From an uncultured archaeon (lineage in GTDB: Archaea > Iainarchaeota > Iainarchaeia > Iainarchaeales > Iainarchaeaceae): DNA of 64,000 nt. The notes beneath the pieces are model-generated. The model saw only the letters and a program-made list of their open reading frames with translations. It was not told the origin of the DNA and ran no database searches. Shown piece by piece: positions 1 through 64,000 of the stretch. The translations under genes were made by a program, and so were the position numbers. Numbering within the stretch: the first letter of the stretch is position 1; each line of letters begins with the position of its first letter. Location of the stretch: contig CAZNZM010000006.1 in assembly GCA_964577555.1 (NCBI GenBank), forward strand, positions 4,093 through 68,092. Reading direction: 5' to 3'.

Positions 1-125
1 ATTGTGAATTGGCGTTCCAAAGAAGGCATACTCCCTGGAAATTATATTCTTATGAGAGAATCATCTATTTTCCTTAAAAGCCCGGTTATTTGTGTTTATC
101 AACGCGACTACGGGACGGTGAACTA

Positions 126-791
126 ATGCTTGGTTTCATTCTCAGCAAACTTAATTTGTTGATTTTGGTTACTTCAATATTTGCCATAGTTTCATTTTTT
201 GCATTAGGCCTTGGCGATATTACAAAAGTCAAGGAAGCAGGAGAACTTGCCACGAAATCTGTCGAAAAAGCCGCATCCATTGCAAACAGCCCGGCTTCAT
301 GCGAAAGTTCTTATTTTCCTTTTCCTAGACAACTTAGGACTGCTGGAAGCAACTTCTATTATGTAGTAAAAATATCTAAGGGCGAAATACAACGTGAAGG
401 GAATAAAATTAATATTCTAATATTTGCAGTTTATCCGCGCGAAGAGGTCAAGAAAAAGTTTTTGTCATCATCTTATGTTCCAAAAGCAATTGCTGCTGAC
501 AGTTTCAGAACTAATTCAGATATATTTCTTTATGGGCTTGATTATCGCGGTTCTGGTTATATCGGGAATATAAGTGATGGTGTTTTATCACCTCCTAACG
601 AAATTTATATTGACCCACAAGCAGAGAACCCTATGAATGCACTGGTTTTGGTTAAAGAAGTTCAAGACGGCAAGAAAAAGTTTCATGTTATTGGCTGTGA
701 AGGAACAAGTTGTAACGCATACAAAACCCAAATAGGCAGTTTGGTTCATCCTGGAACTTCATTAAATCCTGAAGGTGGTTTTTTATGCTGA
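126..791 (+). CDS. hypothetical protein with N-terminal hydrophobic anchor/signal; possible minor pilin-like protein
   Basis: The ORF track (90..791) starts at TTG; the first ATG at 126 gives MLGFILSKLNLLILVTSIFAIVSFFALGLG, one N-terminal TM/signal segment, followed by a soluble domain. First of three overlapping + strand genes. Confidence 0.35.
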   Translation: MLGFILSKLNLLILVTSIFAIVSFFALGLGDITKVKEAGELATKSVEKAASIANSPASCESSYFPFPRQLRTAGSNFYYVVKISKGEIQREGNKINILIFAVYPREEVKKKFLSSSYVPKAIAADSFRTNSDIFLYGLDYRGSGYIGNISDGVLSPPNEIYIDPQAENPMNALVLVKEVQDGKKKFHVIGCEGTSCNAYKTQIGSLVHPGTSLNPEGGFLC

Positions 792-1291
792 ACAAAGGAT
801 TCATAGGCCCGGTTGGCGACGACATGCCTTCTCTTACGCCGTTGATTTTTGGCTTGCTCATGTTTTTTGGAGCCTTTACAACAGCTTTTACTTCGTTCAA
901 CCAAAGAAACTCGGATTTTTCTTCAGACATAGAAGTTCTGAAAATATCGAAACAATTGGAGTCAAATGGATATATTTACAGTTATGAAAACTTTCAGGAT
1001 TTATGCAATCAAATAAATTCAACTAATATAAAATTCATGGCCGCCATAACTTCAGAAGCATTTGAAAGATCGAACAAAAGTACTATTTTTGAAATAGTTT
1101 TTTATGGTACACCCAACAAATTCTATTGTACAAATTTTGAATCAGCAACACCAAATCCTGAACAATTCAAAGACATAATTGATATTCCAAATCTTTCTCA
1201 AAAAAAAGTGGTTTCAAGAGTAATTCCAATTGTTGTAGAGGATAACAAAATAGCTAAACCAATGCATTTGATGGTGATAGCGTGGAAATAA
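785..1291 (+). CDS. hypothetical protein with N-terminal hydrophobic segment; pilin-like candidate
   Basis: 168-aa ORF that overlaps the upstream gene by 7 nt and the downstream gene by 10 nt, which suggests an operon. N-terminus is KGFIGPVG...LIFGLLMFFGAFTTAF. No recognisable enzymatic motif. Confidence 0.35.
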   Translation: MLNKGFIGPVGDDMPSLTPLIFGLLMFFGAFTTAFTSFNQRNSDFSSDIEVLKISKQLESNGYIYSYENFQDLCNQINSTNIKFMAAITSEAFERSNKSTIFEIVFYGTPNKFYCTNFESATPNPEQFKDIIDIPNLSQKKVVSRVIPIVVEDNKIAKPMHLMVIAWK

Positions 1292-2106
1292 AAAAAACAA
1301 ACCAAAAAGGCCAAGCAGCGGTAACAGACGCTCTTTACTTTTTGATGATTGTTACTTTCCTTTCAATTTTTCTTTTCGGCTTCGGCAACACTTATGGAAA
1401 TTCTGTAAGGTCTGGAATATCTGATGAAGCTGACACTTCGTTTGTAACCAATGCACTAAAATCCATACTTTATAGTTCCACTCCTAGAGATACAAAACAA
1501 TCAATATCAGATCCAAACGTTGAAATAGATTCGTTGCTTGCATTAATAAAAGAGGATTATGCGGATGATGAAACCATAGGCTCGGAAGAGCGCGAAGTTT
1601 TCGCAAAAACAATTTCTTCAATAATGTCTCCAGTTCAAGATACAAAGGATTACATATTGACACTTTCAATACCTCCAGAATCGGGCAGAAGTTCAAAATA
1701 CATATTCGTTTTCATTCATACTACAAATTTTTTGCGTGAAAGAGCATTTGACAAATATGGAAAGCTTCTTCCAAAAAGTTTTGCATACTATAAGCCGGAT
1801 GAAGCCAAACCACACATTGATTATTTTTGCGGCTTGAATAATTCTGACTTTGCCCAAATCCATAATAACATAAAAAAATTGGTTGCTAATGTTGGACCTA
1901 CTTCTCAAGCATCAGCATCAATAAAAATGATAAAACACGCTACTTTTTTGGAAAAATACAACGCCCAAATAGACCTTATAGTGTGGGATGCAACATGGCT
2001 TGGAAAAACAGACGACGTGGCTGACGGAATTTTATACGATTCTGACCCAAAATCACCTTATGCTGATTGGGGTTGTTTAGAAGCAGGGACGACAAAACTT
2101 CCATGA
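1282..2106 (+). CDS. archaeal type IV pilin-like protein (class III signal peptide)
   Basis: N-terminus MEIKKTNQKGQAAVTDALYFLMIVTFLSIFLFGF matches the archaeal prepilin pattern: a basic stretch, then K-G / Q-A-A-x-(T/E)-x-L, then a hydrophobic helix. This resembles DUF361/EppA-type substrates. Confidence 0.5.
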   Translation: MEIKKTNQKGQAAVTDALYFLMIVTFLSIFLFGFGNTYGNSVRSGISDEADTSFVTNALKSILYSSTPRDTKQSISDPNVEIDSLLALIKEDYADDETIGSEEREVFAKTISSIMSPVQDTKDYILTLSIPPESGRSSKYIFVFIHTTNFLRERAFDKYGKLLPKSFAYYKPDEAKPHIDYFCGLNNSDFAQIHNNIKKLVANVGPTSQASASIKMIKHATFLEKYNAQIDLIVWDATWLGKTDDVADGILYDSDPKSPYADWGCLEAGTTKLP

Positions 2107-2520
2107 TGTTAAACCATTGATTTTGAAACAGTATTTTTTTTATAAGCTGTTTTTTGCGGCATTTTTTTAGACATTTTTTTTGTTTGTCTTTAGTTTTGTT
2201 TGGCTTTTTTGTTTTTTTGTTTGTTTTTTTTGAATTATTTTTTTGCTTGGTATTTTTTTGTTTGAAACTTTGTTTTTTTTGTGAGCCGTTTTTTTTATTA
2301 TTGTTTTTTTTGTGAGTTGATTTTTTTTATTTTTTTAATTTAACTTGTTTTTTTTGAGCAGTTTTTTTTAGTTTTGTTTTTTTGTTTTTATTTGTTTTTT
2401 TTGGCAAATCTGTTTTTTTTGCCACCTATTTTTTTTAATTGAAATTTGTTTTTTTTTGCGAAAAAATTTTTCGAATTGTGATTTTTGTTTATTTTGCAGT
2501 TTTTTTGTTTTTTACCTGTT
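2101..2520. repeat. T-tract-rich modular intergenic repeat region (copy 1)
   Basis: Runs of T7-9 separated by short GC-containing words (gtgagccg, gtgagttga, gagcag, ggcaaatc). Contains the module ttttttttgaattattttttt at ~2232 and gcggcatttttttagaca. Confidence 0.6.
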
Positions 2521-3252
2521 TTTCCTTTTTCTGAATTCTGCTCCGCATTTCGGGCAAGTGTATTTCAAAGATTCCGCTTGGACTTCAACAGATTTTGCGC
2601 AATGGTCGCAGAAAGCTTCCCCGCATTTAGGACAATAAATGAGTTCTTCTGACTTGTTTCCACATCTCGGGCAAACATTGAGGCCTGTTTCTATTTCCTT
2701 GTCAACCATGTCAAATTCATCTTCTGACAAATTGTCTTCAAGCGATGAAAGTTCGTCTATCTCTGCCAGTTTTTGTAAATTTTCATTGTCCGTATCAATA
2801 TGTTCTATTTCTTGTGATTGTTCAACTTCTAAATCATCTTCAAAATTATCTTCATTTTGAATGTTTTCAATTTTTTCTTCGTCTTCAGTTTGTTCCAAAA
2901 CTTTTTCTTTTTGTTTTTCTTGCCAATCCTTTTCATCTTTCTTTTTTTTTCTTTCTTCCTTTCTTTTTTCAAGCAAATTTTCTTTGGCTTCCGGCTTTTC
3001 AAACCCGCCTAAGTCTATATCATCTTCAAACTCGTTTTTTTCTTCTTTGTCGTTTTCGAATTCCTTTTTCAACAATTCATATACATTTTCAGCCATTTTG
3101 TTTATCTCATCTTTATTTGGATATCTGTTGTTTTGTTTTACGAATTCGTCAACTTTGTTTATTGCTATTTGTGTGCTTCGTTCTTTAATTTCAGTTTCGC
3201 TTGGTTTTTTTCTATAGAATCTTTGCAGTCTTCTAGGTATATCTTCCGTCAT
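2512..3252 (-). CDS. zinc-ribbon protein with acidic Glu/Asp-rich middle region
   Basis: The C-terminus carries two CxxC pairs (CPRCGNK...CPKCGEAFCDHC...CPKCGAEF). The central segment is highly acidic. Its start overlaps the upstream gene's stop by 4 nt. Confidence 0.5.
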   Translation of the reverse strand: MTEDIPRRLQRFYRKKPSETEIKERSTQIAINKVDEFVKQNNRYPNKDEINKMAENVYELLKKEFENDKEEKNEFEDDIDLGGFEKPEAKENLLEKRKEERKKKKDEKDWQEKQKEKVLEQTEDEEKIENIQNEDNFEDDLEVEQSQEIEHIDTDNENLQKLAEIDELSSLEDNLSEDEFDMVDKEIETGLNVCPRCGNKSEELIYCPKCGEAFCDHCAKSVEVQAESLKYTCPKCGAEFRKRKNR

Positions 3253-4970
3253 TTTGAAGTCACGCTCTCCTGAAGTATTTTTTTCAATAGCATTGCGGAT
3301 TTTGGCATTACTTTATAAGCTTCAATATTTTGCTTTTTCTGTTTTAGCTCTTTTGTTCCAAGTTTTTCCCTGAGGCTTTCAATGATAAATCTTTTTGAAT
3401 CGTTTATTTCTTCTTCTATTTTATCTTTTGTTTTGATTTGTTTTGATTCTTCAGCCTTCTTTTTTTCAATTTCTATCATTATTTTGTCAATTTGTTTAGT
3501 GTCTTTTTTCATGATTTCTGATGTTTCTATTTGTTTTCCAAGAGATTTCAACTGGTTTTCCTTCTCCTGAACTTGCTTTGTTTCTTCAACTTTTGAAGTA
3601 TTTTGAATAATTTTCTTGAGTTCCATTATTTTTCCCAATTTTTGCGGCTCTATTTCAATTTTGTCAATTCTGGTATTTTCTTTTTTTTGTTCTAATTTTG
3701 TTGTCTTTTTAACAGGTTGCTCTGTTTTACTGGCTTCGATTTTTAAGTTTTTGGCTGGCTCTTCGCTTTTTGTTGTTTTTGTTACTTCTTTGATTATGTT
3801 TTTTTCTGAATCTGGTTTTTCAGTGTTTTTTGCGGGTTCTTGTATTTTTGTTTTATCAATTGTTTCTTGTTGTATTGGTTTTTTTGAAATCATTTCGAAA
3901 AATTCTTTTAGAATTCCTTTGTTAGGCTTTTTTTCTTCTTTTGGTTTTGCAATTTCAGCTAATTTTTCGGTTTCTTTTTTTTGTTCTTGAATGTTTTGTG
4001 TTTTGGCAGTGGTTTGTAAAATAGCTTCTTTTGTTTCTTCAAGTTTTTTTGAAAACAAATTGGTTTCTTTGGTTGCTTCTTTAACTTTTATTATGTTTAA
4101 TTCCTTTTCTTTTTTTGTTTCTGGTTTCAAGATTTTTGGTTGATTAAGTTCAATTTTTTCGTTTTGTTTTGTTGCATTTTGGCTCGGTGTTTTTTGTGTT
4201 GTTTGTTTAATTTCGTTTTTTGTTTTTTCTTGGGTTTTTGTTGGTTGTATTTTAGGTTCTTCTTTTGGAGATTGTTTTTCTGTTGTTATTAATATTTGTT
4301 CTTGCTGATTTTTAGGTTTTTTTTCAATTTCTAGTATTGGTTTTTCCATGTTTTTTTGTGGTTTGTTTATTATTGGTTTTGTATTTTCTTTGATTTTTTT
4401 CTTGAGGCTTTCTGTAAGTTCTTCAGGCATTTCCGGTTTCGTTTCTGCAAGTGTTTCAAATGTTTCAACTTCTATTTGGTTTTCGGTTTGGTTTGACAGT
4501 TGCGCTGGGTTTACTGGTGTTTTTATGCCTTCAATCAATATGTCTTTTATGTAATCTTCTTCAGGTATTTTTTCCATTGCTTTTTTGACAATAAGGTTTG
4601 CGACTAATGCTCTTTTTGGCACTGAAACTATTACCTTGTTTTTTCCGAAGTATTTTCTTTTGATGGAAAAAATTATAGTGCCAGTGGCAATAGTGCATAT
4701 TGGCGCTATAAAAAGCATTTCCATGAAAGTTATGTTGTTTGGAAAAGTCAGTGTTACTGCTGTTGCTACGGCTATGGTGGAAATTGTGAATCCTGCTCCG
4801 CTTATTATTCCCCACCCTGTTTTAGTTTCTGTTTCCAATTTGCGTATTTTTGGCCAGCCGGAGCGCAAAAAAAGGTAGCCGACGCTTTGTCCTCCGATAA
4901 GGACATATGCTGCTAAACAAGTTTCAATAGCAGTTGTAACAGGTATTGGTATCATGCCTGCACTAAACAT
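3249..4970 (-). CDS. membrane protein with ~4 N-terminal TM helices and a long Lys/Glu-rich low-complexity coiled-coil tail
   Basis: 573-aa ORF. The N-terminal ~110 aa are hydrophobic (GIISGAGFTISTIAVATAVTL...). The rest is a K/E/T/Q-rich repetitive region. It is translationally coupled to the Zn-ribbon gene. Confidence 0.5.
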   Translation of the reverse strand: MFSAGMIPIPVTTAIETCLAAYVLIGGQSVGYLFLRSGWPKIRKLETETKTGWGIISGAGFTISTIAVATAVTLTFPNNITFMEMLFIAPICTIATGTIIFSIKRKYFGKNKVIVSVPKRALVANLIVKKAMEKIPEEDYIKDILIEGIKTPVNPAQLSNQTENQIEVETFETLAETKPEMPEELTESLKKKIKENTKPIINKPQKNMEKPILEIEKKPKNQQEQILITTEKQSPKEEPKIQPTKTQEKTKNEIKQTTQKTPSQNATKQNEKIELNQPKILKPETKKEKELNIIKVKEATKETNLFSKKLEETKEAILQTTAKTQNIQEQKKETEKLAEIAKPKEEKKPNKGILKEFFEMISKKPIQQETIDKTKIQEPAKNTEKPDSEKNIIKEVTKTTKSEEPAKNLKIEASKTEQPVKKTTKLEQKKENTRIDKIEIEPQKLGKIMELKKIIQNTSKVEETKQVQEKENQLKSLGKQIETSEIMKKDTKQIDKIMIEIEKKKAEESKQIKTKDKIEEEINDSKRFIIESLREKLGTKELKQKKQNIEAYKVMPKSAMLLKKILQESVTSK

Positions 4971-4999
4971 ATTTAAAGAACTTAATAAATTATTGTCTT

Positions 5000-5539
5000 A
5001 TGCCTGTTTCAGTGTTTGAAGTAATATTTGGTTCTATTGTGTCCTTGCTAAAGGGAAGTTTTTTTGTTGCAATTCCTCTTTTTTTCTTGATTTTGCTTGG
5101 TTCGATCATAAGAAAAAAAATTGAGAAAGAACTCAAATGGAATTGGATTTTTAGCGCTTTTTTTACCACTTATTTTATATGTTCAATAGGACTTATTTTT
5201 GTTTATTTTGTCCCGGTTATAGAATCGCTTCGCGAACAATCGCTTGGCGAAATACCTTCTACTGTTGCCATTTCCTTTGGCACGATTGTTTTGGCATTTC
5301 TTTATAATGCGTTCAAAGTGTTTTTTTCAGCACTTGTTCTTTCTTTGCTTTTAATGCCGTTGGAACTTGTTGGTCTTTACATGCATTCTTTCTTTTTGCA
5401 AAAAATGAAAAAAGCTCCGAGAATTTTAGTGTTGGCTCTTACTGTTTATGCAATTTCTATTTTTTCCTCTTTTGTAATTCTTTTTATAATCCCTGAATCA
5501 GTAGTCGGTTTTATTTACTTGCTTTTTTTCGGTTTTTAG
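5000..5539 (+). CDS. small polytopic membrane protein, function unknown
   Basis: 179 aa with 4-5 predicted TM helices and no conserved catalytic motif recognised. Confidence 0.45.
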   Translation: MPVSVFEVIFGSIVSLLKGSFFVAIPLFFLILLGSIIRKKIEKELKWNWIFSAFFTTYFICSIGLIFVYFVPVIESLREQSLGEIPSTVAISFGTIVLAFLYNAFKVFFSALVLSLLLMPLELVGLYMHSFFLQKMKKAPRILVLALTVYAISIFSSFVILFIIPESVVGFIYLLFFGF

Positions 5540-5540
5540 A

Positions 5541-5990
5541 ATTTATTTTTTGCGTTGCTTTTTTTTTAGTTTAAAATAAATACAAATTATTTTTTTGTCT
5601 TTGGCTTACTTTTTTTTGCGAAAGATTTTTTTTGTTGCTTCTTTTTTTTAGTCGGATTTTGTTTTTTTTGGTGAGCCATTTTTTTAGACAATTTTTGTTT
5701 TTTTTTGTTTGAAGTTTTGTTTTTTTTTCATTTTTTTGTGAGCAGTTTTTTGATGTTTTTTTGTCAGATTTTTTCTTTTTTTTGTTTTTTTGATTCAGAA
5801 TTAACTATTTTTTGCGATACGATTATTTTTTTTGTATTTTTTGTCAAAAACTTTTTTGTTGTTTTTTGGTCAATGCAAGAAATGCCAATAAATTTCCATG
5901 CAAACAAATAAATAGCCTGTAAACCAACTATTATTTGTTAAATAATTTTGATTAATTAATGGATTAATTAAATGTTTTTTTTGTCGTGGT
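5541..5990. repeat. T-tract-rich modular intergenic repeat region (copy 2)
   Basis: Same architecture as copy 1. Contains ggtgagccatttttttagacaatttttgttt (5670-5700), almost identical to 21621-21650, and gtgagcagttttttg. Confidence 0.6.
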
Positions 5991-5993
5991 TGC

Positions 5994-8900
5994 ATGAATA
6001 GAAAAACTGCATTTTCAATTTTATTCGTTTATTTATTTGTTTTTCCATTAATTGGAGAGCCGGTAATTGCAAATTCTTATAATATGCCTGGAAAGAATGG
6101 CTTTGTTGCACAATTTGCTGAGCCTTCAGAAGTCCCTATTGGCCCTGCTTGTTTTTCAAAGGTTCTTTCACCGCAAGAAGCCCAAAATGTTATTGATTTG
6201 TTGAAATCAGGTTATACTGGAAAGGAAATCAAAGGCAATACTCTTCCAGATGATGACAGGAAGTCTCTTGATAAAGACAAAATTGTCGTGCAGGATCCTA
6301 ATAATGAAGAAAAAGCTGTCAAGGTAAGCGTTCCAAATAAAAAATTCAAGCCGGAAGAAGCCTCGCCTTTTTTGAATAATATTCTAAAAGGCCCTTTCGC
6401 GTTAGGTGTTGTTCTTGAAGATTCTTTGAGAGCAGGAGTGTGCAAAGACCCAGATTTGCCTGCTTGTTCTTTAACCAATAAAAATCTGAAATACAGGAAT
6501 TCTGGATCAGGAATTATTGCCGATTTAAAACCCATGAAAGAAGCAATAGGCGAAATATATTCAAAATGGTTCAGCGGCGAAAAAGACATAAACGGATTAA
6601 CCAAAGTTGAAAACGAAGCAATTAGGGAAGCCATGAGGGAAGCCACTGATGAAACCCAAGTAAAAAGCGCGAAAAGGCTTGAAACAATATTAATACCAAA
6701 TTCAATACTTTCCGATTGGTTTGAAGCCAAAATGCAAAAAAATTGCATGAATGATGCTTGTGTTATAAGCACTTATTCATTGTTTGACAAATATTTCAAT
6801 TCATGGATGTCAAGCGAAATGGTAGTATCTACTTTTGGGCCTTCTTTGCTATACCAAACAAGGAAACTTTTTAATTGGACAGGAGCAAGAGGCTACTTTT
6901 CAGGAGTAAGGGAAAAATATCAAGAACTACTTGACCAAATAAGAGTGAAACTTATTCAACCAGAACAGCATCTTTATAAGTCACTTGTAAAAAAAATAAA
7001 TACAAAACTTGACAAGTATCCAGGTTGGAGAGACTGGTGGTTAAAAACTATTGGCGGTAATCCTGATGGTACTGGGTATTATATTTTCAAAACTGAAGCA
7101 TTTCAACATTGGTGGGGGGAAGTATCAAAATCAGGAGGTTTTTTGTCTCACATTAAGACTTTGGAGCAAAAAGCCGAATTTGTAAGAATGCTCAAAGACA
7201 TGCGTGCATTAATGAGGGCTGGTTTGGCTGATGTTAAAGCCGCCAGACAAGAATATGCTAAAGCATATGATGCTGCAAGAAAATCAGGAATCGAGTATCC
7301 ATTGCAAGATCCTTTTGTAAGAGAGAAATATTTGAATTATGGGCGTAAGATGATAACTTATATGAATGATTATTATGATGAAGGTTTGGGTGCTGATTAT
7401 ATAGAATGGATTGCAAGGTATAATTACGTTGCTTTATTTGATAAAGGAGTAAGATTTTATGCTCCTGACGGAAGCAGTGAAATAATTGATTTGTTCAGAG
7501 ACCACAGAAACTTAAGACAAATATTGTTGAAACTAAGAAATGATGGTACTTTCAAAGATTTTGAAAAGTATATTGATAAATATTCAAGTATTTTTGAAAC
7601 AAGAGGCGATAACCTTGTGCTTTATACTTTTGACCCTAATCAAATCTCCAGTTCTCAAGGTTTGTCTTGGAGCAATATAAAAGCCGCGGCTCCTTCAGGG
7701 ACAAGAAAAAGGGTTTTTATACGTGATGATACTGGAAGGGCTATCCCATATAATTCATCTTCTGCAACTTTCATACAAAACAGGCTTTCAACCAACGCTC
7801 AAGTTCTTGAAGGCAATTGGAAAGAGTATGGTGAATTAAGTCCAATTGACATGATTTCAAGGATTGACAACGCGAGAACAGGCACAAATGCAAATCTTGC
7901 ATTTGGAGTTTATAACATAGAACAAATGCTCACCTCATTGAAATCCAGAAATTGGGTTTCAAGAAGATATTGGAATGCATTGGATAAATTGTTTGCCCAG
8001 GAAGAAGAGCTTGTAAGAAGCTATTTTACTTTTAAGGGAGGAGCAAGGCTCACGGCATTGCCATTTGCTTATTGGTGGGCAAAAAAAGGTTTTGGCGAAG
8101 AAGGATTAAGCATGTATATGCTGCCTGATACTTGGCACGATTTGAAGTTTTCAATTGGAGAACATCCAATTTATCACTACGCATATATAGACTTTTTTGC
8201 AAACGAAGGTTCTGACCAAGGAGACTTGTTTATTCAGGTTTTGAACAAGCTACCTTGGAAACTTGTGCTTGATGAATTATCAGAAAAATACAATCCTATA
8301 AAAAACCTTTATGATGCTTTGACAAAAAACGAGCTTAGAAGCGAAACCGAAAATTTGGCGTTTTATCTGACAGGCGACGATGAATGCGTTGATTGTACAA
8401 TGGTTGTGAAAAGCCAAAACATGAATGATTTTAGGCCATTCTTTTTTGCAGGCAACAGAAAAATAGATTCTTACATAATTGAAGACACTGTTACTGAAAA
8501 AGCAAGGAACAAAGGGCAAACATTAATAGCTTTTGCAAGCCACACCAATCTTATAGGAAAAAGCGGCGGCAAAGAAGGCGAACCCATAGACCTGGTCAAA
8601 ACCATTGAAGGAAAAACAAAAGAAAAAACCTGCAAAGAAGCTGTTGAAAACCTTGAATTTGCTGGAGTGAAGTTTGGCAGAATATACAATGCAATAACCC
8701 CTGATTTCAAAAATAAAAGTTCAGGAATAGGATTTATGTTGGGAGGCTTGGAAAGCATAACTTATGGCGCATTTTTTTGGGCAGGAATTTTCAGCACTAT
8801 TGCAATACAAGTTGCCGTGGCACCACAATTAAGCGGTTGTGTAGATGCTGAACAGGGTTATTACGCGCATTACTTTGCTCCTGTTAAAGAAACCAAAAAC

Positions 8901-10517
8901 AAACAATCCAATTCGGTTGAAAAGTCAACTGAAAAAGTTTCAAAATTAGTAAAAGACTTCAAAGAAAAATTTGTAGACAGTTTCAAGAGCGATTCTTCAA
9001 ACCCTGTTACAGAAGTCGCAGAAAACCTTGGAAATGAACTTGACAATTTAGTAGGCAATGCAAAGGACAATGATTTAGTTCAAGCAAACCTGAAATTGCA
9101 GGGTATGAGTTCAGGTCAATTATTTTCTAGGGAACTTTTTTATGTTTGGTGTGGCGAAGGATGTGAAATAGGAGCCGCAACTTATAAACAACAAGGCTCT
9201 GAAAAAGTTGCAGGAGTTAATGGAAGCGAAGTAGGAATAGACTTTGCAAAAGGCGAAATAAATGAAAACGGAAATAAACCCATAGTTTCAAGCCCTGACA
9301 ATGTAAGACTAATCAATACCAACCTCAACATACCTGCAATTGAAATACCTTACACAGTAACTGAGGCTTGCCTCAAAAATACAAACAACATAGTTTTTGA
9401 AATTAGTGCACAAGGCAATGTAAAGGTGCTTGACAAGGAATTATTGGATTGCCTGCAAAAAGGAGTGCTTGATCAAACAGGATTAAATTTTACTTCAGAC
9501 ATTCTTAATGATGTTTTCGGCAACCTTGATGTGATTGTTACTGACACTTATCCAAACATCAAACCTTTTGACGATAGAATAATAGCAGAAGGAGTGCCAA
9601 GAAAAGTTGTTGAAGGAAAAAACACAAAAATTACGATATCTGCTAATAAAGATGTTAATCTGAATACTATTTCTGGAAGCCCCATTTTTGTAGGAAAACT
9701 CCAAAGTTTGCATTTTGCCAACGGTTCAATTGTTGTAAAACCCAATGGATGTTTCCTTACATGGTTAAAGCACCATGAAAATGCAATACTTAACAAGGAT
9801 GATGTTACAGGGCTTTCCACAAAACTTAAAAGGGAAATGAACGAAGAAACAGGCTGTGAAGATCCAGTAATAGATTTCAAAGTTCTTGCAGACCCAAATT
9901 CAGATTTAAAAATTGCAAAAGTTGACAGCTTTAATAAAGCCTTGGAAAAAGTCGGACCTTTCACTGTTTTTGAAACGCCAACAAAGAGATACATTATTTC
10001 CGCAGAAAAAGGACCTGATGGAAAATGCAGAGATCATTTGCGCGTTATAGATAAAGAAACAGGAAAAGTAACAGATTATGTAGGCGAAATAGCACAAACA
10101 CCAAACGGGCTCACCATAAAAACCGATGACGGCCAAACCCACACAATAGAATTCGGAGAAAAAGACGGAGCCCCGACAATTTCGTTTGATAAAGGAAAAC
10201 CAGAAAATCTTATTTCCGCACAAGGAAAAAACGGCTCTTTCTATTACGACCCAGAAAAAGGATTATGGTTCGCCGAAAACGCCCAATTATTGCCTTTGAT
10301 TGAAGCATTCCGCGAAGGAATAGCAGCCAAAGTAGCGCCAAACGGCGAAGTCACGGCTACTGCACAAGGCAACGTGCTAAACGTTGATTTAGGCAAAAAA
10401 GACCAACAACTTTTGGATTTGCCATCGCTTCCAGAAGCAAAATACTTGATACTAATAATATTCTTGGCTCTAATCGCAACATTTTATGTTTCTTCCACAA
10501 AAAACAAAAAACCCTGA
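5994..10517 (+). CDS. giant (1507 aa) secreted / cell-surface protein with N-terminal signal peptide and C-terminal TM anchor
   Basis: N-terminus MNRKTAFSILFVYLFVFPLIGEPVIANS looks like a signal peptide. The C-terminus ...LPEAKYLILIIFLALIATFYVSSTKNKKP is a TM helix plus basic tail, which resembles a sorting signal. Codon usage is uniform over 4.5 kb. No known catalytic motif recognised. Confidence 0.7.
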   Translation: MNRKTAFSILFVYLFVFPLIGEPVIANSYNMPGKNGFVAQFAEPSEVPIGPACFSKVLSPQEAQNVIDLLKSGYTGKEIKGNTLPDDDRKSLDKDKIVVQDPNNEEKAVKVSVPNKKFKPEEASPFLNNILKGPFALGVVLEDSLRAGVCKDPDLPACSLTNKNLKYRNSGSGIIADLKPMKEAIGEIYSKWFSGEKDINGLTKVENEAIREAMREATDETQVKSAKRLETILIPNSILSDWFEAKMQKNCMNDACVISTYSLFDKYFNSWMSSEMVVSTFGPSLLYQTRKLFNWTGARGYFSGVREKYQELLDQIRVKLIQPEQHLYKSLVKKINTKLDKYPGWRDWWLKTIGGNPDGTGYYIFKTEAFQHWWGEVSKSGGFLSHIKTLEQKAEFVRMLKDMRALMRAGLADVKAARQEYAKAYDAARKSGIEYPLQDPFVREKYLNYGRKMITYMNDYYDEGLGADYIEWIARYNYVALFDKGVRFYAPDGSSEIIDLFRDHRNLRQILLKLRNDGTFKDFEKYIDKYSSIFETRGDNLVLYTFDPNQISSSQGLSWSNIKAAAPSGTRKRVFIRDDTGRAIPYNSSSATFIQNRLSTNAQVLEGNWKEYGELSPIDMISRIDNARTGTNANLAFGVYNIEQMLTSLKSRNWVSRRYWNALDKLFAQEEELVRSYFTFKGGARLTALPFAYWWAKKGFGEEGLSMYMLPDTWHDLKFSIGEHPIYHYAYIDFFANEGSDQGDLFIQVLNKLPWKLVLDELSEKYNPIKNLYDALTKNELRSETENLAFYLTGDDECVDCTMVVKSQNMNDFRPFFFAGNRKIDSYIIEDTVTEKARNKGQTLIAFASHTNLIGKSGGKEGEPIDLVKTIEGKTKEKTCKEAVENLEFAGVKFGRIYNAITPDFKNKSSGIGFMLGGLESITYGAFFWAGIFSTIAIQVAVAPQLSGCVDAEQGYYAHYFAPVKETKNKQSNSVEKSTEKVSKLVKDFKEKFVDSFKSDSSNPVTEVAENLGNELDNLVGNAKDNDLVQANLKLQGMSSGQLFSRELFYVWCGEGCEIGAATYKQQGSEKVAGVNGSEVGIDFAKGEINENGNKPIVSSPDNVRLINTNLNIPAIEIPYTVTEACLKNTNNIVFEISAQGNVKVLDKELLDCLQKGVLDQTGLNFTSDILNDVFGNLDVIVTDTYPNIKPFDDRIIAEGVPRKVVEGKNTKITISANKDVNLNTISGSPIFVGKLQSLHFANGSIVVKPNGCFLTWLKHHENAILNKDDVTGLSTKLKREMNEETGCEDPVIDFKVLADPNSDLKIAKVDSFNKALEKVGPFTVFETPTKRYIISAEKGPDGKCRDHLRVIDKETGKVTDYVGEIAQTPNGLTIKTDDGQTHTIEFGEKDGAPTISFDKGKPENLISAQGKNGSFYYDPEKGLWFAENAQLLPLIEAFREGIAAKVAPNGEVTATAQGNVLNVDLGKKDQQLLDLPSLPEAKYLILIIFLALIATFYVSSTKNKKP

Positions 10518-10651
10518 ATAAATTAAAAAACAAACTATTGTTATAAGACTTTAATTAAAAAAATTTACCTTAATTGCCTAAAAGTTACTTCCAGAAAGCT
10601 TTAGAGTTGTTAATAATTGTTTATTAAAAAGTATTTCATTAATAATTAATT

Positions 10652-11356
10652 ATGCATTCTGGAGGTCATGGAAAAAAGCTTCCAACTAGTGCTCCCAAAA
10701 TTTTTTTCGAAGAAATTGGCCACGAGGTTGGGCATTTTGTTAAGGGTAGTTTGAATCTGTTTGGAAAATTATTTAATCCATTTGGGGTAGTTGTTTCAAC
10801 TTTAAATGCAATAAAGGCAGCGAGATGCAACCAAGAAATAAACAACTATTTTGAAAGAATTGAAAGAAAAAGTGGATCTAGCATATCAGTTAAAAAAGCT
10901 ACAGGAATATTTTCTCACCCTCAATTTAAGGAAATGCTTACCCCATCAACTAATACCCATTTAGAGATTGAAAGATCTCATCAATACTTGTTAATATTGC
11001 AAAGTATAATAGAAAAAAAACCGCAATTTGCACAAAAAATTGAAGAAATTATTCCAAAACAACAAAGAGAAGCAGTATTAGGGTTTTATACCGATAGAAG
11101 AAATTTAATGGATAAAAAGAGAGAACTTGATAATTTTGAATATCAGCTTTGGCAAAAAACAAGAGCTCATAAAGAAATTAGCCATGAAGAAGAACACCAT
11201 TTTTCAAGACTTGTTACAGAATTTTATGAACTTCAAAAAAAATTTCTTAGCCATTTTTCTTACCCGCAAGATTCTTTAATTGTTTCAGGCTTTGGTGCAT
11301 TGCAAACAAGAAAAAATCAGCTTGATAAAATAATCCAAGAAAGTTCAAAGCACTAA
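10652..11356 (+). CDS. hypothetical protein
   Basis: 234-aa ORF directly downstream of the giant protein. Hydrophilic and helical, His-rich at the N-terminus. No recognisable family. Confidence 0.4.
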   Translation: MHSGGHGKKLPTSAPKIFFEEIGHEVGHFVKGSLNLFGKLFNPFGVVVSTLNAIKAARCNQEINNYFERIERKSGSSISVKKATGIFSHPQFKEMLTPSTNTHLEIERSHQYLLILQSIIEKKPQFAQKIEEIIPKQQREAVLGFYTDRRNLMDKKRELDNFEYQLWQKTRAHKEISHEEEHHFSRLVTEFYELQKKFLSHFSYPQDSLIVSGFGALQTRKNQLDKIIQESSKH

Positions 11357-11492
11357 CACTTAGAATTTTTTTGTGTTGAATAATTATTTTAAGAATAAAA
11401 TTTTGTATTTTGTAAAAAGAATTTCTAAAATAGTTTTTTTGTTTGTTTATTATTTTGTTAAAAAATTTGATTAATCAGCCAATTGCCAATAA

Positions 11493-12374
11493 TTATATTG
11501 GGCCTAATTCTTCCACATCTTCTATGCAACTTTGCGCTTCTTTTCCAGCTTTGTAGCACAATTGTTTGTTTCCAGTGTTGTAGGCTATCCATGCTATACA
11601 ATTGTCTCTTGTTTCAACCAGATTTTCACAAATTTCAGGATTATTTGTTGTCAACGCGATTTCGAAAAAACAATTTTCTTTTATTTGTGGAATTCTTACT
11701 TTATTACACAATGAAGGTGAATTTGTGTCGGTTGCAACAGAATAATAACAATAATTGTCTAAGGTCATTATATTTTGGCACAATTCAGAATTATTGTCAA
11801 ATATTGCTTGTACACAAAGCCTTCTGTCATCGCCTTCAGCACAATTATTGGGGTTTTTCGTTTTATATGCTTCATAACATTGCCTTACTTCATAATCCCC
11901 CCAACTGCAAAGACTTGCATCGCCGCTATTTATTGCTACATCAATATAGCATTGTGAAACTCCAAATTTTACGTTTTCACAATACGATTTTTCCCCTGTT
12001 AATTGGGCTATACGCATAAAACAATCACTTCTGTCAGTAATGTCATTTATACTGGAACACCCGGCAGGGTCTCCACTTATTGCAGCATATGTCAAATAAC
12101 AATTGTCCCTTGTTTCAATTGACTTTGCAAGGCAATCCGAGAGTTTTATGGGAATAAAATAATTGAAGTCTTTTGGTTTTTCGTTTCTGATTTGGGCTAA
12201 AGGCGCTTCATCCATTAAATATTCTTCCAAAGGATATTCGTCCCCGTTAACTTTTACGGTTTTTTCATAAGAAGGAATAGGATTTACTTTTGGCTGGTTT
12301 ATAAAAAAAATTATTCCCAAAACCAAAACAAGAATTATTGGCACCGCCAGGAAAATCATCAATTGTTTATTCAT
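11493..12374 (-). CDS. secreted cysteine-rich tandem-repeat protein
   Basis: Signal/TM segment MNKQLMIFLAVPIILVLVLGIIFFI, then about 10 repeats of a ~19-aa unit with two conserved Cys (…LC.x(8-10).RDNCY…A…), e.g. ETRDNCYLTYAA, TDRSDCFMRIAQ, ETRDNCIAWIAY. Confidence 0.6.
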   Translation of the reverse strand: MNKQLMIFLAVPIILVLVLGIIFFINQPKVNPIPSYEKTVKVNGDEYPLEEYLMDEAPLAQIRNEKPKDFNYFIPIKLSDCLAKSIETRDNCYLTYAAISGDPAGCSSINDITDRSDCFMRIAQLTGEKSYCENVKFGVSQCYIDVAINSGDASLCSWGDYEVRQCYEAYKTKNPNNCAEGDDRRLCVQAIFDNNSELCQNIMTLDNYCYYSVATDTNSPSLCNKVRIPQIKENCFFEIALTTNNPEICENLVETRDNCIAWIAYNTGNKQLCYKAGKEAQSCIEDVEELGPI

Positions 12375-12596
12375 GCTATAAAATTGGATTTTTCGTTTAA
12401 TAAACTTATTTATTTCAATAAAAATTTCTGTCTAATTTATTATGACTCTTTCTTTTAGAATTGGATTTTAAATCATGTTTGATTGACTGATTTGTCAAAT
12501 AACAGCTCCAAAATTGTTTTTTTTCAGTTGCAAATAAAATAATCTTTTTTAATGTCCTGTTTTTTTTTGCTTTGAATGAAACGCAAAATATGATTT

Positions 12597-13340
12597 TTAT
12601 GTTATAACCGGCGCTTTGTTTTCAAACTTTTCAGCGTTGTCCTTTGTTTGCTGCAATCTTTGTAATTGCTCTAAAAACTGCTTCTCAACTTCGCGCGCTT
12701 CATCAATCAAAGGTTGCACATCCAATTCCAAACCAAGTATTTCATTAAGCTTTTTCAAAACTTCCGCCGCAGCCTTGTAATCCGCAGAAAGATTTACATT
12801 TGCAAGTATTGAAATTGCTTTTATGTTATATTTTCTCAATTCAAGCAGTATAAGTGCGGTTATTCCTGTTGTTACACCTTCGCTTATTTCATTTAACCCA
12901 TATTTTTTAAGCAGTGGTTTTGAAAGTTCGTTTGCTGCAATTCCATATATGATATGGCTTTTCGGAGTGTCGCCATGGGCGTTGACCCCTGACAAAGAAA
13001 TAAGTTCCACTATTCCTTTTTCTTTTATCCAATCAGCTGTTTTTTTTGCCATTACATAAGTGCCTTCTTTTGGCAACACTTGCTCAGAAATCAATACTGC
13101 TATTTTCTTTTTTTTATCCGCATAAATTCTGGCTGGTCTTACAGGCATGCTGTCCTGTACCCTTATAATAGGAGAAAATAAATTTGAATCAATATATCCA
13201 ACTTCCTCAAATTTTTTCTTTTCCACGAGGTACTTTGCGGCGATAGTTCCAACTAAACCCATTCCTGGAAAACCTTCAATCAAAACATAATCTTTAAAAT
13301 TATTCTTTTTGTACTCTACAAAGTTTGCTTCAATCTTCAT
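12597..13340 (-). CDS. PAC2-family protein (proteasome assembly chaperone 2-like, PbaA/PbaB-type)
   Basis: N-terminal motif VLIEGFPGMGLVGTIAAKYL plus the overall ~250-aa architecture are typical of the archaeal PAC2/DUF75 family. Confidence 0.6.
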   Translation of the reverse strand: MKIEANFVEYKKNNFKDYVLIEGFPGMGLVGTIAAKYLVEKKKFEEVGYIDSNLFSPIIRVQDSMPVRPARIYADKKKKIAVLISEQVLPKEGTYVMAKKTADWIKEKGIVELISLSGVNAHGDTPKSHIIYGIAANELSKPLLKKYGLNEISEGVTTGITALILLELRKYNIKAISILANVNLSADYKAAAEVLKKLNEILGLELDVQPLIDEAREVEKQFLEQLQRLQQTKDNAEKFENKAPVIT

Positions 13341-13468
13341 AAAAAATCTTTTTTACATTTAGGTGGTTAAAACTTATATACTTTTCCACGATGTTTTTGC
13401 TTTTGCCGAAATTTTTTTTGAGCGAAAATAATTTATATTTGTTAAACCCATTATTCAGTCCGATAAAT

Positions 13469-14128
13469 ATGGTTGATATAACTACGGCATTACAACAAAC
13501 AGTATTAGATCCAATAGTCCAGTCTGTGAATTCGTTTATTTTGGCGATTCCCAGTCTGCTTGCGGCCATACTCATAATTATTTTAGGGTATTTGGTCGGA
13601 AAAATAATCGGCAAATTTGTTCAACAAGTTCTTGAAACAGCCAAGTTGGACGAGATGGTTGAAAAATTTTCAAAATCCCATCCTCTTGGCAAAGTAACCA
13701 TTGCAGAACTTTGCGGCAAATTGGTTATGTGGTACATAGTCATAGCTTTTGTCGCAAATGCAGCTGAGGTAGTTCAGCTTGGTGTTATTGCAAGGCTTCT
13801 TTTGGAGTTCTCTTTATGGGCTCCGCATCTCATAGCTGCAATAATAATAATGGCAATAGGTTTGTTCGTTTCAGAACTTGCAAAAAAAGAAGTGAGTTCT
13901 TTCAAAGCTGAAAGCTCTAAACTCCTTGGCTTAGGAGCAAAATATTTTGTAATAATTTATTTTGCTGTTTTAGCTCTTGGAGAATTGGGGCTTAATGTGA
14001 CTTTTGCCCAAAACACAATTCTTGTTGTTATTGCAGGCGTAATGCTTACGTTTGCAATCGGGTTTGGCTTGGCTTTGAAAGATCACGCTGAAGAAATATT
14101 TGCCGAAATAAAAAAAGCAATGAAATGA
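13469..14128 (+). CDS. membrane protein with repeated conserved TM-helix (MscS-N-terminal-like) motifs
   Basis: The ORF track starts at 13391, but ATG 13469 (MVDITTALQQ) is the likely start. Repeated segments of the type LIGKIIGKFVQQVLE / AIGLFVSELAKKEV resemble the PF05552 TM_helix repeat. Confidence 0.5.
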   Translation: MVDITTALQQTVLDPIVQSVNSFILAIPSLLAAILIIILGYLVGKIIGKFVQQVLETAKLDEMVEKFSKSHPLGKVTIAELCGKLVMWYIVIAFVANAAEVVQLGVIARLLLEFSLWAPHLIAAIIIMAIGLFVSELAKKEVSSFKAESSKLLGLGAKYFVIIYFAVLALGELGLNVTFAQNTILVVIAGVMLTFAIGFGLALKDHAEEIFAEIKKAMK

Positions 14129-14152
14129 AAACCTTTAACATGGTTTTAATTT

Positions 14153-14190
14153 TAAGGGGGGCACCCCTTACTTTTTCTTTTTTTTTGTCT
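14153..14190 (+). terminator. hairpin plus oligo-T terminator-like element
   Basis: TAAGGGG-GGCA-CCCCTTA forms a 7-bp perfect stem, followed by ctttttcttttttttt, 25 nt downstream of the stop at 14128. Confidence 0.35.
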
Positions 14191-14289
14191 TTTGCTCTTT
14201 TTTTATTTCTTTTGTTCCATATAGCTTTTTTTTGAGCCAATTTTTTTTTAATAGTTTTTTAATTTGAATTAAATTTGTTTTTTGATTTT

Positions 14290-15114
14290 TTAGAACCCTT
14301 TTATAAAAAAATAAACAATAAAACCTGCTATTAAAAGAATAATCGCATATAAAAATGATTTTTTTGGCCTGCTCTCCTGAAAGCCTAAAAAAATTGAAGA
14401 TATAATGGCAAACTCCGCTATGTAAATAATGCTTCCAATTTCTGCAGCATTCAGAAGTTCTTTTCTTGTAACTTCGTTTGCTCCTATTCCCAATTCATTT
14501 ATTCCTGAAAAATCCATTTTGAAAACCATGCTTGTAACCATTGCAAACACAAACGGAACTATTATGCATGATGCTATTATTGTGTATTTTTGTAGCGACA
14601 TTGCAGCCATTCTTTCCCTTGTTATTGAATTTGTTTCAATGAAATCCTCGGCTGTTTCCCTGAATGCTTTGCTCATATCCGCGCCAGATTTTATTGAATT
14701 TATTATCATTCCAATAGACCTTGAAAGCCCTTTTGAAGAATTTCTTTCAGAAATTTTTTCTAGTGCTTCTTCAGGCGGCATTCCTAATTCAATTCTGTTT
14801 TTCGCCAGATTGAATTCTTTTTTTAATGGGCCATTAGAGTTGTTTGATATAAAATCAACTAGTTTGTCTATTCTTGCATTGTCAGGAATTGAAGATGCAA
14901 GAAGCAACATGTCTGGAATTTCATCTTCTATTTGTCTTTGTCTTTCTTCCTCAGCCAATTGAAACTTCAGATGCTTTAATGCCAATGGAATAAATAATGC
15001 AATTATTGAAAGCATGATTATTTTTTCGCTTTTAAATATTTCAATCCCGATAATTAAGAATGCTATTGAAAATAAAACACCAGAAATAATTTCGTCCTTG
15101 CTTGTTTTGAACAT
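14290..15114 (-). CDS. type II secretion system F-domain membrane protein (TadB/FlaJ-half-like), pilus assembly platform
   Basis: 274 aa. TM helices flank a cytoplasmic helical domain, the T2SSF topology. Directly downstream of a second T2SSF gene and the ATPase. Confidence 0.7.
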   Translation of the reverse strand: MFKTSKDEIISGVLFSIAFLIIGIEIFKSEKIIMLSIIALFIPLALKHLKFQLAEEERQRQIEDEIPDMLLLASSIPDNARIDKLVDFISNNSNGPLKKEFNLAKNRIELGMPPEEALEKISERNSSKGLSRSIGMIINSIKSGADMSKAFRETAEDFIETNSITRERMAAMSLQKYTIIASCIIVPFVFAMVTSMVFKMDFSGINELGIGANEVTRKELLNAAEIGSIIYIAEFAIISSIFLGFQESRPKKSFLYAIILLIAGFIVYFFIKGF

Positions 15115-15115
15115 T

Positions 15116-15847
15116 TCAATTTCCTCCTAAAGGAGCAATCGATTTTATGTAAAGCAATATTGCGCAGTCAATACAAGGAAATATGATGCTTGTCAAAGCC
15201 AAAATCATTTTTCCATTTATTGAAAAATCAATGAATGAACTTCCCACTATTATGAATGAAATTGAAAGCGCAGGAACCACTGCCGAAATTACTATAAATA
15301 ATAGTGAAAGTGCGGACATTTTTCCAGTGTATTCTTTTATTTCCGCTTTTTTTCTACTTAACAATTCCATTGCAAGTTTTTTTATGCCGGAACCTTGTTT
15401 TTTTCCTCCGTGTTCATAAATTGAAATTACTTGTGCAAAAGCCCTTTTCACAATTTTTGAATTTGATTTTGCGGCAAATTTGGCTAGCATTTCTTTAAGC
15501 GGTTCACCGGACGCTTTTGCGGATGAAATGCAATTTCCAAGCAGTATTGAAAATTTTCCGTATTTTGATTCGGCAAGCCTTTCCAAAGCTCTGTCCGGCG
15601 GAATGCCTATGTTAAGTTCAAGGCTAAGTTGCATAAGTGCAAAAGGAAGTTGTGCTTCAATTTCTGCTGCATCACGCCTTAATTTTCTTTCAGTTTCTGT
15701 AAAAAAGTAAAAGAATGTTGTTGTCATGCAAATTATTCCTATAATTATTGATGTGTAAATATCGTCAAAGAATAATTCGGACGCCAAAAACCCAATTATA
15801 AAAGCCAGAATTGATTTTTTGAAAGAGCTTTCGATTTTCAAATTCAT
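15116..15847 (-). CDS. type II secretion system F-domain membrane protein (TadC/FlaJ-half-like)
   Basis: 243 aa. N-terminal TM, soluble helical domain (ALERLAESKYGKFSILLGNCISSAKASGEPL), then two C-terminal TM helices. Confidence 0.7.
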   Translation of the reverse strand: MNLKIESSFKKSILAFIIGFLASELFFDDIYTSIIIGIICMTTTFFYFFTETERKLRRDAAEIEAQLPFALMQLSLELNIGIPPDRALERLAESKYGKFSILLGNCISSAKASGEPLKEMLAKFAAKSNSKIVKRAFAQVISIYEHGGKKQGSGIKKLAMELLSRKKAEIKEYTGKMSALSLLFIVISAVVPALSISFIIVGSSFIDFSINGKMILALTSIIFPCIDCAILLYIKSIAPLGGN

Positions 15848-15853
15848 TTTTTT

Positions 15854-17308
15854 TCAACCTTCATTGTATTGTTGTATTGAATTGAAGTATTCTTCCCCAG
15901 TTTTTCCTCGTAATGTTTCCAAGAATTTGCTTCTTTTTTCAATCTCATTTATTATTTCTTTTTTCGGCATGTTGAAAGAATTTGATATTTTTTCAATCGT
16001 TTTTTGTCCAATTGATTTGATTTTGAAAGATTTTTTTTTGAAGTCATAAGAAAAAATTTTTTTTATACAGATTCCATTTTTTGTCATTAAAGGCTCCGCT
16101 ATTTCAATTAGTTTTCTTTGTTCGTAATGTCTTCCTTCTTGGTTAACCGTCCATCTTTTTTGTGTCAACACCAAATCCAATGCTGCTACATCCATTGGCA
16201 TTGCCCCTAATTTGATTAACCTTGTTATCGCTTCATTTGCTGATTGTGCATGGAATGTTGAATAAGTTCCTTTTCCTTGCCCGGCAAGCAAGGAATCTAT
16301 ATAAGCCAGTGTTTCTTTTTTGTCCCTTATTTCCCCTACAATAACCCTGTCTGGTCGCATCCTTAAAGTGTTTGTCACTAGCTCAGCCATGCCTATTTCT
16401 ATTCCTTCAGCGGTGTTCATTCTAATACAATGCTGGTGCATGATTGATATTTCCGGTGTTTCTTCAACTATTACAATTCTTTCGTTTTCCGGAATGAAAT
16501 TCATTATACTGTTTAACAAAGTTGTTTTTCCAGAACCTGTATTGCCGCACACCATTATTGAGCAATCTGATTGTATTGCAAGCCAAAGGAAAGCCATTTG
16601 TTCAGAGGAAGCGGAGCCAAGCCTTATGATTTCTGTAGGAGTTGGCACGTTTGCCCTGAATTTTCTTATCGTAACAGATGGTCCGGAATTAGTTATTGGG
16701 TTCATGCATGCATTGAGTCTTGAACCGTCTGGAAGGCTGGCATTGATTTTGGGTTTCATAAGAGTCACCCGCCTGCCAAGGCTTGAACCAAGCGCATTAA
16801 CTATGTTTTTGACTTCTTCTTCGCTTGAAAAGTAAATATTGGATTCAAGCCATCCGAAATTCGAGTCAAAGACATAAATTGGTTTGGCTCTGCCAAGCCC
16901 TATGACTGCTATTTCTTCCAGCAACGGATCGCAAAGAAAAACACCAAGTATTCCATGAGAAGAAACCATTTCCGAAAGGCATCTTTTTAAGTAAATTTTT
17001 TGGTTGTCTTCAAGGTCCAGCCATTTTGATTTGCAATATTGTATAAAAAATTCGCTTGCGCCTTTTTCTGCAACAATTTTTCCCGAATCCCTGAATACTT
17101 GCAATGCCGATTTCAGAAGCCTTGCTTCGTCCAAGCTTAGACAAGGAATTGATTTTTGAATGTAAATAGTTTTTCCGTTTCTAAGCCTTGTTATGTCCCT
17201 TTCTTCAGAAGACGAAACCACTATTTCTATTTCTTCTTCCGCAGGACTGAAGACCCGCCAACCAAGTATTTTCTCTATTTCTGCTGATTCAAAATCCGAC
17301 AAACCCAT
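15854..17308 (-). CDS. FlaI/TadA/VirB11-family secretion ATPase (type IV pilus/archaellum assembly ATPase)
   Basis: Walker A motif VCGNTGSGKTTLLNSIMNFIP. The Asp box, Walker B region (RPDRVIVGEIRD) and His box-like GTYSTFHAQSANEA are all conserved. Confidence 0.85.
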   Translation of the reverse strand: MGLSDFESAEIEKILGWRVFSPAEEEIEIVVSSSEERDITRLRNGKTIYIQKSIPCLSLDEARLLKSALQVFRDSGKIVAEKGASEFFIQYCKSKWLDLEDNQKIYLKRCLSEMVSSHGILGVFLCDPLLEEIAVIGLGRAKPIYVFDSNFGWLESNIYFSSEEEVKNIVNALGSSLGRRVTLMKPKINASLPDGSRLNACMNPITNSGPSVTIRKFRANVPTPTEIIRLGSASSEQMAFLWLAIQSDCSIMVCGNTGSGKTTLLNSIMNFIPENERIVIVEETPEISIMHQHCIRMNTAEGIEIGMAELVTNTLRMRPDRVIVGEIRDKKETLAYIDSLLAGQGKGTYSTFHAQSANEAITRLIKLGAMPMDVAALDLVLTQKRWTVNQEGRHYEQRKLIEIAEPLMTKNGICIKKIFSYDFKKKSFKIKSIGQKTIEKISNSFNMPKKEIINEIEKRSKFLETLRGKTGEEYFNSIQQYNEG

Positions 17309-17356
17309 ACTATTACGTCAATCAACGAAATATTTTTATTTGGTTTGTGCTTTTAG

Positions 17357-17722
17357 TCACCATTTCAATTTATCCCCTATTTTTATTTTGTTCCCCAATT
17401 TTTTTGGCAATTCAATAAAATATTTGGCTGGTTTTTTTGGAGTATAATTTAAAGTCCATGGTTTTAATGTTGCTTTGTCCACCACTTTTTTGTTTTCGTC
17501 AAGAAAGATAATGTCTATTGGAAAGAAAACAAACAACATATGAACGCTTGCCCTAATCCTTGTTTTGTAGCCAAGTGTAAAAATAAGTGCATAATCAAAA
17601 TTTTTTTCACTCTCCAACATTAATCCTTTAAATTTTTCAAAAAAAGTTTTTGCAAACTTGGTCTTTTTGCAAATAATTTTTCCATTTGCGCCTGAAAATT
17701 TTAGAGACATTTCAGCCCTCAA
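17357..17722 (-). CDS. DUF192 (UPF0127/COG1430) family protein
   Basis: 121 aa with characteristic GLM...ALIF...PIDIIFLDENKKVV...ELP..G.KIGDK..W motifs. Confidence 0.7.
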   Translation of the reverse strand: MRAEMSLKFSGANGKIICKKTKFAKTFFEKFKGLMLESEKNFDYALIFTLGYKTRIRASVHMLFVFFPIDIIFLDENKKVVDKATLKPWTLNYTPKKPAKYFIELPKKLGNKIKIGDKLKW

Positions 17723-17725
17723 AAA

Positions 17726-17953
17726 TCAGTTTTTCTTTTCTTTACGCTCCCTTATAATCTCAATTTTAGGAATTTTTATTTCTTCAAGCAAGTCTGAAGG
17801 CCTTATTGCACCACTATTTTGTTCTCTCTCTATCTCTTTTCTTATCCCATCTATTTCTTGCATTTTAACCTGCATTTCCTCAAGTATTTTTTCCATTGCT
17901 TTTCTCCTTTCTTGAAGCTCTAAAGTATTTCCTTTACCCATATACCTTAACAA
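17726..17953 (-). CDS. small charged coiled-coil protein, hypothetical
   Basis: 75-aa K/E/R-rich ORF immediately upstream of and co-oriented with the DUF192 gene. Weak call. Confidence 0.3.
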   Translation of the reverse strand: MLRYMGKGNTLELQERRKAMEKILEEMQVKMQEIDGIRKEIEREQNSGAIRPSDLLEEIKIPKIEIIRERKEKKN

Positions 17954-18039
17954 AATGCGTTGCTGAATAAATAACTTTTGGATTGGCCACTATAACAATT
18001 TTTTTTGCAATTTGTTTCTGTCAAATGATTTTTTTGCCA

Positions 18040-18250
18040 TGAAGAGCCAAAAGTGTTTTTTTGCTGGTTGTTTTTTTGTTCTGCAAGCCGTATTTTTTTT
18101 AGCAATTTTATTTTTTTAAGTTTTGATTTTTTTTGTTTTGTCTTGGCTTTTTTGAGTCTTTTTTTGTTGGTTTTTTTTCACGTTTTTTTTATAGTTTCTC
18201 GTTCCAAACTAAAAGATAACATTATAAAATTTGTTTTATGCTTAGGATCT
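18040..18250. repeat. T-tract-rich modular intergenic repeat region (copy 4)
   Basis: Contains gttctgcaagccgtattttttttagcaatttta and the same T8 / GC-octamer pattern. Confidence 0.5.
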
Positions 18251-18309
18251 TTGGTAATCCTGCAAATTAGCTAGGTTGCAGGGTTGGATTTATTGCAAAT
18301 TAAAGTTAT

Positions 18310-18437
18310 AGCCCCGTCGTCTAGCGGCTAAAGAAATTCAGTTTAGTAAATTTTTTAACAATTTGAAAAATTGATTTCTGTCGAAAGGATGCGAGCCTCT
18401 GGAGCTCGAAACCCCGGTTCGAATCCGGGCGGGGCTA
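18310..18437 (+). tRNA. tRNA-Gln (anticodon CUG) interrupted by a ~55-nt non-canonical intron in the D-arm region
   Basis: Perfect 7-bp acceptor stem AGCCCCG/CGGGGCT, discriminator A. T-arm CCCGG-TTCGAAT-CCGGG. Anticodon stem CGAGC/GCTCG with loop CTCTGGA (CTG at 18399-18401). The D-stem 5' half GTCT and D-loop AGCGGCTAA are followed by ~55 nt (about 18335-18389) that must be removed to restore the 3' D-stem. Confidence 0.65.
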
Positions 18438-18487
18438 TTTTTTTTTGAAATCTCTCTATAGAAAATTTAATTAATACATGCATTGTA

Positions 18488-18769
18488 ATGAATATCATGA
18501 AGTTCAAGTATTGTCCACAATGCGGTTCAATGGATATAAAAGTAAATGCGTTGAAACAAGAGACTTGTGAAAGGTGCAGGTATTCAGGCTCAATGAATGA
18601 AGGCGCAATGGATGAAATAAACAGATTTCAAAAATCCCTTAAATCTGGCGCAAGAGGAAATTTGAATAAAAACGAATTTTTGTCGCAAAAAATAGATTCA
18701 GCTTCTCAACTTAAAGAAAAAATGAAATCACTCAAAGGCAGAACAACTGACGATTTTGAAATAATTTGA
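18488..18769 (+). CDS. small zinc-ribbon protein, hypothetical
   Basis: N-terminal CPQCGS...CERC four-Cys ribbon. 93 aa. Confidence 0.4.
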   Translation: MNIMKFKYCPQCGSMDIKVNALKQETCERCRYSGSMNEGAMDEINRFQKSLKSGARGNLNKNEFLSQKIDSASQLKEKMKSLKGRTTDDFEII

Positions 18770-18779
18770 AGGTGAAAAG

Positions 18780-19139
18780 TTGGGCATGGTAATAAGGAAT
18801 GAAATTTTTCCACTACGAGCAAAATTGGGCAACAAGACTCAGTTGGAACTTTCTGTTGAGATAGAGAACGAAGATGACAAATCAAAAAAAATAAGCCTTG
18901 AAATAGAATTGCCCAAAGAAGCAACTTTTAATCCATTATGGACTAACACCATTTACAAGAAAAAATTTGATAATTTTAAGCCTTTTGAAAAATTTAAAGT
19001 CAAAATTCCGATTTACCTTTCAAGAATGGCTGAAGCAGGAAATTACAAAGGAAACATAATTGTTTGCGAGCATTTTAACGAATTCGGAGTTGTTGAAAGG
19101 GTGTTTAAGAAGGAAATCCTTTTCAGAATTGTCAATTAA
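18780..19139 (+). CDS. hypothetical protein
   Basis: 119-aa ORF downstream of the Zn-ribbon ORF. No recognisable family. Confidence 0.35.
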   Translation: MGMVIRNEIFPLRAKLGNKTQLELSVEIENEDDKSKKISLEIELPKEATFNPLWTNTIYKKKFDNFKPFEKFKVKIPIYLSRMAEAGNYKGNIIVCEHFNEFGVVERVFKKEILFRIVN

Positions 19140-19175
19140 ATTCCCAAAGTTTTTTGAACTTACTTAATTTTTTAA

Positions 19176-20258
19176 TTATTTAAAATCCAAAATGCTTTTT
19201 TGTTTTTCTGGCGCTGATAACCCAGATATTCCGATTCCAAATCTTCTTGCAACAAAACCTGGTTTTTCCGAAAAAAATTCTTCTATCAAATTTTTGGAAA
19301 CTTTGATTATATCTTCGCTTTTTTGTGATGCTTTTTCAATTGTTTTACTTCTTGTGAAAGATTCCAGTTTGTTTGAAATAATGGTAATTGAAATTGTTTT
19401 GAAAGTTTTTCTCAATTCAATGCATTTTTTTTCAAGTTCAAAAGAAATTGTTGGCAAATATTCAAAAATTTTTTGAGGGTTTGAAGTATTTTCTTTTAGT
19501 GTAATAATTCTTGAATATTGTTGTTGTTCCTTTTCCTCTACAATGCTGTCATCAATCCCATTGGCTTTTTCATGCAACATTTTTCCTTTTTTTTCCCCAA
19601 AAAGTTCTACAAGTTTTGGCAATTGAGTTTTTGCTAATTGAGTAATTGTTTTTATTCCTTGCTTTTCAAGTTCTTCAACTGTTTTTGGCCCCACTCCTTG
19701 CAAATCTGAAATGCTTTTGGTTCTTAAAAATTCTTGTACATAGCTTGGAATAATAACCGTGAGACCATTAGGTTTTTTTGTTTCTGAAGCCATTTTTGCT
19801 ATCAATTTGTTAGGACCTATTCCAATAGAACAAGTTAATAATTCTTTTTCAAAAACCTCTTTTTTTATTTCCTTGGCAAGTTTTTCCGCATCAACAAAAC
19901 TTCCTTTAACAGACTCTGAAATATCCAAATATGCTTCATCAATGCTTGTTTGTTCAAATTTTTCACCTTTTTGTCTTATTATGTCCATTACTCTGTCTGA
20001 AACTTGTTCATAGTATTGCCTGTCTGCTTTGAGCAAAACCAATTCTTTTGATTTTTGTTTTGCAATGGATATTGGCATACCAGCCTTTATACCCAAAGCC
20101 CTTGCCATGTAATTTGAAGTTGCTATTGCACCTGAAAATTCGCTTCTTCCAGAAAACATGCAAACCGCAATCGGCTTGTTTTTAAGCTCCGGCGACCTTA
20201 TTTCTTCAGCTTGCGCATAAAAATAGTCCAAGTCAATATGCATTATAACTCGTTGCAT
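19176..20258 (-). CDS. dinB: Y-family DNA polymerase IV (DinB/Dpo4)
   Basis: MHIDLDYFYAQAEEIRSPELKNKPIAVC is the ImpB/UmuC catalytic N-terminus, and ...SIGIGPNKLIAKMAS matches the thumb/HhH region. The track ORF extends to 20336, but the start is more likely ATG 20258 (MQRVIMHIDLDYF) or 20243. Confidence 0.85.
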   Translation of the reverse strand: MQRVIMHIDLDYFYAQAEEIRSPELKNKPIAVCMFSGRSEFSGAIATSNYMARALGIKAGMPISIAKQKSKELVLLKADRQYYEQVSDRVMDIIRQKGEKFEQTSIDEAYLDISESVKGSFVDAEKLAKEIKKEVFEKELLTCSIGIGPNKLIAKMASETKKPNGLTVIIPSYVQEFLRTKSISDLQGVGPKTVEELEKQGIKTITQLAKTQLPKLVELFGEKKGKMLHEKANGIDDSIVEEKEQQQYSRIITLKENTSNPQKIFEYLPTISFELEKKCIELRKTFKTISITIISNKLESFTRSKTIEKASQKSEDIIKVSKNLIEEFFSEKPGFVARRFGIGISGLSAPEKQKSILDFK

Positions 20259-20293
20259 GAAATAGTGTTGCTTTAATAGTTTTTTAAATGCAA

Positions 20294-21448
20294 TCAAGTG
20301 AGAATGAATTTTATGGCTTCTGGAAATAGACGCCAAAGTGAAGGAGTTGCCATTGCTTTTTCTAAAAACTTTGAAGGTTTGTCCATGTCGCCATAATTTG
20401 AGAGAAATTCCCCAACATTAGCCTTATTCATTCTTCTTATTAGTTCGTCTATTTGATTTTCGTTTTTATTGTTTATGAATTGCCTTATTTTCCAATGCAA
20501 TATAAGTTCATGGTTTATTTCTGAAAGATATTTTTCATAATTTTCCAAAGGTTCTTTGTCTTTGAAAAATTTGTGAACTGCGTCGCCCGCTATGTTGCCT
20601 GCAAGCATTCCTATTATTATTCCCCCGCCAGTTGTCGCTTTTGTTTGAAACGCGGCATCCCCAACAAGCAAAATATTGTCTTTCACTATTTTTTTTAGAG
20701 GTTCTCCGCATGGAATCAGTTTGCTACACATATCACAAAATTCGCCTGAAATGTTTTTGTCTTTTGTAAAAATATCAAAGTCACGCCTTATGTTTCCAGA
20801 AGTGCTTGCAAGCCCTACACGTGCCTTTTCCTCGTTTTCCGGAACAACCCACGCAAAATAATTTTTTGCATAATCCCCAAAAAAAACTTGCACATAATTC
20901 TTGTCAAAATTGCCTTTTGCCACAACTTGATAGGCATGGACATAATTTTTTATGTCAGTGTTTATTCCGATTATTTTTCTTGTTTTGGAATTCACTCCAT
21001 CTGCACCTACCAAAACCTTGGTTTTAAGAAGCTCTCCCCTGCCTTTGTGTTCAACAAAAACCGTTTCATTTCTAATGTCTATCAATTTGGTTTCAGTCTT
21101 TATTTTCACACCTGATGCAATTGCTCTTGACGCCAAAGCCCTGTCAAATTCACCTCTATTTATTACATAAGCTACTGTTTCGCTTTTCTTCACTTCAAGC
21201 ATTTCCTGTCCAGGAGAAAAAATTCTGGCTCCTCGGATTTTATTCACTAAAGTGTCTTCGACTTCTTTTCTTATTCCAAGTTCACTAACCCCTGAAGCGC
21301 TTATCAATCCAGTACAAGCTACAGGTTCGCCTATTTTTGGATGCTCTTCTATTACTATTGTTTGCCATCCTCTTTCTTGTATCCTTTTTGCAGCCGCAAG
21401 CCCTGCAGGTCCAGCTCCTGCAACACAAACCATTGTTTGTTCAGCCAT
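20294..21448 (-). CDS. geranylgeranyl reductase family FAD-dependent oxidoreductase (digeranylgeranylglycerophospholipid reductase-like)
   Basis: N-terminal FAD-binding motif VCVAGAGPAGLAAAKRI...VIEEHPKIGEPVACTGLIS and the overall ~385-aa GGR architecture. Confidence 0.85.
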   Translation of the reverse strand: MAEQTMVCVAGAGPAGLAAAKRIQERGWQTIVIEEHPKIGEPVACTGLISASGVSELGIRKEVEDTLVNKIRGARIFSPGQEMLEVKKSETVAYVINRGEFDRALASRAIASGVKIKTETKLIDIRNETVFVEHKGRGELLKTKVLVGADGVNSKTRKIIGINTDIKNYVHAYQVVAKGNFDKNYVQVFFGDYAKNYFAWVVPENEEKARVGLASTSGNIRRDFDIFTKDKNISGEFCDMCSKLIPCGEPLKKIVKDNILLVGDAAFQTKATTGGGIIIGMLAGNIAGDAVHKFFKDKEPLENYEKYLSEINHELILHWKIRQFINNKNENQIDELIRRMNKANVGEFLSNYGDMDKPSKFLEKAMATPSLWRLFPEAIKFILT

Positions 21449-21451
21449 TAT

Positions 21452-21770
21452 TTATTCAAACTGATAAAACTATAAAAATTCAACTATTCCCAGGATTTAA
21501 AAATAAATTTGTTGAAAAACAACGAAATAGTTTTTTTTTGAATTATTTTTTTATTTTGTTTTTTTGTTTTTTTTGTTTTGCAAGCCATTTTTTTTAGTTT
21601 TTTTTTGAATTGTTTTTTTTGTGAGCGTTTTTTTTAGACAATTTTTGTTTTGTTTTATTTTTGGAGTTTTGTTTTTTTGTGAGCCGTTTTTTTGCCATTT
21701 TTTTGTGAACTTGTTTTTTTGTTAACGATTTTTTTGCTTTTAGGGAATATTTTATTTTTTTTATGACATT
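21452..21770. repeat. T-tract-rich modular intergenic repeat region (copy 5)
   Basis: Contains ttgttttgcaagccattttttttagtttttttttgaattgtttttttt (~21570-21625), near-identical to 35960-36015, and gtgagcgttttttttagacaatttttgttt, shared with 5671-5700. Confidence 0.65.
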
Positions 21771-23336
21771 TTAATTTTTCTTGTTTTCTTTATAGCTTTT
21801 TTTGGATATGTTGTTTTTTTCTTGCTTATTATTTAAAGCCGATGTTTTATTTTCTTTTATTTCCGTTTTTTTTCTAAAATCCATTTTTTTGCCTAAAATT
21901 AACGCCCACGCTGTTAAGCATGCAACCAGCACTATTATAAATAACAAAATTTCGTTTGCATAATTTTTTTTCTCTTCATCAATTGAAACATGAACCGAAT
22001 AGTTTTCAGGTTTTGTCTCAACTTCTTGGTTTTTAGTTTCCGTGCTTTCATTAAGTTTCATAACAATTGAATGCTCGTTTGAGTTTCCAGCCATGTCTGT
22101 CGCAATTGCCTTTACTTCAATCAAACCATTTTTTGGCTCAGCCGAAAAATCAAGAGAATAAAAGATGTTTTGGCCGTTTTCTTCAGACTCCACAAATTCC
22201 ATGTTTCCTTTTGAAACGCCGTTTGCAAAAAGTTCAATTTTGTTTAATCCCAATCCAGCATCATAAGCATTTGCAACAACTTTTATTTTTGCCGATTTTT
22301 CTCCGCTTTCTTTAATTGTTCCAAAAATTTTTATGTCCGGTTTTGCTGTATCAAATTCAAAATCCTTTTCGTAAGTACACTCGGTTCCATCAGGTTTTTT
22401 TACAAATAACACTAAGGTTCCTGTTCCATAAGAATTGATTGGAATATTATATTCTGCTTCCGTTTCTTTATTAAAAAACTTGTTTTCAAAAATTTTTTCA
22501 AGCTCTTTTTTTTGCATTGAAATGAAAAGCGTTGAATTTTCCACTGGAACGTCTGAAACAATTTTAAATTTCAAGGTGCCTGTATATGTTGTTTGAGGTG
22601 TTGAGAATTCGATTTTTTCAACACAATTTTTTTTATCGTTCAAGAATTTTTTTATCGGGCTTATTACTCCATAGTTTCCTGCGTTGTCTATTGCTTGTAT
22701 TCGGTAATAATAAGCTATTCCTTGCGTAAGTTTGTCAGTGTCAATGTAATTTGTTTCTTTTACTCCGAAAATTTTTTTTACTCCAATATCAGTTGGACCG
22801 AACTCTTTTTTGTTTATGTATTGCTTGACACTCCTGTAAATATTGTATTCTTTTATCCCTGAAACGTCCTCCGGAGGCTTCCACAATATAAGCACGCCTT
22901 CGTTGTTTTTTGAAAATGTTATATCTTGGACTTGTTCAGGCCCAGTCCTGTCAATCATTAATTTGTATGTTGAAGTCCCAAAACAATTCTTTGTTTCGTT
23001 GCAAGCTTCCAAAATAAAATAATTTTCTCCCTCTGGCAAATTTTCAATTAAAACCGAATTAGTTTTTATGTTTGTCCACTTGTCTTCACCAGGTTTTTCA
23101 GATTTTGATATTTGATAACGGTAATATGTGGCTTCGGTTACCTTGTCCCAATTGAATTTTCCAGCAGTATTTCTGGTCCAAGCGTCTTGAGGGTTGGTAT
23201 CTGAATAAATTTTTATTACAACATTTTCTGCTGTTGCAAAGACAAAAAAAGATTGAAAAATAATAAAACAAAAAAAAGCAATCACTAATTCTTTCCATTT
23301 TCTTGCAAGCATATTACCCAATTTGAAAAGGCACAA
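21771..23336 (-). CDS. surface protein with signal peptide, beta-rich extracellular domains (FN3-like) and C-terminal TM anchor plus basic tail
   Basis: N-terminal hydrophobic signal (IAFFCFIIFQSFFVFATA). C-terminal ...ILLFIIVLVACLTAWALILGKKMDFRKK... Internal beta-strand-rich repeats. Confidence 0.6.
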   Translation of the reverse strand: MCLFKLGNMLARKWKELVIAFFCFIIFQSFFVFATAENVVIKIYSDTNPQDAWTRNTAGKFNWDKVTEATYYRYQISKSEKPGEDKWTNIKTNSVLIENLPEGENYFILEACNETKNCFGTSTYKLMIDRTGPEQVQDITFSKNNEGVLILWKPPEDVSGIKEYNIYRSVKQYINKKEFGPTDIGVKKIFGVKETNYIDTDKLTQGIAYYYRIQAIDNAGNYGVISPIKKFLNDKKNCVEKIEFSTPQTTYTGTLKFKIVSDVPVENSTLFISMQKKELEKIFENKFFNKETEAEYNIPINSYGTGTLVLFVKKPDGTECTYEKDFEFDTAKPDIKIFGTIKESGEKSAKIKVVANAYDAGLGLNKIELFANGVSKGNMEFVESEENGQNIFYSLDFSAEPKNGLIEVKAIATDMAGNSNEHSIVMKLNESTETKNQEVETKPENYSVHVSIDEEKKNYANEILLFIIVLVACLTAWALILGKKMDFRKKTEIKENKTSALNNKQEKNNISKKSYKENKKN

Positions 23337-23408
23337 AACCCTTTTAAATGAATAATCTGAAAAAAAATCGTTTCAATAGTGGAATCCTGGATTTTCAATT
23401 TAAAAATT

Positions 23409-24131
23409 TTAATTCCTTTTTACAAGATACTTTTTTAACCCATTTTCTGCTTTTTCAAGCCTTTCGAAAGTATCTGTTGTAAACCAATAACCTTTATGCA
23501 TATACGCTGCAAGTTTCCTTTCCATTGCCAAGGAAGGGAAAGCATTTTTTTCAATCAAACTAAAGCCTTTAGGAATATAATTCAAAACCTCTTTTTCAAG
23601 CAAATATGCCCCGGCATTCACCCAATTGCTAGGCGCGTTTTCTTTTAACGGTTTTTCAACAAATTCTGCTATTTTTTTTCCTTCAAGTTTTACCACTCCA
23701 TAACTTGAAACGTCTTCGACTTGTACCAAGGCTATCGTGGCTTTTGCCTTCTCTTCAAAATGAGTTTTGTGCATTTCAATGAAGTCAAAATTTGCAATAT
23801 TGTCCCCATTAATCATTATGAATCTGTCATCCAAAATTTTTTCCGCGCTTTTCAAGGCTCCACCGGTTCCAAGCGGTTCATTCTCCACCGAATAAATTAT
23901 TTTGACATTGAATTGTTCGCCGTTGCCGAAATAATCCTCTATTTTTCCATGCAAATAACCCGTAGCCAAAATAATTTCTTTCACTCCGTTATTTGCAAGC
24001 AATTCAATATTGTATTCCAATATTGGCTTCCCACAAACATTGACAAGAGGTTTTGGCAAATTGTTTGTCAAAGGCTTTAACCTTTCCCCGCGCCCCCCAG
24101 CCAAAACAAAAGCCTGCATTATTTTTTTCAT
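23409..24131 (-). CDS. sugar-1-phosphate nucleotidyltransferase (HddC / mannose-1-P guanylyltransferase-like short form)
   Basis: N-terminal G-rich loop AFVLAGGRGERLKPLTNNLPKPLV. The ~240-aa single-domain NTP_transferase fold has the right size and type for a heptose-1-P guanylyltransferase. Confidence 0.75.
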   Translation of the reverse strand: MKKIMQAFVLAGGRGERLKPLTNNLPKPLVNVCGKPILEYNIELLANNGVKEIILATGYLHGKIEDYFGNGEQFNVKIIYSVENEPLGTGGALKSAEKILDDRFIMINGDNIANFDFIEMHKTHFEEKAKATIALVQVEDVSSYGVVKLEGKKIAEFVEKPLKENAPSNWVNAGAYLLEKEVLNYIPKGFSLIEKNAFPSLAMERKLAAYMHKGYWFTTDTFERLEKAENGLKKYLVKRN

Positions 24132-24373
24132 ATAAATCTGCTAACAAGATTTATTTTTTTTTCAAATACGACAAAATATAAAAAATATAAAACTCTTTCA
24201 ATACTACTGCTCAAACAAAAAATAATTTTTCCACGCATTTATTTATTGCTTCTACTTTACTTAATAAAAACTTATTGAAAAACCATTTCCCATCACACCA
24301 ATCCATTTATATAAACCAACTAAACTCATTATTTAATTGAAAGCATTTTTTTTCTATTTCAAAGGTCTTTCAA

Positions 24374-25657
24374 ATGAAAATTTCTATTATAGGCACCGGT
24401 TATGTGGGGCTTGTTGCAGGAGCCTGTTTTGCCGATTTAGGCAACAAAGTTATTTGCGTTGACATAGACTATGAAAAAATCAAATCACTGCAAAACGGCA
24501 TTATGCCTATTTTTGAACCAGGCCTTGAAGAAATGGTTAAAAGAAACGTTTCTGAAAACAGGCTTTCGTTTACAACCAACCTTTCAGAAGCAGTTAAACA
24601 ATCTGAAATAGTATTTATTGCAGTAGGCACGCCTGAAAAAGGAGACGGCAGCGTTGACATGCAATATGTTATCAAAGCCGCTGAGGAAATCGGAAAGGCG
24701 GCCAATGGTCCTTTAATTGTTGTTGATAAAAGTACAGTACCTGTTGGCACTTCAACCCAAGTAGAACAAATAATAAGTAAAAACACAAAGCACAAAGTTT
24801 CAGTTGTCTCTAACCCGGAATTTTTAAGAGAAGGCTCCGCTATAAATGATTTTTTCAAGCCAGACAGAATAATAATAGGTTCAAAAGATGAAAAAGCCGC
24901 AAAAACAATTTCAGAACTCTACAAGCCATTGGACACTGAAATGCTCATTACAACCCCAGAAAGCGCCGAATTAATAAAATACGCTTCAAATTCATTTCTT
25001 GCTACAAAAATTTCTTTCATAAACGAAATTGCAGCTATTTGCGAAATAGTAGGGGCTGATGTAACAGAAGTAGCAAAAGGAATGGGGCTTGACAAAAGAA
25101 TAGGAAAACATTTCCTCAACGCAGGCGCAGGTTATGGCGGATCGTGTTTTCCAAAAGATGTAAGCGCACTTAAAAAAACCGCGGAAAAACTCGGTTACAA
25201 CTTCAAAATACTTGAAGCAGTAGAAACGGTAAATGAAAATCAAAAAAAATTGCCTGTAAAAAAACTGAAAAAAGAAATACCTGATTTGAAAGGCAAAAAA
25301 ATAACGATTTTTGGGTTGGCATTCAAGCCAAACACCGATGATATGCGAGAAGCAAGCTCCATAGTAATAATAAAAGATTTGCTTGCGGAAAAAGCAGAAG
25401 TCGTTGCAGTTGACCCTATAGCCGAAAAAAACGCCAAAAAAATTTTTCAAAACATAACTTTCTCCAAAGACCCTTATACAGCTGCAGAAAACTCCCATGC
25501 AATTATTCTTATAACAGAATGGCGCGAATTTCTCGAATTAGATTACAAAAAAATAAGCCAAAAAATGAAATCCAAAATAATAATTGACGCCAGAAATGCA
25601 CTTGACAAAGAAAAACTAAAATCTTTGGGATTCAAATATATTGGCGTAGGAAGATAA
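24374..25657 (+). CDS. ugd: UDP-glucose 6-dehydrogenase
   Basis: MKISIIGTGYVGLVAGACFADLGNKVICVDID is the NAD-binding Rossmann motif. The catalytic Cys region GGSCFPKD is present. 427 aa. Confidence 0.85.
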   Translation: MKISIIGTGYVGLVAGACFADLGNKVICVDIDYEKIKSLQNGIMPIFEPGLEEMVKRNVSENRLSFTTNLSEAVKQSEIVFIAVGTPEKGDGSVDMQYVIKAAEEIGKAANGPLIVVDKSTVPVGTSTQVEQIISKNTKHKVSVVSNPEFLREGSAINDFFKPDRIIIGSKDEKAAKTISELYKPLDTEMLITTPESAELIKYASNSFLATKISFINEIAAICEIVGADVTEVAKGMGLDKRIGKHFLNAGAGYGGSCFPKDVSALKKTAEKLGYNFKILEAVETVNENQKKLPVKKLKKEIPDLKGKKITIFGLAFKPNTDDMREASSIVIIKDLLAEKAEVVAVDPIAEKNAKKIFQNITFSKDPYTAAENSHAIILITEWREFLELDYKKISQKMKSKIIIDARNALDKEKLKSLGFKYIGVGR

Positions 25658-25658
25658 A

Positions 25659-26402
25659 ATGAAAGCGATTATACTTGCCGCAGGATATGCTACAAGGCTT
25701 TGGCCCCTCACAAAAAACACGCCAAAACCATTGCTTGACATAAAAGGCAAGCCTATAATAGAATACATAATAAATCACATTCTTGAAATTCCGGAAATAA
25801 ATGAAATAATTGTAGTAACAAACGAAAAATTTTCCCTTACATTTGAACAGTGGGCCGATGGCTTCAAATGTAAAATACCAATAACCATAATCAACGACAT
25901 GACTACTTCAAATGACGACCGCTTAGGCGCTGTAGGAGACATGCACTACGCCATCAAAGAAAAAAAAATTGACGAAGAAATACTTGTCATAGCAGGAGAC
26001 AATCTTTTTGAATACAAACTCTCAGGCTTTTACAATTATTACAAAAAAATAAAATTTTCCGCAGTGGCTTGCAGAGACATGGGTTCAAAAGAAGAAGTAG
26101 CCGGAAAATTTGGAATAGTTGAAATAGACCAAAAAGGCAAAATAACAAATTTTGAAGAAAAACCACAAAACCCAAAAACGACACTGGCTTCAACAGCATG
26201 CTACATTTTCACCAAAGAAGACGTAAAAGAGATACAATCGTTCATTGAAGCCGGAAACCCGCCAGACAATTCAGGGGACTTCATAAAATGGCTGTCGCGC
26301 CACAAACCAGTATACGCTTGGATATTCAAAGAAAAATGGTATGACATAGGAACATTCGAAAGCCTTGGAAAGGCAAGAATTGAGTTTTTGCAAAACAGAT
26401 AG
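25659..26402 (+). CDS. sugar-1-phosphate nucleotidyltransferase
   Basis: MKAIILAAGYATRLWPLTKNTPKPLL is the nucleotidyltransferase signature. Starts 2 nt after the ugd stop. Confidence 0.75.
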   Translation: MKAIILAAGYATRLWPLTKNTPKPLLDIKGKPIIEYIINHILEIPEINEIIVVTNEKFSLTFEQWADGFKCKIPITIINDMTTSNDDRLGAVGDMHYAIKEKKIDEEILVIAGDNLFEYKLSGFYNYYKKIKFSAVACRDMGSKEEVAGKFGIVEIDQKGKITNFEEKPQNPKTTLASTACYIFTKEDVKEIQSFIEAGNPPDNSGDFIKWLSRHKPVYAWIFKEKWYDIGTFESLGKARIEFLQNR

Positions 26403-26414
26403 AGAGTTGGTGGC

Positions 26415-27113
26415 TTGAAAAGCATCTCGATAATTATTCCAGCATACAACGAAGAAAAGAGGATAAGTTCCACATTGAATAGTTATCTGGAATTTTTGTC
26501 GCCAAAAAAAATCAAATATGAAATAATTGTTGTAGCAAACAATTGCTCTGACAAAACAGTTGAAATTGCTAAAAAATTTCAAAAGAAAAACAAAAACGTG
26601 AAAGTAATGGATTTGCCATATTATACTGGCAAAGGTGGCGCGGTTATTGAAGGCTTTAAAAAAGCCAAAAACGAAATAATATGCTTTGCCGATGCCGACA
26701 ATTCGACAAAACCAAGCCAAATATTAATGCTTGCAACAATGATTGGAAAATATGACGCGGTCATAGGTTCAAGAGCCATGCCGGACTCAAAAATAATTAA
26801 TCCACAACCAATGTTCAGGGTTTTTCTTGGCAAATGCTTCAGCATACTTACTAACACTTTGTTTGGTTTTGGCATAATAGACACGCAATGCGGAGCAAAA
26901 GCATTTTCAAAAAAAGCAGTTAATCTCATATTGCAACACAAAATTTCAAAAGGCTTTGAGTTTGACGTTCAAATTCTTTGGATTATGAAAAAAGCAGGTC
27001 TTCAAATGATTGAAAAAGGAATCGAATGGGAAAATAATCCAGATTCCAAAGTGGGATTTTTAGACCCATTAAAGATGTTTTTCAGCATTATAAAACTCAG
27101 ATTAGGCTTGTGA
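26415..27113 (+). CDS. GT2 glycosyltransferase (dolichyl-phosphate hexosyltransferase-like)
   Basis: IIIPAYNEEKRI...DAD motif (CFADADNS). 232-aa GT-A fold. Confidence 0.8.
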   Translation: MKSISIIIPAYNEEKRISSTLNSYLEFLSPKKIKYEIIVVANNCSDKTVEIAKKFQKKNKNVKVMDLPYYTGKGGAVIEGFKKAKNEIICFADADNSTKPSQILMLATMIGKYDAVIGSRAMPDSKIINPQPMFRVFLGKCFSILTNTLFGFGIIDTQCGAKAFSKKAVNLILQHKISKGFEFDVQILWIMKKAGLQMIEKGIEWENNPDSKVGFLDPLKMFFSIIKLRLGL

Positions 27114-27149
27114 TTCCAATTAAAAATTCTATTTTTCCTTATTGATTAA

Positions 27150-27806
27150 ATGCAAAAAAAACAAGTTGATATAGATTACTCGTATTTTGACGCAGATTTT
27201 CATGACGACATGCTTAAATCAAAAAACCCTGTCAGAAAATGGTTTCACACCAATAAAAACAAAATTCTTTCAGAAACCGTAATGAAATATTACAAAAACG
27301 GAGATAAAATAGTTGATTTGGGTTGTGGCACAGTAAATTGGAATTTGCATAAACTCCCTGTTTATGGTGTTGACTTGAATTTGAAAATGCTTCAAAAAGC
27401 AAAAAAAGCAGGAAAGCTTTATGCATATTCTTGTTCTCCTGTGGAAAAGACAATTTTTGACGACAATTCAGTAAATATTGTTGTTATTTCTGAAGTGCTT
27501 GAACACTTGGAAAATTATCGAGAAGCCATAAAAGAAATAAAAAGGATACTTGTAAAAGGCGGTGTTTGCATTTCAACCGTGCCTTACGACACTTTTTTTA
27601 GCATGTGGAAACCGCTATTTGCATTACAATGCTTTGTCCATGGAACCATGCTTGGCAACGAATATTTCAAAAACGAAGCAGGGCATATAAACCATTTTTC
27701 ACCCAAATCAATAGCTAACGTTTTTCAATCCGAAGGTTTTGAAATAATTTCGCAATTTGACATGTCAAGATTCACAATTTTCACTGTTGCGAGGAAGATA
27801 ACTTGA
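27150..27806 (+). CDS. class I SAM-dependent methyltransferase
   Basis: Motif I IVDLGCGTV and the post-I/II region VVISEVLEHLENYREAIKEIKRILVKGG. Confidence 0.7.
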   Translation: MQKKQVDIDYSYFDADFHDDMLKSKNPVRKWFHTNKNKILSETVMKYYKNGDKIVDLGCGTVNWNLHKLPVYGVDLNLKMLQKAKKAGKLYAYSCSPVEKTIFDDNSVNIVVISEVLEHLENYREAIKEIKRILVKGGVCISTVPYDTFFSMWKPLFALQCFVHGTMLGNEYFKNEAGHINHFSPKSIANVFQSEGFEIISQFDMSRFTIFTVARKIT

Positions 27807-29407
27807 ACAACTTTATAGAAAAACTATTTTTTGGCTTCATTATATGGTGTTCTCTTATAATTTGCATAAGTCTTTTTATTGGTCAATTCTCTTTAATGCC
27901 AATCATAGTAATCCCGATTTCTGGAATTATTTCTTATTTTTTACTAAAAAAATTCCCAATACACGTAAAATTCTCCTTTCTTGCTCTGTTTTTTTCTTTC
28001 ATAATGTTTTTACTAGTAGCCTATCCATTAATTTTTATTCATCCTTATTTTCCAGCAAGTTCTGATGTACTTCACGTAACAAACACCAGAATATTAAACG
28101 ACAAAATTCCATTTACATACGCACCATATTCAGACATAAGATTCACATACCAAATAGGCTTTGCACTTTTATCAAATGCATTCGCCGAAGTGCTTGGCTT
28201 TATTCCAGATTATTTGATAATATGGTTTTTAGGAGTCTTGTTTTCTGCTTCAATAATATTATTGGTTTATGTTTATGTAAAAGAAATCAGCAACAACGAA
28301 CAAGTGGCTTTGCTTTCAGTTGTGCTTGTCTTTGGCTCTAAATTCGTTTTTCAGAATTTTTATTACGGGGTTTTTCCATTTGTAACGAGTTTTGCCATGA
28401 TGTTTGCAACACTGCTTTTTTTCGAGAAAAAAAATCCTTTAACTTTTCTTTTTTTTCCAACAACCTTGATTTTGCACCCTTTTACCGGAACAATATTAAC
28501 ATTTTTTTTAGTTCTAAAATTTTTCTTTTTTCCAGACAGAAAATTCAGTTTTTTTGCATTATTATCCGGCTTGGTAGCTTTTCCAGCATTTTTAAGAACT
28601 TATGCTGTTGTTTTTTCAAATGCACCAAGTCAATTGTTGCATTTCAACATTAACGAATCTATGAGAGTTGTTTCCACCTTGCCATTTTGGTTAGGCCCAA
28701 TCCCTCTTTTGTTCTTTATTTTATCAGCAATATTTGCAATTAAAAAAAATTGGAAAAACCTGCTATTTGTTTATTCGATTATGCTTTTTATTGGCTTTAT
28801 TTTATTTTCAGGATTAAGTTTGCAACACAATGACAAATTTTTTATACTTTTCAGCATATTTGCAGTGCTTTACTCCGGCTTTTTCTTTTCAACTTCCGAG
28901 TGGAACAATTTTTACAACTCCAGCCTTAAAAAAATTCCTTTTTTGGCAATTATTTTTTTGATTTTTGCAATTTCTCTCGCAACGTTTTTTCTTTCTGGAG
29001 ATTTGGCTAATGCAAGGTCTGGTTCAAAAGCCACTATATCAGAATTCCAGTTTGCCAAAAAGTTTTACGAATTTGACCCACAACTTTCAACCGCTGTCAT
29101 AGTCTCCAAAGGCGCAGGATGGATTGCCGCTATTTCAAATAAAATACCTTATGACGCCCGTTCAAATCATTTTATACCAGATTCAGAAATACAAGTAGCT
29201 CAAAATGATGCTTGGAACGAAGTAATAAAAAGAAATTCAATACAGAAAAAAATACAAGAAGGTTGCATAAAATGCATTGCAGAAACAAACGCAAAATATC
29301 TTGTTGTCAATCGCTCCCAATACGATTTAGCTTTGCCTTACAAACCGATTTTTGAATACAACGAATTTTCGGTTTTTTTAATTTCTGATTTAACAAGCCA
29401 AACGTGA
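27803..29407 (+). CDS. polytopic membrane protein, possible GT-C-fold glycosyltransferase
   Basis: 534 aa with more than 10 TM helices and a C-terminal soluble domain. Located inside the glycosylation cluster and overlaps the methyltransferase stop. Confidence 0.45.
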   Translation: MNNFIEKLFFGFIIWCSLIICISLFIGQFSLMPIIVIPISGIISYFLLKKFPIHVKFSFLALFFSFIMFLLVAYPLIFIHPYFPASSDVLHVTNTRILNDKIPFTYAPYSDIRFTYQIGFALLSNAFAEVLGFIPDYLIIWFLGVLFSASIILLVYVYVKEISNNEQVALLSVVLVFGSKFVFQNFYYGVFPFVTSFAMMFATLLFFEKKNPLTFLFFPTTLILHPFTGTILTFFLVLKFFFFPDRKFSFFALLSGLVAFPAFLRTYAVVFSNAPSQLLHFNINESMRVVSTLPFWLGPIPLLFFILSAIFAIKKNWKNLLFVYSIMLFIGFILFSGLSLQHNDKFFILFSIFAVLYSGFFFSTSEWNNFYNSSLKKIPFLAIIFLIFAISLATFFLSGDLANARSGSKATISEFQFAKKFYEFDPQLSTAVIVSKGAGWIAAISNKIPYDARSNHFIPDSEIQVAQNDAWNEVIKRNSIQKKIQEGCIKCIAETNAKYLVVNRSQYDLALPYKPIFEYNEFSVFLISDLTSQT

Positions 29408-29574
29408 ATCAAGCATATGCCAAAAATTCAATTCAAATAATTGGTGGTTGACAATATAATATAAACATTCAAAAAAATTTTGCAAATGCTCTTTTTGATA
29501 ACCAAACCAAAACAATGTTTTTTTGTTTGCCTTTTATGGTAATATTTTTATTATGATAAAATGGTGTTATTAAC

Positions 29575-30516
29575 ATGAAATTGGTAGTAACAATACCAGC
29601 GTATAATGAAGAAAAGACAATTGCCGCAGTAATAAGCGAAATACCAAAAAAAATCAAAGGGATTGATTCAGTAGACATAATAGTAGTTGATGATGGCTCT
29701 GAAGACAATACCAGTGCTGTTGCAATAAAGGCTGGTGCAAAAGTAATAAGGAATGCGCACAACTGTGGTCTTGCATATACTTTTTCAAAAGGATTAAGAT
29801 ATGCGCTTGAATTGGGAGCCGACATAATAGTCAATACTGATGCTGATATGCAATATAATCAAAAACAAATTCCTTGTTTGGTACAACCAATACTTGACGG
29901 AAAAGCCGACATAGTTTTGGGTTCAAGGTTCAAAGGCACAATAGAGTACATGCCGATTCAAAAATATTTGGGCAATAAAATAGTTTCAAAATTAATGAGT
30001 TTTTTGACAGGAGAAAATATAACCGATTCACAAACAGGGTTCAGGGCTTTTTCAAAAGAAGCCGCACTCAGAATAAATGTCTTTTCAAACTTTACTTACA
30101 CCCAGGAAACAATACTTGAAGCCGTAGAAAAAAAATTGGCTATTGTGGAAGTCCCGGTTGATTTTAGAAAAAGAAACGGCAAATCAAGGCTTATATCAAA
30201 CATATTCGACTATGCGTATCGTGCAGGCTCAACAATATTAACAACTTATTTGAATTATAAACCATTGAAAATATTCTTTTTTATAGGCGGATTCCTTATT
30301 TTTATAGGCTTGATTTTCGGAACAAGAATTTTAGTTCATTTCATTTCAACAGGTATGGTGGCTCCATACGTGCCAAGCGCAATTTTATCGGCTCTCTTCC
30401 TAATAATAGGATTCCAAATAATGATAATAGGCATGATTGCCGAACTGATTAAAAGAAACAGGTTGGTCCAAGAAGAATTGCTCTATGAACAAAGAAAAGA
30501 AAGACTTGACAAATAA
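29575..30516 (+). CDS. GT2 dolichyl-phosphate glycosyltransferase (AglD/AglJ/DPM1-like) with two C-terminal TM helices
   Basis: VTIPAYNEEKTI...VVDDGSEDNT...DAD. The C-terminal TM pair has the GtrB/DPM1 topology. Confidence 0.8.
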   Translation: MKLVVTIPAYNEEKTIAAVISEIPKKIKGIDSVDIIVVDDGSEDNTSAVAIKAGAKVIRNAHNCGLAYTFSKGLRYALELGADIIVNTDADMQYNQKQIPCLVQPILDGKADIVLGSRFKGTIEYMPIQKYLGNKIVSKLMSFLTGENITDSQTGFRAFSKEAALRINVFSNFTYTQETILEAVEKKLAIVEVPVDFRKRNGKSRLISNIFDYAYRAGSTILTTYLNYKPLKIFFFIGGFLIFIGLIFGTRILVHFISTGMVAPYVPSAILSALFLIIGFQIMIIGMIAELIKRNRLVQEELLYEQRKERLDK

Positions 30517-30525
30517 GTGTGCACC

Positions 30526-31482
30526 ATGAAAATACAAAATTGGCTTTTAATTATTTTAAGCATTGCCTTGCTTTTAATAATATTTTCAAATATCAACATC
30601 AAAAAAGTTTTTGCTGTTATTTCAAACATAGATTACAATTTGTATTTTTTGTATTTAGCAATTCTTTGTCTAATGATAATGGTAAAAGCCTTTAAATGGA
30701 AACTAATTTTGAATTCAATGGGCGCTGATATAAAGCTATTAGATTCATTCAGGGCAATTCTTGCAGGACTTTTTTTCAGCAACGTCACGCCAGGCAAAAT
30801 AGGCGATTTTTTCAGGGCAATGTATGTTAATGAAGGCAAGACAAATTCTCTAGGTTTGGCTTCGGTTTTTTTGGACAGGCTTTTTGATATAATTATACTG
30901 CTAATATTCGGCATCATATCAATTTTTTGGATTTCACAAACAACAGGTTTTGTGGTAATAAACCAAAACCAAATTATTTTTTTGTTGATTATAATAATTG
31001 CATTGTCAGTTTTTTTAACAAAAGAAAAATACGTCAAAATGATGCTAAAACCAGCTTTTGAAATTCTTATTCCAAAAAACATTAAAGAAAAAATATCAAA
31101 AGGATTTTCAGAATTTTATTCTTCAATAAGGGCAACCAAAAAAAAACAAGCCATTCTTGCCATTTCATTTATATTAAGCATTATAATGTGGCTTGCAAAT
31201 GCAGTATTGCTTTTTATTCTTGCATCAGCCATCAAAATTAATGCGCCATTTTATACAATTATCGCGATTTTTCCAATAATGGCGCTTTCAGACTTGGTTC
31301 CATTAAGCATTTCAGGACTTGGAACAAGAGAAGCAGTAATGATTTTCATGTTTTCAATTTTCTCTTTGCCTTTGGAAAGCGCAGTTGCACTCTCTCTACT
31401 AGTATTTTTTAATGGTTATTTTATCGTTTCCTTGGCCGGTTTCATTTCTTTTTTGTCAAAACCTGTCAAAGTTGAAATTTGA
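30526..31482 (+). CDS. UPF0104 / LPG-synthase-TM-like flippase-like membrane protein
   Basis: About 8 TM helices with the characteristic loop ...LFFSNVTPGKIGDFFRAMYV. In the same frame as the upstream GT2, separated only by a TAA stop. Confidence 0.6.
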   Translation: MKIQNWLLIILSIALLLIIFSNINIKKVFAVISNIDYNLYFLYLAILCLMIMVKAFKWKLILNSMGADIKLLDSFRAILAGLFFSNVTPGKIGDFFRAMYVNEGKTNSLGLASVFLDRLFDIIILLIFGIISIFWISQTTGFVVINQNQIIFLLIIIIALSVFLTKEKYVKMMLKPAFEILIPKNIKEKISKGFSEFYSSIRATKKKQAILAISFILSIIMWLANAVLLFILASAIKINAPFYTIIAIFPIMALSDLVPLSISGLGTREAVMIFMFSIFSLPLESAVALSLLVFFNGYFIVSLAGFISFLSKPVKVEI

Positions 31483-31502
31483 TTTTTTTTAGAGAATCTT
31501 AT

Positions 31503-32005
31503 TTATTTTTTGTTAATTGATTGTTTTTGAAGTATTGTTCTTATGCTTGAAACATAAAACAGTCTTTCCCATATTTTTGGGTTTACATTTGCAATATAGT
31601 TTAGCAATGTAAATGGAAAAACATTTGGTTCAACAATAATTTTGTTTGAAATCACTTTCAATTTTTGTGCAGGATCATGAGGCTCCGGAAAAACATTAAA
31701 AAAACTCCAAGAAAAATAATGTTTATGCGTGAGACGATAAGCTGAAGGACTTTTAAAGTGCGGAACCCATATTTCAAGCTTTCCCCAGTCTTCAAAATTC
31801 TTTCAGCTTCTTTGAAAAAATGCTCCAAAGAATCCAAATGCTCCAACCCGTCTTTAATAAAAATATAATCAACAGAATTTGGCTTAGCAAAAACCCAATC
31901 TTTATTTAAATCGGCAGTAATATCCTGAGGTCCATTAGAAAGATTGTCAATATTAACAAAACCAGGTTTATAATCAAAACCACAACATAAATGCAACTTA
32001 GTCAT
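31503..32005 (-). pseudogene. class I SAM-dependent methyltransferase interrupted by a 1-nt frameshift (pseudogene, sequencing error or programmed shift)
   Basis: Frame A reads MTKLHLCCGFDYKPGFVNIDN...FFKEAERILK, then stops after 115 aa. Frame B continues from the same point with DWGKLEIWVPHFKSPSAYRLTHKHYFSWSFF...KK, the conserved MTase C-terminus. A 1-nt indel in attttgaag (~31790) fuses the two. Confidence 0.5.
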
Positions 32006-32056
32006 GTTTTATATTTCTATCAACAATCTATTTATAATATTCACACTTAAATTTAC

Positions 32057-34108
32057 CTAATTTTCTTCAAGAACTTCAAAATATATTTTTTCAAATTCTT
32101 TTCCCACTTCGTTCCATGAAGGAATTCCATTGGTTTTTGGCAATGCACTTTTTTGATTTTTCAAACACCAAATTATTTTATTTGCAATTTCGTTTGGATC
32201 TTCTCTGTTTTTTACTCCAATACATTTATTGTATTTCACATAATCTGCCAAAACTCCTTTTTCAAACAAAACTACTGGGACTTTACAATATATTGCTTGT
32301 GGCACTATGAGCGGATCACCCTCAAAGGAGCTTAACAAAATAAACGCTTTTGATTTTTTTATTAACCTTAAAAGTTTAGCTCTTTCAGAAAAAGGAATTT
32401 GCCCCATAAAATTGATTTTGTCACTTATTCCAAGATTTTTTGCAATTGTTTTCAATTCGTTTTTTTGCGGTCCGTCGCCAATTATGATTAATTTCAACTT
32501 TGGAAGTTTTTCAGATACAACAGCAAAGCCTTTAATAAGCTGTGCAAAGCCTTTGTGTTCAACCAATCTTCCTACAGAAATTATGTAATTTTCTTTTTTG
32601 TTTGCTTTAATAGAATAAATAAATTCCTTATCAACCCCATTTCTCACCAAGGAAAACTTACTTTCTTTGTTAATCCAAAAAGTTCTTTTCAATTTTTCAA
32701 GTTCTGGTTCAGAACTTGCAACAATCTTGTCTATTTTATAACTTAAAATATTCATAAAAATGTCAAATAACCAAGTCATTATTTTTCTGTGAAGTAGCCT
32801 GCTTCCTGTTCTGTTTGCAAATAGAACAAGTTTTTGGTTTTGTTTTTTTCCAAGTATTGCTGCAAGCGTTACCAAATTATTATATCCGTTGCAATGTATA
32901 ATTTTTGCATTTGATTTCCAAACTTCAAAAAATATTTCTGGAGAAAAATAGTAAGCATTGTTAGGCGCAAAAGTTGCAACTTCTTTTATTTTTATACCTT
33001 GAACAAAATACTCTTTAGGGATTGGCGAAGTTGCCAGTATTTCAACTTTTTTTCCTTTTGATTCAAAATATTTTGCAAGCCTTAATGTGAGTTCTTCAAT
33101 TCCAGAAAAAAATAATCTTGGCGTGGCTGTTGAAACAAATAATATGTCAATTTTTTCTTTTTCTGTTTGTTTCACGTAAAATATGGTTATTAAAACCAAA
33201 AAATAGTTTATTACTGTGCTTATTATTGTTGAGCTTACCGCTATTTCTATTGGAATACCTATTAAATAACATAAGTAGGCGTATGCTCCTTCTTTAATTC
33301 CCAAACCATTTGCTGTTAGTGGAATCAATGATATTATTGTTGTTAGAGAAAATATTGTTAAAAGCCCAAGAAAATCCGTTTCAAACCCTAAACCAAAAAA
33401 AATTAACCATTGCCCAAACGTCTGGACAACTATTTTTATTAAAGTTATTAAAAAATTTATTACTACTGCCGTTTTTTCTCTTGAAGCCAAATCAAAAATA
33501 GTAAAAGCAAAACCTTTTCCAAATTCGTTGGTTTTCTTTAGTTTGGAAAATATTTCACTGATTTTTTGATAATATATAAACAATAAAAAACCAAAAAATA
33601 AAATCATCAAAACTGAAATAAAAACAAAAAACACAATAGTTTGGTTAATAATATTCTCCAAAAGAATTAGTATTTTTTCTCTTATTTGTTCATTAAAAAA
33701 AAAGATTCCAAAAAATCCTATTAATATCAAAACTACTAATGAAATCACCTTATCAAAAAATATCACTGCAACACTTTCATTCAATCCTGTTTTTTCCTTT
33801 AAAAAATACGCCAAGCTAAAATCGCCCAACCTTCCAGGCATTATAGAACCTAAAGCCCAACTCTTCAAATACGCTCTTGAAAAATCCTCTTCTGAAATTT
33901 CCAATCTTTTATCAAAAAGAACTCTGATTCCAAGCTCGCTTAAAAAAACACTCAAAACAAAAACAACAAAAACAGGAAGCAAAAACAAAAAATCAAAACC
34001 GCTTAAAGCCCTAAAAATATTTTCAACACCTACAAAATAGTATAAAAACAACAAAACTAAAACGCCTAAAATTATTCTTGCATAATCAAAAAATTTTTTG
34101 ATATTCAT
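32057..34108 (-). CDS. fusion protein: N-terminal UPF0104 flippase-like membrane domain plus C-terminal GT4 glycosyltransferase
   Basis: The N-terminal ~330 aa are polytopic with the UPF0104 pattern. The C-terminus has GT4 motifs (RLVEHKGFAQLIKGF...LIIIGDGP...SSFEGDPLIVPQAI). Confidence 0.75.
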   Translation of the reverse strand: MNIKKFFDYARIILGVLVLLFLYYFVGVENIFRALSGFDFLFLLPVFVVFVLSVFLSELGIRVLFDKRLEISEEDFSRAYLKSWALGSIMPGRLGDFSLAYFLKEKTGLNESVAVIFFDKVISLVVLILIGFFGIFFFNEQIREKILILLENIINQTIVFFVFISVLMILFFGFLLFIYYQKISEIFSKLKKTNEFGKGFAFTIFDLASREKTAVVINFLITLIKIVVQTFGQWLIFFGLGFETDFLGLLTIFSLTTIISLIPLTANGLGIKEGAYAYLCYLIGIPIEIAVSSTIISTVINYFLVLITIFYVKQTEKEKIDILFVSTATPRLFFSGIEELTLRLAKYFESKGKKVEILATSPIPKEYFVQGIKIKEVATFAPNNAYYFSPEIFFEVWKSNAKIIHCNGYNNLVTLAAILGKKQNQKLVLFANRTGSRLLHRKIMTWLFDIFMNILSYKIDKIVASSEPELEKLKRTFWINKESKFSLVRNGVDKEFIYSIKANKKENYIISVGRLVEHKGFAQLIKGFAVVSEKLPKLKLIIIGDGPQKNELKTIAKNLGISDKINFMGQIPFSERAKLLRLIKKSKAFILLSSFEGDPLIVPQAIYCKVPVVLFEKGVLADYVKYNKCIGVKNREDPNEIANKIIWCLKNQKSALPKTNGIPSWNEVGKEFEKIYFEVLEEN

Positions 34109-34121
34109 CCAAAAAACCTTT

Positions 34122-35744
34122 TTATCTTTTTACCTTGTAGATTTTTGTATCCTCGTAAGAATATATTTCTTCCAATACTGATTTTGGTAACGAGTTTCCA
34201 ATCATTTTTTCGTTTTCCCCGAAAAATACATAATCAATCTTGTTTTCAATAAGTATTTTCATTTTATTTTCTTCGCTTGTGTTGTCGCTGAATAATTTAT
34301 TCACATTTGTTTTTTTTTCAACCAAATTTGAAGTTTCGGTCCAATGCCCTAAATATGATTTGTGATGAGTCATATAAGGGATATTGTTTCCTGTTTTATA
34401 AGACGAAATAACGTTTCCTTTTTCCTGTTTTGCAAGAAATTGAATTGCTTTGTAGTCAGATTTTTTCATGTAAGGGCTTGATTGAAAATCCGGGTTTGCT
34501 ACATCTGATATTCTTTTGGCAATAATAAAAGGGGAAGAGAGACAAATAATTATGATTAGTATTGTTGTGAATGCTTTGCTTATATTGTTTTTTTTTCCTA
34601 ACCAAAAAAATAATGGAAATTTTGCCTCGCTGATTTTTTCTTTCAAATAAAATATGCCAAAAGTTGCCGCAATTGCAATTGGCAAGTGCAAACTGAACAT
34701 TAATTTTAATCCTTTGTCAGGATTTATTGCGGCTATGAATGAGCCTAAAAGCCAAGCATAAAAAAAATCTTTTGTAAAACCGTTGATTTTGCTTATTTTT
34801 CTTATTCCAAAAAAAGCCAGAGGAATTAGCAATCCATAGCCAATAAAATAGTAAAATAATGGTTCTGCTCTTTTCCAACTCATATATGCTTCAAAGCTTT
34901 TTGAATACGCATAGTCGTTTAATGCAAATAAAAGATAAACTATTATAAGCCCAGCTGGAAGAATAAAAATAATCATTGTTTTGAAGTATTTCCAAGCTTT
35001 TTGAATGTCAAGTGAATCCATTATTGGGATTATTGGAATCAAAGCAAGGCAAAGAGAAAAAACGGCTATTGAAGCAGGGTGTATAAAAAATATGGCTATA
35101 TATGATATTAATGCGGCAATGAGAAATTTTGCGTTTTTGGTTTCAAAATATTTTTTGAGCAAAATGAAAACAATAATGAAAAGAGAGTATGCAATATAAG
35201 GCAATGGAAAAGCCAAGTGACCGAAAGTGCTGTATCCTAATGAATAATTTATGTCTGTTGAGGCTATTTTTTCAAATATAGGGAAAAATTTTTCTAATAT
35301 GAAGAAAAACCAGCCTATTCCTCCGCCAATTGAACATATCAAAAAAGCTGTTATCCTTTCTTTTTCATTTGTAAAAAAATTTTTGAGAAAAACCCATAAA
35401 GCAAAAAGAAAAATTGATATCACTGCTATTCTTCCGATATTAAAAATTAATGGAATGCTTATTCCTGTAAAATTTGAAATTGTTCCTAATAGTGAAAAAT
35501 ACAAAAAAACATAAACTCCATTTTGTGGCTCGGTTGTGTACCTGTTTTCCATGAATATTTTTGGAGATTCTGCAGATTGTTTTATGTAAGAAGCATACAA
35601 GTGAAAGTCGTCCTGCCAATCAAAGCCAGTATAAATATACCCTGACGGTTCAAAAAAGTATCCTGTAAAAGCAGGCAGGGATATTAGTATAGCCAAAGAA
35701 ATGCAAATAATGATTATGGCTTTGTCAATTTCCTGGATTTTCAT
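34122..35744 (-). CDS. GT-C-fold polytopic membrane protein (AglB/STT3-like paralog without a WWDYG motif)
   Basis: 540 aa with more than 11 TM helices. The first luminal loop FDWQDDFHLYASY resembles the AglB FEFDSYYHGR motif. C-terminal ...EDTKIYKVKR mirrors the AglB C-terminus. Confidence 0.5.
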   Translation of the reverse strand: MKIQEIDKAIIIICISLAILISLPAFTGYFFEPSGYIYTGFDWQDDFHLYASYIKQSAESPKIFMENRYTTEPQNGVYVFLYFSLLGTISNFTGISIPLIFNIGRIAVISIFLFALWVFLKNFFTNEKERITAFLICSIGGGIGWFFFILEKFFPIFEKIASTDINYSLGYSTFGHLAFPLPYIAYSLFIIVFILLKKYFETKNAKFLIAALISYIAIFFIHPASIAVFSLCLALIPIIPIMDSLDIQKAWKYFKTMIIFILPAGLIIVYLLFALNDYAYSKSFEAYMSWKRAEPLFYYFIGYGLLIPLAFFGIRKISKINGFTKDFFYAWLLGSFIAAINPDKGLKLMFSLHLPIAIAATFGIFYLKEKISEAKFPLFFWLGKKNNISKAFTTILIIIICLSSPFIIAKRISDVANPDFQSSPYMKKSDYKAIQFLAKQEKGNVISSYKTGNNIPYMTHHKSYLGHWTETSNLVEKKTNVNKLFSDNTSEENKMKILIENKIDYVFFGENEKMIGNSLPKSVLEEIYSYEDTKIYKVKR

Positions 35745-36242
35745 GTTAAATAATATTTTTCAATACACATTAAAAATACACAGTTGGATTTTTTTTTGAT
35801 AAAATAAAACTTTATTTTTTTGTCTTTGGCTTGGTTTTTCAAGCCGATTTTATTTTTTTTCAATTGAAATTCAATTTTTTTTATTAGCCAAATTTTTGTT
35901 TTTTTTTGTTTTGGTTTTGCGAGCTGTTTTTTTGTCATTTTTTTTTGCGTTTTGTTTTTTTTTTGTTTTGCAAGCCATTTTTTTTAGTCATTTTTTTTTG
36001 AATTATTTTTTTTGTTTTGGTTTTGCGAGCTGTTTTTTTTGTCTTTGGTTTTTTCTTATTTTATTTTTTTAGTTTTGATTTTTTTTGTTTGTTTTTTTGC
36101 AAGTTTATTTTTTTGTCATTTTGGCTTGACTTTTTTCTTTTTTTGCCAACTTGGTTTTTTTTACACGCCTTTTTGTTGTTTTAGCTTTATTAATTTGTTT
36201 TATATTGTTTTTGTCATTGGAATTTTTGTTGTTATGAAAACT
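35745..36242. repeat. T-tract-rich modular intergenic repeat region (copy 6)
   Basis: Two gcgagctgttttttt modules, gcaagccattttttttagtcatttttttttgaattatttttttt (35960-36015) and further T8 / GC-word units, in a divergent promoter region. Confidence 0.65.
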
Positions 36243-36908
36243 TCTCTTATAGTTTTGACTCTTAATGAATTTGAAGGTTTCAAGAAAATAATGCCTAAAG
36301 TTAATAGAAAATGGGTTGATGAGATTATTGTAATAGATGGCGGTTCTACTGATGGGACTCCGGAATTGGCTAAAAAGATGGGTTATAAAGTAATAACTCA
36401 AAGAAATAGGGGTCGGGGAGAAGCATTCAGGCTTGGTTTGGAAAAATCAAAAGGAGATTTGCTTGTTTATTTTAGTCCTGATGGCAATGAAGACCCAAAA
36501 GACATACCAAAGCTTTTAGAAAAAGCCAATGAAGGCTATGACATGGTTATTGCGTCAAGGTTTGGTAATGGCTCAAAAAGTTATGATGCTACTTTTATTA
36601 GGTTAATAGGAAACAAATTTTTTACTTTGTTGATAAATATGCTTTTTGGCTTGCATCTTTCTGATGCAGTTAATGGTTTTAGGGCAATAACCAGAAAAGC
36701 CATGGAGTCTATAAAAACTGACGCTGTTTATTTTGATATTGAAATACAAATGACTATGAGGTGTGCCAGAAAAGGTTACAAGATTTCAGAAATTCCAACG
36801 ATAGAATACCCAAGAGTTTTCGGAAAAGGCAAATTGAGCACTATAAAGGACGGTTTTAGGTATTTGAAATTGATTTTAATTGAATTTTTCAAGGTTGATA
36901 AAAAATGA
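36243..36908 (+). CDS. GT2 glycosyltransferase (Dol-P-sugar synthase-like)
   Basis: The track ORF starts at 36012 inside the Phe-rich T-tract repeat. The real start is likely ATG 36243 (MKTSLIVLTLNEFE...VIDGGSTDGT...). Confidence 0.8.
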   Translation, partial: SLIVLTLNEFEGFKKIMPKVNRKWVDEIIVIDGGSTDGTPELAKKMGYKVITQRNRGRGEAFRLGLEKSKGDLLVYFSPDGNEDPKDIPKLLEKANEGYDMVIASRFGNGSKSYDATFIRLIGNKFFTLLINMLFGLHLSDAVNGFRAITRKAMESIKTDAVYFDIEIQMTMRCARKGYKISEIPTIEYPRVFGKGKLSTIKDGFRYLKLILIEFFKVDKK

Positions 36909-38197
36909 AAAAGTCTGTTTGTATAGTTGGCACTGGCTATGTTGGCTTGACATTGGGTGCAGTATTGGCTGACAATAATTTTGATGTTCATTGTGTAGAA
37001 ATAAATGAATCGGTTGTCAAGTCTCTTAATTCAGGAGAACCTCATTTTCATGAAAACGGACTTAAAGCATTAATGAGGAAAAATCTTGGCAAATCTTTGT
37101 TTTTTTCAACCAAATTTCCAGAAAAATCCTGCGACATATATGTGATTTGTGTAAGCACCCCTGTTGACAAAAACGGCAAGCCAATCTTGGATTATATTGT
37201 TTCTGCTTCGGAAGCTGTTGCAAAAAACATGGCTTATTATAGTTTAGTCGTAATGAGAAGCACAATTCCTGTTGGCACTTCAAGAAATATTGTCAAACCT
37301 ATATTGGATAAAAGCGGTAAAAATTATTTGTTGTCATTTTGTCCAGAACGTACTGTTGAAGGAAACGCTATTAAGGAATTAATGGAGCTTCCGCAAATAA
37401 TAGGCGGTTTGAATGAAGCAAGTGTCAGAGAATCTGTTAATTTTTTCAAAAAAATAGCTCCAACAACAATAGAAGTTTCTTCTCTTGAAGCGGCTGAAAT
37501 GATAAAGCTTTTGAATAATTCTTATCGTGACATGGTGTTTGCTTACGCTAATGAAGTGGCTCTGCTATGCGAAAAAATTTCAATAGACGCCAATGAAGTT
37601 ATTAAAGCCGCAAATTTAGGGTATTCCAGATCCAACATTCCAGTGCCAGGGTTTGTTGGAGGCGCATGTTTGGAAAAAGACCCTTATATACTTTCAAATG
37701 TCGCTGAATCAGTTGGCTTTAATCCAAAGCTTGTAATGGCTGCAAGATCAATAAACGAATTTTTGCCAATTCATGTAGCCAAAAGAATAAATAATATGCT
37801 GAATTCTATTGGAAAAAATAAATCTGCAAAAATATTTGTATTAGGTTTTGGATTTAAAGGGAAACCAGAAACAGACGATGTGAGAGGATCGCCAACCATA
37901 ACTTTGGTTTCAGCATTGAAAAACTTTGGTTACTCAAATATTTTCGGTTTTGATCCTGTAGTAAAACCAGAAGTTATAAAATCTCTCAAAGCTTTTCCAG
38001 TAAATGTTGAAGAAGGTTTCAATGGTGCTGATTGTATAATATTTGCCAATAATCACAATTTTTTTAATTCGCTTGACATTGAGTTTTTGATAGGCAAAAT
38101 GAATAAGCCAGCAGTATTCTTTGATTGTTGGCAAATATTTCCGCCAAAAATTATTATTCGCAGTAATATAGTTTATGGAGGCATAGGTTTTGAGTAA
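36905..38197 (+). CDS. nucleotide-sugar dehydrogenase (UDP-N-acetyl-hexosamine / UDP-glucose dehydrogenase family)
   Basis: VCIVGTGYVGLTLGAVLADNNFDVHCVEIN Rossmann motif. The catalytic region GGACLEKD is present. 430 aa. Confidence 0.8.
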   Translation: MKKSVCIVGTGYVGLTLGAVLADNNFDVHCVEINESVVKSLNSGEPHFHENGLKALMRKNLGKSLFFSTKFPEKSCDIYVICVSTPVDKNGKPILDYIVSASEAVAKNMAYYSLVVMRSTIPVGTSRNIVKPILDKSGKNYLLSFCPERTVEGNAIKELMELPQIIGGLNEASVRESVNFFKKIAPTTIEVSSLEAAEMIKLLNNSYRDMVFAYANEVALLCEKISIDANEVIKAANLGYSRSNIPVPGFVGGACLEKDPYILSNVAESVGFNPKLVMAARSINEFLPIHVAKRINNMLNSIGKNKSAKIFVLGFGFKGKPETDDVRGSPTITLVSALKNFGYSNIFGFDPVVKPEVIKSLKAFPVNVEEGFNGADCIIFANNHNFFNSLDIEFLIGKMNKPAVFFDCWQIFPPKIIIRSNIVYGGIGFE

Positions 38198-39179
38198 AAT
38201 TCTTGTTACTGGTGGAGCTGGTTTCATAGGCTCTAATCTTGCAAAAAAGCTTTTAGAATTGAAAAACGAAGTGCATATATGCGACAATTTTTCAAGGGCA
38301 AAAAAAGACGAATTTACAAGACAAATATTTGAACACCGTAATGCATCTCTCATAGAAGCCGATTTGTCAAATCCTGACAAATTTTCCAATTTTGAAAAAT
38401 ACGATTACGTTTATCATCTTGCAGCAATTAACGGCACAAAATATTTCTATGAAAAACCTGATGTTGTTTTAAAGACTAATTTATTGATGTGCATAAATGT
38501 CCTGGATTGGTTCTCAAAAACAAAAAAAGGCAAAATTCTTTTCTCTTCGTCTTCCGAAACTTATGCAGGCACAATTTCAAGTTTTGGGGGAAAAATACCG
38601 ACTCCAGAAAACATTGAGCTTTGCATAAACGACGTTTACAATCCAAGATGGTCCTATGGCGGAAGCAAGATTGCAGGAGAATTATTGTTCATAAATTATG
38701 CAAGAATCCATAAATTTCCAATGACAATCGTAAGATACCATAATATATATGGCCCAAGAATGGGCTTTGAACATGTAATACCAAACTTTGTTGAAAGGGC
38801 TTATAAAAAAGAAAATCCGTTCAAAGTTTTCGGGCTTAATAATACTAGGGCTTTTTGCTATATTTCTGATGCTGTTGAAGCAACTCGTCTTGCTATGGAA
38901 TCAAAAAACACCGACATGCAAATAATAAATATAGGGAACAGTTTTGAAGAAATATTAATTGGAGAACTTGCAAAAAAAATCACGGCTCTTGCAAAATACA
39001 ATCCGAAAATAATTGAGGTTAAATCGCCAGAGGGAAGCGTGGAAAGGCGTTGTCCAGATACTAAAAAAATGCAAAATCTTATTGGTTTTATCCCGAAAAT
39101 AAAGTTGGATGAAGGGCTAGAAAAAACTTTCAAATGGTATTACGATTATTATGATAATTGCAAAGGTGAAGTCAAGTGA
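38190..39179 (+). CDS. extended-SDR nucleotide-sugar 4,6-dehydratase-like enzyme
   Basis: ILVTGGAGFIGSNL. The SSSETYAG (S-E-Y) and YGGSK triad is typical of 4,6-dehydratases and unlike the SSATVYG of 4-epimerases. Confidence 0.65.
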   Translation: MSKILVTGGAGFIGSNLAKKLLELKNEVHICDNFSRAKKDEFTRQIFEHRNASLIEADLSNPDKFSNFEKYDYVYHLAAINGTKYFYEKPDVVLKTNLLMCINVLDWFSKTKKGKILFSSSSETYAGTISSFGGKIPTPENIELCINDVYNPRWSYGGSKIAGELLFINYARIHKFPMTIVRYHNIYGPRMGFEHVIPNFVERAYKKENPFKVFGLNNTRAFCYISDAVEATRLAMESKNTDMQIINIGNSFEEILIGELAKKITALAKYNPKIIEVKSPEGSVERRCPDTKKMQNLIGFIPKIKLDEGLEKTFKWYYDYYDNCKGEVK

Positions 39180-40441
39180 ATATTAGCGATGAAGAAAAAA
39201 ACTTTCTTAAAAAAATAATTTCCAAAAATCTGGCAAAAAAAACCAAATTTATTCCAGGAAAAAGCCAAGTAAAAGTTGGTTGGCCCATTTTTGGCGAAGA
39301 AGAAATAATTTCGGTTTTTTCATCCATGCTGGAATTGCGCATATCCCAAGGTGAAAAAGTAAAAGAATTTGAATCAATGTATGCTTCAGAAATAGGAGTA
39401 AAAAACGCTATTGCCGTGAATTCAGGTTCTTCGGCAAACCTTCTCGCTATTGATGCTTTACTTCAAAAAGGCATGGTAGAAAAAGGCTCGGAAGTAATCG
39501 TTCCTGCAGCCACTTTTGCAACTGTTGCATCGCCAATTATACAGTTAGGGCTTGTCCCTGTTTTTGTTGATGTTGAATTGGATTCTTATAATATTTCGCC
39601 AGAAGAAATAGAATCTGCAATCAACAAAAAAACCTCAATGGTAATGGCGGTTCATTCACTTGGCAACCCTGCAAAAATGGATAAAATAACAAAAATAGCG
39701 AAAAACAATTCCGTTATTCTTTTTGAAGATTGTTGCGAAAGCCACCATGCTTCAATTTCAGGCAAAATAGTTGGGAGTTTTGGAGATATTTCAACATTAA
39801 GTTTTTTTGTAGCTCACAACATAACCACTGGAGAAGGCGGAATGATTTTTTCCAACGATTCCGAGTTAGCGGAAATTTGTAGGTCAATCAGGGAATTTGG
39901 AAGAAGGCTCAACCAATCGCCAAGGTTTCAATATGTTAATGACAAGCTTGGCGAATATGATGTCAGATACATTTTTGACAGGCTTGGTTACAATTTTCGC
40001 ATGACTGATATTGAAGCTTCAATAGGCATAGAACAATTAAAAAAACTCCCGAAATTCAACAAAGCTAGGATAGAAAACGCAAAATTCTTTTACAATTCGC
40101 TTAGCAACTTGGATTCTTTGCAATTGCCCACAATAGAAAAAAATTCTGTTCACACGTTTTATGGATTTCCAATAATGGTGAAAGAAAAAGCAAATTATTC
40201 ACGCAGGCAACTTGTCGATTTTCTTGAAAAATCAAACATAGAAACCAGGCCATTTATGGGAGGAAACCTCGCAGTACAACCAGCTTTTGTTGGAAAGAAA
40301 ATCAAAGTACATGGCGACTTGAAAAATTCCAAATTGATTTCCAAAAACATGTTTTTCATAGGATGCCACCCAGGAATAGGTGAAGAAGAAAGAGAATACA
40401 TAACTGACAAAATAAAAGAATTTGACTCTAAAAACAAGTAA
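39176..40441 (+). CDS. DegT/DnrJ family PLP/PMP-dependent sugar 3-dehydratase (ColD/E1-like; active-site His replaces Lys)
   Basis: The fold-type I aminotransferase motif reads SFFVAHNITTGEGG where aminotransferases have SFHxxKN. This K-to-H substitution is the hallmark of the 3-dehydratases ColD and E1. Confidence 0.6.
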   Translation: MNISDEEKNFLKKIISKNLAKKTKFIPGKSQVKVGWPIFGEEEIISVFSSMLELRISQGEKVKEFESMYASEIGVKNAIAVNSGSSANLLAIDALLQKGMVEKGSEVIVPAATFATVASPIIQLGLVPVFVDVELDSYNISPEEIESAINKKTSMVMAVHSLGNPAKMDKITKIAKNNSVILFEDCCESHHASISGKIVGSFGDISTLSFFVAHNITTGEGGMIFSNDSELAEICRSIREFGRRLNQSPRFQYVNDKLGEYDVRYIFDRLGYNFRMTDIEASIGIEQLKKLPKFNKARIENAKFFYNSLSNLDSLQLPTIEKNSVHTFYGFPIMVKEKANYSRRQLVDFLEKSNIETRPFMGGNLAVQPAFVGKKIKVHGDLKNSKLISKNMFFIGCHPGIGEEEREYITDKIKEFDSKNK

Positions 40442-40446
40442 CTATT

Positions 40447-41415
40447 TTACTCGTGCTCCAACGCCCACTTTATTGTTTCTTTCAATCCATAATCTATGTT
40501 TGTCTTTGCTTTGAAATTTATCAATCTTTCAGCTTTTTCAGTGTTGCACAATCTTTTCAAGCTTCCTGCGTTTGATTTTTCGTCAAATTCAAAAACAGGG
40601 TTTTTCTCCATTATTTTGGCAATTTTTTTTGCAAGATCAATTATTTTAATGCTTTCCTTGGAACCCAAATTTATTGGATCCGGCTTCGGATAAAGTTCAG
40701 CAATTTTTGCAATGCCCTCAACAAGGTCTTTTACATAAATAAAACTTCTCTCTTGTTGTCCGTTTCCAAAAATCTTGACAGTTTTGTTTTCTTTTATCCT
40801 GTGTATCAAACTCGGTATTACGTGTGATTTTTTAGGATCAAAAACATCTCTTGGCCCATACACGTTGAAAGGCCTGGCAATGCCTATTTTCAATCCAAAT
40901 TCATCAGAATAAGCCTTTGATAAAAGCTCATCAAACCTTTTGCTCCAAGCATAGCCAAACTTGGCTTTGTCAGGTTCGCCAGTGAAACCCAAATTTTCAG
41001 TTAAAGGAAATTCATAATTGTCAGGATAAACACACGCTGAACTAACGATAACAGCTCTTTCAACATCACGTTTTCTTAAAGCCTCAAGAACATTTGAAGT
41101 TATTCTTGTATTAGTCATAAGCATGGTGGCAGGATGTTCAAGATTGTATTGTACTCCGCCAACTATTGCAGCAAGATGAAACACAACATCAGAATTATTC
41201 ACAGCATTAATTGCTGATTTTTCATCCAAAAGATCCGCTTCAACCAACTCTATCTTTCCTTCAGACAAAATATTTTTATCCAAATTGATTTTTTTTGTAT
41301 TCTTGGCAGTTACTTTGACTTTTGCGCCTTTATTCAAAATATGTTCTGCCAAATGGCTTCCTATAAAACCAGCTCCCCCTGTAATAAGCACTTTTTTGTT
41401 TTTCCAGAACTCCAT
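40447..41415 (-). CDS. extended-SDR GDP-L-fucose-synthase-like 3,5-epimerase/4-reductase
   Basis: VLITGGAGFIGSHL. The SSACVYP and YAWSK motifs match the Fcl/GMER/ColC type. Confidence 0.65.
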   Translation of the reverse strand: MEFWKNKKVLITGGAGFIGSHLAEHILNKGAKVKVTAKNTKKINLDKNILSEGKIELVEADLLDEKSAINAVNNSDVVFHLAAIVGGVQYNLEHPATMLMTNTRITSNVLEALRKRDVERAVIVSSACVYPDNYEFPLTENLGFTGEPDKAKFGYAWSKRFDELLSKAYSDEFGLKIGIARPFNVYGPRDVFDPKKSHVIPSLIHRIKENKTVKIFGNGQQERSFIYVKDLVEGIAKIAELYPKPDPINLGSKESIKIIDLAKKIAKIMEKNPVFEFDEKSNAGSLKRLCNTEKAERLINFKAKTNIDYGLKETIKWALEHE

Positions 41416-41495
41416 GTTAGCAATATTATCTGGCCAAAAATAAAAACATTAGCATATTGCAAAATTCTGTTGCTTTTTAATAATAAGCTTATAAA

Positions 41496-42668
41496 TTGGA
41501 TAAGAATTATTTGTTTTTAATGGAGCCTTTAGTCACTTTAGTTGGAACCATGCCGCCAATAAAAGGCATAAGCGATTATTGCATAGAACAAATAAAATCT
41601 CTTTCAAATTTTGTTTCCCTTGAATTTTACGGTTTCAAAAGTATTTATCCAGAATATTTTTATCCAGGCGGCAAAACCAAAGAATATGACAAAACCTTTT
41701 CATTGGAAAAACCGAAAAATGTTGAAATAAAAAATTTTTTAGCATGGTACAACCCTATTTCATGGATTTTTGTTGGTTTAACATCAAAAGGCAAAATATT
41801 GCATTTTCATTGGTGGACTTTTTGGTTGTTTCCAGTTTTCTTTACAATATCAGCAATTTCCAAGTTGAGGGGCAAAAAAATCGTATGCACAGTCCACAAT
41901 GTTGTGGGACACGAATCAGGATTGATTGACAAATTATTTTCAATGATAATTTATTTAATTCCAGACAAAATAATAGTTCACACCAAAGCCAATCAAAAAC
42001 AACTTGAAAACACTTTCCATGTTGGCAATAAAAAAATCAATGTTATCCCCCATGGCATATACGAGTTTTATCGTGATGCCGAAATGACAAAATCAAAGGC
42101 AAGAAAAATGCTTGGCATTCCAAAAAAATCTAAAGTAATTTTGATGTTCGGCAACCTCAGGCCTTATAAAGGAATTGATGACCTTATTTTAGCTTTTAAA
42201 AAGGCAAGAAAAATTGTCCCAAATATTTTTTTAGTTATTGCAGGAAAACCGTGGACAAAGCAAATAAACGATTATATTATTCAAGAACTTAGCGATTGCT
42301 CTTCCTGTCTTCTAAAGTTGGACTATGTCCCATCTTCGGAAATAAAAAAATATTTTTTTGCATCAGACGTAGTTGTTCTTCCTTACAAGGATTTTGCCGC
42401 ACAAAGCGGACCAGGAAACATAGCTTTAGCCTTTCAAAAACCCATTATAGTTTCTGATACCGGCGGACTTGTAGAACTCGTGCTCGACAAAAGAGCAGTT
42501 TTTTCCAGTGGAAATTCCAATGACTTGGCTAATAAAATTTCAAGCATTATTTCAGACGAAAAACTCCTTAAAAAACTAGAAAAAGACTCTGCATTGCTAA
42601 GTGAAAAATATTCTTGGACATCAATTGCAAAGCTTACCTTGAAGGTTTATAATGAATTGGTTGAATAA
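41496..42668 (+). CDS. GT4 (group 1) glycosyltransferase
   Basis: Two-Rossmann GT-B layout. C-terminal domain ...LVIAGKPW...VVVLPY...E... 390 aa. Confidence 0.65.
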   Translation: MDKNYLFLMEPLVTLVGTMPPIKGISDYCIEQIKSLSNFVSLEFYGFKSIYPEYFYPGGKTKEYDKTFSLEKPKNVEIKNFLAWYNPISWIFVGLTSKGKILHFHWWTFWLFPVFFTISAISKLRGKKIVCTVHNVVGHESGLIDKLFSMIIYLIPDKIIVHTKANQKQLENTFHVGNKKINVIPHGIYEFYRDAEMTKSKARKMLGIPKKSKVILMFGNLRPYKGIDDLILAFKKARKIVPNIFLVIAGKPWTKQINDYIIQELSDCSSCLLKLDYVPSSEIKKYFFASDVVVLPYKDFAAQSGPGNIALAFQKPIIVSDTGGLVELVLDKRAVFSSGNSNDLANKISSIISDEKLLKKLEKDSALLSEKYSWTSIAKLTLKVYNELVE

Positions 42669-42676
42669 ATTTTTTT

Positions 42677-43705
42677 ATGGGTTTTTTAATTCATTCTAGG
42701 GCGCCTGTACGAATCAGTTTTGCAGGCGGCGGAACCGATGTATCGCCATATCCTGAAGAAAGAGGCGGTTGCGTACTAAGTGCAACCATAAACAAGTATT
42801 CATTTACTTCGCTTCGCTTCACAAATTCAAAAAAAATAAGCCTTGCTGAAACCAATAATAATTCCCTGATGCTTGAATCAATAGAAGATGCAGTCCTTGA
42901 CGGAAATTTTGACCTTGCAAAAACAGTCATAATGGAAATGAATCCAAAAACAGGTTTGGAATTGTTTTTCAGAAACGATGTTCCGCCTCGCAGCGGCCTT
43001 GGATCTTCGGCAGCAGCTTTCGTTTCTATAATAGGCGCATTCAACCTTGCTTTCGGCAAAAAACTTTCAAAACACGAAATAGCCCAACTAGCTTTTGAAA
43101 TAGAAAGAAACAGGCTTGGCGTGAAAGGCGGCAAACAAGATCAATTTGCGTCATCATATGGCGGCCTCAACTTTATCGAATTTATAGGAAAAAATGTTAA
43201 GGTTTCAAGCATGAATATTTCAAAATCAACATTATTAGAGCTTGAAAAAAATCTTTTGCTGGTTTTTGTTGGCGAAAGAAAAATGAACGGAACCGACATA
43301 ATATCTGACCAAGTGAATTCTTTTGTTTCAGGAAATAAACAAGTTTCGGATGCTTTGGATTCTGCAAAAAGCATTGCCATTGATATGAAAAACGCCCTCA
43401 AAAAAGGCGATTTAGAACAATTTGGAAAACTATTGGACAAAGGCTGGGTTGAAAAGAAAAAATACAGCAAAAACATTTCAAATCCATTTATTGACAAAAT
43501 ATACTCAACTGCAATCAGCGCAGGTGCAATAGGCGGCAAGTTGACAGGCGCAGGCGGAGGCGGTTATATGGTGTTTTATTGTTATCCGGACAAAGAAATT
43601 AATGTTAAAGACAAGCTTGTTGAAATAGGCGTTAATCCAATTAATTTTTCATTTGACTTTGAAGGAGTACAAGCTTGGAAGATAAAGGTAGATAAAAATG
43701 ATTAA
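42677..43705 (+). CDS. hddA: GHMP kinase, D-glycero-D-manno-heptose 7-phosphate kinase-like
   Basis: RAPVRISFAGGGTDVSPYPEERGGCVLSATINKY and PPRSGLGSSAAAFVSIIGA are GHMP motifs and match the HddA family closely. Confidence 0.75.
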   Translation: MGFLIHSRAPVRISFAGGGTDVSPYPEERGGCVLSATINKYSFTSLRFTNSKKISLAETNNNSLMLESIEDAVLDGNFDLAKTVIMEMNPKTGLELFFRNDVPPRSGLGSSAAAFVSIIGAFNLAFGKKLSKHEIAQLAFEIERNRLGVKGGKQDQFASSYGGLNFIEFIGKNVKVSSMNISKSTLLELEKNLLLVFVGERKMNGTDIISDQVNSFVSGNKQVSDALDSAKSIAIDMKNALKKGDLEQFGKLLDKGWVEKKKYSKNISNPFIDKIYSTAISAGAIGGKLTGAGGGGYMVFYCYPDKEINVKDKLVEIGVNPINFSFDFEGVQAWKIKVDKND

Positions 43706-44285
43706 TTCTGACAAAGCCATGAAAATAATAGAAAACAATTTTTCCGAACACCAAAAAGTATTGGCCGATTCACTTAATTTATCGCCAATAATAGTTAAAA
43801 CAGCCCAAAAAATATTGGATTGCATTAAAAATGGAGGAAAAATTTTGATTTGCGGCAACGGAGGAAGCGCTGCAGACTCTAACCATCTTGCCGCAGAATT
43901 CATTAACAAGTATTTGATAAACAGGTTGCCTCTTCCAGCAATTTCGCTTACATCAAATCAATCAAACCTGACCTCAATAGGAAACGACTATTCTTTTGAC
44001 TTGGTTTTCAGCAAACAGGTTGATGCACTTGGAAAATCAGGAGACATACTTATCGCGATCAGCACTTCTGGTTTGTCAAAAAATATTTTAGAAGCAATAA
44101 AATCAGCAAAGAAAAAATCAATGTTCTCTATTATTTTCACAGGAAATAAAACAACAGAAGCTTCAAAAATAAGCGATTTGGCAATACATGTGCCTTCCCA
44201 ATCCACGCCAAGAATACAGGAAATTCATCTTTTGATTTACCATTGCATTTGTGAAATAGTTGAGAGGGAATTGTTTGAAAAATAA
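43698..44285 (+). CDS. gmhA: phosphoheptose isomerase (SIS domain)
   Basis: KILICGNGGSAADSNHLAAEF...SFD...ISTSG are SIS/GmhA signatures. Overlaps hddA by 8 nt. Confidence 0.8.
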   Translation: MINSDKAMKIIENNFSEHQKVLADSLNLSPIIVKTAQKILDCIKNGGKILICGNGGSAADSNHLAAEFINKYLINRLPLPAISLTSNQSNLTSIGNDYSFDLVFSKQVDALGKSGDILIAISTSGLSKNILEAIKSAKKKSMFSIIFTGNKTTEASKISDLAIHVPSQSTPRIQEIHLLIYHCICEIVERELFEK

Positions 44286-44829
44286 AGCCATATTTTTGGA
44301 CAGAGATGGAGTAATAATCAAGGATGCAGGGCATTTGAACAAAAAATCTCAAGTGAGGCTTATAAGAGGAGTTTCCAAAGCCATAAAGTTGCTCAACAAA
44401 CATTATCTTGTAATAGTAATTTCAAACCAATCGGTTGTAGCAAGAGGCATGGCAACAATCAGCGAAGTTCAAGAAATAAACCAATACATTTTGGGTTTAT
44501 TATCCAAAAAAGGTGCAAAAATAGATGCTGTTTATTTTTGCCCGCATCACCCTGATTTTACAGGCAAGTGCAATTGCCGAAAGCCGGAAACAGGTTTATT
44601 CAAGCAAGCTGAAAAAGATTTCAAAATATCAATGGATGGTAGTTATATGATTGGCGACAAGCTAATAGACATAGAGGCTGGAAAAAAAGCAGGTTGTAAA
44701 ACAATTTTAGTTAATAATACACTTGGCAACACTGAAAACACTGAAAATAATATTAATATTCTTCAAAAACCGGATTTTGAATGCGCCAATCTTCTAGATG
44801 CTGTCAAAATAATATTGTCCAATAATTAG
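44260..44829 (+). CDS. gmhB: D,D-heptose 1,7-bisphosphate phosphatase (HAD-IIIA)
   Basis: AIFLDRDGVII is HAD motif I. The CxHxxxxxC Zn-binding element (CPHHPDFTGKCNC) is typical of GmhB. Overlaps gmhA. Confidence 0.75.
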   Translation: MRGNCLKNKAIFLDRDGVIIKDAGHLNKKSQVRLIRGVSKAIKLLNKHYLVIVISNQSVVARGMATISEVQEINQYILGLLSKKGAKIDAVYFCPHHPDFTGKCNCRKPETGLFKQAEKDFKISMDGSYMIGDKLIDIEAGKKAGCKTILVNNTLGNTENTENNINILQKPDFECANLLDAVKIILSNN

Positions 44830-44930
44830 GATTATTAAATTCCTACTCTCCAAAACCAAATTTTTGCATTATTAAGCGTACCAAACCATTTATATGCCAA
44901 AAAATAATATTTTAATTATCGAGTGGTTTC

Positions 44931-46472
44931 ATGGATTTTTTCCAAAAACATGCTTTTGTACTAGGCATATTTATTTACATAATCATATTCATTGCCTTTT
45001 TTCCAAAAATTTATTCTTCAATAGATGAACACACTATTCTTAAAAATGCCATTCTAATCAAATCAGGCAAAATTGCAGAACCAACTCCTGAACTTGCTTG
45101 CAGATCAAGTTTATTATCAGACAAAGGATATTTAGGAGCACAATTCATCGGACGTTCGATTGCTATATTGCCATTTTCTTATTTTGACTTGAATGCTGTC
45201 ATGTTGTCAGGCTTGCTGATACACCTAATTAACGCTTTTATAATATATTTCATTCTTCGCAAGCTTTCAATTAATCCGAATTTTGCTTTGCTCTATCTTT
45301 TCTTTCCGGTAATGCTTTGGGAAAGCAGAACTCTTTATAGCGAGATTTTTGTTTTAACGTTTTTCTTGGCAGGCTTCTACTTTTATATTAATAATGAAAA
45401 ATTTTCAAAAAATTCAACAAAATTTGAAAATAACGAAACTTTTGCCAAAAATTTACTCAAAAAAATAAACAAGCTTTCTGATTTCATTGCAGGCGCTTTT
45501 TTTGGCTTGGCAATATTTGTGAGATATGACGCTTTAATAGGGATTATTGCATTTTCCATTCCGCTTTTAATTTATGAAAAACAGCGTTTTATAAAAATTT
45601 TTTCCGGCTTTATTCCTATATTCTCTATTTTTCTTTTATTCAATTACTTTGTATATGGCAACATATTAGGAACTGGTTACGGATCCGGCATAGCCATTGC
45701 AACTTCAATTATCCAAAAATTTTCAATTAATTGGCTCATAAATTTTTTTATTTACTCCGCAATACTGCTAATAATTTTTCCAGGCATGTTATTGTCACCA
45801 TATTTTATGAAAGACAAAAAGTTTTTGCTGCAATTTATTTTATTGTCTTTGGGTTATCTTGCAATGAACAGCCGTTTTACAGACTTTTTATCCTTTGACT
45901 TCTCAATTCAAACGCTTTTCACTGGCAGGCTAAGATACCTTGTTCCATTAATAGGAATGCTATTAATACCTTATTCTGGAATGATTGACGCTCTCATTAA
46001 CAAATTCAAAATAAACAAAAACAATGCAATTGGTGTTGCAATTTTATTAATGTCCGCAGGCGCAATTTTTGCTTCAGCCCAGCACAACAATTTTATTGAT
46101 TCAAGATATTTTATCTATGAACAAATAAATTCGTTAATTCCATCAGATTCTTTAATTGTAGGCAGTTCCGACGACTGCATTTATTCAATTTCAAAAAACC
46201 TTGAAAGAAGAAAATACTTGAACGTTATTCCAAAACTTGACCTTGGCTTTAATTCACCAGTTTCCCTTGATTCTTATATCAACTCTTCAACCTATTTTTT
46301 GGATATTAATTACAATAATTTGAAATTTAAAACAGGGTTGCGCCAAAGAGTGATAGTTGCGGAAAGAAAGGCAATGTCAGATTTTATAAATTCCAACAAA
46401 GAAAAGTTAGAACTTGTTTTTGAAACTTCTCAACCAAACGATTTCAAAATTTACAAATGGAAAGGCGATTGA
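44931..46472 (+). CDS. GT-C-fold-like polytopic membrane protein
   Basis: 513 aa with more than 10 TM helices. C-terminal ...NDFKIYKWKGD shares the KIYKV-type ending with AglB and the 34122..35744 protein. Confidence 0.45.
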   Translation: MDFFQKHAFVLGIFIYIIIFIAFFPKIYSSIDEHTILKNAILIKSGKIAEPTPELACRSSLLSDKGYLGAQFIGRSIAILPFSYFDLNAVMLSGLLIHLINAFIIYFILRKLSINPNFALLYLFFPVMLWESRTLYSEIFVLTFFLAGFYFYINNEKFSKNSTKFENNETFAKNLLKKINKLSDFIAGAFFGLAIFVRYDALIGIIAFSIPLLIYEKQRFIKIFSGFIPIFSIFLLFNYFVYGNILGTGYGSGIAIATSIIQKFSINWLINFFIYSAILLIIFPGMLLSPYFMKDKKFLLQFILLSLGYLAMNSRFTDFLSFDFSIQTLFTGRLRYLVPLIGMLLIPYSGMIDALINKFKINKNNAIGVAILLMSAGAIFASAQHNNFIDSRYFIYEQINSLIPSDSLIVGSSDDCIYSISKNLERRKYLNVIPKLDLGFNSPVSLDSYINSSTYFLDINYNNLKFKTGLRQRVIVAERKAMSDFINSNKEKLELVFETSQPNDFKIYKWKGD

Positions 46473-47474
46473 ATGAAACCAATTGTGTCAGTTGTAATAG
46501 TAAGCAGGGAAAAAATCGATTCCCTTTTCAAGACTATTGAGGGCCTTGCAAACCAATCTTTGCCGAAATCAAAATTTGAAGTCATAATAGTTGACGACGG
46601 CTCGGAAAAACAAGACCTCTCATTGCTTGCAAAAAAATTCAAAAACAGGTTTTCCTCAATCAGAGTAATAAGGCAAGATAAATGCGGCCTTGCAGCTGGC
46701 AGAAACCTTGGAGTAAAAGAAGCCAAATCAAAAATAATCGCTTTTACCGACAATGATTGCCTTCCGGAAAAAAACTGGCTTGCAAATCTTCTTTCCAAAT
46801 TCAATGACCCACAAGTTGCAGGTGTTGAGGGAAAAATAATTACAGATTATCCGAAAAGATTATTCACAAGCGCTCCGGAAAACATTGGAGGAGGATTGTT
46901 CACCGGAGCAAACACCGCTTATAAAAAAGAAATAATCCAAAAAGCTGGTTATTACGACGAAAAAATGGCTTTTTGGCGCGAAGATTCTGAATTTGCATTC
47001 AGGGCAATGAAGTTCGGAAAAATAGTTTTTGCAAGCGATGCAATAGTTTATCACCCGCTCAGAAAAGATTCCATGTCAAATTCTTTTCGTTATTTGTTCT
47101 TTTTGAGAAACGACTTTTTTTGTATTTTAAGACACCCTAAACAATCATTTTTCATTTTAGCCAATCTTGCAAAAGAATTTTTTAAATCATTACTGGCAAT
47201 TTTGTTTTTTGCAACATCCCTTTACATTTATTTACTGTTTGGCTTTGCACAAGCAGTTGCGTTTTTTTTAATTGGTTTATTGGCAGGGTTTTCCATTTTT
47301 GTCTTTTTATTAACTGCTTCCAAAAAATATCAACTTCGATTTTCAGAAGTATTCAAACTAATATTGTTTTTTCTAATCTCTTTTACAAAATATCTTGCGT
47401 TTCCCGTTTTTTTCTTTTTTGGATTTTTTGATGCAATTTCATTAATGTTTTTTGGAGGGAGATTTTACAAATGA
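46473..47474 (+). CDS. GT2 glycosyltransferase with C-terminal multi-TM region
   Basis: VSVVIVSREK...IIVDDGSE...DND. About 100 aa of C-terminal TM helices. Confidence 0.75.
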   Translation: MKPIVSVVIVSREKIDSLFKTIEGLANQSLPKSKFEVIIVDDGSEKQDLSLLAKKFKNRFSSIRVIRQDKCGLAAGRNLGVKEAKSKIIAFTDNDCLPEKNWLANLLSKFNDPQVAGVEGKIITDYPKRLFTSAPENIGGGLFTGANTAYKKEIIQKAGYYDEKMAFWREDSEFAFRAMKFGKIVFASDAIVYHPLRKDSMSNSFRYLFFLRNDFFCILRHPKQSFFILANLAKEFFKSLLAILFFATSLYIYLLFGFAQAVAFFLIGLLAGFSIFVFLLTASKKYQLRFSEVFKLILFFLISFTKYLAFPVFFFFGFFDAISLMFFGGRFYK

Positions 47475-48475
47475 AGCTTTTTTTATCCCACACAAATTAT
47501 TCGGAAGTTATGGGCGGAGTAGAAGTATATTCAAGTTTCATGAAACGCGTTTTTTCAGACATAAATTTTTTGGATTACCATTCATTAAAATCTGATTTAG
47601 GCAACTCCGTTAACCCTTTTTTTCGCGAGCCTGAAAGAGCTAAAAAGCTTGGGGAATTTGTTGAAAAAAATTTTTCCGACGTTGAAATTATTTTTACAAA
47701 TGGAATGTTTTGCTGGAACATTAAAAGAATTCCGCAAATAAATATTTGCCACGGCACTTACAAGGCTTTTGCAGAAGCCGCGGTTTCAAAGTTTAATCCT
47801 GATTATTATAGGCTAAGTTATATATACTCTTATTTTGAAAAAATTGCCGCGGTTAATTCCTCAAAAATCGTTGCCAATTCTTCAATGACTGCAAAAAATG
47901 TTTCAAAATTTTTCGGACGCAAAGCCGAAATAATATATCCGCCTGTAGATCTTGAAGTTTTTTCCATCAAACCCAAAGAATTTGCAAAAAAAAAGCTTGG
48001 CTGGCAAGGAACAAATGCATTGTTTGTAGGCAGACCAGAAAGAGCCAAAGGGTTTCATTTTATTGAAGACCTAGCCAAGAAAAACCCACAAATAGAATTC
48101 CGATGCATACTTTCAAGGAAATACTGTACTACAACACCTAATATTTCAGTTTACCAAAACGTGCCTCACTCAAAATTGCCTGTTTTTTATAATGCATGCG
48201 ACGTAGTTTTGTTTCCTTCCTTGTTTGAAGGATGCGGTTTAGTCACTTTAGAAGCACTTTCATTGAACAAAAAAATCGTTTGCCTTAAAACAGGAATAGC
48301 ATTGGAAATTGATTCAGACAACTTGGTAATTTCTCAGCCTTCTATTGATTCGCTCAACGAAAATCTTCAAAATTCCTTAAACTCCAGCAATTCAAATTCA
48401 AGGAAAATAATTAAATCAAAGTTTTCTTTTCAAAAATTCAAAAAGGAGTGGAAAAATGCAGTCAATTCAAGATAA
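47471..48475 (+). CDS. GT4 glycosyltransferase
   Basis: GT-B C-terminal motif ...LFVGRPERAKGF...VVLFPSLFEGCGLVTLEALS. Coupled (4-nt overlap) to the upstream GT2. Confidence 0.65.
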   Translation: MKLFLSHTNYSEVMGGVEVYSSFMKRVFSDINFLDYHSLKSDLGNSVNPFFREPERAKKLGEFVEKNFSDVEIIFTNGMFCWNIKRIPQINICHGTYKAFAEAAVSKFNPDYYRLSYIYSYFEKIAAVNSSKIVANSSMTAKNVSKFFGRKAEIIYPPVDLEVFSIKPKEFAKKKLGWQGTNALFVGRPERAKGFHFIEDLAKKNPQIEFRCILSRKYCTTTPNISVYQNVPHSKLPVFYNACDVVLFPSLFEGCGLVTLEALSLNKKIVCLKTGIALEIDSDNLVISQPSIDSLNENLQNSLNSSNSNSRKIIKSKFSFQKFKKEWKNAVNSR

Positions 48476-49625
48476 AATAGTTTTAATAGTTACTCCTTAT
48501 GCAGAACCTGAAAAAGGAGCCTGCACATTAAGAGTTAATTTCTTTAAGGATGTTTTAGAAAGACAAGGTTGCCAAGTTTTAGTGCTGGCTCCTTACAGAA
48601 AATCTGTTAGTGAAGTAGAAGGAGTTTTAAGGTATAAATCCAAATTCGATTTGGTTTCAAAGATGCTGTCAATTTTCAACAGCCGCAAAGCAAAATTTTT
48701 TGTTATAGGTGTTTCCCCACCTTTATTTACCAACTTGTTTGTAATGATTGCCTCAAAGCTCGGAAAAGCCAAATTCATTCTAGACGCAAAAGACGACGGG
48801 CAATACTATAAAAAAAATTCTTTAGGAATATTAAAATCACTAAAAAGACTAGTTTATTTAACAACAAGAAGAGTTGTTTACAAGAATGCTGATAGCCTCA
48901 TGTTTCTTTCTAATTCAGATTTAAAAGAAGCAAAGGAAAACTATTCTATTCCAATTCATAAAATGCATATTGTAATGAACGGCACAAACACAATGAAAAT
49001 TTTTTCAGACAAAGTTGCAAGAGCACGCATAAGAAAAAAATTCAGGATTCCCCAAAATTCCATAGTGCTTATTTATGCTGGAAGCCTTGGAGACGAAGAA
49101 ATTTCAGATTTTATTGTTGAATGTTCAAACACTATAAAGTCTTCAAAAGCCAAACTATTAATGGTTGTCGCACATGAAAATTCTCTACAAGGAGATTATG
49201 AAATTAAATCCCTTAAGTCAATTATAAAATCACAAGGCTTGGAAAAAGACGCTTTTATTTTTGAAAATATTCCATATGAAGAATTGAACAAATATTTGTC
49301 CGCTTCAGATATTGGAGTGCTTCCTTGGCCAGAAAACCTTATTACAAGCATTCCAGTAAAAATATTCGATTATGCTTCAGCAAGCCTTGCCATTGTCGCC
49401 AAAGCCCCACTCAATTCTGAAGCGTCAAACTTCATTCACAATAATAATTTGGGTTTTGCTGTTTCCGATTGGCAAAACTTCAAAAAAGCAATTGTTTTTC
49501 TTATAAAAAACAAATCAATGCTTGAGAAAATAAAACTGGAAAACAGGATTCAAGCTGAAAAATATTTTGACCGCTACAACCAAAAAAAATTTTTATTATC
49601 AGCGGTTTTCGGAGATTCATTTTGA
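48456..49625 (+). CDS. GT4-like glycosyltransferase
   Basis: 389-aa GT-B-like architecture (...LIYAGSLGDEE...IGVLPW...). Overlaps the previous GT4. Confidence 0.6.
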   Translation: MQSIQDKIVLIVTPYAEPEKGACTLRVNFFKDVLERQGCQVLVLAPYRKSVSEVEGVLRYKSKFDLVSKMLSIFNSRKAKFFVIGVSPPLFTNLFVMIASKLGKAKFILDAKDDGQYYKKNSLGILKSLKRLVYLTTRRVVYKNADSLMFLSNSDLKEAKENYSIPIHKMHIVMNGTNTMKIFSDKVARARIRKKFRIPQNSIVLIYAGSLGDEEISDFIVECSNTIKSSKAKLLMVVAHENSLQGDYEIKSLKSIIKSQGLEKDAFIFENIPYEELNKYLSASDIGVLPWPENLITSIPVKIFDYASASLAIVAKAPLNSEASNFIHNNNLGFAVSDWQNFKKAIVFLIKNKSMLEKIKLENRIQAEKYFDRYNQKKFLLSAVFGDSF

Positions 49626-50213
49626 CGCAATTACCAATATTTCTGGTGAAAAGTCATGATTGGTTATTTTTGATTGAATTTTTTTTATAAAAATTGGAAT
49701 TAATCCTTTTTTGTAAATCCTATATATTTTTATGTTGTTGAAGTTTGCTTTTTTGAGTAAAGCGTATAATGTTCTTGGCGAGTAAGGTTTTACATGCGTT
49801 ACGTCGTCAAAAAAACCCCATACAGGAAAATAGATATTGTTTGTTGTTATGATTATTTGGTTTGTCAATTTTGAACATTTTTGCAACAAATTTATTGATT
49901 GTTCAGGATTCAAATGCTCTATTGTTGCAAAAATTGTTATCAAATCGAATTTTTCTTTTATTTCATCAATGTTTTTATAATCTGGTTTGGTGGTTAAATC
50001 AATATCTTGGGTTTTATATTCTTTCAAACTAATATTTTTTTGTTTGCAAAAACTTTCAAAATGCCTCCTGCTTGCGCCTATATCTAAAACTTTTTTTCCT
50101 TTTGCTATTTCGCTTGCAAACTCAAAAGAAGTTTTCAACATTAGCGGAATTTCACGAAAAGAATTATAATTTGAAAATTGTTTTCTGAAATCGTTATAAG
50201 TTGCCCAATCCAT
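49617..50213 (-). CDS. class I SAM-dependent methyltransferase
   Basis: KVLDIGASRRHF is motif I, and ...LITIFATIEHLNPEQSINLLQKCSKL follows. Confidence 0.6.
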   Translation of the reverse strand: MDWATYNDFRKQFSNYNSFREIPLMLKTSFEFASEIAKGKKVLDIGASRRHFESFCKQKNISLKEYKTQDIDLTTKPDYKNIDEIKEKFDLITIFATIEHLNPEQSINLLQKCSKLTNQIIITTNNIYFPVWGFFDDVTHVKPYSPRTLYALLKKANFNNIKIYRIYKKGLIPIFIKKIQSKITNHDFSPEILVIASK

Positions 50214-50251
50214 GTTATCTTATACTATTATTCATGTTTTTTTATTTATTG

Positions 50252-51610
50252 TTATTTTGACAGTTTTTGTATTTTGTAAAAAATTTTTTTGAGCAAATCA
50301 AAGTCCACTTTGTCTGGCAATAATACCTCGACTATTGAAAATGTTTTAATAGATTTTTTTATGATCACAATTTTTGAAAATAAATCTATAACTGCTGATA
50401 TTAGCCTGCTTATTGCAATGCCAATTATATGAAGTTTCATAGTCAAAAAATAGCCCGTTAGCACGCTAATAATTAAAACCAGAATTGATGCGCCAGTCAA
50501 TGCTTTTTGTTGTTTTAAATTGAAAATAATGGGTTTATATGGCGTATTTAGAATTATTGTGAAGATTATTAGAATGAATATTTTTAGAGCGTTTGCATTT
50601 TCTTGGATATTTTTATCCGGAATAGTTTTTAAAAACCAATCAACGCCAAACAGTATTATAAAAATAATAAGCGGAATGGAAAAATAAAAAACGTATTTTG
50701 TTGCTCTTATTATAATGTTTTTAGAGTTTTTCAATCCGCCTAATTTGGCTACAAGAGGATAAAATATAGTATCAAGCGGTTCAAAGAACTTAGCCAAAAT
50801 TGAGTAAAATTTTGTAATTGCAAAATAAACTCCAGCCCATTTTACACCCAATACATGCTCAACAATCCAAATGGGAATATTGGCTTCAAGGTTTTTTATT
50901 TGAGAATTCAACAAAGCCCATTTGCCATGGCTTTTTAAGGTTTGTATGATTAGCGACTTGTCAGTATTCCTTTCTTTTAATAGAGTTTTTATTTCACTTG
51001 GTATTTTTGTTGCTCTTGCGAATATTGTGAAAATGTCAGACAAAATCATTGCCAAAAAAATCAATTCAACGCTTTTACCAACAAAAAAGAATAATACTGC
51101 TAACAAAAAAAGTTTTGAAATTGAATCAATAATTTGAAAAAAAACAAGTTTTTTAAAATCCGCGACAGTTTCAAACGAGGTTTGATACACAAGCTTTATT
51201 CCTGAAGTAAATATAAGAATTGAAACTAGTTGGATTATTGAAGAAATATTTTTTTTAAAAAAATCAGCAATCAAACCGCTAGAAAAAAAAACCACAAAAA
51301 ACAAAATTAAACCAACTGCGATTTGAGTGTAAGCATATCCTTTAAACAACCCAGCAGCTCTTTTAACATTTCCTTCATTTAAATCCTTTGATACATCAGA
51401 TATTACAACTTTTGACAAACCCAAGTCAATTAAAAAAGTAGCCAACGAAAGCCCAGAAACAGCAAGCCCATAAACGCCTAAATCATAAGTGGTTATGGAA
51501 CTTATAATAAAAATAAATATTGCATAGTTTATAGCGGTAATTAGCAAATTATTTCCAGCAATCAAACCCATGCTTTTAAAAATTTCCTTTAAATTACCCA
51601 TGTTTTTCAC
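50252..51610 (-). CDS. Wzx/AglR-like oligosaccharide flippase (MOP superfamily polysaccharide biosynthesis protein)
   Basis: 452 aa with about 12 TM helices. Two 6-TM halves with the typical Wzx N-terminal segment GLIAGNNLLITAINYAIFIFI. Confidence 0.7.
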   Translation of the reverse strand: MKNMGNLKEIFKSMGLIAGNNLLITAINYAIFIFIISSITTYDLGVYGLAVSGLSLATFLIDLGLSKVVISDVSKDLNEGNVKRAAGLFKGYAYTQIAVGLILFFVVFFSSGLIADFFKKNISSIIQLVSILIFTSGIKLVYQTSFETVADFKKLVFFQIIDSISKLFLLAVLFFFVGKSVELIFLAMILSDIFTIFARATKIPSEIKTLLKERNTDKSLIIQTLKSHGKWALLNSQIKNLEANIPIWIVEHVLGVKWAGVYFAITKFYSILAKFFEPLDTIFYPLVAKLGGLKNSKNIIIRATKYVFYFSIPLIIFIILFGVDWFLKTIPDKNIQENANALKIFILIIFTIILNTPYKPIIFNLKQQKALTGASILVLIISVLTGYFLTMKLHIIGIAISRLISAVIDLFSKIVIIKKSIKTFSIVEVLLPDKVDFDLLKKIFYKIQKLSK

Positions 51611-51613
51611 AAT

Positions 51614-52576
51614 TTATTTGTTCAATTTCTTTTCTTTTTGATAATCCAAATACCATTCTATAAACATAGGTATCCCTTTTTCTAGCTTGATTTTTGGCTT
51701 GAACCCTATTGTTTTTTTTGCAAGCGTAATATCCGCTATTGTGCTTTTTACATCTTCCAATTTTCCTTTTTTTATTTCTATTTTTGCTTTTTTTCCAAGG
51801 TTTTCTTCGATTAAGCTTATTATTTTTTTAAGCGTGTTTGGTTGAGAATTTCCTATGTTGTATATTTTGAATCCTTTACATTTTTTTATTGATAGCATTA
51901 TTGCGTCTATTGTGTCGCTAACATATGTAAAGTCTCTTTCTATTTCCATTGAACCAAATACTTCTATTTTTTTTCCATGAAAAATATTGTTTGTAAATTT
52001 GTATACAGCCATGTCCGGCCTTCCGCCGGGACCGTAAACCGTAAAAAGTCTTGGAATCATGATTTCTGTTCTGTTGATATGGTGTAATGCTTCAGCCATT
52101 GCCTCCATGCTGATTTTTGAAGCTGCATAGATACTGCACGGCGTATTAATAGTCATTGTTTCTTTGAATGGAGGTTTTTGCAAGCCGTACACGCTTGATG
52201 TTGATGCAGCAACCACTTTTTTTATTCCTTCTTCCTCAGCAAATTTCAGTATGTTTGCAGTACCAAGAACGTTGGTGAGTATGTAACTTGATGGTTTTTT
52301 TGTTGATTCTCTTACCCCTGTTTTTGCGGCAAGGTGTATTATATGTGTTATTCCCATTCCTTTCAGTTTTGAAAGGTCTTTTGTTTTTGTAATATCCAAT
52401 TTGGCAAATTCACCGTATTTTCCAGATTTTATTTTTTTAATGTTTTCCAGTTTTATGTCAAGACCGTATGTGTTGCTTAGGTTATCTATTCCTATGAATT
52501 TTATTTTTTCTTTTTCCAACCTTTCAACAAGGTTTCCTCCAATAAAACCTGCAGCGCCTGTTACAAGAATTTTCAT
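51614..52576 (-). CDS. extended-SDR NAD-dependent epimerase (UDP-glucuronate 4-epimerase-like)
   Basis: MKILVTGAAGFIGGNL, with ASTSSVYG and YAASK catalytic motifs. Confidence 0.8.
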   Translation of the reverse strand: MKILVTGAAGFIGGNLVERLEKEKIKFIGIDNLSNTYGLDIKLENIKKIKSGKYGEFAKLDITKTKDLSKLKGMGITHIIHLAAKTGVRESTKKPSSYILTNVLGTANILKFAEEEGIKKVVAASTSSVYGLQKPPFKETMTINTPCSIYAASKISMEAMAEALHHINRTEIMIPRLFTVYGPGGRPDMAVYKFTNNIFHGKKIEVFGSMEIERDFTYVSDTIDAIMLSIKKCKGFKIYNIGNSQPNTLKKIISLIEENLGKKAKIEIKKGKLEDVKSTIADITLAKKTIGFKPKIKLEKGIPMFIEWYLDYQKEKKLNK

Positions 52577-52677
52577 ATTATTTATTTTTTGTTGTAATAC
52601 ATTTTAAAGCTTCAAGTAAAGGTTTTTTTGCACCTTCTGTACCAAAACCAATATAATTTTCCGCTATTTTTCCATTT

Positions 52678-53754
52678 TTATTGGTATGCATTAATTATTT
52701 TTTCATAATTTTTTTCCAAAGAATAATTTTCCGCTTTTTTCTTCAAGTCTTTTTGCAATTTTATTTTTTCTTCTATTCCAATTTTTATCATGTTTTTTAT
52801 TGCTTTTGCCGCTTCTTCCGGTTTTGAGTAATCCACCAAACAGTTTTTGAAATCCGAGAGTATTGATTTAAAACCCGAATTGTTTTGCACTATTGGAATG
52901 CATTTGCTTGCCATTGCTTCTACCAAAGAAATTCCAAATCCTTCATATTCGGAAGCCGAAATAAAAAATTCAGACGACGAATAAAGTTCTATGACTTGTT
53001 TTTCGCCAGGATTAAGTATGAATTCTATTTTTTCGGCAATTCCAAGTTCTTTGGCTTTTTTCAAATAATTTTCAAAAAGACCTTCGCTGTCAGTTCCTGC
53101 AATTGTAAGCTTGAAATTTTCATTTTTCAAGTTTGCAAGCGCATTAATCAACAATTCAATTCTTTTGTTTTTTGAGAATCTTCCAAGATAAAGCATAGTG
53201 CCAGGTTTTTTTTTGCCGCTTTTGAATTTTGAAATTACAATGCCATTTTCAATCAACGTTATTTTTTTACATATTTTTCCAAAAATTTCATAATCGTTTT
53301 TGCTGACTGCGATTACCTTATCGGCAAAACCGAGTAAAATCCTTTGTATTATGTTGAAATAAAACCATTTTGCGAGCCCAATATTTTTTGTATGAAATAT
53401 TCCGCCATGTGTTGATATTATTATTTTTTTTTTATGCAAAAATTTTGTTGCAAGAAGAAAATCAGAAAAAAACCCTATGCCGTGTATGTGAATTATATCA
53501 AATTCTTTTATTTTTTTTATTATTTGTGGAGATATTTTGTAGTATTTTAAATCCAAAAATTCAAGTCTTTCCACAGAAATTTTTTCCACTATACTTGTTT
53601 TTGGCAGTTTTTCTCGGTTGTTTGCGCATTTGTTCAAGCATATTACTTTTACTTTGTGTCCTTTTAATGCAAGCAATTTGCTTGTGTCAAACACTACTTT
53701 TTCTACCCCGCCAACGCAAGGATGGAAATGGTTGCATACTTGCAATATATTCAT
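52678..53754 (-). CDS. GT4 glycosyltransferase
   Basis: The track ORF runs to 53988, but ATG 53754 (MNILQVCNHFHPCVGGVEKVV) is the typical GT4 start. Its ATG overlaps the TGA of the upstream GT2 (ATGA). C-terminal EGFGISLVEAMA. Confidence 0.75.
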   Translation of the reverse strand: MNILQVCNHFHPCVGGVEKVVFDTSKLLALKGHKVKVICLNKCANNREKLPKTSIVEKISVERLEFLDLKYYKISPQIIKKIKEFDIIHIHGIGFFSDFLLATKFLHKKKIIISTHGGIFHTKNIGLAKWFYFNIIQRILLGFADKVIAVSKNDYEIFGKICKKITLIENGIVISKFKSGKKKPGTMLYLGRFSKNKRIELLINALANLKNENFKLTIAGTDSEGLFENYLKKAKELGIAEKIEFILNPGEKQVIELYSSSEFFISASEYEGFGISLVEAMASKCIPIVQNNSGFKSILSDFKNCLVDYSKPEEAAKAIKNMIKIGIEEKIKLQKDLKKKAENYSLEKNYEKIINAYQ

Positions 53755-54746
53755 TTTGCCATCACTCTTCCCAAAAAACCTGCTGGCAATCCAAGCATAA
53801 ATGCCGCTGTCCTTACTTGTATCATGAAAATTGAGAATAATGCGACTTTCCAATCTTTTCCAGCCATGAAAAAAAAGGATTTTATTATGGTTGCAGTCGC
53901 AGCAATAAGCAATATTGTGTTTAATATAAGTAAAATTCCTGCTATTTCGTGTTGTCCTAAAAAGTAAAGTATTGGAACCATGAGCCATTGCAAGGTTCCA
54001 AAGTATCCTGCAATAATTTGCACTTTTATAGAGTCAGTAGTATAGGAATCGCTAATAATCTTGTCAGGGTGTTTGTAATAAAGTTTTACTCTGTAAAAAG
54101 CACGATAAAATTTAATCCAAAAATATTTTATGATTGATTCAGGGTGCGAGTGATAAACTATTGCTTTTGGATTGAAAACCAGTTTTCGTCCCTTTTTGGA
54201 TATTTTAAAACTTAATTCAGGGTCTTCGCCAGATGCTTTTGGAAAAGATTCGTCAAATCCACCTGCCTTGAAGAAATCCTCTTTTCTATAAGCTGCAGAG
54301 TAACTTCCTATCCAATCCAATTTGTCTCTTGAAGCCAACATTTTTTTGTATCTTTCTTCAATTTCATATTGCACAAATATTGCTACCAAGGATTTTTGTT
54401 TTGTTTTGTATGCTCCTTGCACTCCAGCTACTTTTTTGTCTGAAAAAGGTTTCAACATTTCTTTCAACCAATTTAATTCAGCAATGCAGTCGGAATCGGT
54501 AAAAACCAGTATTTTTCCTTTTGCAATTTTTGCCCCATTGTTTCTTGCTGTTGCAGGCCCTGAATTTTTTTGGAATACAACTTTCGCTCCTAATTCTTTG
54601 GCAATTTTTGCAGTATTGTCTGTTGAACCATCATCAACTACAATTATTTCATAGTTGCCTTTATAATTCTGTTTTTTTAATGCTTTGATGCAATCCGCAA
54701 TTGTTTTTTCGCTATTATATGCGGGAATTATTATGCTTGCATCCAT
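53751..54746 (-). CDS. GT2 glycosyltransferase with C-terminal TM helices
   Basis: ASIIIPAYNSEKTI...IVVDDGSTDNT...DSD. Confidence 0.8.
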   Translation of the reverse strand: MDASIIIPAYNSEKTIADCIKALKKQNYKGNYEIIVVDDGSTDNTAKIAKELGAKVVFQKNSGPATARNNGAKIAKGKILVFTDSDCIAELNWLKEMLKPFSDKKVAGVQGAYKTKQKSLVAIFVQYEIEERYKKMLASRDKLDWIGSYSAAYRKEDFFKAGGFDESFPKASGEDPELSFKISKKGRKLVFNPKAIVYHSHPESIIKYFWIKFYRAFYRVKLYYKHPDKIISDSYTTDSIKVQIIAGYFGTLQWLMVPILYFLGQHEIAGILLILNTILLIAATATIIKSFFFMAGKDWKVALFSIFMIQVRTAAFMLGLPAGFLGRVMAK

Positions 54747-55328
54747 TCAGCTCACTTTTATTGCCTTGATAATCATTTCTTCTTGCAATTCCTTTGGAAG
54801 AAATTCATGTATAATTTTTCTGAATATAAAAGTCCACTTGTTTTTGCTTCCATAAGAATTTTCTTCAGTATATGGTTGGCAGTAAAAATATTCTATTTTA
54901 AAACCGTTTTTTTCAAGAAGTTCTTTAAGCTCAAGATAATTGAACAAACTGAAATGCAATGGCGCGTGATAGTTTTTGAAAATCCTATTTATCAAGCTAT
55001 CTCTGTTAGGAGTTGTTATTATAATAATTCCATTTTTTTTCAAAACTCTATTGGCTTCTTTTACGAATTTTTCAGGATGATGCAAATGTTCTATAAGTTC
55101 TCCAGCCAATAAAGAATCAAAAAACCCGTTTTTGAAAGGTATTTTTTCAGCGCTGGCTTTTTTGTAGTGGCTTGTTTCTTTTTTGACTTCTATGTCTATG
55201 CCATAAACGTTTTTTTCTCCAAGTCTTGAAATCAGTTTGCTGTGCAATTCTCCTACTGAAAAACCCACGTCAAGTATTTTACCCTTAAGATTAGATAATG
55301 CAAAATTTATTCTGTCCATATTAATCAA
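54747..55328 (-). CDS. class I SAM-dependent methyltransferase (type 11-like)
   Basis: KILDVGFSVGE...LLAGELIEHLHHPEKFVKEANRVLKKNGIIIITTP. Confidence 0.7.
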   Translation of the reverse strand: MINMDRINFALSNLKGKILDVGFSVGELHSKLISRLGEKNVYGIDIEVKKETSHYKKASAEKIPFKNGFFDSLLAGELIEHLHHPEKFVKEANRVLKKNGIIIITTPNRDSLINRIFKNYHAPLHFSLFNYLELKELLEKNGFKIEYFYCQPYTEENSYGSKNKWTFIFRKIIHEFLPKELQEEMIIKAIKVS

Positions 55329-55385
55329 AAATAATAACGATTGTTGTTAATTAGTGTTTTGGAACACCGATATTTTTATTGCAAT

Positions 55386-56909
55386 TCAAGTTACTTGTTT
55401 TGTCGCCGCAGATTTTTTCCAAAAATCAATGTCAAACAAGTATTTTGCAAAGGTTTTTGCACCCATTATAAGCCTAGGAGCTTCTCGCGGCTGTGTTGCT
55501 ATAAGCTTCAACCTGCTAATAATATATTCTGGCCTCATATAAAATTCTTTTCTAGCCAAATCGCATGCTTCAACAAGTTCTTTGGCTGAAAGCTTGTCAG
55601 TATTAAGCAAAGTATTGTGCGTTCCTTCAGCGGTAAGCCAATCATCCCAATTTGTAGTAGTTATGAATTTGTTTTCATAAGCCCATTTGAAAGCTTCAGT
55701 GCCAGGATAAACCATCAAAGGAAAAAATTGTGCAGTATCAGGAGCAAGTTTCTTTGCCCATTCAACAGTCTTTCTAATAGTTTCCTTTGTTTCACCCTTG
55801 TTGCCCATCATAAAACAACCATGCACAAGTATCCCAGCTTTTTTTGTATCATCCATGAATTGCTCTATATTTTCTATTCTTGTAACTTTCTTTATATTGT
55901 TAAATATTTCCTGCTCCGCGCTTTCAAAACCTACGCATAAAAGCCTGCACCCGGCTTTTTTCATCCATTGCAACGTTTCAAGATCAACGTCAGCGCGAGA
56001 ATTACAAGTCCAAGTTACTTTAAGGCCTCTATTCACAACTTCCTTGCAAATCTCTATTGTCCTTTGCTTGTCTTGAGTAAGAGTATCATCTTCAATCATA
56101 ATGTCCTTTACATATGGCAAATTTTTTGTTATCCATTCGAATTCATCAACAACATTTTTGACGCTTCTTGCCCTGTAAAAATGACCTGTCAAAGTTTGAG
56201 GCCATTTACAAAAAGTGCACCTGAATTTACAACCCCTGCCTGTTATTATTGTGACTTCCGGATAAAGAACCGAAGGATAAAAATAATCCTTTATTTTCAA
56301 GTGCCTGTTATAAACTTCACTGACAAAAGGCATTTGATCCAAATCAGGTTGCTCAATAGGAGGCATATTCGGAGTGAACTTTATTTTGCCATCAGAATCC
56401 CTGTAAGTCAAACCCAACACATTATCCAACGGCTTGTTTTTTTCCAACGCCTCGGCAAGGTCCCTTACAATAAAATCATATTCGCCTCTTGCAACAGCAT
56501 CTATTTTTTTGCTCGCATTAAGACTCATTTCAGGCAACGCGCTTACATGGGTTCCAACCATCAACGTAAAAGCTTCAGGCAATGCATCTTTAAGCTTCTC
56601 AACAACTTTAACATCATTATTAAACGACGCAGTCACGGAATCCACTACAATAAGCCTTGGCTTCCAATTATTCACTATTTCAATTACATCTTCAATTTTC
56701 ATTCCAGAAGCTGGACAATCAAGAAGTTTCACATCATGCCCGGCTTTTTCTAACACTCCTGTAGCATAACCCATCCAAATAGGATAATAAACACAACCTC
56801 CTTTTGAAATCGCAGGACTCCTGCTTGTCCTTGAAAACCTGTAAAGAAAAGGAGGATTCAACATCAATACTCTCATTTTTTTCACCAACCAAATAATGCT
56901 TATTTTCAA
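55386..56909 (-). CDS. B12-binding-domain radical SAM enzyme (class B radical SAM, putative sugar C-methyltransferase or related)
   Basis: N-terminal cobalamin-binding-like Rossmann domain, then GRGCKFRCTFC (CxxxCxxC). 507 aa. The start may be M12 (MRVLMLNPPF). Confidence 0.75.
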   Translation of the reverse strand: MKISIIWLVKKMRVLMLNPPFLYRFSRTSRSPAISKGGCVYYPIWMGYATGVLEKAGHDVKLLDCPASGMKIEDVIEIVNNWKPRLIVVDSVTASFNNDVKVVEKLKDALPEAFTLMVGTHVSALPEMSLNASKKIDAVARGEYDFIVRDLAEALEKNKPLDNVLGLTYRDSDGKIKFTPNMPPIEQPDLDQMPFVSEVYNRHLKIKDYFYPSVLYPEVTIITGRGCKFRCTFCKWPQTLTGHFYRARSVKNVVDEFEWITKNLPYVKDIMIEDDTLTQDKQRTIEICKEVVNRGLKVTWTCNSRADVDLETLQWMKKAGCRLLCVGFESAEQEIFNNIKKVTRIENIEQFMDDTKKAGILVHGCFMMGNKGETKETIRKTVEWAKKLAPDTAQFFPLMVYPGTEAFKWAYENKFITTTNWDDWLTAEGTHNTLLNTDKLSAKELVEACDLARKEFYMRPEYIISRLKLIATQPREAPRLIMGAKTFAKYLFDIDFWKKSAATKQVT

Positions 56910-56972
56910 ATTTAATTATTATCACGTGTTAATTCCAATTATTTTTCAGTTTAAAAATCCTTTTTGGTACAA

Positions 56973-57689
56973 TCATTTTTCCCCAACAATTTTGTTTGCC
57001 CTCAACAATTCATCAAAAGAACCAGCATCAAGCCATTCTTTTTCAAGCATGCTTGCAACAATGCTTCCGTCTTTTATATAATAATTGTGAATATCAGATA
57101 TTTCAAGTTCGCCTCTGGCACTAGGTTTTAATGTTTTAATAACCTCAAAAACATGAGGCGTATACATATAAACTCCTACAACCACCAAATTAGTTGGCGG
57201 GTCTTTCGGCTTTTCAACCACTTTGACAACCTTACCCTTTTCAACTACAGCTACTCCAGCTTTTGCAGCTTCTTCCCTTGTAGTCTCATACAACAATATC
57301 CTTGCTTTTTCTTTCCCTCTTTCAAATTCCCTTACAAAAGGACTTATATCATCAAACAATATGTTGTCCCCGTTTATTGAAACAAACTTGTCATTACCAA
57401 CAAATTCTTTTGCAAGCCCTATTGCTTGCGGCAAACCGCCAGCCTCATCCTGCACTCTGAAAGTAAAATTCACTCCAAAATCCTTGCCAGAACCAAGCAA
57501 ACTAAAAATATCCCCTGCATGATTAGTACCAGTAATAACAAGTATTTCCTTTATACCAGCTTTTTTTAGGGTTTCAATAGGATAATAAATCATCGGTTTA
57601 TTGTAAATTGGCAACAAATGCTTGTTAGTCACGTTTGTCAAAGGCCTCAACCTTGAACCAGTGCCACCAGCAAGAATAACACCTTTCAT
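56973..57689 (-). CDS. rmlA: glucose-1-phosphate thymidylyltransferase-like nucleotidyltransferase (short archaeal RmlA type)
   Basis: MKGVILAGGTGSRLRPLTNVTNKHLLPIYNKPMIYYPIE. Adjacent to rmlB. Confidence 0.8.
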   Translation of the reverse strand: MKGVILAGGTGSRLRPLTNVTNKHLLPIYNKPMIYYPIETLKKAGIKEILVITGTNHAGDIFSLLGSGKDFGVNFTFRVQDEAGGLPQAIGLAKEFVGNDKFVSINGDNILFDDISPFVREFERGKEKARILLYETTREEAAKAGVAVVEKGKVVKVVEKPKDPPTNLVVVGVYMYTPHVFEVIKTLKPSARGELEISDIHNYYIKDGSIVASMLEKEWLDAGSFDELLRANKIVGEK

Positions 57690-57705
57690 GCAACCACCCA
57701 AAAAA

Positions 57706-58668
57706 TCATTTTTTTGCTTTTAATGGCTTCCACCACCACTCATTATTTTTATACCATTCAATTGTTTCCACAAGCCCATCATAAAAATTCTTTTTAGGCT
57801 TCCAACCAAGAGCCATTAACTTTGAACTGTCAAGCGAATACCTTTTGTCATGCCCTGCCCTATCCTTAACAAACTGAATTTCAGAATCGCTTTTGCCCAT
57901 ACAAGAAATTATTTTTTTAGCAACATCAATATTCCGCATTTCATTCCCGCCACCAATATTATAAATATTACCAGCCTTTCCTTTCTCCGCAACCAACATT
58001 ATTCCATTACAATTGTCTTTCACCCAAAGCCAATCCCTAACATTTGTGCCATCGCCATAAACAGGAATTTTTTTACCTTCAATAAGATTTGTTATCGCCA
58101 AAGGCAAAAACTTTTCAGGGTACTGATAAGGCCCATAATTATTAGAACTCCTTGTAACAACAACATTCAAATCATAAGTATTCGCATAACTCAAAGCCAA
58201 CAAATCACCTGCAGCCTTGCAAGCCGAATAAGGATTACGCGGCTCCAATTTGTCATCCTCACTACTAGAACCCTTTTCAATACTCCCATAAACCTCGTCA
58301 GTTGAAACTTGAACAAACCTCTCCACTTTGTTTTTTCTCGCAACATCCAACATAACCTTAGTACCCATGACATTAGTTTTGACAAAAGGATCAGAATCAA
58401 TTATAGAATTATCAACATGACTCTCTGCCGCAAAATTAAAAACAACATCACAATCAACCATTGCCTTCTCAACAATTTTTTTATCAGCAATATCACCCTT
58501 CACAAACTCATAATTTTTTTTCTTCTCCAAACCCCTCAAATTATCCAAATTGCCGGCATAAGTCAACAAATCCAAGTTTACCACTTTTATACTTGTATTT
58601 TCAACAAGCATCCTGACAAAATTCGAACCAATGAATCCGCAACCGCCAGTTACAAGAACTTTTTCCAT
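57706..58668 (-). CDS. rmlB: dTDP-glucose 4,6-dehydratase
   Basis: VLVTGGCGFIGSNFVRML...VVNLDLLTYAGNLDNL...VSTDEVYG...YSACKAAGD. Confidence 0.85.
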   Translation of the reverse strand: MEKVLVTGGCGFIGSNFVRMLVENTSIKVVNLDLLTYAGNLDNLRGLEKKKNYEFVKGDIADKKIVEKAMVDCDVVFNFAAESHVDNSIIDSDPFVKTNVMGTKVMLDVARKNKVERFVQVSTDEVYGSIEKGSSSEDDKLEPRNPYSACKAAGDLLALSYANTYDLNVVVTRSSNNYGPYQYPEKFLPLAITNLIEGKKIPVYGDGTNVRDWLWVKDNCNGIMLVAEKGKAGNIYNIGGGNEMRNIDVAKKIISCMGKSDSEIQFVKDRAGHDKRYSLDSSKLMALGWKPKKNFYDGLVETIEWYKNNEWWWKPLKAKK

Positions 58669-58718
58669 ATAGTCACTTAAAAAAATACTAATTCAATTAA
58701 ATAAATCCTTTTGGTTCA

Positions 58719-59645
58719 TTATTTTTCACCAACATAATTCAAATACCACTGAACAGTCCTTTTTATTCCTTCACCAATCATTACTTTTGGCTTAAAACCC
58801 AAAACCTTATTAGCCTTTGAAATATTAGCCGAAAACTTGACAACCTCCCCCTTTCTATTATCCCTAAAAATAATTGGCACCTTAAAACCAAACTCCCTCT
58901 GCACCAAATCAGCCACCTTAGAAAGCTTCACACTCCTGCCAGAAGAAATATTATACACAGAATTCTTGGCACGTTCAAAATTCTCCACACACTTCAAAAC
59001 TCCATCAACAGCATCATCAATATAAGTAAAATCAAGCTCTTTATCCTTGCCATAAATCACCAAACTCTTGTCACTCTTGCAATTCCTAATAAAAGTCGGA
59101 ACAAGCCTGTCACTCTTATCATACATTCCATAAACATTTGAAAACCTAGTAATAATAAAATCAATCCCATAACACCTTTTATAAGACTGAACCAAAGCCT
59201 CGCCAGCTATTTTTGAAGCACTATAAGGACTCTCACAATAATCAATACTCACCTGATTCTCGCCAAGCTTCCCATTTTTAACATTACCATATATTTCCCT
59301 GCTAGACGCAAAAATAAATCCAGGCACTTTCCTTTGCCTGCAAAATTCAAGAGCATTAAAAACAGTTTTCATATTATCAAGCGCAAGCTCAGGCTCAACC
59401 ACCAAATTATAAACCCTCGCATTTGCCGCCAAATGTATAAAAAAATCCACATCACCCGGCAATTTCTCAAAAAACTTTTTTTCACGCATGTCAGAAATCA
59501 TGGTTTTGGAATTAACTTGGGCACTCCATTCATTAGGCTTCAAATCAAGCCCAATCACTTCATAACCTTCTGAAATCAAACTTTCGCATAAACGAGTTCC
59601 AATAGTACCACTACTGCCGCTTACAACAATTTTTTTAGTCTTCAT
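58719..59645 (-). CDS. extended-SDR NAD-dependent epimerase/dehydratase
   Basis: KIVVSGSSGTIGTRL, ASSREIYG and YSASK. Start placed at MKTKK. Confidence 0.7.
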   Translation of the reverse strand: MKTKKIVVSGSSGTIGTRLCESLISEGYEVIGLDLKPNEWSAQVNSKTMISDMREKKFFEKLPGDVDFFIHLAANARVYNLVVEPELALDNMKTVFNALEFCRQRKVPGFIFASSREIYGNVKNGKLGENQVSIDYCESPYSASKIAGEALVQSYKRCYGIDFIITRFSNVYGMYDKSDRLVPTFIRNCKSDKSLVIYGKDKELDFTYIDDAVDGVLKCVENFERAKNSVYNISSGRSVKLSKVADLVQREFGFKVPIIFRDNRKGEVVKFSANISKANKVLGFKPKVMIGEGIKRTVQWYLNYVGEK

Positions 59646-59874
59646 AAAAAAAACCAAAATTCAAATAATTCTCATAACATCATTTTAATAAAACTTTTAA
59701 AAAAAGGTTCTAACACGAATAACACCTGCCAACGCCCCACAATTACATTATTCTACTATAATTTTTTAGCTCAAATTATTTTGTTTTCATTTTGTTTTTT
59801 CACTAAATTTTATTTGTTATTCTAAATCAACCAAAAAATCGGTGAAATATTTATTAAAAAAGGTTTTATTTTTT

Positions 59875-60774
59875 TTAAATCACTAATTTTTTGAATTTTA
59901 TGCTTCCAATGAGCCTGCTTGTTTTGACTGCCAAGACATAGCAGATTCCTAATAGTATTATTAACAAGGCGTGCAAAGGAGAGTTGTTTTTGATAAAGGT
60001 TATTCCTCTTGGACTGCTTAACTCAAATTTTCCGTTGTTTTTCCATAATCCAGTGGCTACTTTAAAGTCTTCTAATGGATCAACAAGGAAGCCATATTTT
60101 ATGTGAAGAAAGTTTTCGCAAACTTTTGTAGGATGTTTTTTGTAAAGCAGGACATCGTTTTGGTGGTATTCAAGTCTTTTCAGTACGTACTTTAAGAAGT
60201 TAAAAACGCCTTTCGGCTTGGTTTCTTTGTGGTCGTGGAAATATTTTGCTTCAACTTGCTTGAATTCATACCCCAAATCCATTATTTTGAATGTCAAATC
60301 CGTGTCTTCTCTGTAATATTTGTATTCTGGGTCGTAACCACCTACTTTGGTTAAAAGATATCGTCTGAATGCTGTTGAGGTTCCTCCGTATCCGCCATAA
60401 GAACTTACAACTCCGACTTTTTGCGAATCAAATCCGGATACTATTTTTTCTAGCCAATCTTTTTCCGCAATGCAATCATGATCCATATTAACTACTATTT
60501 CGTATTTTGATTTTTTTATTCCAAGGTTTCTTGCAGCGCAAACCCCAGAGTTTTTTTGATGAAACACTTTCAACTTGTTTTTGTCTTTGTGTTCAGCGTA
60601 GTTGTCCAATAATTCAGAGGTTCCGTCAGTGCTTCCGTCATCAACCACTATTATTTCGTATTTTCCATTAAATTTTTGTGATAGTAAGCTGTCCAAAACC
60701 CTTTCAATTGTTTTTTTTCCGTTATATGTGGCTACTACAATGCTTGCATTCATGTTTTTTGTCATCAAATTCAC
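59875..60774 (-). CDS. GT2 glycosyltransferase
   Basis: ASIVVATYNGKKTI...IIVVDDGSTDGT...DHD. Confidence 0.8.
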   Translation of the reverse strand: MNLMTKNMNASIVVATYNGKKTIERVLDSLLSQKFNGKYEIIVVDDGSTDGTSELLDNYAEHKDKNKLKVFHQKNSGVCAARNLGIKKSKYEIVVNMDHDCIAEKDWLEKIVSGFDSQKVGVVSSYGGYGGTSTAFRRYLLTKVGGYDPEYKYYREDTDLTFKIMDLGYEFKQVEAKYFHDHKETKPKGVFNFLKYVLKRLEYHQNDVLLYKKHPTKVCENFLHIKYGFLVDPLEDFKVATGLWKNNGKFELSSPRGITFIKNNSPLHALLIILLGICYVLAVKTSRLIGSIKFKKLVI

Positions 60775-61268
60775 TTTTCCAAATAATTTTCAATTATTTT
60801 TATTATGTTTCCATTTTCAAGTTTTTTCGGCTTGAATTCTTTCGCTTTTTCAATTGTTTCTTCAAGTTTGCTTGTTTCAGTTACTGCAATGCCAAGCCCT
60901 TTTTCTTGTATTGCTTTTGCGAGTTCTAATTGATGGTTGTCTGTGTGCTCTTCAAGATTTTTCATTCTTGGCACTACAATAATTTTTTTTTCCATTCTGT
61001 TGCATGCTCCAAATGTTCCGGCACCAGCGTGCATTATGACAATATCAGCCCAACTTATTTTTTTTGAAAATTCTTCAATTCCTAAAAAATTTTTGTGTTT
61101 GAAATTATTTGGTTTGTAGTCGGAAAATCCTGTTTGGGCAAAAATTTCATATTTTCCTTTTTGGGCTATTTTTTCCATTTCTTTTATGAGCCTGTTGAAT
61201 TGTTGAGGGTGTGTTCCCACAGTCACGAATATTTTCAATCTTTTTTCTTTTTGGTTTTCTTTTTTCAA
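60771..61268 (-). CDS. Alg13-like glycosyltransferase C-terminal-domain subunit (Cps14G/EpsF/PssE type)
   Basis: KIFVTVGTHPQQFNRLIKEM matches the VTVGT...F.RL hallmark of Alg13/Cps14G. 165 aa. Confidence 0.75.
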   Translation of the reverse strand: MKKENQKEKRLKIFVTVGTHPQQFNRLIKEMEKIAQKGKYEIFAQTGFSDYKPNNFKHKNFLGIEEFSKKISWADIVIMHAGAGTFGACNRMEKKIIVVPRMKNLEEHTDNHQLELAKAIQEKGLGIAVTETSKLEETIEKAKEFKPKKLENGNIIKIIENYLEK

Positions 61269-61723
61269 AAAATACTCCCTCCATATACGCCTTTGGGATA
61301 AAATTTTTCAAGTTCTTTCCATTGGTAAATGAATAAGTCGCAAAAAAGGTAAGCTATTTTGCCGCTGAGCGATGGCTCTTTTATTCTGCAAAAACTTTCA
61401 ATAAAAATTGTTTTTTTGCCAAAAAATTTTCCGACAAGGCAAGCTATGACACCTATGTGTGATCCTGTTGAAATTATTGCATCTGGTTTTTCTTTTTGAA
61501 TTATTTTCCAGCAATCAAGAAAGCATTTCAAATATAGTAAAGGGTTTCTGTTTGGGTATTGTGCGAAAAAAACTTTTTCCGATTTTGCGAGGCTTTTAGT
61601 GTCTTCTCTTTCAAACGTTATGAAAAAATGGTTTTTTTTTGTATAGAACTCTTTTAAGCCGGTTAATTCTGAAAGGTGTCCTCCGGCAGAGCAAGCCAAA
61701 CAGATTTTTTTTTCTTGTTTCAT
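61265..61723 (-). CDS. Alg14-like glycosyltransferase N-terminal-domain subunit (Cps14F/EpsE/PssD type)
   Basis: KICLACSAGGHLSEL matches the (G)SGGH motif. Overlaps the Alg13-like gene by 4 nt. Confidence 0.75.
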   Translation of the reverse strand: MKQEKKICLACSAGGHLSELTGLKEFYTKKNHFFITFEREDTKSLAKSEKVFFAQYPNRNPLLYLKCFLDCWKIIQKEKPDAIISTGSHIGVIACLVGKFFGKKTIFIESFCRIKEPSLSGKIAYLFCDLFIYQWKELEKFYPKGVYGGSIF

Positions 61724-61871
61724 GAAAATGAAATTGTTTTTTTATGGTTATAAGCTTAATGGGGCAATTGGCAAAAAATGTAGTGAAAATGCTTTTTTGA
61801 GGCTTTTCAAGGGGATTTTTATTTTTTTGGTTTAATTTCAGCTTAAAAACCTTATCAATAATGTTTTTGTA

Positions 61872-63881
61872 ATGCTTTTTGAATTGTTGAAGAAAAAGCT
61901 TTCAGGCAGAAAAAAGGAAATTGCTTTTATCGTGCTTGTTTTTCTGCTTGCTTTTGGAGTTCGCGGTCATCTTATTCAGCATCAGCTTTTCTTTGAGTTC
62001 GATTCTTACTATCATGGCAGAATGGCTGAGTATTGGATTACTTCAGGTACAATACCTGTGATTGATCCAATGGCTTATTATCAATTGCCTGAAGGCGGTT
62101 CCAGAATGCCGAGTGTTGGCTATTTTTTTTGGATTTTTACAGGCACGATATTTGCTGTTGTTTATAAAATCTTGACTTTGAATGCGCCTTACAGCAAGGA
62201 CGCCTGGATAATTGCAATAAAGTTTTTTCCAGCAATTTTTGGCGCATTGATATCTGTTGCAATGTATTTTCTTGGCAAGGAAATGTACGGCAAAAAAACT
62301 GGAGTTGTATTCGCTTTTTTTGCGGCAATTATTCCAGCTTTTGTTTACAGGACAATGGCTGGTTTTTTTGAAGATGATTCGCTTGGTTTTTTGCCTATGA
62401 TTATTGCAATGGTGTTTTTTGTCAGGGCAATGAAGAATGCTGAATTTAACAAGTCAACTGTGTTGAATTCTGTGCTTGCGGCTTTTTTCATGTTTTTAAT
62501 GGCTATTACTTGGCAAGGATTTGGATTTGCTTGGTTGATTTATCCGCCTTATTTTGTTGCTACTGTAATAATGATGTTTATGAGGCGCGAGCCTATTGAA
62601 AAAATAATTAATCTTTCCAAAAACTTTGCCGTATTCTTTTTGCTTATGGTTGGTTCGGTGACAATTGTTCTTGGTCCTTGGTGGCTTTCTTTTGCACTTG
62701 ACAACCTTGGAAATTATTTGCCGGTCTCTGCATCAAATATAGAGCACCTTTCCACAGGCAGGATTGAAGATAAAAGCGTGTTTTCTGTAAGCATAGGCGA
62801 AGAATCACAAGGAATAAAGTATTGGTTCAACAAGTATAATGCATTAGTAATATTACCAATTATTGCGATTTTGATTTATGTTGTTGCAATAATTTTAGCT
62901 GTTTTTGAATATTTTTCCAAGCCGAGCGGAGAAAACGCAGAAAAAACAAAACCAGCAAATATGGTGTTGAAGCGTCCGGGCGATTATGTATCTTTCCTTG
63001 TTTTATTTTGGGTTTTGCTTTGCATGACTATGGCTTATGTAAAACTAAAATATACTTATGTTTTTGGCTTGCCAATTGCTGCCGCCATTGGGGTTGTATT
63101 TTTTGAAATTTTTCAATGGGTTGGAGAAAAACCGAGTTTTGAAAAGAAATTTGTTGCAGTGTCATTCGGCTTCATGTTCCTTACTGGCGTTGCTGCAGGA
63201 ACTTATTTTGTTTCCCAAAACTATCCAAACATTGAAGAAAATACAGGTTGGAAGGAAGCACTTTATTGGATTAGGGATAATACTCCGCCAGGTTCAAAAA
63301 TATTTAATTGGTGGGACGAAGGGCATTGGATTTCATTCATAGCGGAAAGAAGAGTAAGTGCAGACAACAGAAATTATTCAACAAAGGTTAATGCGGAAAT
63401 CGCAAAATTTATTTTGTCTTCAAATCCTGATGAAGCAAAACAAATAATTGACAAGTACGGTTCTGATTATATTGTTCTTGACGAAGGAATGATTAGCAGG
63501 CTGAATCCTTTAGTATTGTATGCTTATGAAACTGACAGTGTAGACCAGGAAAAATTGATTTATTATAATACTTATGCCTTGCCTTGTAATAAGCAAAAAG
63601 ACATTTCTAACCAGGTAACTTACAATTGTTCAGGAATTCAAATGTCTGAATCACAATATTTGTCTTTGCCGTCTAAAAGAATAGAACAACCTAATGCGCC
63701 ACTAGACCAAAGAACCAAGGTATTTGCTTATCGTGACGAAGAAGGGCAAAAGTTGTTCCTTTTGAATAAAGCTTCTAATGATACTATGATAGCTCGGCTT
63801 TTCTTTGCTCCGGAATCGATACCTTGGGTTGAAAAGGTTTATGACAAGAAAGAAGTTAAAATTTACAAAGTAGTTAAATGA
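61872..63881 (+). CDS. aglB: oligosaccharyltransferase AglB (STT3 family)
   Basis: WWDEGHW (WWDYG-type motif) at ~63305. First-loop motif FEFDSYYHGR. 13-TM N-terminal domain plus C-terminal periplasmic domain. 669 aa. Confidence 0.85.
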   Translation: MLFELLKKKLSGRKKEIAFIVLVFLLAFGVRGHLIQHQLFFEFDSYYHGRMAEYWITSGTIPVIDPMAYYQLPEGGSRMPSVGYFFWIFTGTIFAVVYKILTLNAPYSKDAWIIAIKFFPAIFGALISVAMYFLGKEMYGKKTGVVFAFFAAIIPAFVYRTMAGFFEDDSLGFLPMIIAMVFFVRAMKNAEFNKSTVLNSVLAAFFMFLMAITWQGFGFAWLIYPPYFVATVIMMFMRREPIEKIINLSKNFAVFFLLMVGSVTIVLGPWWLSFALDNLGNYLPVSASNIEHLSTGRIEDKSVFSVSIGEESQGIKYWFNKYNALVILPIIAILIYVVAIILAVFEYFSKPSGENAEKTKPANMVLKRPGDYVSFLVLFWVLLCMTMAYVKLKYTYVFGLPIAAAIGVVFFEIFQWVGEKPSFEKKFVAVSFGFMFLTGVAAGTYFVSQNYPNIEENTGWKEALYWIRDNTPPGSKIFNWWDEGHWISFIAERRVSADNRNYSTKVNAEIAKFILSSNPDEAKQIIDKYGSDYIVLDEGMISRLNPLVLYAYETDSVDQEKLIYYNTYALPCNKQKDISNQVTYNCSGIQMSESQYLSLPSKRIEQPNAPLDQRTKVFAYRDEEGQKLFLLNKASNDTMIARLFFAPESIPWVEKVYDKKEVKIYKVVK

Positions 63882-63882
63882 G

Positions 63883-64000
63883 GTGGCTACTTTGCAACTT
63901 TTTTTATCTCTTACAATTATTTTTCTTTCATCATTTTTTTTGACTTATTTTGTCACGCCGATAATGATAAGGAAAATTTCCAAGCGAGGAATTGTCGGAA
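63883..64000 (+). CDS. partial 5' end of a polyprenyl-phosphate GlcNAc-1-phosphate transferase-like (MraY/WecA/AglH family) gene
   Basis: The frame opening right after aglB reads (V)ATLQLFLSLTIIFLSSFFLTYFVTPIMIRKISKRGIVG, resembling the first TM and loop of GT4-family sugar-1-P transferases. Truncated by the window end. Confidence 0.3.
   Translation, partial: MATLQLFLSLTIIFLSSFFLTYFVTPIMIRKISKRGIVG

What the first reader, a model, noticed from the sequence alone, without database searches (positions are those of the whole stretch)
21452..21770. Strand-invariant, T-tract-rich modular repeat family fills six intergenic regions
The six regions are 2101-2520, 5541-5990, ~14190-14289, 18040-18250, 21452-21770 and 35745-36242. 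Each is built from T7-9 runs alternating with 6-9-nt GC-containing words that fit a GYRAGCYR consensus (gtgagccg, gcaagcca, gcgagctg, gtgagcag) and are often followed by AG. Whole modules recur almost verbatim: ttgttttgcaagccattttttttagt..tttttttttgaatt.tttttttt at ~21570-21625 and ~35960-36015; gtgagc.tttttttagacaatttttgttt at 5671-5700 and 21621-21650; ttttttttgaattattttttt at 2232, 21540 and 36000. The T-rich strand is the + strand in every copy, whether the flanking genes are convergent, divergent or tandem, so the elements are not simply oligo-T terminators or promoters of the neighbouring genes. I do not recognise this as a known archaeal element. It is not a CRISPR array, an ORB or a described MITE. 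Candidate explanations are a dispersed non-autonomous element, a family of U-rich small RNAs, phased A/T-tract DNA-bending or chromatin-organising sites, or binding arrays for a protein recognising the GYRAGCYR octamer.
Basis: seen in the sequence. Interest (0 to 1): 0.7.

Follow-up and report, generated by a model that had tools for sequence, protein, structure and literature searches.

The report
Same-strand T-tract satellite arrays between genes
Six gaps between genes in this tiny uncultured archaeon (DPANN, Diapherotrites) are filled with fast-evolving arrays of 7-9-T runs that all point the same way, are missing or different in its closest relatives, and are best read as an expanding DNA satellite built from terminator-like T-tracts rather than a conserved functional element.

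Summary
Six intergenic regions hold 81 runs of T7 or longer and no A7+ run, always T-rich on the + strand, in all four flanking-gene arrangements. Three independent assemblies of the same strain reproduce arrays 3, 4 and 6 and the start of array 5 at 99.995-100% identity, so this is not an artefact.

The contig is a 33% GC metagenomic Diapherotrites (DPANN) archaeon. A sister strain (~87-88% nucleotide identity) lacks arrays 5 and 6. It has only a ~50-bp rudiment of array 4, a three-fold longer array 3, and an unalignable array 2. Relatives with 46-55% GC have none.

Modules of 34-66 nt are shared between non-orthologous arrays, more than a word-shuffled null allows.

- There is no 10.5-bp phasing.
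- There is no RNA structure.
- There are no inverted-repeat ends or target-site duplications (TIR/TSD).
- GYRAGCYR fits only about 8% of the words.

Best reading (confidence ~0.5): a lineage-specific, hypervariable satellite. It grows from T-rich seeds by duplication and by template switching or ectopic conversion at T-run microhomology. One polarity is fixed by a strand-asymmetric, probably replication-linked process. The side-effects would be one-directional stacks of oligo-T terminators and histone-refractory spacers.

Whether polarity tracks the replichore cannot be tested here.

The parts
2134..2506 (+). Array 1. It has 22 T6+ runs (20 of T7+) and lies between convergent genes 1282-2106(+) and 2512-3252(-). 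It contains T8-GTGAGCCG-T8 at 2274-2295 and T8-GAATTA-T7 at 2224-2244.
   Evidence: The orthologous site in the sister strain was not recovered.
5546..5867 (+). Array 2. It has 21 T6+ runs and lies between tandem + genes 5000-5539 and 5994-10517. The promoter-proximal 5868-5993 is non-array and conserved.
   Evidence: The sister strain (L208/L209) also has an array here in the same polarity, but it does not align, while the flanks are about 87% identical.
14178..14283 (+). Array 3. It has 6 T6+ runs and follows a GC hairpin (about 14155-14172) after gene 13391-14128(+). It is convergent with the T2SSF gene 14290-15114(-).
   Evidence: It is 100% identical in the Logan contig L211. The sister strain has about 370 bp and about 22 runs at the same site.
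17999..18190 (+). Array 4. It has 11 T6+ runs and lies between the start of the minus-strand gene 17726-17941 and the promoter of an intron-bearing tRNA-Gln.
   Evidence: It is 100% identical in L211. Window 17982-18211 is replaced by about 58 bp with 2-3 short T-runs in the sister strain.
21531..21762 (+). Array 5, the reported finding. It has 14 T7+ runs and lies between the stop of the fn3-domain gene 21771-23336(-) and the promoter of the geranylgeranyl reductase gene 20294-21448(-).
   Evidence: The first ~70 bp are identical in L002, whose contig breaks inside the array. Window 21511-21749 is absent from the sister strain, where the IGR is 110 bp against 322 bp.
35789..36162 (+). Array 6. 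It has 20 T6+ runs and lies between divergent genes 34122-35744(-) and 36236-36908(+, a GT2 glycosyltransferase). It includes a 34-nt perfect internal duplication (35900-35933 and 36006-36039).
   Evidence: It is present in L213 at 99.995% identity. Window 35795-36210 is replaced by 40 bp with two T-runs in the sister strain L212.
21567..21622 (+). The module shared with array 6 (35957-36015): T8-GTTTTGCAAGCCA-T8-AG(TCA)-T9-GAATTR-T8. The match is 59 nt at 93%.
   Evidence: Its score of 81.8 bits exceeds the null maximum of 56.
21613..21678 (+). The module shared with array 2 (5663-5726): T8-GTGAGCS-T7/8-AGACAATTTTTG... The match is 66 nt at 88%.

Best explanation
**What it is.** The arrays are a lineage-specific, hypervariable intergenic satellite. 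They are built from modules of the form T7-9 run plus a short, mostly G-initial word.

**How it grows (proposed).**
- Arrays nucleate at pre-existing T-rich intergenic seeds. These are ordinary oligo-T terminator or spacer sequence.
- They grow by slipped-strand or unequal duplication of multi-unit blocks.
- They exchange blocks between loci by template switching or ectopic gene conversion. The T-runs would supply the microhomology.
- This happened in a sublineage that drifted to 33-36% GC.

**Why one polarity (proposed).** The whole window lies in one domain of uniform strand asymmetry. A strand-asymmetric, probably replication-linked, process therefore generates or tolerates only one polarity. 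Copying between direct arrays preserves that polarity.

**Consequences rather than selected purposes (proposed).**
- For rightward transcription, each array is a stack of 6-22 oligo-dT termination signals. Leftward transcription sees none.
- Each array is a stretch of poly(dA:dT)-rich DNA that archaeal histones disfavour.

**Shown here:**
- the anatomy of the arrays;
- that they are real and stable within the strain;
- presence, absence and length polymorphism between strains;
- absence from higher-GC relatives;
- module sharing between loci, and internal duplications;
- lack of helical phasing, RNA structure and transposon ends.

**Inferred, not shown:**
- the slippage and template-switch mechanism;
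- the replication link to polarity;
- the terminator and histone-exclusion effects.
For: **Turnover between strains.** The sister strain is ~87-88% identical in the flanks. Arrays 5 and 6 are absent there, array 4 is a ~50-bp rudiment, array 3 is three times longer, and array 2 does not align. The rudiments already carry T-runs on the same strand.

**Lineage restriction.**
- Relatives with 46-55% GC have 76-112 bp intergenic regions and no arrays.
- A scan of 185,579 species genomes with the T7-GYRAGCYR-T7 unit gave only isolated hits and no array.

**Growth by duplication.**
- Tandem Repeats Finder (TRF) reports higher-order periods of 31-100 nt at 1.9-2.6 copies.
- A perfect 34-nt duplicate lies in array 6, and a 40-nt 95% duplicate in the sister strain's array 3.

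**Exchange between loci.**
- Shared modules are 59 nt at 93% (arrays 5 and 6, both absent in the sister strain), 66 nt at 88% (arrays 2 and 5), and 34 nt at 97% (arrays 4 and 6).
- A 45-nt 91% match links non-orthologous arrays of the two strains.
- The top scores exceed the shuffled null.
- Orthologous arrays are no more alike than non-orthologous ones.

**Polarity context.**
- The strand component of GC skew at 4-fold sites is -0.19 in both halves of the window.
- It has the same sign, but is weaker, in five of six syntenic relative loci.

**Terminator-like units.**
- A single T7-9 run follows the tRNA and several genes in this organism.
- T5 is the minimal archaeal terminator (PMC2253867).
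- More U-tracts give stronger termination (PMC8716108).

**No sequence-level constraint.** Promoter-proximal segments and gene ends are conserved, while array interiors are not.
Against: - **T-run length.** Lengths are tightly peaked at 7-8, with none above 10, in both strains despite complete sequence turnover. The base after a run is G in 71% of cases. This could reflect selection or a specific enzymatic process rather than neutral slippage.
- **Genome economy.** A streamlined DPANN genome spending 2.5% of this window on neutral DNA is unexpected.
- **Composition.** Arrays are G>C (+0.29) on the + strand, whereas neutral sites are C>G. Array composition is therefore not simply the background mutational skew.
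- **Short-term stability.** Arrays are identical across three samples of the strain, so they are not hypermutable on short timescales.
- **Untested links.** No direct evidence exists for the replication link. Uniform polarity of six related arrays could be local copying or chance (p = 0.03). No transcript data are available.
Confidence: 0.5

Rival explanations
1. The arrays are selected polar transcription barriers. Each would be a stack of oligo-dT terminators, read with aCPSF1/FttA (the archaeal termination factor), that blocks rightward transcription only. It would insulate convergent partners, downstream promoters and the tRNA from read-through and antisense RNA polymerase. If C>G marks the lagging strand, rightward transcription is head-on to the replication fork, so the arrays would specifically stop head-on transcription.
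For: - T-runs of 7-9 are this organism's own terminator signal.
- T5 suffices in vitro, and the number of U-tracts scales with termination efficiency and aCPSF1 binding (PMC2253867, PMC8716108).
- Arrays 1-3 start right after + strand genes. Array 3 begins just after a GC hairpin downstream of the + gene's stop codon.
- Run length is narrowly 7-8.
- Polarity is uniform in a window with uniform C>G neutral-site skew.
Against: - Arrays 4-6 have no co-oriented gene upstream.
- The minus-strand genes that abut arrays 1, 3 and 5 get no U-tract from them.
- The sister strain does without arrays 5 and 6, and with a rudimentary array 4, although it has the same genes.
- Ten to twenty terminators is far beyond the 2-4 seen in characterised archaeal terminators.
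- Genes in the window show no co-orientation bias.
- Skew polarity in DPANN has not been calibrated.
Confidence: 0.17
2. The arrays are chromatin or nucleoid spacers. Poly(dA:dT)-rich arrays would keep intergenic DNA free of archaeal histones or stiffen it, fixing nucleosome-depleted boundaries between transcription units.
For: - A/T-only oligomers are excluded from archaeal nucleosomes, and nucleosome-depleted regions sit upstream of ORFs (PMC3691661).
- Diapherotrites encode histones (PMC6136690).
- Arrays occupy spacer positions and leave the promoters intact.
Against: - Such a function is strand-symmetric and does not explain the uniform polarity.
- There is no helical phasing.
- The arrays are dispensable in the sister strain and absent in all higher-GC relatives.
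- No histone gene was looked for in this window.
Confidence: 0.1
3. The arrays are a non-autonomous mobile or retro-copied element. On the minus strand they read as A-rich tails, which would fit a MITE/SINE-like sequence inserted by an enzyme encoded elsewhere.
For: - Presence or absence differs at orthologous sites.
- Near-identical modules occur 14-16 kb apart.
- The family is restricted to one sublineage.
Against: - There are no terminal inverted repeats: only 4 of 785 inter-array matches are on the opposite strand.
- There is no target-site duplication at the three mapped junctions.
- There is no discrete unit length.
- 'Empty' sites carry T-run rudiments, which favours in-situ expansion.
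- No transposase or reverse transcriptase was noticed in the window, and only 10 of its proteins were scanned against Pfam.
Confidence: 0.08
4. The arrays are protein-binding arrays. A DNA-binding protein would recognise GYRAGCYR or related words, or a single-stranded-DNA/RNA-binding protein would recognise T/U-runs spaced about 15-16 nt apart. The role could resemble a centromere, partition site or priming site.
For: - GYRAGCYR is 26-fold enriched in the arrays. GTGAGC occurs 5 times in the arrays and never elsewhere on the + strand.
- The same words recur in the sister strain's arrays.
- Unit spacing is modal at 15-17 nt.
Against: - Only about 8% of the words fit the octamer, giving 0-3 sites per array.
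- The words are heterogeneous, and their recurrence is explained by module copying.
- Spacing is not coherent.
- The arrays are dispensable in the sister strain.
Confidence: 0.06
5. The arrays are genes for U-rich (+ strand) or A-rich (- strand) non-coding RNAs.
For: None directly. A few T8-ATAA stretches resemble TATA boxes.
Against: - There are no Rfam matches.
- Folding z-scores of +0.44, -0.57 and +1.81 are no better than shuffles.
- Internal T7-9 runs would terminate any + strand transcript within about 15 nt.
- There is no sequence conservation between strains.
Confidence: 0.03

Closest known systems
Archaeal oligo-dT intrinsic terminators, including tandem T-stretches (for example the Pyrococcus furiosus histone gene with four consecutive oligo-dT signals, and the multiple U4-tract terminators of Methanococcus maripaludis)
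   Same: - The units are runs of at least 5 T on the non-template strand, several in a row.
- Single T7-9 runs follow the tRNA and several genes in this very window.
- Arrays 1-3 begin right after + strand genes.
   Different: - There are 6-22 runs over 100-370 bp instead of 1-4.
- Half of the arrays lie where no co-oriented transcript should arrive.
- The neighbouring minus-strand genes get no terminator from them.
- The arrays are absent from close relatives that carry the same genes.
Minisatellite/VNTR-type hypervariable intergenic tandem repeats of prokaryotes
   Same: - Blocks are duplicated head to tail.
- Large length differences, and presence or absence, occur between strains at fixed loci.
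- The location is non-coding.
   Different: - There is no single repeat unit. The units are a heterogeneous set of T-run plus word modules.
- The same modules are shared among many loci.
- All loci have one polarity.
Mosaic extragenic repeat families (REP/BIME of enterobacteria and similar)
   Same: - The family is dispersed and strictly intergenic.
- It is built as mosaics of a few short motif types.
- It is variable between strains.
   Different: - There is no palindromic hairpin core.
- It is homopolymer-based.
- No associated RAYT-type transposase is known here.
- The host is an archaeon.
- Orientation is uniform, whereas BIMEs alternate.
Poly(dA:dT) nucleosome-excluding tracts and A-tract clusters
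   Same: Homopolymeric A:T tracts are concentrated in intergenic DNA of an organism from a histone-encoding phylum.
   Different: - There is no 10-11 bp phasing.
- The T-runs are confined to one strand.
- The tracts are interleaved with recurrent GC words.
- The arrays are lineage-specific expansions.
Strand-skewed oligomers tied to replication direction (Chi, KOPS and architecture-imparting sequences)
   Same: Polarity is uniform along a region of uniform replication-type skew.
   Different: - Those are short single motifs scattered through genes. These are 100-400 bp intergenic arrays.
- A link to replication is not demonstrated here.

Membership tests
Archaeal oligo-dT intrinsic terminator | A run of at least 5 T on the non-template strand | tested here: met
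   130 runs of T6-T10 were counted in the arrays of the window and the sister strain, with a mode of 7-8. T5 is the minimal signal per PMC2253867.
Archaeal oligo-dT intrinsic terminator | Located immediately downstream of a transcription unit on the same strand | tested here: not met
   This is true for arrays 1-3 only. Arrays 4 and 6 lie between divergent starts. Array 5 lies between two minus-strand genes, with the T-runs on the wrong strand.
Archaeal oligo-dT intrinsic terminator | RNA 3' ends map to the T-runs | not testable with these tools
   No transcript data are available for this uncultured organism.
CRISPR array | Near-identical 23-47 nt direct repeats at regular spacing, separated by unique spacers | tested here: not met
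   Units are heterogeneous, spacing ranges from 7 to 51 nt, and the only constant element is a homopolymer.
MITE / non-autonomous transposon | Terminal inverted repeats and a discrete element length | tested here: not met
   Only 4 of 785 inter-array matches are on the opposite strand. Array lengths range from 106 to 374 bp.
MITE / non-autonomous transposon | Target-site duplication at filled versus empty sites | tested here: not met
   Junction alignments at arrays 4, 5 and 6 against the sister strain show no duplicated flank. The empty sites carry T-run rudiments.
MITE / non-autonomous transposon | Presence or absence polymorphism at orthologous sites | tested here: met
   Arrays 5 and 6 are absent in the sister strain, and array 4 is rudimentary there.
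Phased A-tract (intrinsically curved DNA) cluster | A/T-tracts repeated in phase with the helix (10-11 bp) | tested here: not met
   The periodogram of T-run starts has power 0.41 at 10.5 bp and 0.76 at 11 bp, against a background of about 1-2. Modal spacing is 15-17 nt.
Minisatellite / VNTR | Head-to-tail copies of a unit | tested here: inconclusive
   TRF finds periods of 31-100 nt at 1.9-2.6 copies with 76-90% matches inside arrays 1, 2, 5 and 6, and perfect 34-nt duplicates exist. No single unit spans an array.
Minisatellite / VNTR | Length polymorphism between strains at a fixed locus | tested here: met
   Array 3 is about 106 bp here and about 370 bp in the sister strain. Array 4 is about 190 bp against about 50 bp.
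REP/BIME-like mosaic extragenic repeats | An imperfect palindrome able to form a stem-loop as the core motif | tested here: not met
   Folding is no better than shuffles. Only one clear hairpin was seen, GGCTTG-N6-CAAGCC at about 35826-35843.
REP/BIME-like mosaic extragenic repeats | Association with a RAYT (Y1) transposase in the genome | not testable with these tools
   Only 64 kb of the genome is available.
Structured non-coding RNA family | Conserved secondary structure or an Rfam match | tested here: not met
   There are no Rfam hits at gathering threshold. Folding z-scores are +0.44, -0.57 and +1.81.
Poly(dA:dT) nucleosome-depleting element | Reduced histone occupancy over the tract | not testable with these tools
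   Only the sequence prerequisite is met. Histones are reported for the phylum (PMC6136690), and A/T oligomers are excluded from archaeal nucleosomes (PMC3691661).
Replication-oriented skewed sequence | Polarity switches at the origin and terminus | not testable with these tools
   The window has a single uniform strand asymmetry. No closed genome of the lineage was found.

The most novel reading that the evidence does not exclude
The arrays would be replication-oriented polar elements. Genome-wide, the T-rich strand would always be the C-rich (putative lagging) strand. The arrays would then act as one-way stacks of terminators that remove RNA polymerases travelling head-on towards the replication fork. 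Alternatively, they would mark orientation-dependent priming or slippage hot spots. Either way, this would be a previously undescribed way for a minimal archaeal genome to manage conflicts between replication and transcription.
Probability: 0.12. Interest if true: 0.8.

Novelty: new variant of a known kind. Interest (0 to 1): 0.45.

Why it matters
DPANN archaea are thought to have streamlined genomes with minimal intergenic DNA. This lineage has filled its longest intergenic regions with a fast-turning-over satellite. The satellite is made of the organism's own termination signal, and every array points the same way.

If the polarity follows replication, it would give a sequence-level handle on replication direction and on replication-transcription conflict in organisms that cannot be cultured.

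If it does not, the arrays still have practical value:
- They are strain-level markers.
- They cause assembly breaks. Two Logan contigs and two JGI contigs end inside arrays.
- They are a natural test set for how many oligo-T signals an archaeal RNA polymerase can read through, and in which orientation.

Tried and rejected
- **Assembly artefact.** Rejected. Three independent samples and assemblers give identical arrays.
- **Species-genome scan.** A scan of species genomes with T7-GYRAGCYR-T7 gave 73 isolated hits, mostly bacterial or coding. None lies in an array.
- **Metagenome scan.** A three-run family pattern gave four unrelated hits. The source contig itself is not in that collection.
- **Generic three-T-run pattern in viral contigs.** The family-specific unit gave three single hits there, which I did not inspect.
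- **Phased curvature.** Rejected.
- **Structured RNA.** Rejected.
- **CRISPR and MITE.** Rejected on anatomy.
- **Coding potential.**
  - Only short F-rich or K-rich ORFs occur in the arrays.
  - The TTG-start extension of 36012-36908 and the 65-aa ORF that JGI called inside array 6 look spurious.
- **Searching with array-derived peptides to reach other loci.** Considered and dropped, because gene callers had called almost nothing in the seven array instances seen.
- **Literature.** Searches for T-tract arrays in Diapherotrites or DPANN found nothing relevant.
- **Replichore test.** Not possible. Contig look-ups reach only regions syntenic with the window.
Full report
**Source and context**

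The window is 64 kb of a 66.5-kb JGI metagenome contig (3300037501, Ga0394875_0000575). It is 33% GC.
- The geranylgeranyl reductase next to the finding has hundreds of homologues. Those that carry a name are annotated Candidatus Diapherotrites or 'archaeon'.
- The window also carries type IV pilus-type T2SSE/T2SSF (ATPase and membrane-platform) genes and a DinB-type (translesion) polymerase.
- It also carries many glycosyltransferase and sugar-nucleotide genes, and a tRNA with a long intron.
- I therefore treat it as chromosomal DNA of a DPANN archaeon.

**Check of the observation**

Counting homopolymers over the window gives 233 T7+ runs and 96 A7+ runs. Of the T7+ runs, 81 fall in six intergenic regions that contain no A7+ run at all.

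From the first to the last T6+ run, the arrays span:
- 2134-2506
- 5546-5867
- 14178-14283
- 17999-18190
- 21531-21762
- 35789-36162

Together they cover about 1.6 kb, or 2.5% of the window.
- There is no cluster of A-runs anywhere in the window.
- Every intergenic region longer than 250 bp is one of these arrays. The other 19 intergenic regions of 40 bp or more are 48-242 bp long and have 0-3 runs.
- The flanking genes are convergent (arrays 1 and 3), tandem on + (2), divergent (4 and 6) and tandem on - (5).

An all-against-all comparison of the arrays gives these matches:
- 59 nt at 93% between arrays 5 and 6
- 66 nt at 88% between arrays 2 and 5
- 34 nt at 97% between arrays 4 and 6
- several perfect 21-22-mers

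As a null, I kept every T-run in place and shuffled the letters within each word. The best inter-array score never exceeded 56 bits in 100 trials. The observed scores were 81.8 and 61.9 bits, and the fourth-best observed score also beat every null.

- The words are 1-44 nt long, with a mode of 8-9.
- Only 8 of about 95 words in the window's arrays fit GYRAGCYR. The octamer is 26-fold enriched relative to the rest of the window, and GTGAGC occurs nowhere else on the + strand.
- The base after a T-run is G in 71% of cases. Run length is sharply peaked at 7-8.

**Not an artefact**

- Two contigs assembled independently from SRA run SRR12686701 are 100% identical to window 19099-21596 and 7726-18319. 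The second covers arrays 3 and 4 in full. The first ends inside array 5.
- A contig from a third sample (JGI 3300043177) differs by one base in 21.6 kb and contains array 6 in full.

The arrays are therefore real, and they are stable within this strain.

**Comparison with relatives**

A sister strain was recovered from three further samples (L200, L201, L208, L209, L212). It is 85-95% identical in protein and about 82-89% in flanking DNA. The alignments break exactly at the arrays:

| Site | This window | Sister strain |
|---|---|---|
| Array 5 | 21511-21749 present | missing; IGR is 110 bp against 322 bp |
| Array 6 | 35795-36210 present | replaced by 40 bp carrying two T-runs |
| Array 4 | 17982-18211 present | about 58 bp with two or three short T-runs |
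| Array 3 | about 106 bp | about 370 bp with about 22 runs |
| Array 2 | array upstream of the 1507-aa gene | array present, but interior does not align; the promoter-proximal 120 bp does |

- All sister-strain arrays and rudiments have the same polarity and use the same vocabulary (GTGAGCCA, GCAAGCCG, GTCTTTTTTTTGGCTTGG).
- Orthologous arrays are no more alike than non-orthologous ones. For example, array 2 of this strain shares 45 nt at 91% with array 3 of the sister strain.
- More distant relatives have intergenic regions of 76-112 bp at the same sites and no arrays.
  - These relatives are 53-85% identical for the same proteins.
  - They have 46-55% GC.
- A scan of one genome per 185,579 species with the T7-GYRAGCYR-T7 unit returned 73 isolated hits, and none sits in an array. 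The metagenome and viral scans added nothing.

The family is therefore confined, as far as these data reach, to a low-GC sublineage. It turns over much faster than the surrounding genes.

**Tests of what the arrays could be**

- *Phased, curved DNA.* The periodogram of T-run positions is flat and shows nothing at 10.5-11 bp. Spacing is modal at 15-17 nt but not coherent. Rejected.
- *Structured RNA.* There are no Rfam hits. Both strands fold no better than shuffles, with z-scores of +0.44, -0.57 and +1.81. Not supported.
- *CRISPR or MITE.*
  - There is no constant repeat and there are no inverted ends: only 4 of 785 matches lie on the opposite strand.
  - There are no target-site duplications at three mapped junctions.
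  - The 'empty' sites carry T-run rudiments, which looks like in-situ expansion. Rejected as such.
- *Binding array for the octamer.* There are only 0-3 sites per array. Weak.
- *Ordinary terminators.*
  - A single T7-9 run follows the tRNA and several genes, so this is the organism's terminator signal.
  - That fits the T5 minimal signal and the dose effect of multiple U-tracts known from Pyrococcus and Methanococcus (PMC2253867, PMC8716108).
  - Only arrays 1-3 lie behind a + strand gene.
  - The minus-strand genes next to arrays 1, 3 and 5 see A-runs.
  - In array 5, the fn3 gene's presumptive T5 terminator sits beyond the array.

The arrays are thus made of terminator-type units, but they are not the terminators of their neighbours.

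**Evidence on origin**

- TRF finds higher-order periods of 31-100 nt at about two copies inside arrays 1, 2, 5 and 6.
- Array 6 contains a perfect 34-nt duplication. The sister strain's array 3 contains a 40-nt duplication at 95%.
- Arrays 5 and 6 are both missing from the sister strain, yet they share the longest module.

Sequence has therefore moved between loci 14 kb apart since the strains split. This pattern fits block duplication plus template switching or ectopic conversion, with the T-runs as ubiquitous microhomology. The mechanism is my inference. The data do not show it directly.

**Polarity**

I separated strand effects from coding-strand effects at fourfold-degenerate third positions.
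- The strand component of GC skew is -0.19 (C>G on the + strand) in both halves of the window.
- It has the same sign, but is weaker, in five of six syntenic loci of relatives that lack arrays.

The window therefore behaves as a single replichore-like domain, and the proposed test of whether orientation flips with the replichore cannot be made here.
- If the usual rule holds (leading strand G>C), the + strand is the lagging strand and rightward transcription is head-on to the fork. That rule is known from bacteria and some archaea and is not calibrated for DPANN.
- The arrays themselves are G>C (+0.29) and strongly T>A on the + strand. They are therefore not a simple product of the background skew.
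- With six related arrays, uniform polarity alone is weak evidence (p = 0.03, and the arrays are not independent).

**Verdict**

The best-supported reading (about 0.5) is a lineage-specific, hypervariable satellite of T-tract modules. It expands from T-rich seeds and is homogenised between loci. A strand-asymmetric, probably replication-linked process would fix its single polarity.

Its likely physical side-effects are one-directional stacks of oligo-T terminators and histone-refractory spacers. Diapherotrites encode histones (PMC6136690), and A/T oligomers are excluded from archaeal nucleosomes (PMC3691661).

The main rival (about 0.17) is that the polar termination is itself the selected function. 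The remaining rivals are each at or below 0.1: a chromatin spacer, a mobile element, a binding array and a non-coding RNA.

It is a new variant of known kinds (intergenic satellites and oligo-T terminators) rather than a new category. It is interesting mainly because of the uniform polarity in a supposedly streamlined genome.

Noticed in passing
window 18309-18437 (+): A tRNA-Gln(CUG) is interrupted by an insert of about 50-60 nt on the D-loop side (roughly 18326-18385), which is not the canonical anticodon-loop position. ARAGORN and Rfam both miss it. ARAGORN calls tRNA-Gln once the insert is removed. The gene, including the insert, is conserved in the sister strain (L200 about 6290-6415) and is followed by T9.
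   Followed up: partly
L206 (GC 52%), L207 (55%), L202-L205 (46-48%) versus the window (33%) and L200 (36%): Relatives whose geranylgeranyl reductase is 66-85% identical in protein differ by up to about 20 points in GC content. The window's sublineage has undergone a strong, recent AT shift, and the arrays occur only in it.
   Followed up: partly
window 1-64000, fourfold-degenerate sites: Neutral-site GC skew has a uniform strand component (C>G on the + strand, r = -0.19), independent of gene orientation. It has the same sign in five of six syntenic relative loci. This suggests the whole contig lies in one replichore.
   Followed up: partly
window 5994-10517 (+): A 1507-aa protein has no Pfam domain. 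It looks single-copy and is conserved at about 1500 aa among its hits, the named ones being Diapherotrites or 'archaeon' MAGs (41 hits, 29-90% identity). Its function is unknown.
   Followed up: no
window 21771-21970 (-) and 3249-4970 (-): Five T7+ runs continue into the 3' end of the fn3-domain gene, where they encode a Lys-rich C-terminal tail. The 573-aa ORF 3249-4970 has an extreme AT skew (about -0.5), eleven T7+ runs on the + strand and no Pfam hit. Homopolymer runs in this genome are therefore not restricted to non-coding DNA.
   Followed up: no
window 18262-18292 (+): A conserved hairpin (AATCCTGCAA-N11-TTGCAGGGTT) lies between the tRNA promoter-like TATA (about 18215-18230) and the tRNA 5' end. 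It is also present in the sister strain (L200 about 6440-6470).
   Followed up: no
L203/L204/L205 11147-11573: In a 48% GC relative, the 430-bp intergenic region after the reductase gene carries several T6-8 runs followed by G-initial GC words (TTTTTTTGCGGAAA, TTTTTTGTTTGCGAA). They lie on the same relative strand as the window's arrays. This may be a distant analogue or a coincidence.
   Followed up: no
L002 end, L200 end, L208/L209 starts: Short-read assemblies from four samples break inside these arrays. The family is therefore likely to fragment MAGs of this lineage and to be under-represented in databases.
   Followed up: partly
window 35741-35938 (-); L213 9807-10004: JGI called a 65-aa Lys-rich ORF inside array 6, overlapping the start of the 540-aa gene. 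The TTG-start ORF 36012-36908 also extends the GT2 gene 75 codons into the array. Both look like artefacts of stop-poor T-rich sequence.
   Followed up: no

What the first reader, a model, noticed from the sequence alone, without database searches (positions are those of the whole stretch)
38190..44829. GDP-heptose operon next to a colitose-type 3,6-dideoxy module: possible GDP-3,6-dideoxyheptose (or colitose) in an archaeal glycan
hddA-gmhA-gmhB (42677-44829) encode the kinase, isomerase and phosphatase of the GDP-D-glycero-alpha-D-manno-heptose route. Candidate HddC-type guanylyltransferases lie at 23409-24131 and 25659-26402. Directly upstream are a 4,6-dehydratase-type SDR (SSSETY…YGGSK), a DegT-family protein whose catalytic Lys is replaced by His (SFFVAHNITTGEGG), as in the 3-dehydratases ColD and E1, and a convergently oriented Fcl/ColC-like epimerase-reductase (SSACVYP…YAWSK). 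That trio is the GMD-ColD-ColC logic of GDP-colitose. Placed next to a heptose-activating operon, it suggests a 3,6-dideoxy-heptose of the kind so far characterised only in a few bacterial capsules. Neither heptoses nor 3,6-dideoxy sugars are standard components of described archaeal N-glycans.
Basis: partly seen in the sequence, partly recalled or inferred. Interest (0 to 1): 0.65.

Follow-up and report, generated by a model that had tools for sequence, protein, structure and literature searches.

The report
Archaeal 3-deoxy-sugar module beside heptose operon
The genes are real, but they form two separate sugar pathways in a DPANN-type archaeal glycosylation island. One is an ordinary GDP-heptose operon; the other is a widespread, uncharacterised four-enzyme module that most likely makes a 3-deoxy sugar from a sugar acid, probably a 3-deoxy-pentose and not a 3,6-dideoxy-heptose.

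Summary
The DegT-family protein (39176-40441) carries His at the Schiff-base position, as in E1 and ColD. It lacks E1's Fe-S cysteines, so it should use ColD-type cofactor chemistry. It is only 35-37% identical to either enzyme and forms a third clade. hddA, gmhA and gmhB are confirmed.

The proposed link between the two gene sets fails.

SDR1 is not GMD-like. Its nearest characterised relatives all act on UDP-glucuronate: human UXS, the Pcryo_0617 decarboxylase and a UDP-GlcA 4-epimerase.

- In 43 non-redundant loci of the dehydratase clade, the dehydrogenase is nearby in 30 and SDR1 in 30. Heptose genes appear only in one close relative, and nucleotidyltransferases never.
- In an independent sample of SDR1 loci, 24 of 29 have the dehydrogenase. 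The third partner varies: His-DegT, Lys-DegT or none.
- One genome fuses SDR1 to the dehydratase.

Best reading: NDP-hexose → uronate → 4-keto-pentose → 3-deoxy-4-keto-pentose → 3-deoxy-pentose. This follows Arn/CalS8-CalS9 logic with a C3-deoxygenation step. The heptose operon is a neighbour, not the substrate supplier.

The parts
36235..36908 (+). GT2 polyprenyl-phosphate sugar synthase-like glycosyltransferase (AglJ/DPM1/ArnC type), first gene of module A. It was called as ORF 36012-36908, but the first ~75 codons are a Phe-rich read-through of a T-rich repeat.
   Evidence: AglJ 130 bits, Dol-P-hexose transferase 90 bits and ArnC-type 47 bits, with matches starting at residue ~75. ATG at 36235. 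Orthologs at 57-72% identity stand in the same position in L001, L103 and L127.
36905..38197 (+). NDP-sugar 6-dehydrogenase (DH). It overlaps the GT2 stop by 4 nt.
   Evidence: TIGR03026 358.7 bits, above the 189.8 cut-off. All three UDPG_MGDP_dh Pfam domains are present. The catalytic-Cys motif GGACLEKD is read directly. The best PDB hit is CalS8, a TDP-glucose dehydrogenase, at 216.7 bits.
38190..39179 (+). SDR1, an extended SDR predicted to be an NDP-hexuronate C4-oxidase/decarboxylase (UXS/ArnA/CalS9-like). It overlaps the DH stop by 8 nt.
   Evidence: Best PDB matches are human UXS1 (120 bits single sequence, 163.9 with the family profile) and the Pcryo_0617 oxidoreductase/decarboxylase 8vr2. 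Residues S121-S122-E123, R153, Y156, K160, N185 and R287 match the UXS signature residues listed in PMC12820599. There is no GMD match. A DH is present in 24 of 29 independent family loci.
39176..40441 (+). DegT-family PMP-dependent sugar 3-dehydratase with His214 in place of the Schiff-base Lys and without E1's [2Fe-2S] cysteines. It overlaps the SDR1 stop by 4 nt.
   Evidence: RfbH model 384.7 bits, below the 423 cut-off. PDB hits: E1 274 bits, ColD 222 bits. His alignment and absence of the DCYCAPGCDNTC motif. Fused to SDR1 in L005.
40447..41415 (-). SDR2, a GFS/ColC-like SDR predicted to be the C4-ketoreductase that completes module A. It is convergent on the dehydratase gene, with a 5-nt spacer.
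   Evidence: Fcl model 163.6 bits, below the 500 cut-off. PDB hits: 8vr2 132 bits and GDP-fucose synthases ~129 bits. The motif is S-A-C, like Fcl's S-S-C, with Arg where Fcl has His179. Homologs at 39-46% identity sit directly beside His-type DegT genes in L021, L053, L054, L058, L059, L063, L071, L078 and L080.
41496..42668 (+). GT4 glycosyltransferase, first gene of module B (the heptose operon). It is divergent from SDR2 across an 80-bp gap.
   Evidence: Glycos_transf_1 81 bits and Glyco_transf_4. The ortholog in L001 (56% identity) holds the same position.
42677..43705 (+). [quoted passage not shown]
   Evidence: NF049969 231.4 bits, against 110 for mevalonate kinase. PDB 3k85, 4usk (WcbL) and 4n3o give 184-221 bits.
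43698..44285 (+). GmhA, sedoheptulose-7-phosphate isomerase.
   Evidence: NF010546 213.9 bits and TIGR00441 196 bits, both top hits just below their cut-offs.
44260..44829 (+). GmhB, heptose-1,7-bisphosphate phosphatase (HAD-IIIA).
   Evidence: NF006506 154.1 bits (cut-off 178) and TIGR00213 128 bits.
23409..24131 (-). Sugar-1-P nucleotidyltransferase of the GDP-sugar type. It is the only plausible HddC candidate in the window, and the assignment is ambiguous.
   Evidence: Man-1-P guanylyltransferase model 174.5 bits; HddC model 135 bits, below the 300 cut-off. PDB hits: GDP-mannose pyrophosphorylases 122-132 bits and Yersinia HddC (5xhw/6jq8) 105 bits.
32057..35744 (-). Two membrane genes divergent from module A: a 540-aa polytopic protein (34122-35744) and a flippase-like LPG_synthase_TM domain fused to a GT4 (32057-34108). 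They are candidates for handling a lipid-linked sugar. This role is inferred only.
   Evidence: About 10 TM-like segments and a 53%-identical ortholog in the same position in L001. LPG_synthase_TM 119.9 bits plus Glycos_transf_1 108.7 bits. Related loci carry PMT_2 GT-C genes beside the module: L103 and L003.

Best explanation
The region holds two independent nucleotide-sugar modules inside an archaeal (DPANN-like) N-glycosylation island.

Module A runs from 36235 to 41415. Its steps are proposed as follows.
1. A dedicated NDP-sugar 6-dehydrogenase oxidises a common NDP-hexose (UDP- or dTDP-glucose, possibly an N-acetylhexosamine) to the uronic acid.
2. SDR1, a UXS/ArnA/CalS9-like enzyme, oxidises C4. 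The resulting beta-keto acid loses CO2, giving an NDP-4-keto-pentose.
3. The His-type DegT enzyme forms a PMP ketimine at C4 and expels the C3 hydroxyl.
4. Because the enzyme has no Fe-S cluster, the product is released ColD-style, by hydrolysis of the enamine. PMP is regenerated from glutamate.
5. SDR2 reduces C4, yielding an NDP-3-deoxy-pentose.
6. The GT2 enzyme probably loads this sugar onto dolichyl phosphate, for transfer outside the membrane.

Module B runs from 41496 to 44829. [quoted passage not shown] The heptose is probably activated by the guanylyltransferase-like enzyme at 23409-24131 and used by the adjacent GT4.

Shown by sequence and context: the gene identities, the His, the absent Cys motif, the operon structure and the conserved context. 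Inferred: the substrate, the decarboxylation, the product and the lipid carrier.
For: Operon structure: GT2, DH, SDR1 and DegT overlap by 4-8 nt. The heptose genes form a separate unit beyond the convergent SDR2.

Context of the dehydratase clade (at least 41% identity; 43 non-redundant loci): DH in 30, SDR1 ortholog in 30, both in 25, two or more heptose genes in 1, a nucleotidyltransferase in 0. In other His-DegT clades a DH appears in 3 of 38.

Independent sample of the SDR1 family (metagenome scan): 24 of 29 loci with enough flank have a DH, and in 17 it is directly adjacent. The third partner is a His-DegT in 6, a Lys-DegT in 8 and absent in 12. Halocella L085 and L086 show DH, SDR1 and a Lys-type DegT together. 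A DegT needs a keto sugar, and SDR1 is the only enzyme in these units that could supply one.

Fusion: in L005, SDR1 and the His-DegT are one 799-aa protein, with the DH upstream and an SDR2-like gene downstream.

Family placement of SDR1: UXS1 163.9 bits, the Pcryo_0617 decarboxylase 157.9, UDP-GlcA 4-epimerase 147.5, RmlB at most 128.6, and GMD absent from the top 60. By Foldseek, the UXS entry 2b69 ranks 1 and 8vr2 ranks 2-5. SDR1 carries the UXS signature residues (PMC12820599, PMC10338323).

The best solved relative of the DH is CalS8, the dehydrogenase that opens the calicheamicin aminopentose route.

The His and the missing Fe-S motif. Mechanism of the known enzymes: PMC8987622, PMC10440746.

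Arn-like companions: the GT2 recurs in the same position (L127, L103, L001). PMT_2 GT-C genes and LPG_synthase_TM domains lie beside the module in L103 and L003.
Against: - No enzyme was assayed. SDR subclasses cannot be separated reliably by sequence, as PMC10338323 itself states. SDR1's best NCBIfam hits are LegB (130 bits) and RmlB (127 bits), both 4,6-dehydratases, although far below cut-off. The UXS signature residues (T/S-x-E, Arg, Asn) are shared in part with GMD and RmlB.
- Heptose genes lie beside a DH-SDR1 pair in a second, unrelated locus (L113). There, however, a true GMD is also present.
- The window has a true RmlA/RmlB pair 17 kb away that could supply dTDP-4-keto-6-deoxyglucose.
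- A 3-deoxy-pentose has not been reported in a glycan in the searched literature. That makes the prediction novel, and also unprecedented.
- A 4-keto-uronate might be passed on without decarboxylation.
Confidence: 0.55

Rival explanations
1. [quoted passage not shown]
For: The heptose genes are physically adjacent, both in the window and in its 67-69%-identical relative L001/L039. SDR2's best family is GDP-fucose synthase. The dehydratase has ColD-like cofactor logic. Such a pathway exists in C. jejuni (PMC10440746). L113 shows that the gene combination can occur.
Against: No GMD/DmhA-family enzyme is present in the window. The dehydratase is 35% identical to ColD, whereas the known heptose 3-dehydratases are 62-67% identical to ColD (PMC10440746). 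Heptose genes accompany this dehydratase clade in 1 of 43 loci, against 30 of 43 for the DH. The heptose genes are a separate transcription unit. This model does not explain the translational coupling of DH and SDR1 or the SDR1-dehydratase fusion that has the DH upstream.
Confidence: 0.07
2. A classical 3,6-dideoxy-hexose route. SDR1 is a divergent LegB/RmlB-like 4,6-dehydratase, or the RmlA/RmlB pair at 56973-58668 supplies dTDP-4-keto-6-deoxyglucose. The His-DegT then removes the 3-OH and SDR2 reduces C4. The neighbouring dehydrogenase makes a different residue (a uronic acid) of the same glycan.
For: SDR1's top NCBIfam hits are LegB (130 bits) and RmlB (127 bits). A true RmlB (446.9 bits, cut-off 365.1) and an RmlA-like gene exist in the window. 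All characterised His-type DegT enzymes act on 4-keto-6-deoxy sugars (PMC8987622). SDR1 homologs in L085 and L086 lie in nonulosonic-acid-type clusters.
Against: It leaves unexplained why the DH is the near-constant neighbour of SDR1, often directly adjacent to it (24 of 29 loci; 30 of 43). No nucleotidyltransferase travels with the module (0 of 43). With the family profile, all three top characterised relatives use UDP-glucuronate.
Confidence: 0.2
3. The carboxylate is kept. The module makes an NDP-3-deoxy-hexuronic acid, either because SDR1 releases the 4-keto-uronate without decarboxylation or because the dehydrogenase acts last on a 3-deoxy-hexose.
For: The same DH-SDR1-DegT-SDR context as the best explanation. 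SDR1 is nearly as close to a UDP-GlcA 4-epimerase, which holds a 4-keto-uronate without losing CO2, as it is to UXS: 147.5 against 163.9 bits.
Against: SDR1 has the invariant Glu123 of the UXS T/S-S-E triad. From my own recollection, not checked here, the 4-epimerase lacks this Glu. A 4-keto-uronate is a beta-keto acid that is prone to decarboxylate. The gene order (DH first) fits the DH acting first.
Confidence: 0.1
4. The His-DegT is not a dehydratase here. It could be a slow aminotransferase, an epimerase-like enzyme or an inactive relic.
For: SpnQ and the E1 H220K mutant show transaminase side activities (PMC8987622). No biochemical data exist for this clade.
Against: The His and the surrounding motif are conserved in 119 of the 120 best homologs and in every member of the 43-locus clade. 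The gene is intact, translationally coupled to SDR1 and, in one genome, fused to it. Every characterised His-type member of the family is a 3-dehydratase.
Confidence: 0.05

Closest known systems
ColD (GDP-4-keto-6-deoxy-D-mannose 3-dehydratase) and the C. jejuni HS:5/HS:11 GDP-heptose C3-dehydratases
   Same: DegT fold, His at the Schiff-base position and no Fe-S cluster. The expected mechanism is therefore the same: PMP ketimine, loss of the C3-OH, enamine hydrolysis and regeneration of PMP by glutamate (PMC10440746, PMC8987622).
   Different: Only 35% identical, and about 30 residues longer at the N-terminus. It is partnered with a dehydrogenase and a UXS-like SDR instead of GMD/DmhA. There is no evidence for a GDP-linked substrate.
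E1 (RfbH/DdhC/AscC, CDP-6-deoxy-L-threo-D-glycero-4-hexulose 3-dehydrase) and SpnQ
   Same: E1 is the best-scoring characterised relative (274 bits; RfbH model 384.7 bits). Length and N-terminal region are the same, and the His is conserved.
   Different: It lacks the [2Fe-2S] motif C-x57-C-x-C-x7-C. The region DCYCAPGCDNTC is replaced by a Cys-free RRLNQSPRFQ. No E3-type reductase and no CDP-glucose pathway genes are in the window. The score is below the RfbH cut-off. One clade member (L021) still carries an E1-like Cys motif.
Ugd-ArnA-ArnB-ArnC-ArnT (L-Ara4N pathway) and CalS8-CalS9-CalS13 (calicheamicin aminopentose); also Pcryo_0617 with its neighbouring aminotransferases
   Same: Dehydrogenase, then SDR oxidative decarboxylase, then a DegT-family enzyme acting on the 4-keto-pentose. 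A GT2 polyprenyl-P sugar synthase sits in the operon, and PMT_2/ArnT-type GT-C genes and flippase-like genes lie nearby in relatives.
   Different: The DegT partner carries His rather than Lys, so C3-deoxygenation replaces C4-amination. A separate reductase (SDR2) is needed. There is no formyltransferase domain. SDR1 is only about 29% identical to UXS and 8vr2.
[quoted passage not shown]
   Same: GmhA, the GHMP-type kinase HddA and GmhB are all present as an overlapping operon, each with the right best family hit.
   Different: HddC is not in the operon, and the only candidate lies 19 kb away and is ambiguous. All scores are below the equivalog cut-offs. The host is archaeal.

Membership tests
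PMP-dependent NDP-sugar 3-dehydratases (E1/ColD/SpnQ class) | DegT/aspartate-aminotransferase fold with His replacing the Schiff-base Lys | tested here: met
   PF01041 330 bits. His214 aligns with E1 His220 and ColD His188. In the same column, paralogous DegT proteins carry Lys.
E1 (RfbH/DdhC) subfamily | [2Fe-2S] cysteine motif (C193, C251, C253, C261) and a dedicated E3 reductase | tested here: not met
   The region aligned to DCYCAPGCDNTC holds no Cys. No FNR/E3-like ORF of 150 aa or more was found in the window.
E1 (RfbH/DdhC) subfamily | Score above the curated NCBIfam RfbH cut-off | tested here: not met
   384.7 bits against a cut-off of 423.
ColD / GDP-heptose C3-dehydratase subfamily | Close sequence relationship (the characterised members are 62-67% identical to each other) and partnership with a GMD-family 4,6-dehydratase | tested here: not met
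   35% identity to ColD. No GMD-family protein in the window: at most 54.5 bits against a cut-off of 415.
ColD / GDP-heptose C3-dehydratase subfamily | Cluster-free, glutamate-recycled mechanism | not testable with these tools
   The absence of the Cys motif is compatible with it. Activity would need an assay.
NDP-glucuronate decarboxylases (UXS/ArnA/CalS9/RsU4kpxs) | Extended SDR with the T/S-S-E triad, R-x-x-Y-x-x-x-K, and the Asn and C-terminal Arg signature residues | tested here: met
   S121-S122-E123, R153, Y156, K160, N185 and R287 are invariant or nearly so in the family and align with hUXS T118, S119, E120, R144, Y147, K151, N176 and R277 (PMC12820599). These residues are not exclusive to decarboxylases.
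NDP-glucuronate decarboxylases (UXS/ArnA/CalS9/RsU4kpxs) | Closest characterised relatives are decarboxylases | tested here: met
   UXS1 and Pcryo_0617 rank first by single sequence, by family profile and by Foldseek. The margins over epimerases and RmlB are modest.
NDP-glucuronate decarboxylases (UXS/ArnA/CalS9/RsU4kpxs) | Genomic coupling to an NDP-sugar 6-dehydrogenase that supplies the uronate | tested here: met
   An 8-nt overlap with the DH in the window. DH present in 24 of 29 and in 30 of 43 related loci.
NDP-glucuronate decarboxylases (UXS/ArnA/CalS9/RsU4kpxs) | Oxidative decarboxylation with release of the 4-keto-pentose | not testable with these tools
   Requires an enzyme assay.
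[quoted passage not shown] | GmhA isomerase, GHMP-type HddA kinase and GmhB phosphatase | tested here: met
   Each has the right best family hit (213.9, 231.4 and 154.1 bits), and HddA's top PDB hits are heptose kinases. All three are below the equivalog cut-offs.
[quoted passage not shown] | HddC guanylyltransferase | tested here: inconclusive
   23409-24131 scores 135 bits against a cut-off of 300 for HddC, 174.5 bits for Man-1-P guanylyltransferase and 105 bits to Yersinia HddC. 25659-26402 is AglF-like and paired with an AglM-like DH.
GDP-L-fucose synthase / ColC epimerase-reductases (SDR2) | Ser-x-Cys and Tyr-x-x-x-Lys, plus the His179 base needed for epimerisation (His179 from established knowledge of E. 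coli Fcl) | tested here: inconclusive
   S-A-C and YAWSK are present, but Arg stands at the His179 position. The Fcl model gives 163.6 bits against a cut-off of 500. This fits a reductase without epimerase activity.

The most novel reading that the evidence does not exclude
The four genes DH, SDR1, His-DegT and a second SDR form a widespread, uncharacterised cassette. It occurs in DPANN and Methanocellales archaea, in Patescibacteria/CPR, and in Neptuniibacter, SAR86, Pelagibacteraceae and Prochlorococcus. The proposal is that the cassette makes an NDP-3-deoxy-pentose (or a 2-acetamido-2,3-dideoxy-pentose), a class of sugar not yet described in any glycan. It would do so by grafting ColD-type C3-deoxygenation onto the Arn/CalS8-CalS9 decarboxylation route. 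In this archaeon the sugar would be delivered through a dolichyl-phosphate carrier to a surface glycan.
Probability: 0.45. Interest if true: 0.75.

Novelty: new variant of a known kind. Interest (0 to 1): 0.6.

Why it matters
If the best reading holds, it defines a new branch of deoxysugar biosynthesis: C3-deoxygenation of a uronate-derived 4-keto-pentose. It also predicts a sugar that has not been seen in glycans.

The cassette is common in the organisms whose cell surfaces are least known, namely DPANN archaea, CPR bacteria and streamlined marine bacteria. It would therefore add a letter to the 'glycan alphabet' and give a concrete mass to look for in S-layer, pilin and LPS glycoproteomics.

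It also splits the His-type DegT dehydratases into context-defined clades. This should stop automatic annotation of this clade as 'CDP-6-deoxy-D-xylo-4-hexulose-3-dehydrase', as JGI names it here.

Separately, the intact HddA-GmhA-GmhB operon points to a heptose in a DPANN surface glycan. The only archaeal precedent found is Thermoplasma acidophilum.

Tried and rejected
- Single-sequence family assignment of SDR1. NCBIfam gave LegB, RmlB and GalE at similar low scores and was not decisive. It was replaced by a family-profile search, a fold search and context statistics.
- Signature residues of decarboxylases. All are present, but they are shared in part with GMD and RmlB (R at -3 of the catalytic Tyr; NDP-binding Arg). 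I treat them as compatible, not diagnostic.
- L085 and L086 as clean 'DH-SDR1-aminotransferase' examples. Both lie in nonulosonic-acid or WbpA/B/D/E-like clusters, so the DH there could serve another pathway. I therefore ran the independent 80-locus sample instead.
- L113 first looked like a second heptose plus DH-SDR1 link. Scanning showed it carries a true GMD and an Fcl-like SDR, and that its dehydratase belongs to a different clade.
- Testing whether the 540-, 513- and 534-aa membrane proteins are ArnT/PMT-like GT-C enzymes. There was no significant Pfam or BLAST link, only TM counts and a weak DUF6541 hit. This is left as inference.
- Literature searches for PDB codes 8VR2/8VR3/8VR5 and for Pcryo_0617 found nothing in the held library. 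The function of 8vr2 is taken from its PDB title.
- No tRNA gene was found in the window.

Full report
**What is in the sequence.** The stretch 36.0-44.8 kb carries nine tightly packed genes.

On the plus strand:
- a GT2 glycosyltransferase, called as 36012-36908, although its real start is probably the ATG at 36235;
- an NDP-sugar dehydrogenase (36905-38197);
- an extended SDR, here SDR1 (38190-39179);
- a DegT-family protein (39176-40441).

Each of these overlaps the next by 4-8 nt. A second SDR, SDR2 (40447-41415), is convergent on the minus strand, 5 nt from the DegT stop. After an 80-bp divergent gap come a GT4 glycosyltransferase, hddA, gmhA and gmhB (41496-44829), again overlapping or nearly so.

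**Setting.** The window is a large glycosylation island. It contains:
- AglB/STT3 (61872-63881) and a split Alg13/Alg14-like pair;
- AglJ-like GT2 genes and two flippase-like LPG_synthase_TM genes;
- an AglM/AglF-like UDP-glucose dehydrogenase and pyrophosphorylase pair;
- an RmlA-like gene and a true RmlB.

Archaeal markers include a geranylgeranyl reductase, a PAC2-type proteasome chaperone and a FlaI/CpaF-like ATPase. The named homologs of that ATPase are from Diapherotrites, Iainarchaeum and Micrarchaeota, so the source is a DPANN-type archaeon. The proteins occur verbatim on a public 69.5-kb contig.

**The DegT protein is a His-type 3-dehydratase of a third clade.** Its best solved relatives are E1 (274 bits) and ColD (222 bits). 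His214 aligns with E1 His220, the residue changed to Lys in PDB entry 3bb8, and with ColD His188. In a 109-sequence alignment the column separates cleanly: His in all dehydratase-like proteins and Lys in all paralogous aminotransferases. Of the 120 best database homologs, 119 carry the motif SFFVAHN[IM]TTGEGG or a minor variant of it.

E1's [2Fe-2S] motif (DCYCAPGCDNTC) is replaced by a Cys-free stretch in the window protein and in nearly all clade members. One ortholog, in L021, still has a CTCPICLVTQGKPC motif. No E3-type reductase is encoded in the window. By the published distinction between E1/SpnQ and ColD (PMC8987622), the enzyme should therefore work ColD-style: PMP ketimine, loss of the C3-OH, enamine hydrolysis and recycling by glutamate.

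It is nevertheless only 35% identical to ColD and 37% to E1. The GDP-heptose C3-dehydratases characterised in C. jejuni are 62-67% identical to ColD (PMC10440746). It also scores below the RfbH cut-off (384.7 against 423).

**The heptose genes are genuine.** HddA scores 231 bits on the heptose-7-P kinase model, against 110 for mevalonate kinase. Its best solved relatives are the heptose kinases 3k85, WcbL and 4n3o. GmhA and GmhB have the right best hits.

The guanylyltransferase remains open. 23409-24131 is of the GDP-sugar type but cannot be told apart from ManC. 25659-26402 is AglF-like. The review PMC11407970 records a heptose in the N-glycan of Thermoplasma acidophilum, so a heptose in an archaeal N-glycan has a precedent.

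**SDR1 is not a GMD-type 4,6-dehydratase.** It has no significant match to the GMD model, and none of the window's five SDRs exceeds 54.5 bits on it.

Ranking of its solved relatives:
- Single sequence: human UXS1 120 bits, then 8vr2 at 117 bits.
- Family profile (A3): UXS1 163.9, 8vr2 157.9, B. cereus UDP-GlcA 4-epimerase 147.5, RmlB at most 128.6, ArnA about 100.
- Foldseek on an AlphaFold model (pLDDT 84): the UXS entry 2b69 first, then 8vr2. The PDB title of 8vr2 reads 'Pcryo_0617 oxidoreductase/decarboxylase'.

The three nearest characterised relatives thus all act on UDP-glucuronate. SDR1 carries the UXS/ArnA signature residues (S121-S122-E123, R153, Y156, K160, N185, R287) (PMC12820599, PMC10338323). 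These residues are not exclusive to decarboxylases, and the EvdS6 paper warns that SDR subclasses are hard to separate by sequence.

**Context decides.** I fetched 80 genome loci encoding relatives of the dehydratase and scored their neighbours.

| His-DegT group | Loci | DH within 6 kb | SDR1 ortholog | Both | ≥2 heptose genes | Nucleotidyltransferase |
|---|---|---|---|---|---|---|
| Window clade (≥41% identity, non-redundant) | 43 | 30 | 30 | 25 | 1 (L001) | 0 |
| Other His-DegT clades | 38 | 3 | 2 | 2 | 0 | 6 |

L001 is the 67-69%-identical relative of the window. Most of the negative loci in the window clade are short contigs.

The window-clade cassette occurs in Methanocellales, Woese- and Pacearchaeota, many Patescibacteria, Neptuniibacter, SAR86, Pelagibacteraceae and Prochlorococcus. 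It usually takes the form DH-SDR1-(SDR)-DegT or DH-SDR1-DegT-SDR, with overlapping genes.

In L005, SDR1 and the dehydratase are fused into one 799-aa protein. The DH overlaps its start, and an SDR2-like gene follows it. L127 repeats the window's GT2-DH-SDR1-DegT operon at 51-65% identity and has no heptose genes.

**An independent sample of the SDR1 family.** I ran a metagenome scan that was not conditioned on the dehydratase. Of 29 loci with at least 1.4 kb on both sides, 24 have a dehydrogenase, and in 17 it is directly adjacent. The third partner varies: His-DegT in 6, ordinary Lys-DegT in 8, unclear in 3 and none in 12. In the last group an SDR2-like reductase often follows directly.

Halocella sp. 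SP3-1 and another genome show DH, SDR1 and a Lys-type DegT together. L103 shows GT2-DH-SDR1 followed by a PMT_2-family GT-C.

A DegT enzyme needs a keto sugar, and SDR1 is the only enzyme in these units that can provide one. Its constant companion is an enzyme that makes uronic acids, and a 4-keto-uronate is a beta-keto acid. This is the Ugd-ArnA-ArnB and CalS8-CalS9-CalS13 logic. CalS8 is in fact the best solved relative of the window's dehydrogenase (216.7 bits).

**Proposed mechanism for module A.**
1. NDP-hexose → NDP-hexuronate (DH; the catalytic-Cys motif GGACLEKD is present).
2. → NDP-4-keto-pentose + CO2 (SDR1).
3. → NDP-3-deoxy-4-keto-pentose + NH4+ (His-DegT, with PMP regenerated from glutamate).
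4. → NDP-3-deoxy-pentose (SDR2).
5. → Dol-P-sugar (GT2), then transfer outside the membrane by one of the neighbouring polytopic membrane proteins.

On SDR2: it has the Fcl-type Ser-x-Cys but Arg at the position of Fcl His179. This fits a reductase that needs no epimerase function, because C3 and C5 of the substrate are both CH2. Its 39-46% homologs sit beside His-type DegT genes in nine other loci.

Steps 1-4 are inferred from families and context. Step 5 is weaker: it rests on GT2 family hits, recurrence of the GT2 gene and Arn-like companions in related loci. The nucleotide (UDP or dTDP) and the hexose (Glc or an N-acetylhexosamine) are unknown.

- It needs a GDP-heptose or GDP-mannose 4,6-dehydratase, which in every known case is a GMD homolog. 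None is present.
- It leaves the dehydrogenase unexplained.
- It predicts that heptose genes travel with this dehydratase clade, and they do not.

L113 is instructive. It is a high-GC metagenome contig with HddC-like, HddA, GmhA, GmhB, DH, SDR1, a true GMD (511 bits against a cut-off of 415), an Fcl-like SDR (292 bits) and a His-DegT, all on one strand. That dehydratase groups with the Nitrosopumilaceae, Natronorubrum and Nitrospira clade (47-52% identity) and not with the window clade (40-42%).

**Remaining rivals.**
- A classical 3,6-dideoxy-hexose route, with SDR1 as a divergent LegB/RmlB-like dehydratase or with the window's own RmlA/RmlB supplying the substrate (confidence 0.2).
- Retention of the carboxylate, giving a 3-deoxy-hexuronate (0.1).
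- A non-dehydratase role for the DegT (0.05).

**Novelty.** No paper in the searched library describes a 3-deoxy-pentose in a glycan, or a dehydrogenase-decarboxylase-3-dehydratase route. The parts are all known enzyme kinds, but the combination and the predicted product are not. I rate it a new variant of a known kind, moderately to highly interesting and directly testable with four recombinant enzymes.

Noticed in passing
window 35900-36144 (within intergenic 35745-36234): A T-rich tandem repeat of about 54 nt fills the divergent region upstream of the GT2-DH-SDR1-DegT operon (about 3.4 copies, 76% matches; unit roughly TTTTGTTTTGGTTTTGCGAGCTGTTTTTTTGTC...). It produces a spurious Phe-rich N-terminal extension of ORF 36012-36908. 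Its function is unknown; a promoter or regulatory array is possible.
   Followed up: partly
window 54747-59657 (minus strand): A separate 6-deoxyhexose-type cluster: a methyltransferase, an HpnJ-like B12-binding radical SAM protein (441.7 bits, below the 577.6 cut-off), an RmlA-like nucleotidyltransferase, a true RmlB (446.9 bits, above the 365.1 cut-off) and a further SDR. It suggests a C-methylated or otherwise modified deoxyhexose.
   Followed up: partly
window 60771-63881: A split Alg13-like (GT28 C-terminal domain) and Alg14-like pair on the minus strand, next to an AglB/STT3 oligosaccharyltransferase on the plus strand. The island is therefore tied to N-glycosylation.
   Followed up: partly
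window 24374-26402: An AglM-like UDP-glucose 6-dehydrogenase (TuaD model 561 bits, AglM model 410 bits) is followed directly by an AglF-like nucleotidyltransferase. This pair would supply UDP-GlcA.
   Followed up: yes
L005 8849-11248 (CAMAVR010000006.1, MAG labelled Nannocystis exedens): A natural fusion of the SDR1 ortholog (residues 31-348, 47% identity) and the His-type dehydratase (residues 385-792, 56% identity) into one 799-aa protein. It is flanked by the dehydrogenase and an SDR2-like gene.
   Followed up: yes
L113 1060-12486 (metagenome contig Ga0209979_1000651): A one-strand cluster: HddC-like, HddA, GmhA, GmhB, DH, SDR1, a true GMD, an Fcl-like SDR, a His-DegT, a Polysacc_synt flippase and a GT2. 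It is a good candidate for a real GDP-3,6-dideoxyheptose or colitose cluster in an unidentified high-GC organism.
   Followed up: partly
L021 9992-11281 (MAG archaeon JBDRAZ010000103.1): An ortholog of the window dehydratase (48% identity, also next to DH and SDR1) keeps a four-Cys motif (CTCPICLVTQGKPC) at the position of E1's Fe-S motif. The clade may therefore contain both cluster-bearing and cluster-free members. The same locus has a second His-type DegT beside a 46%-identical SDR2 homolog.
   Followed up: partly
L103 4019-8688; L003 11039-15188: Relatives place PMT_2/ArnT-family GT-C genes and a GT2::LPG_synthase_TM fusion next to the DH-SDR1 pair. This gives an Arn-like set: lipid-P sugar synthase, flippase-like domain and GT-C.
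   Followed up: partly
window 5994-10517: A 1507-aa ORF with no Pfam or NCBIfam match. The neighbouring region 2001-6000 has a very strong AT skew (-0.41 to -0.49). It may be a surface or S-layer-type protein, but this was not examined.
   Followed up: no
window 14290-17308 (minus strand): A FlaI/CpaF-like secretion ATPase (217.6 bits to the archaellum motor ATPase model, below cut-off) with a weak FlaJ-like membrane partner. This looks like a type IV pilus or archaellum-like system next to the glycosylation island.
   Followed up: partly
L046 (Natronorubrum sulfidifaciens JCM 14089, NZ_AOHX01000047.1): A cultured haloarchaeon carries a related four-gene set: a His-DegT (38% identity), an SDR1-like gene (39%), a further SDR and a DH (35%). 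It is a possible experimental host for identifying the sugar.
   Followed up: no
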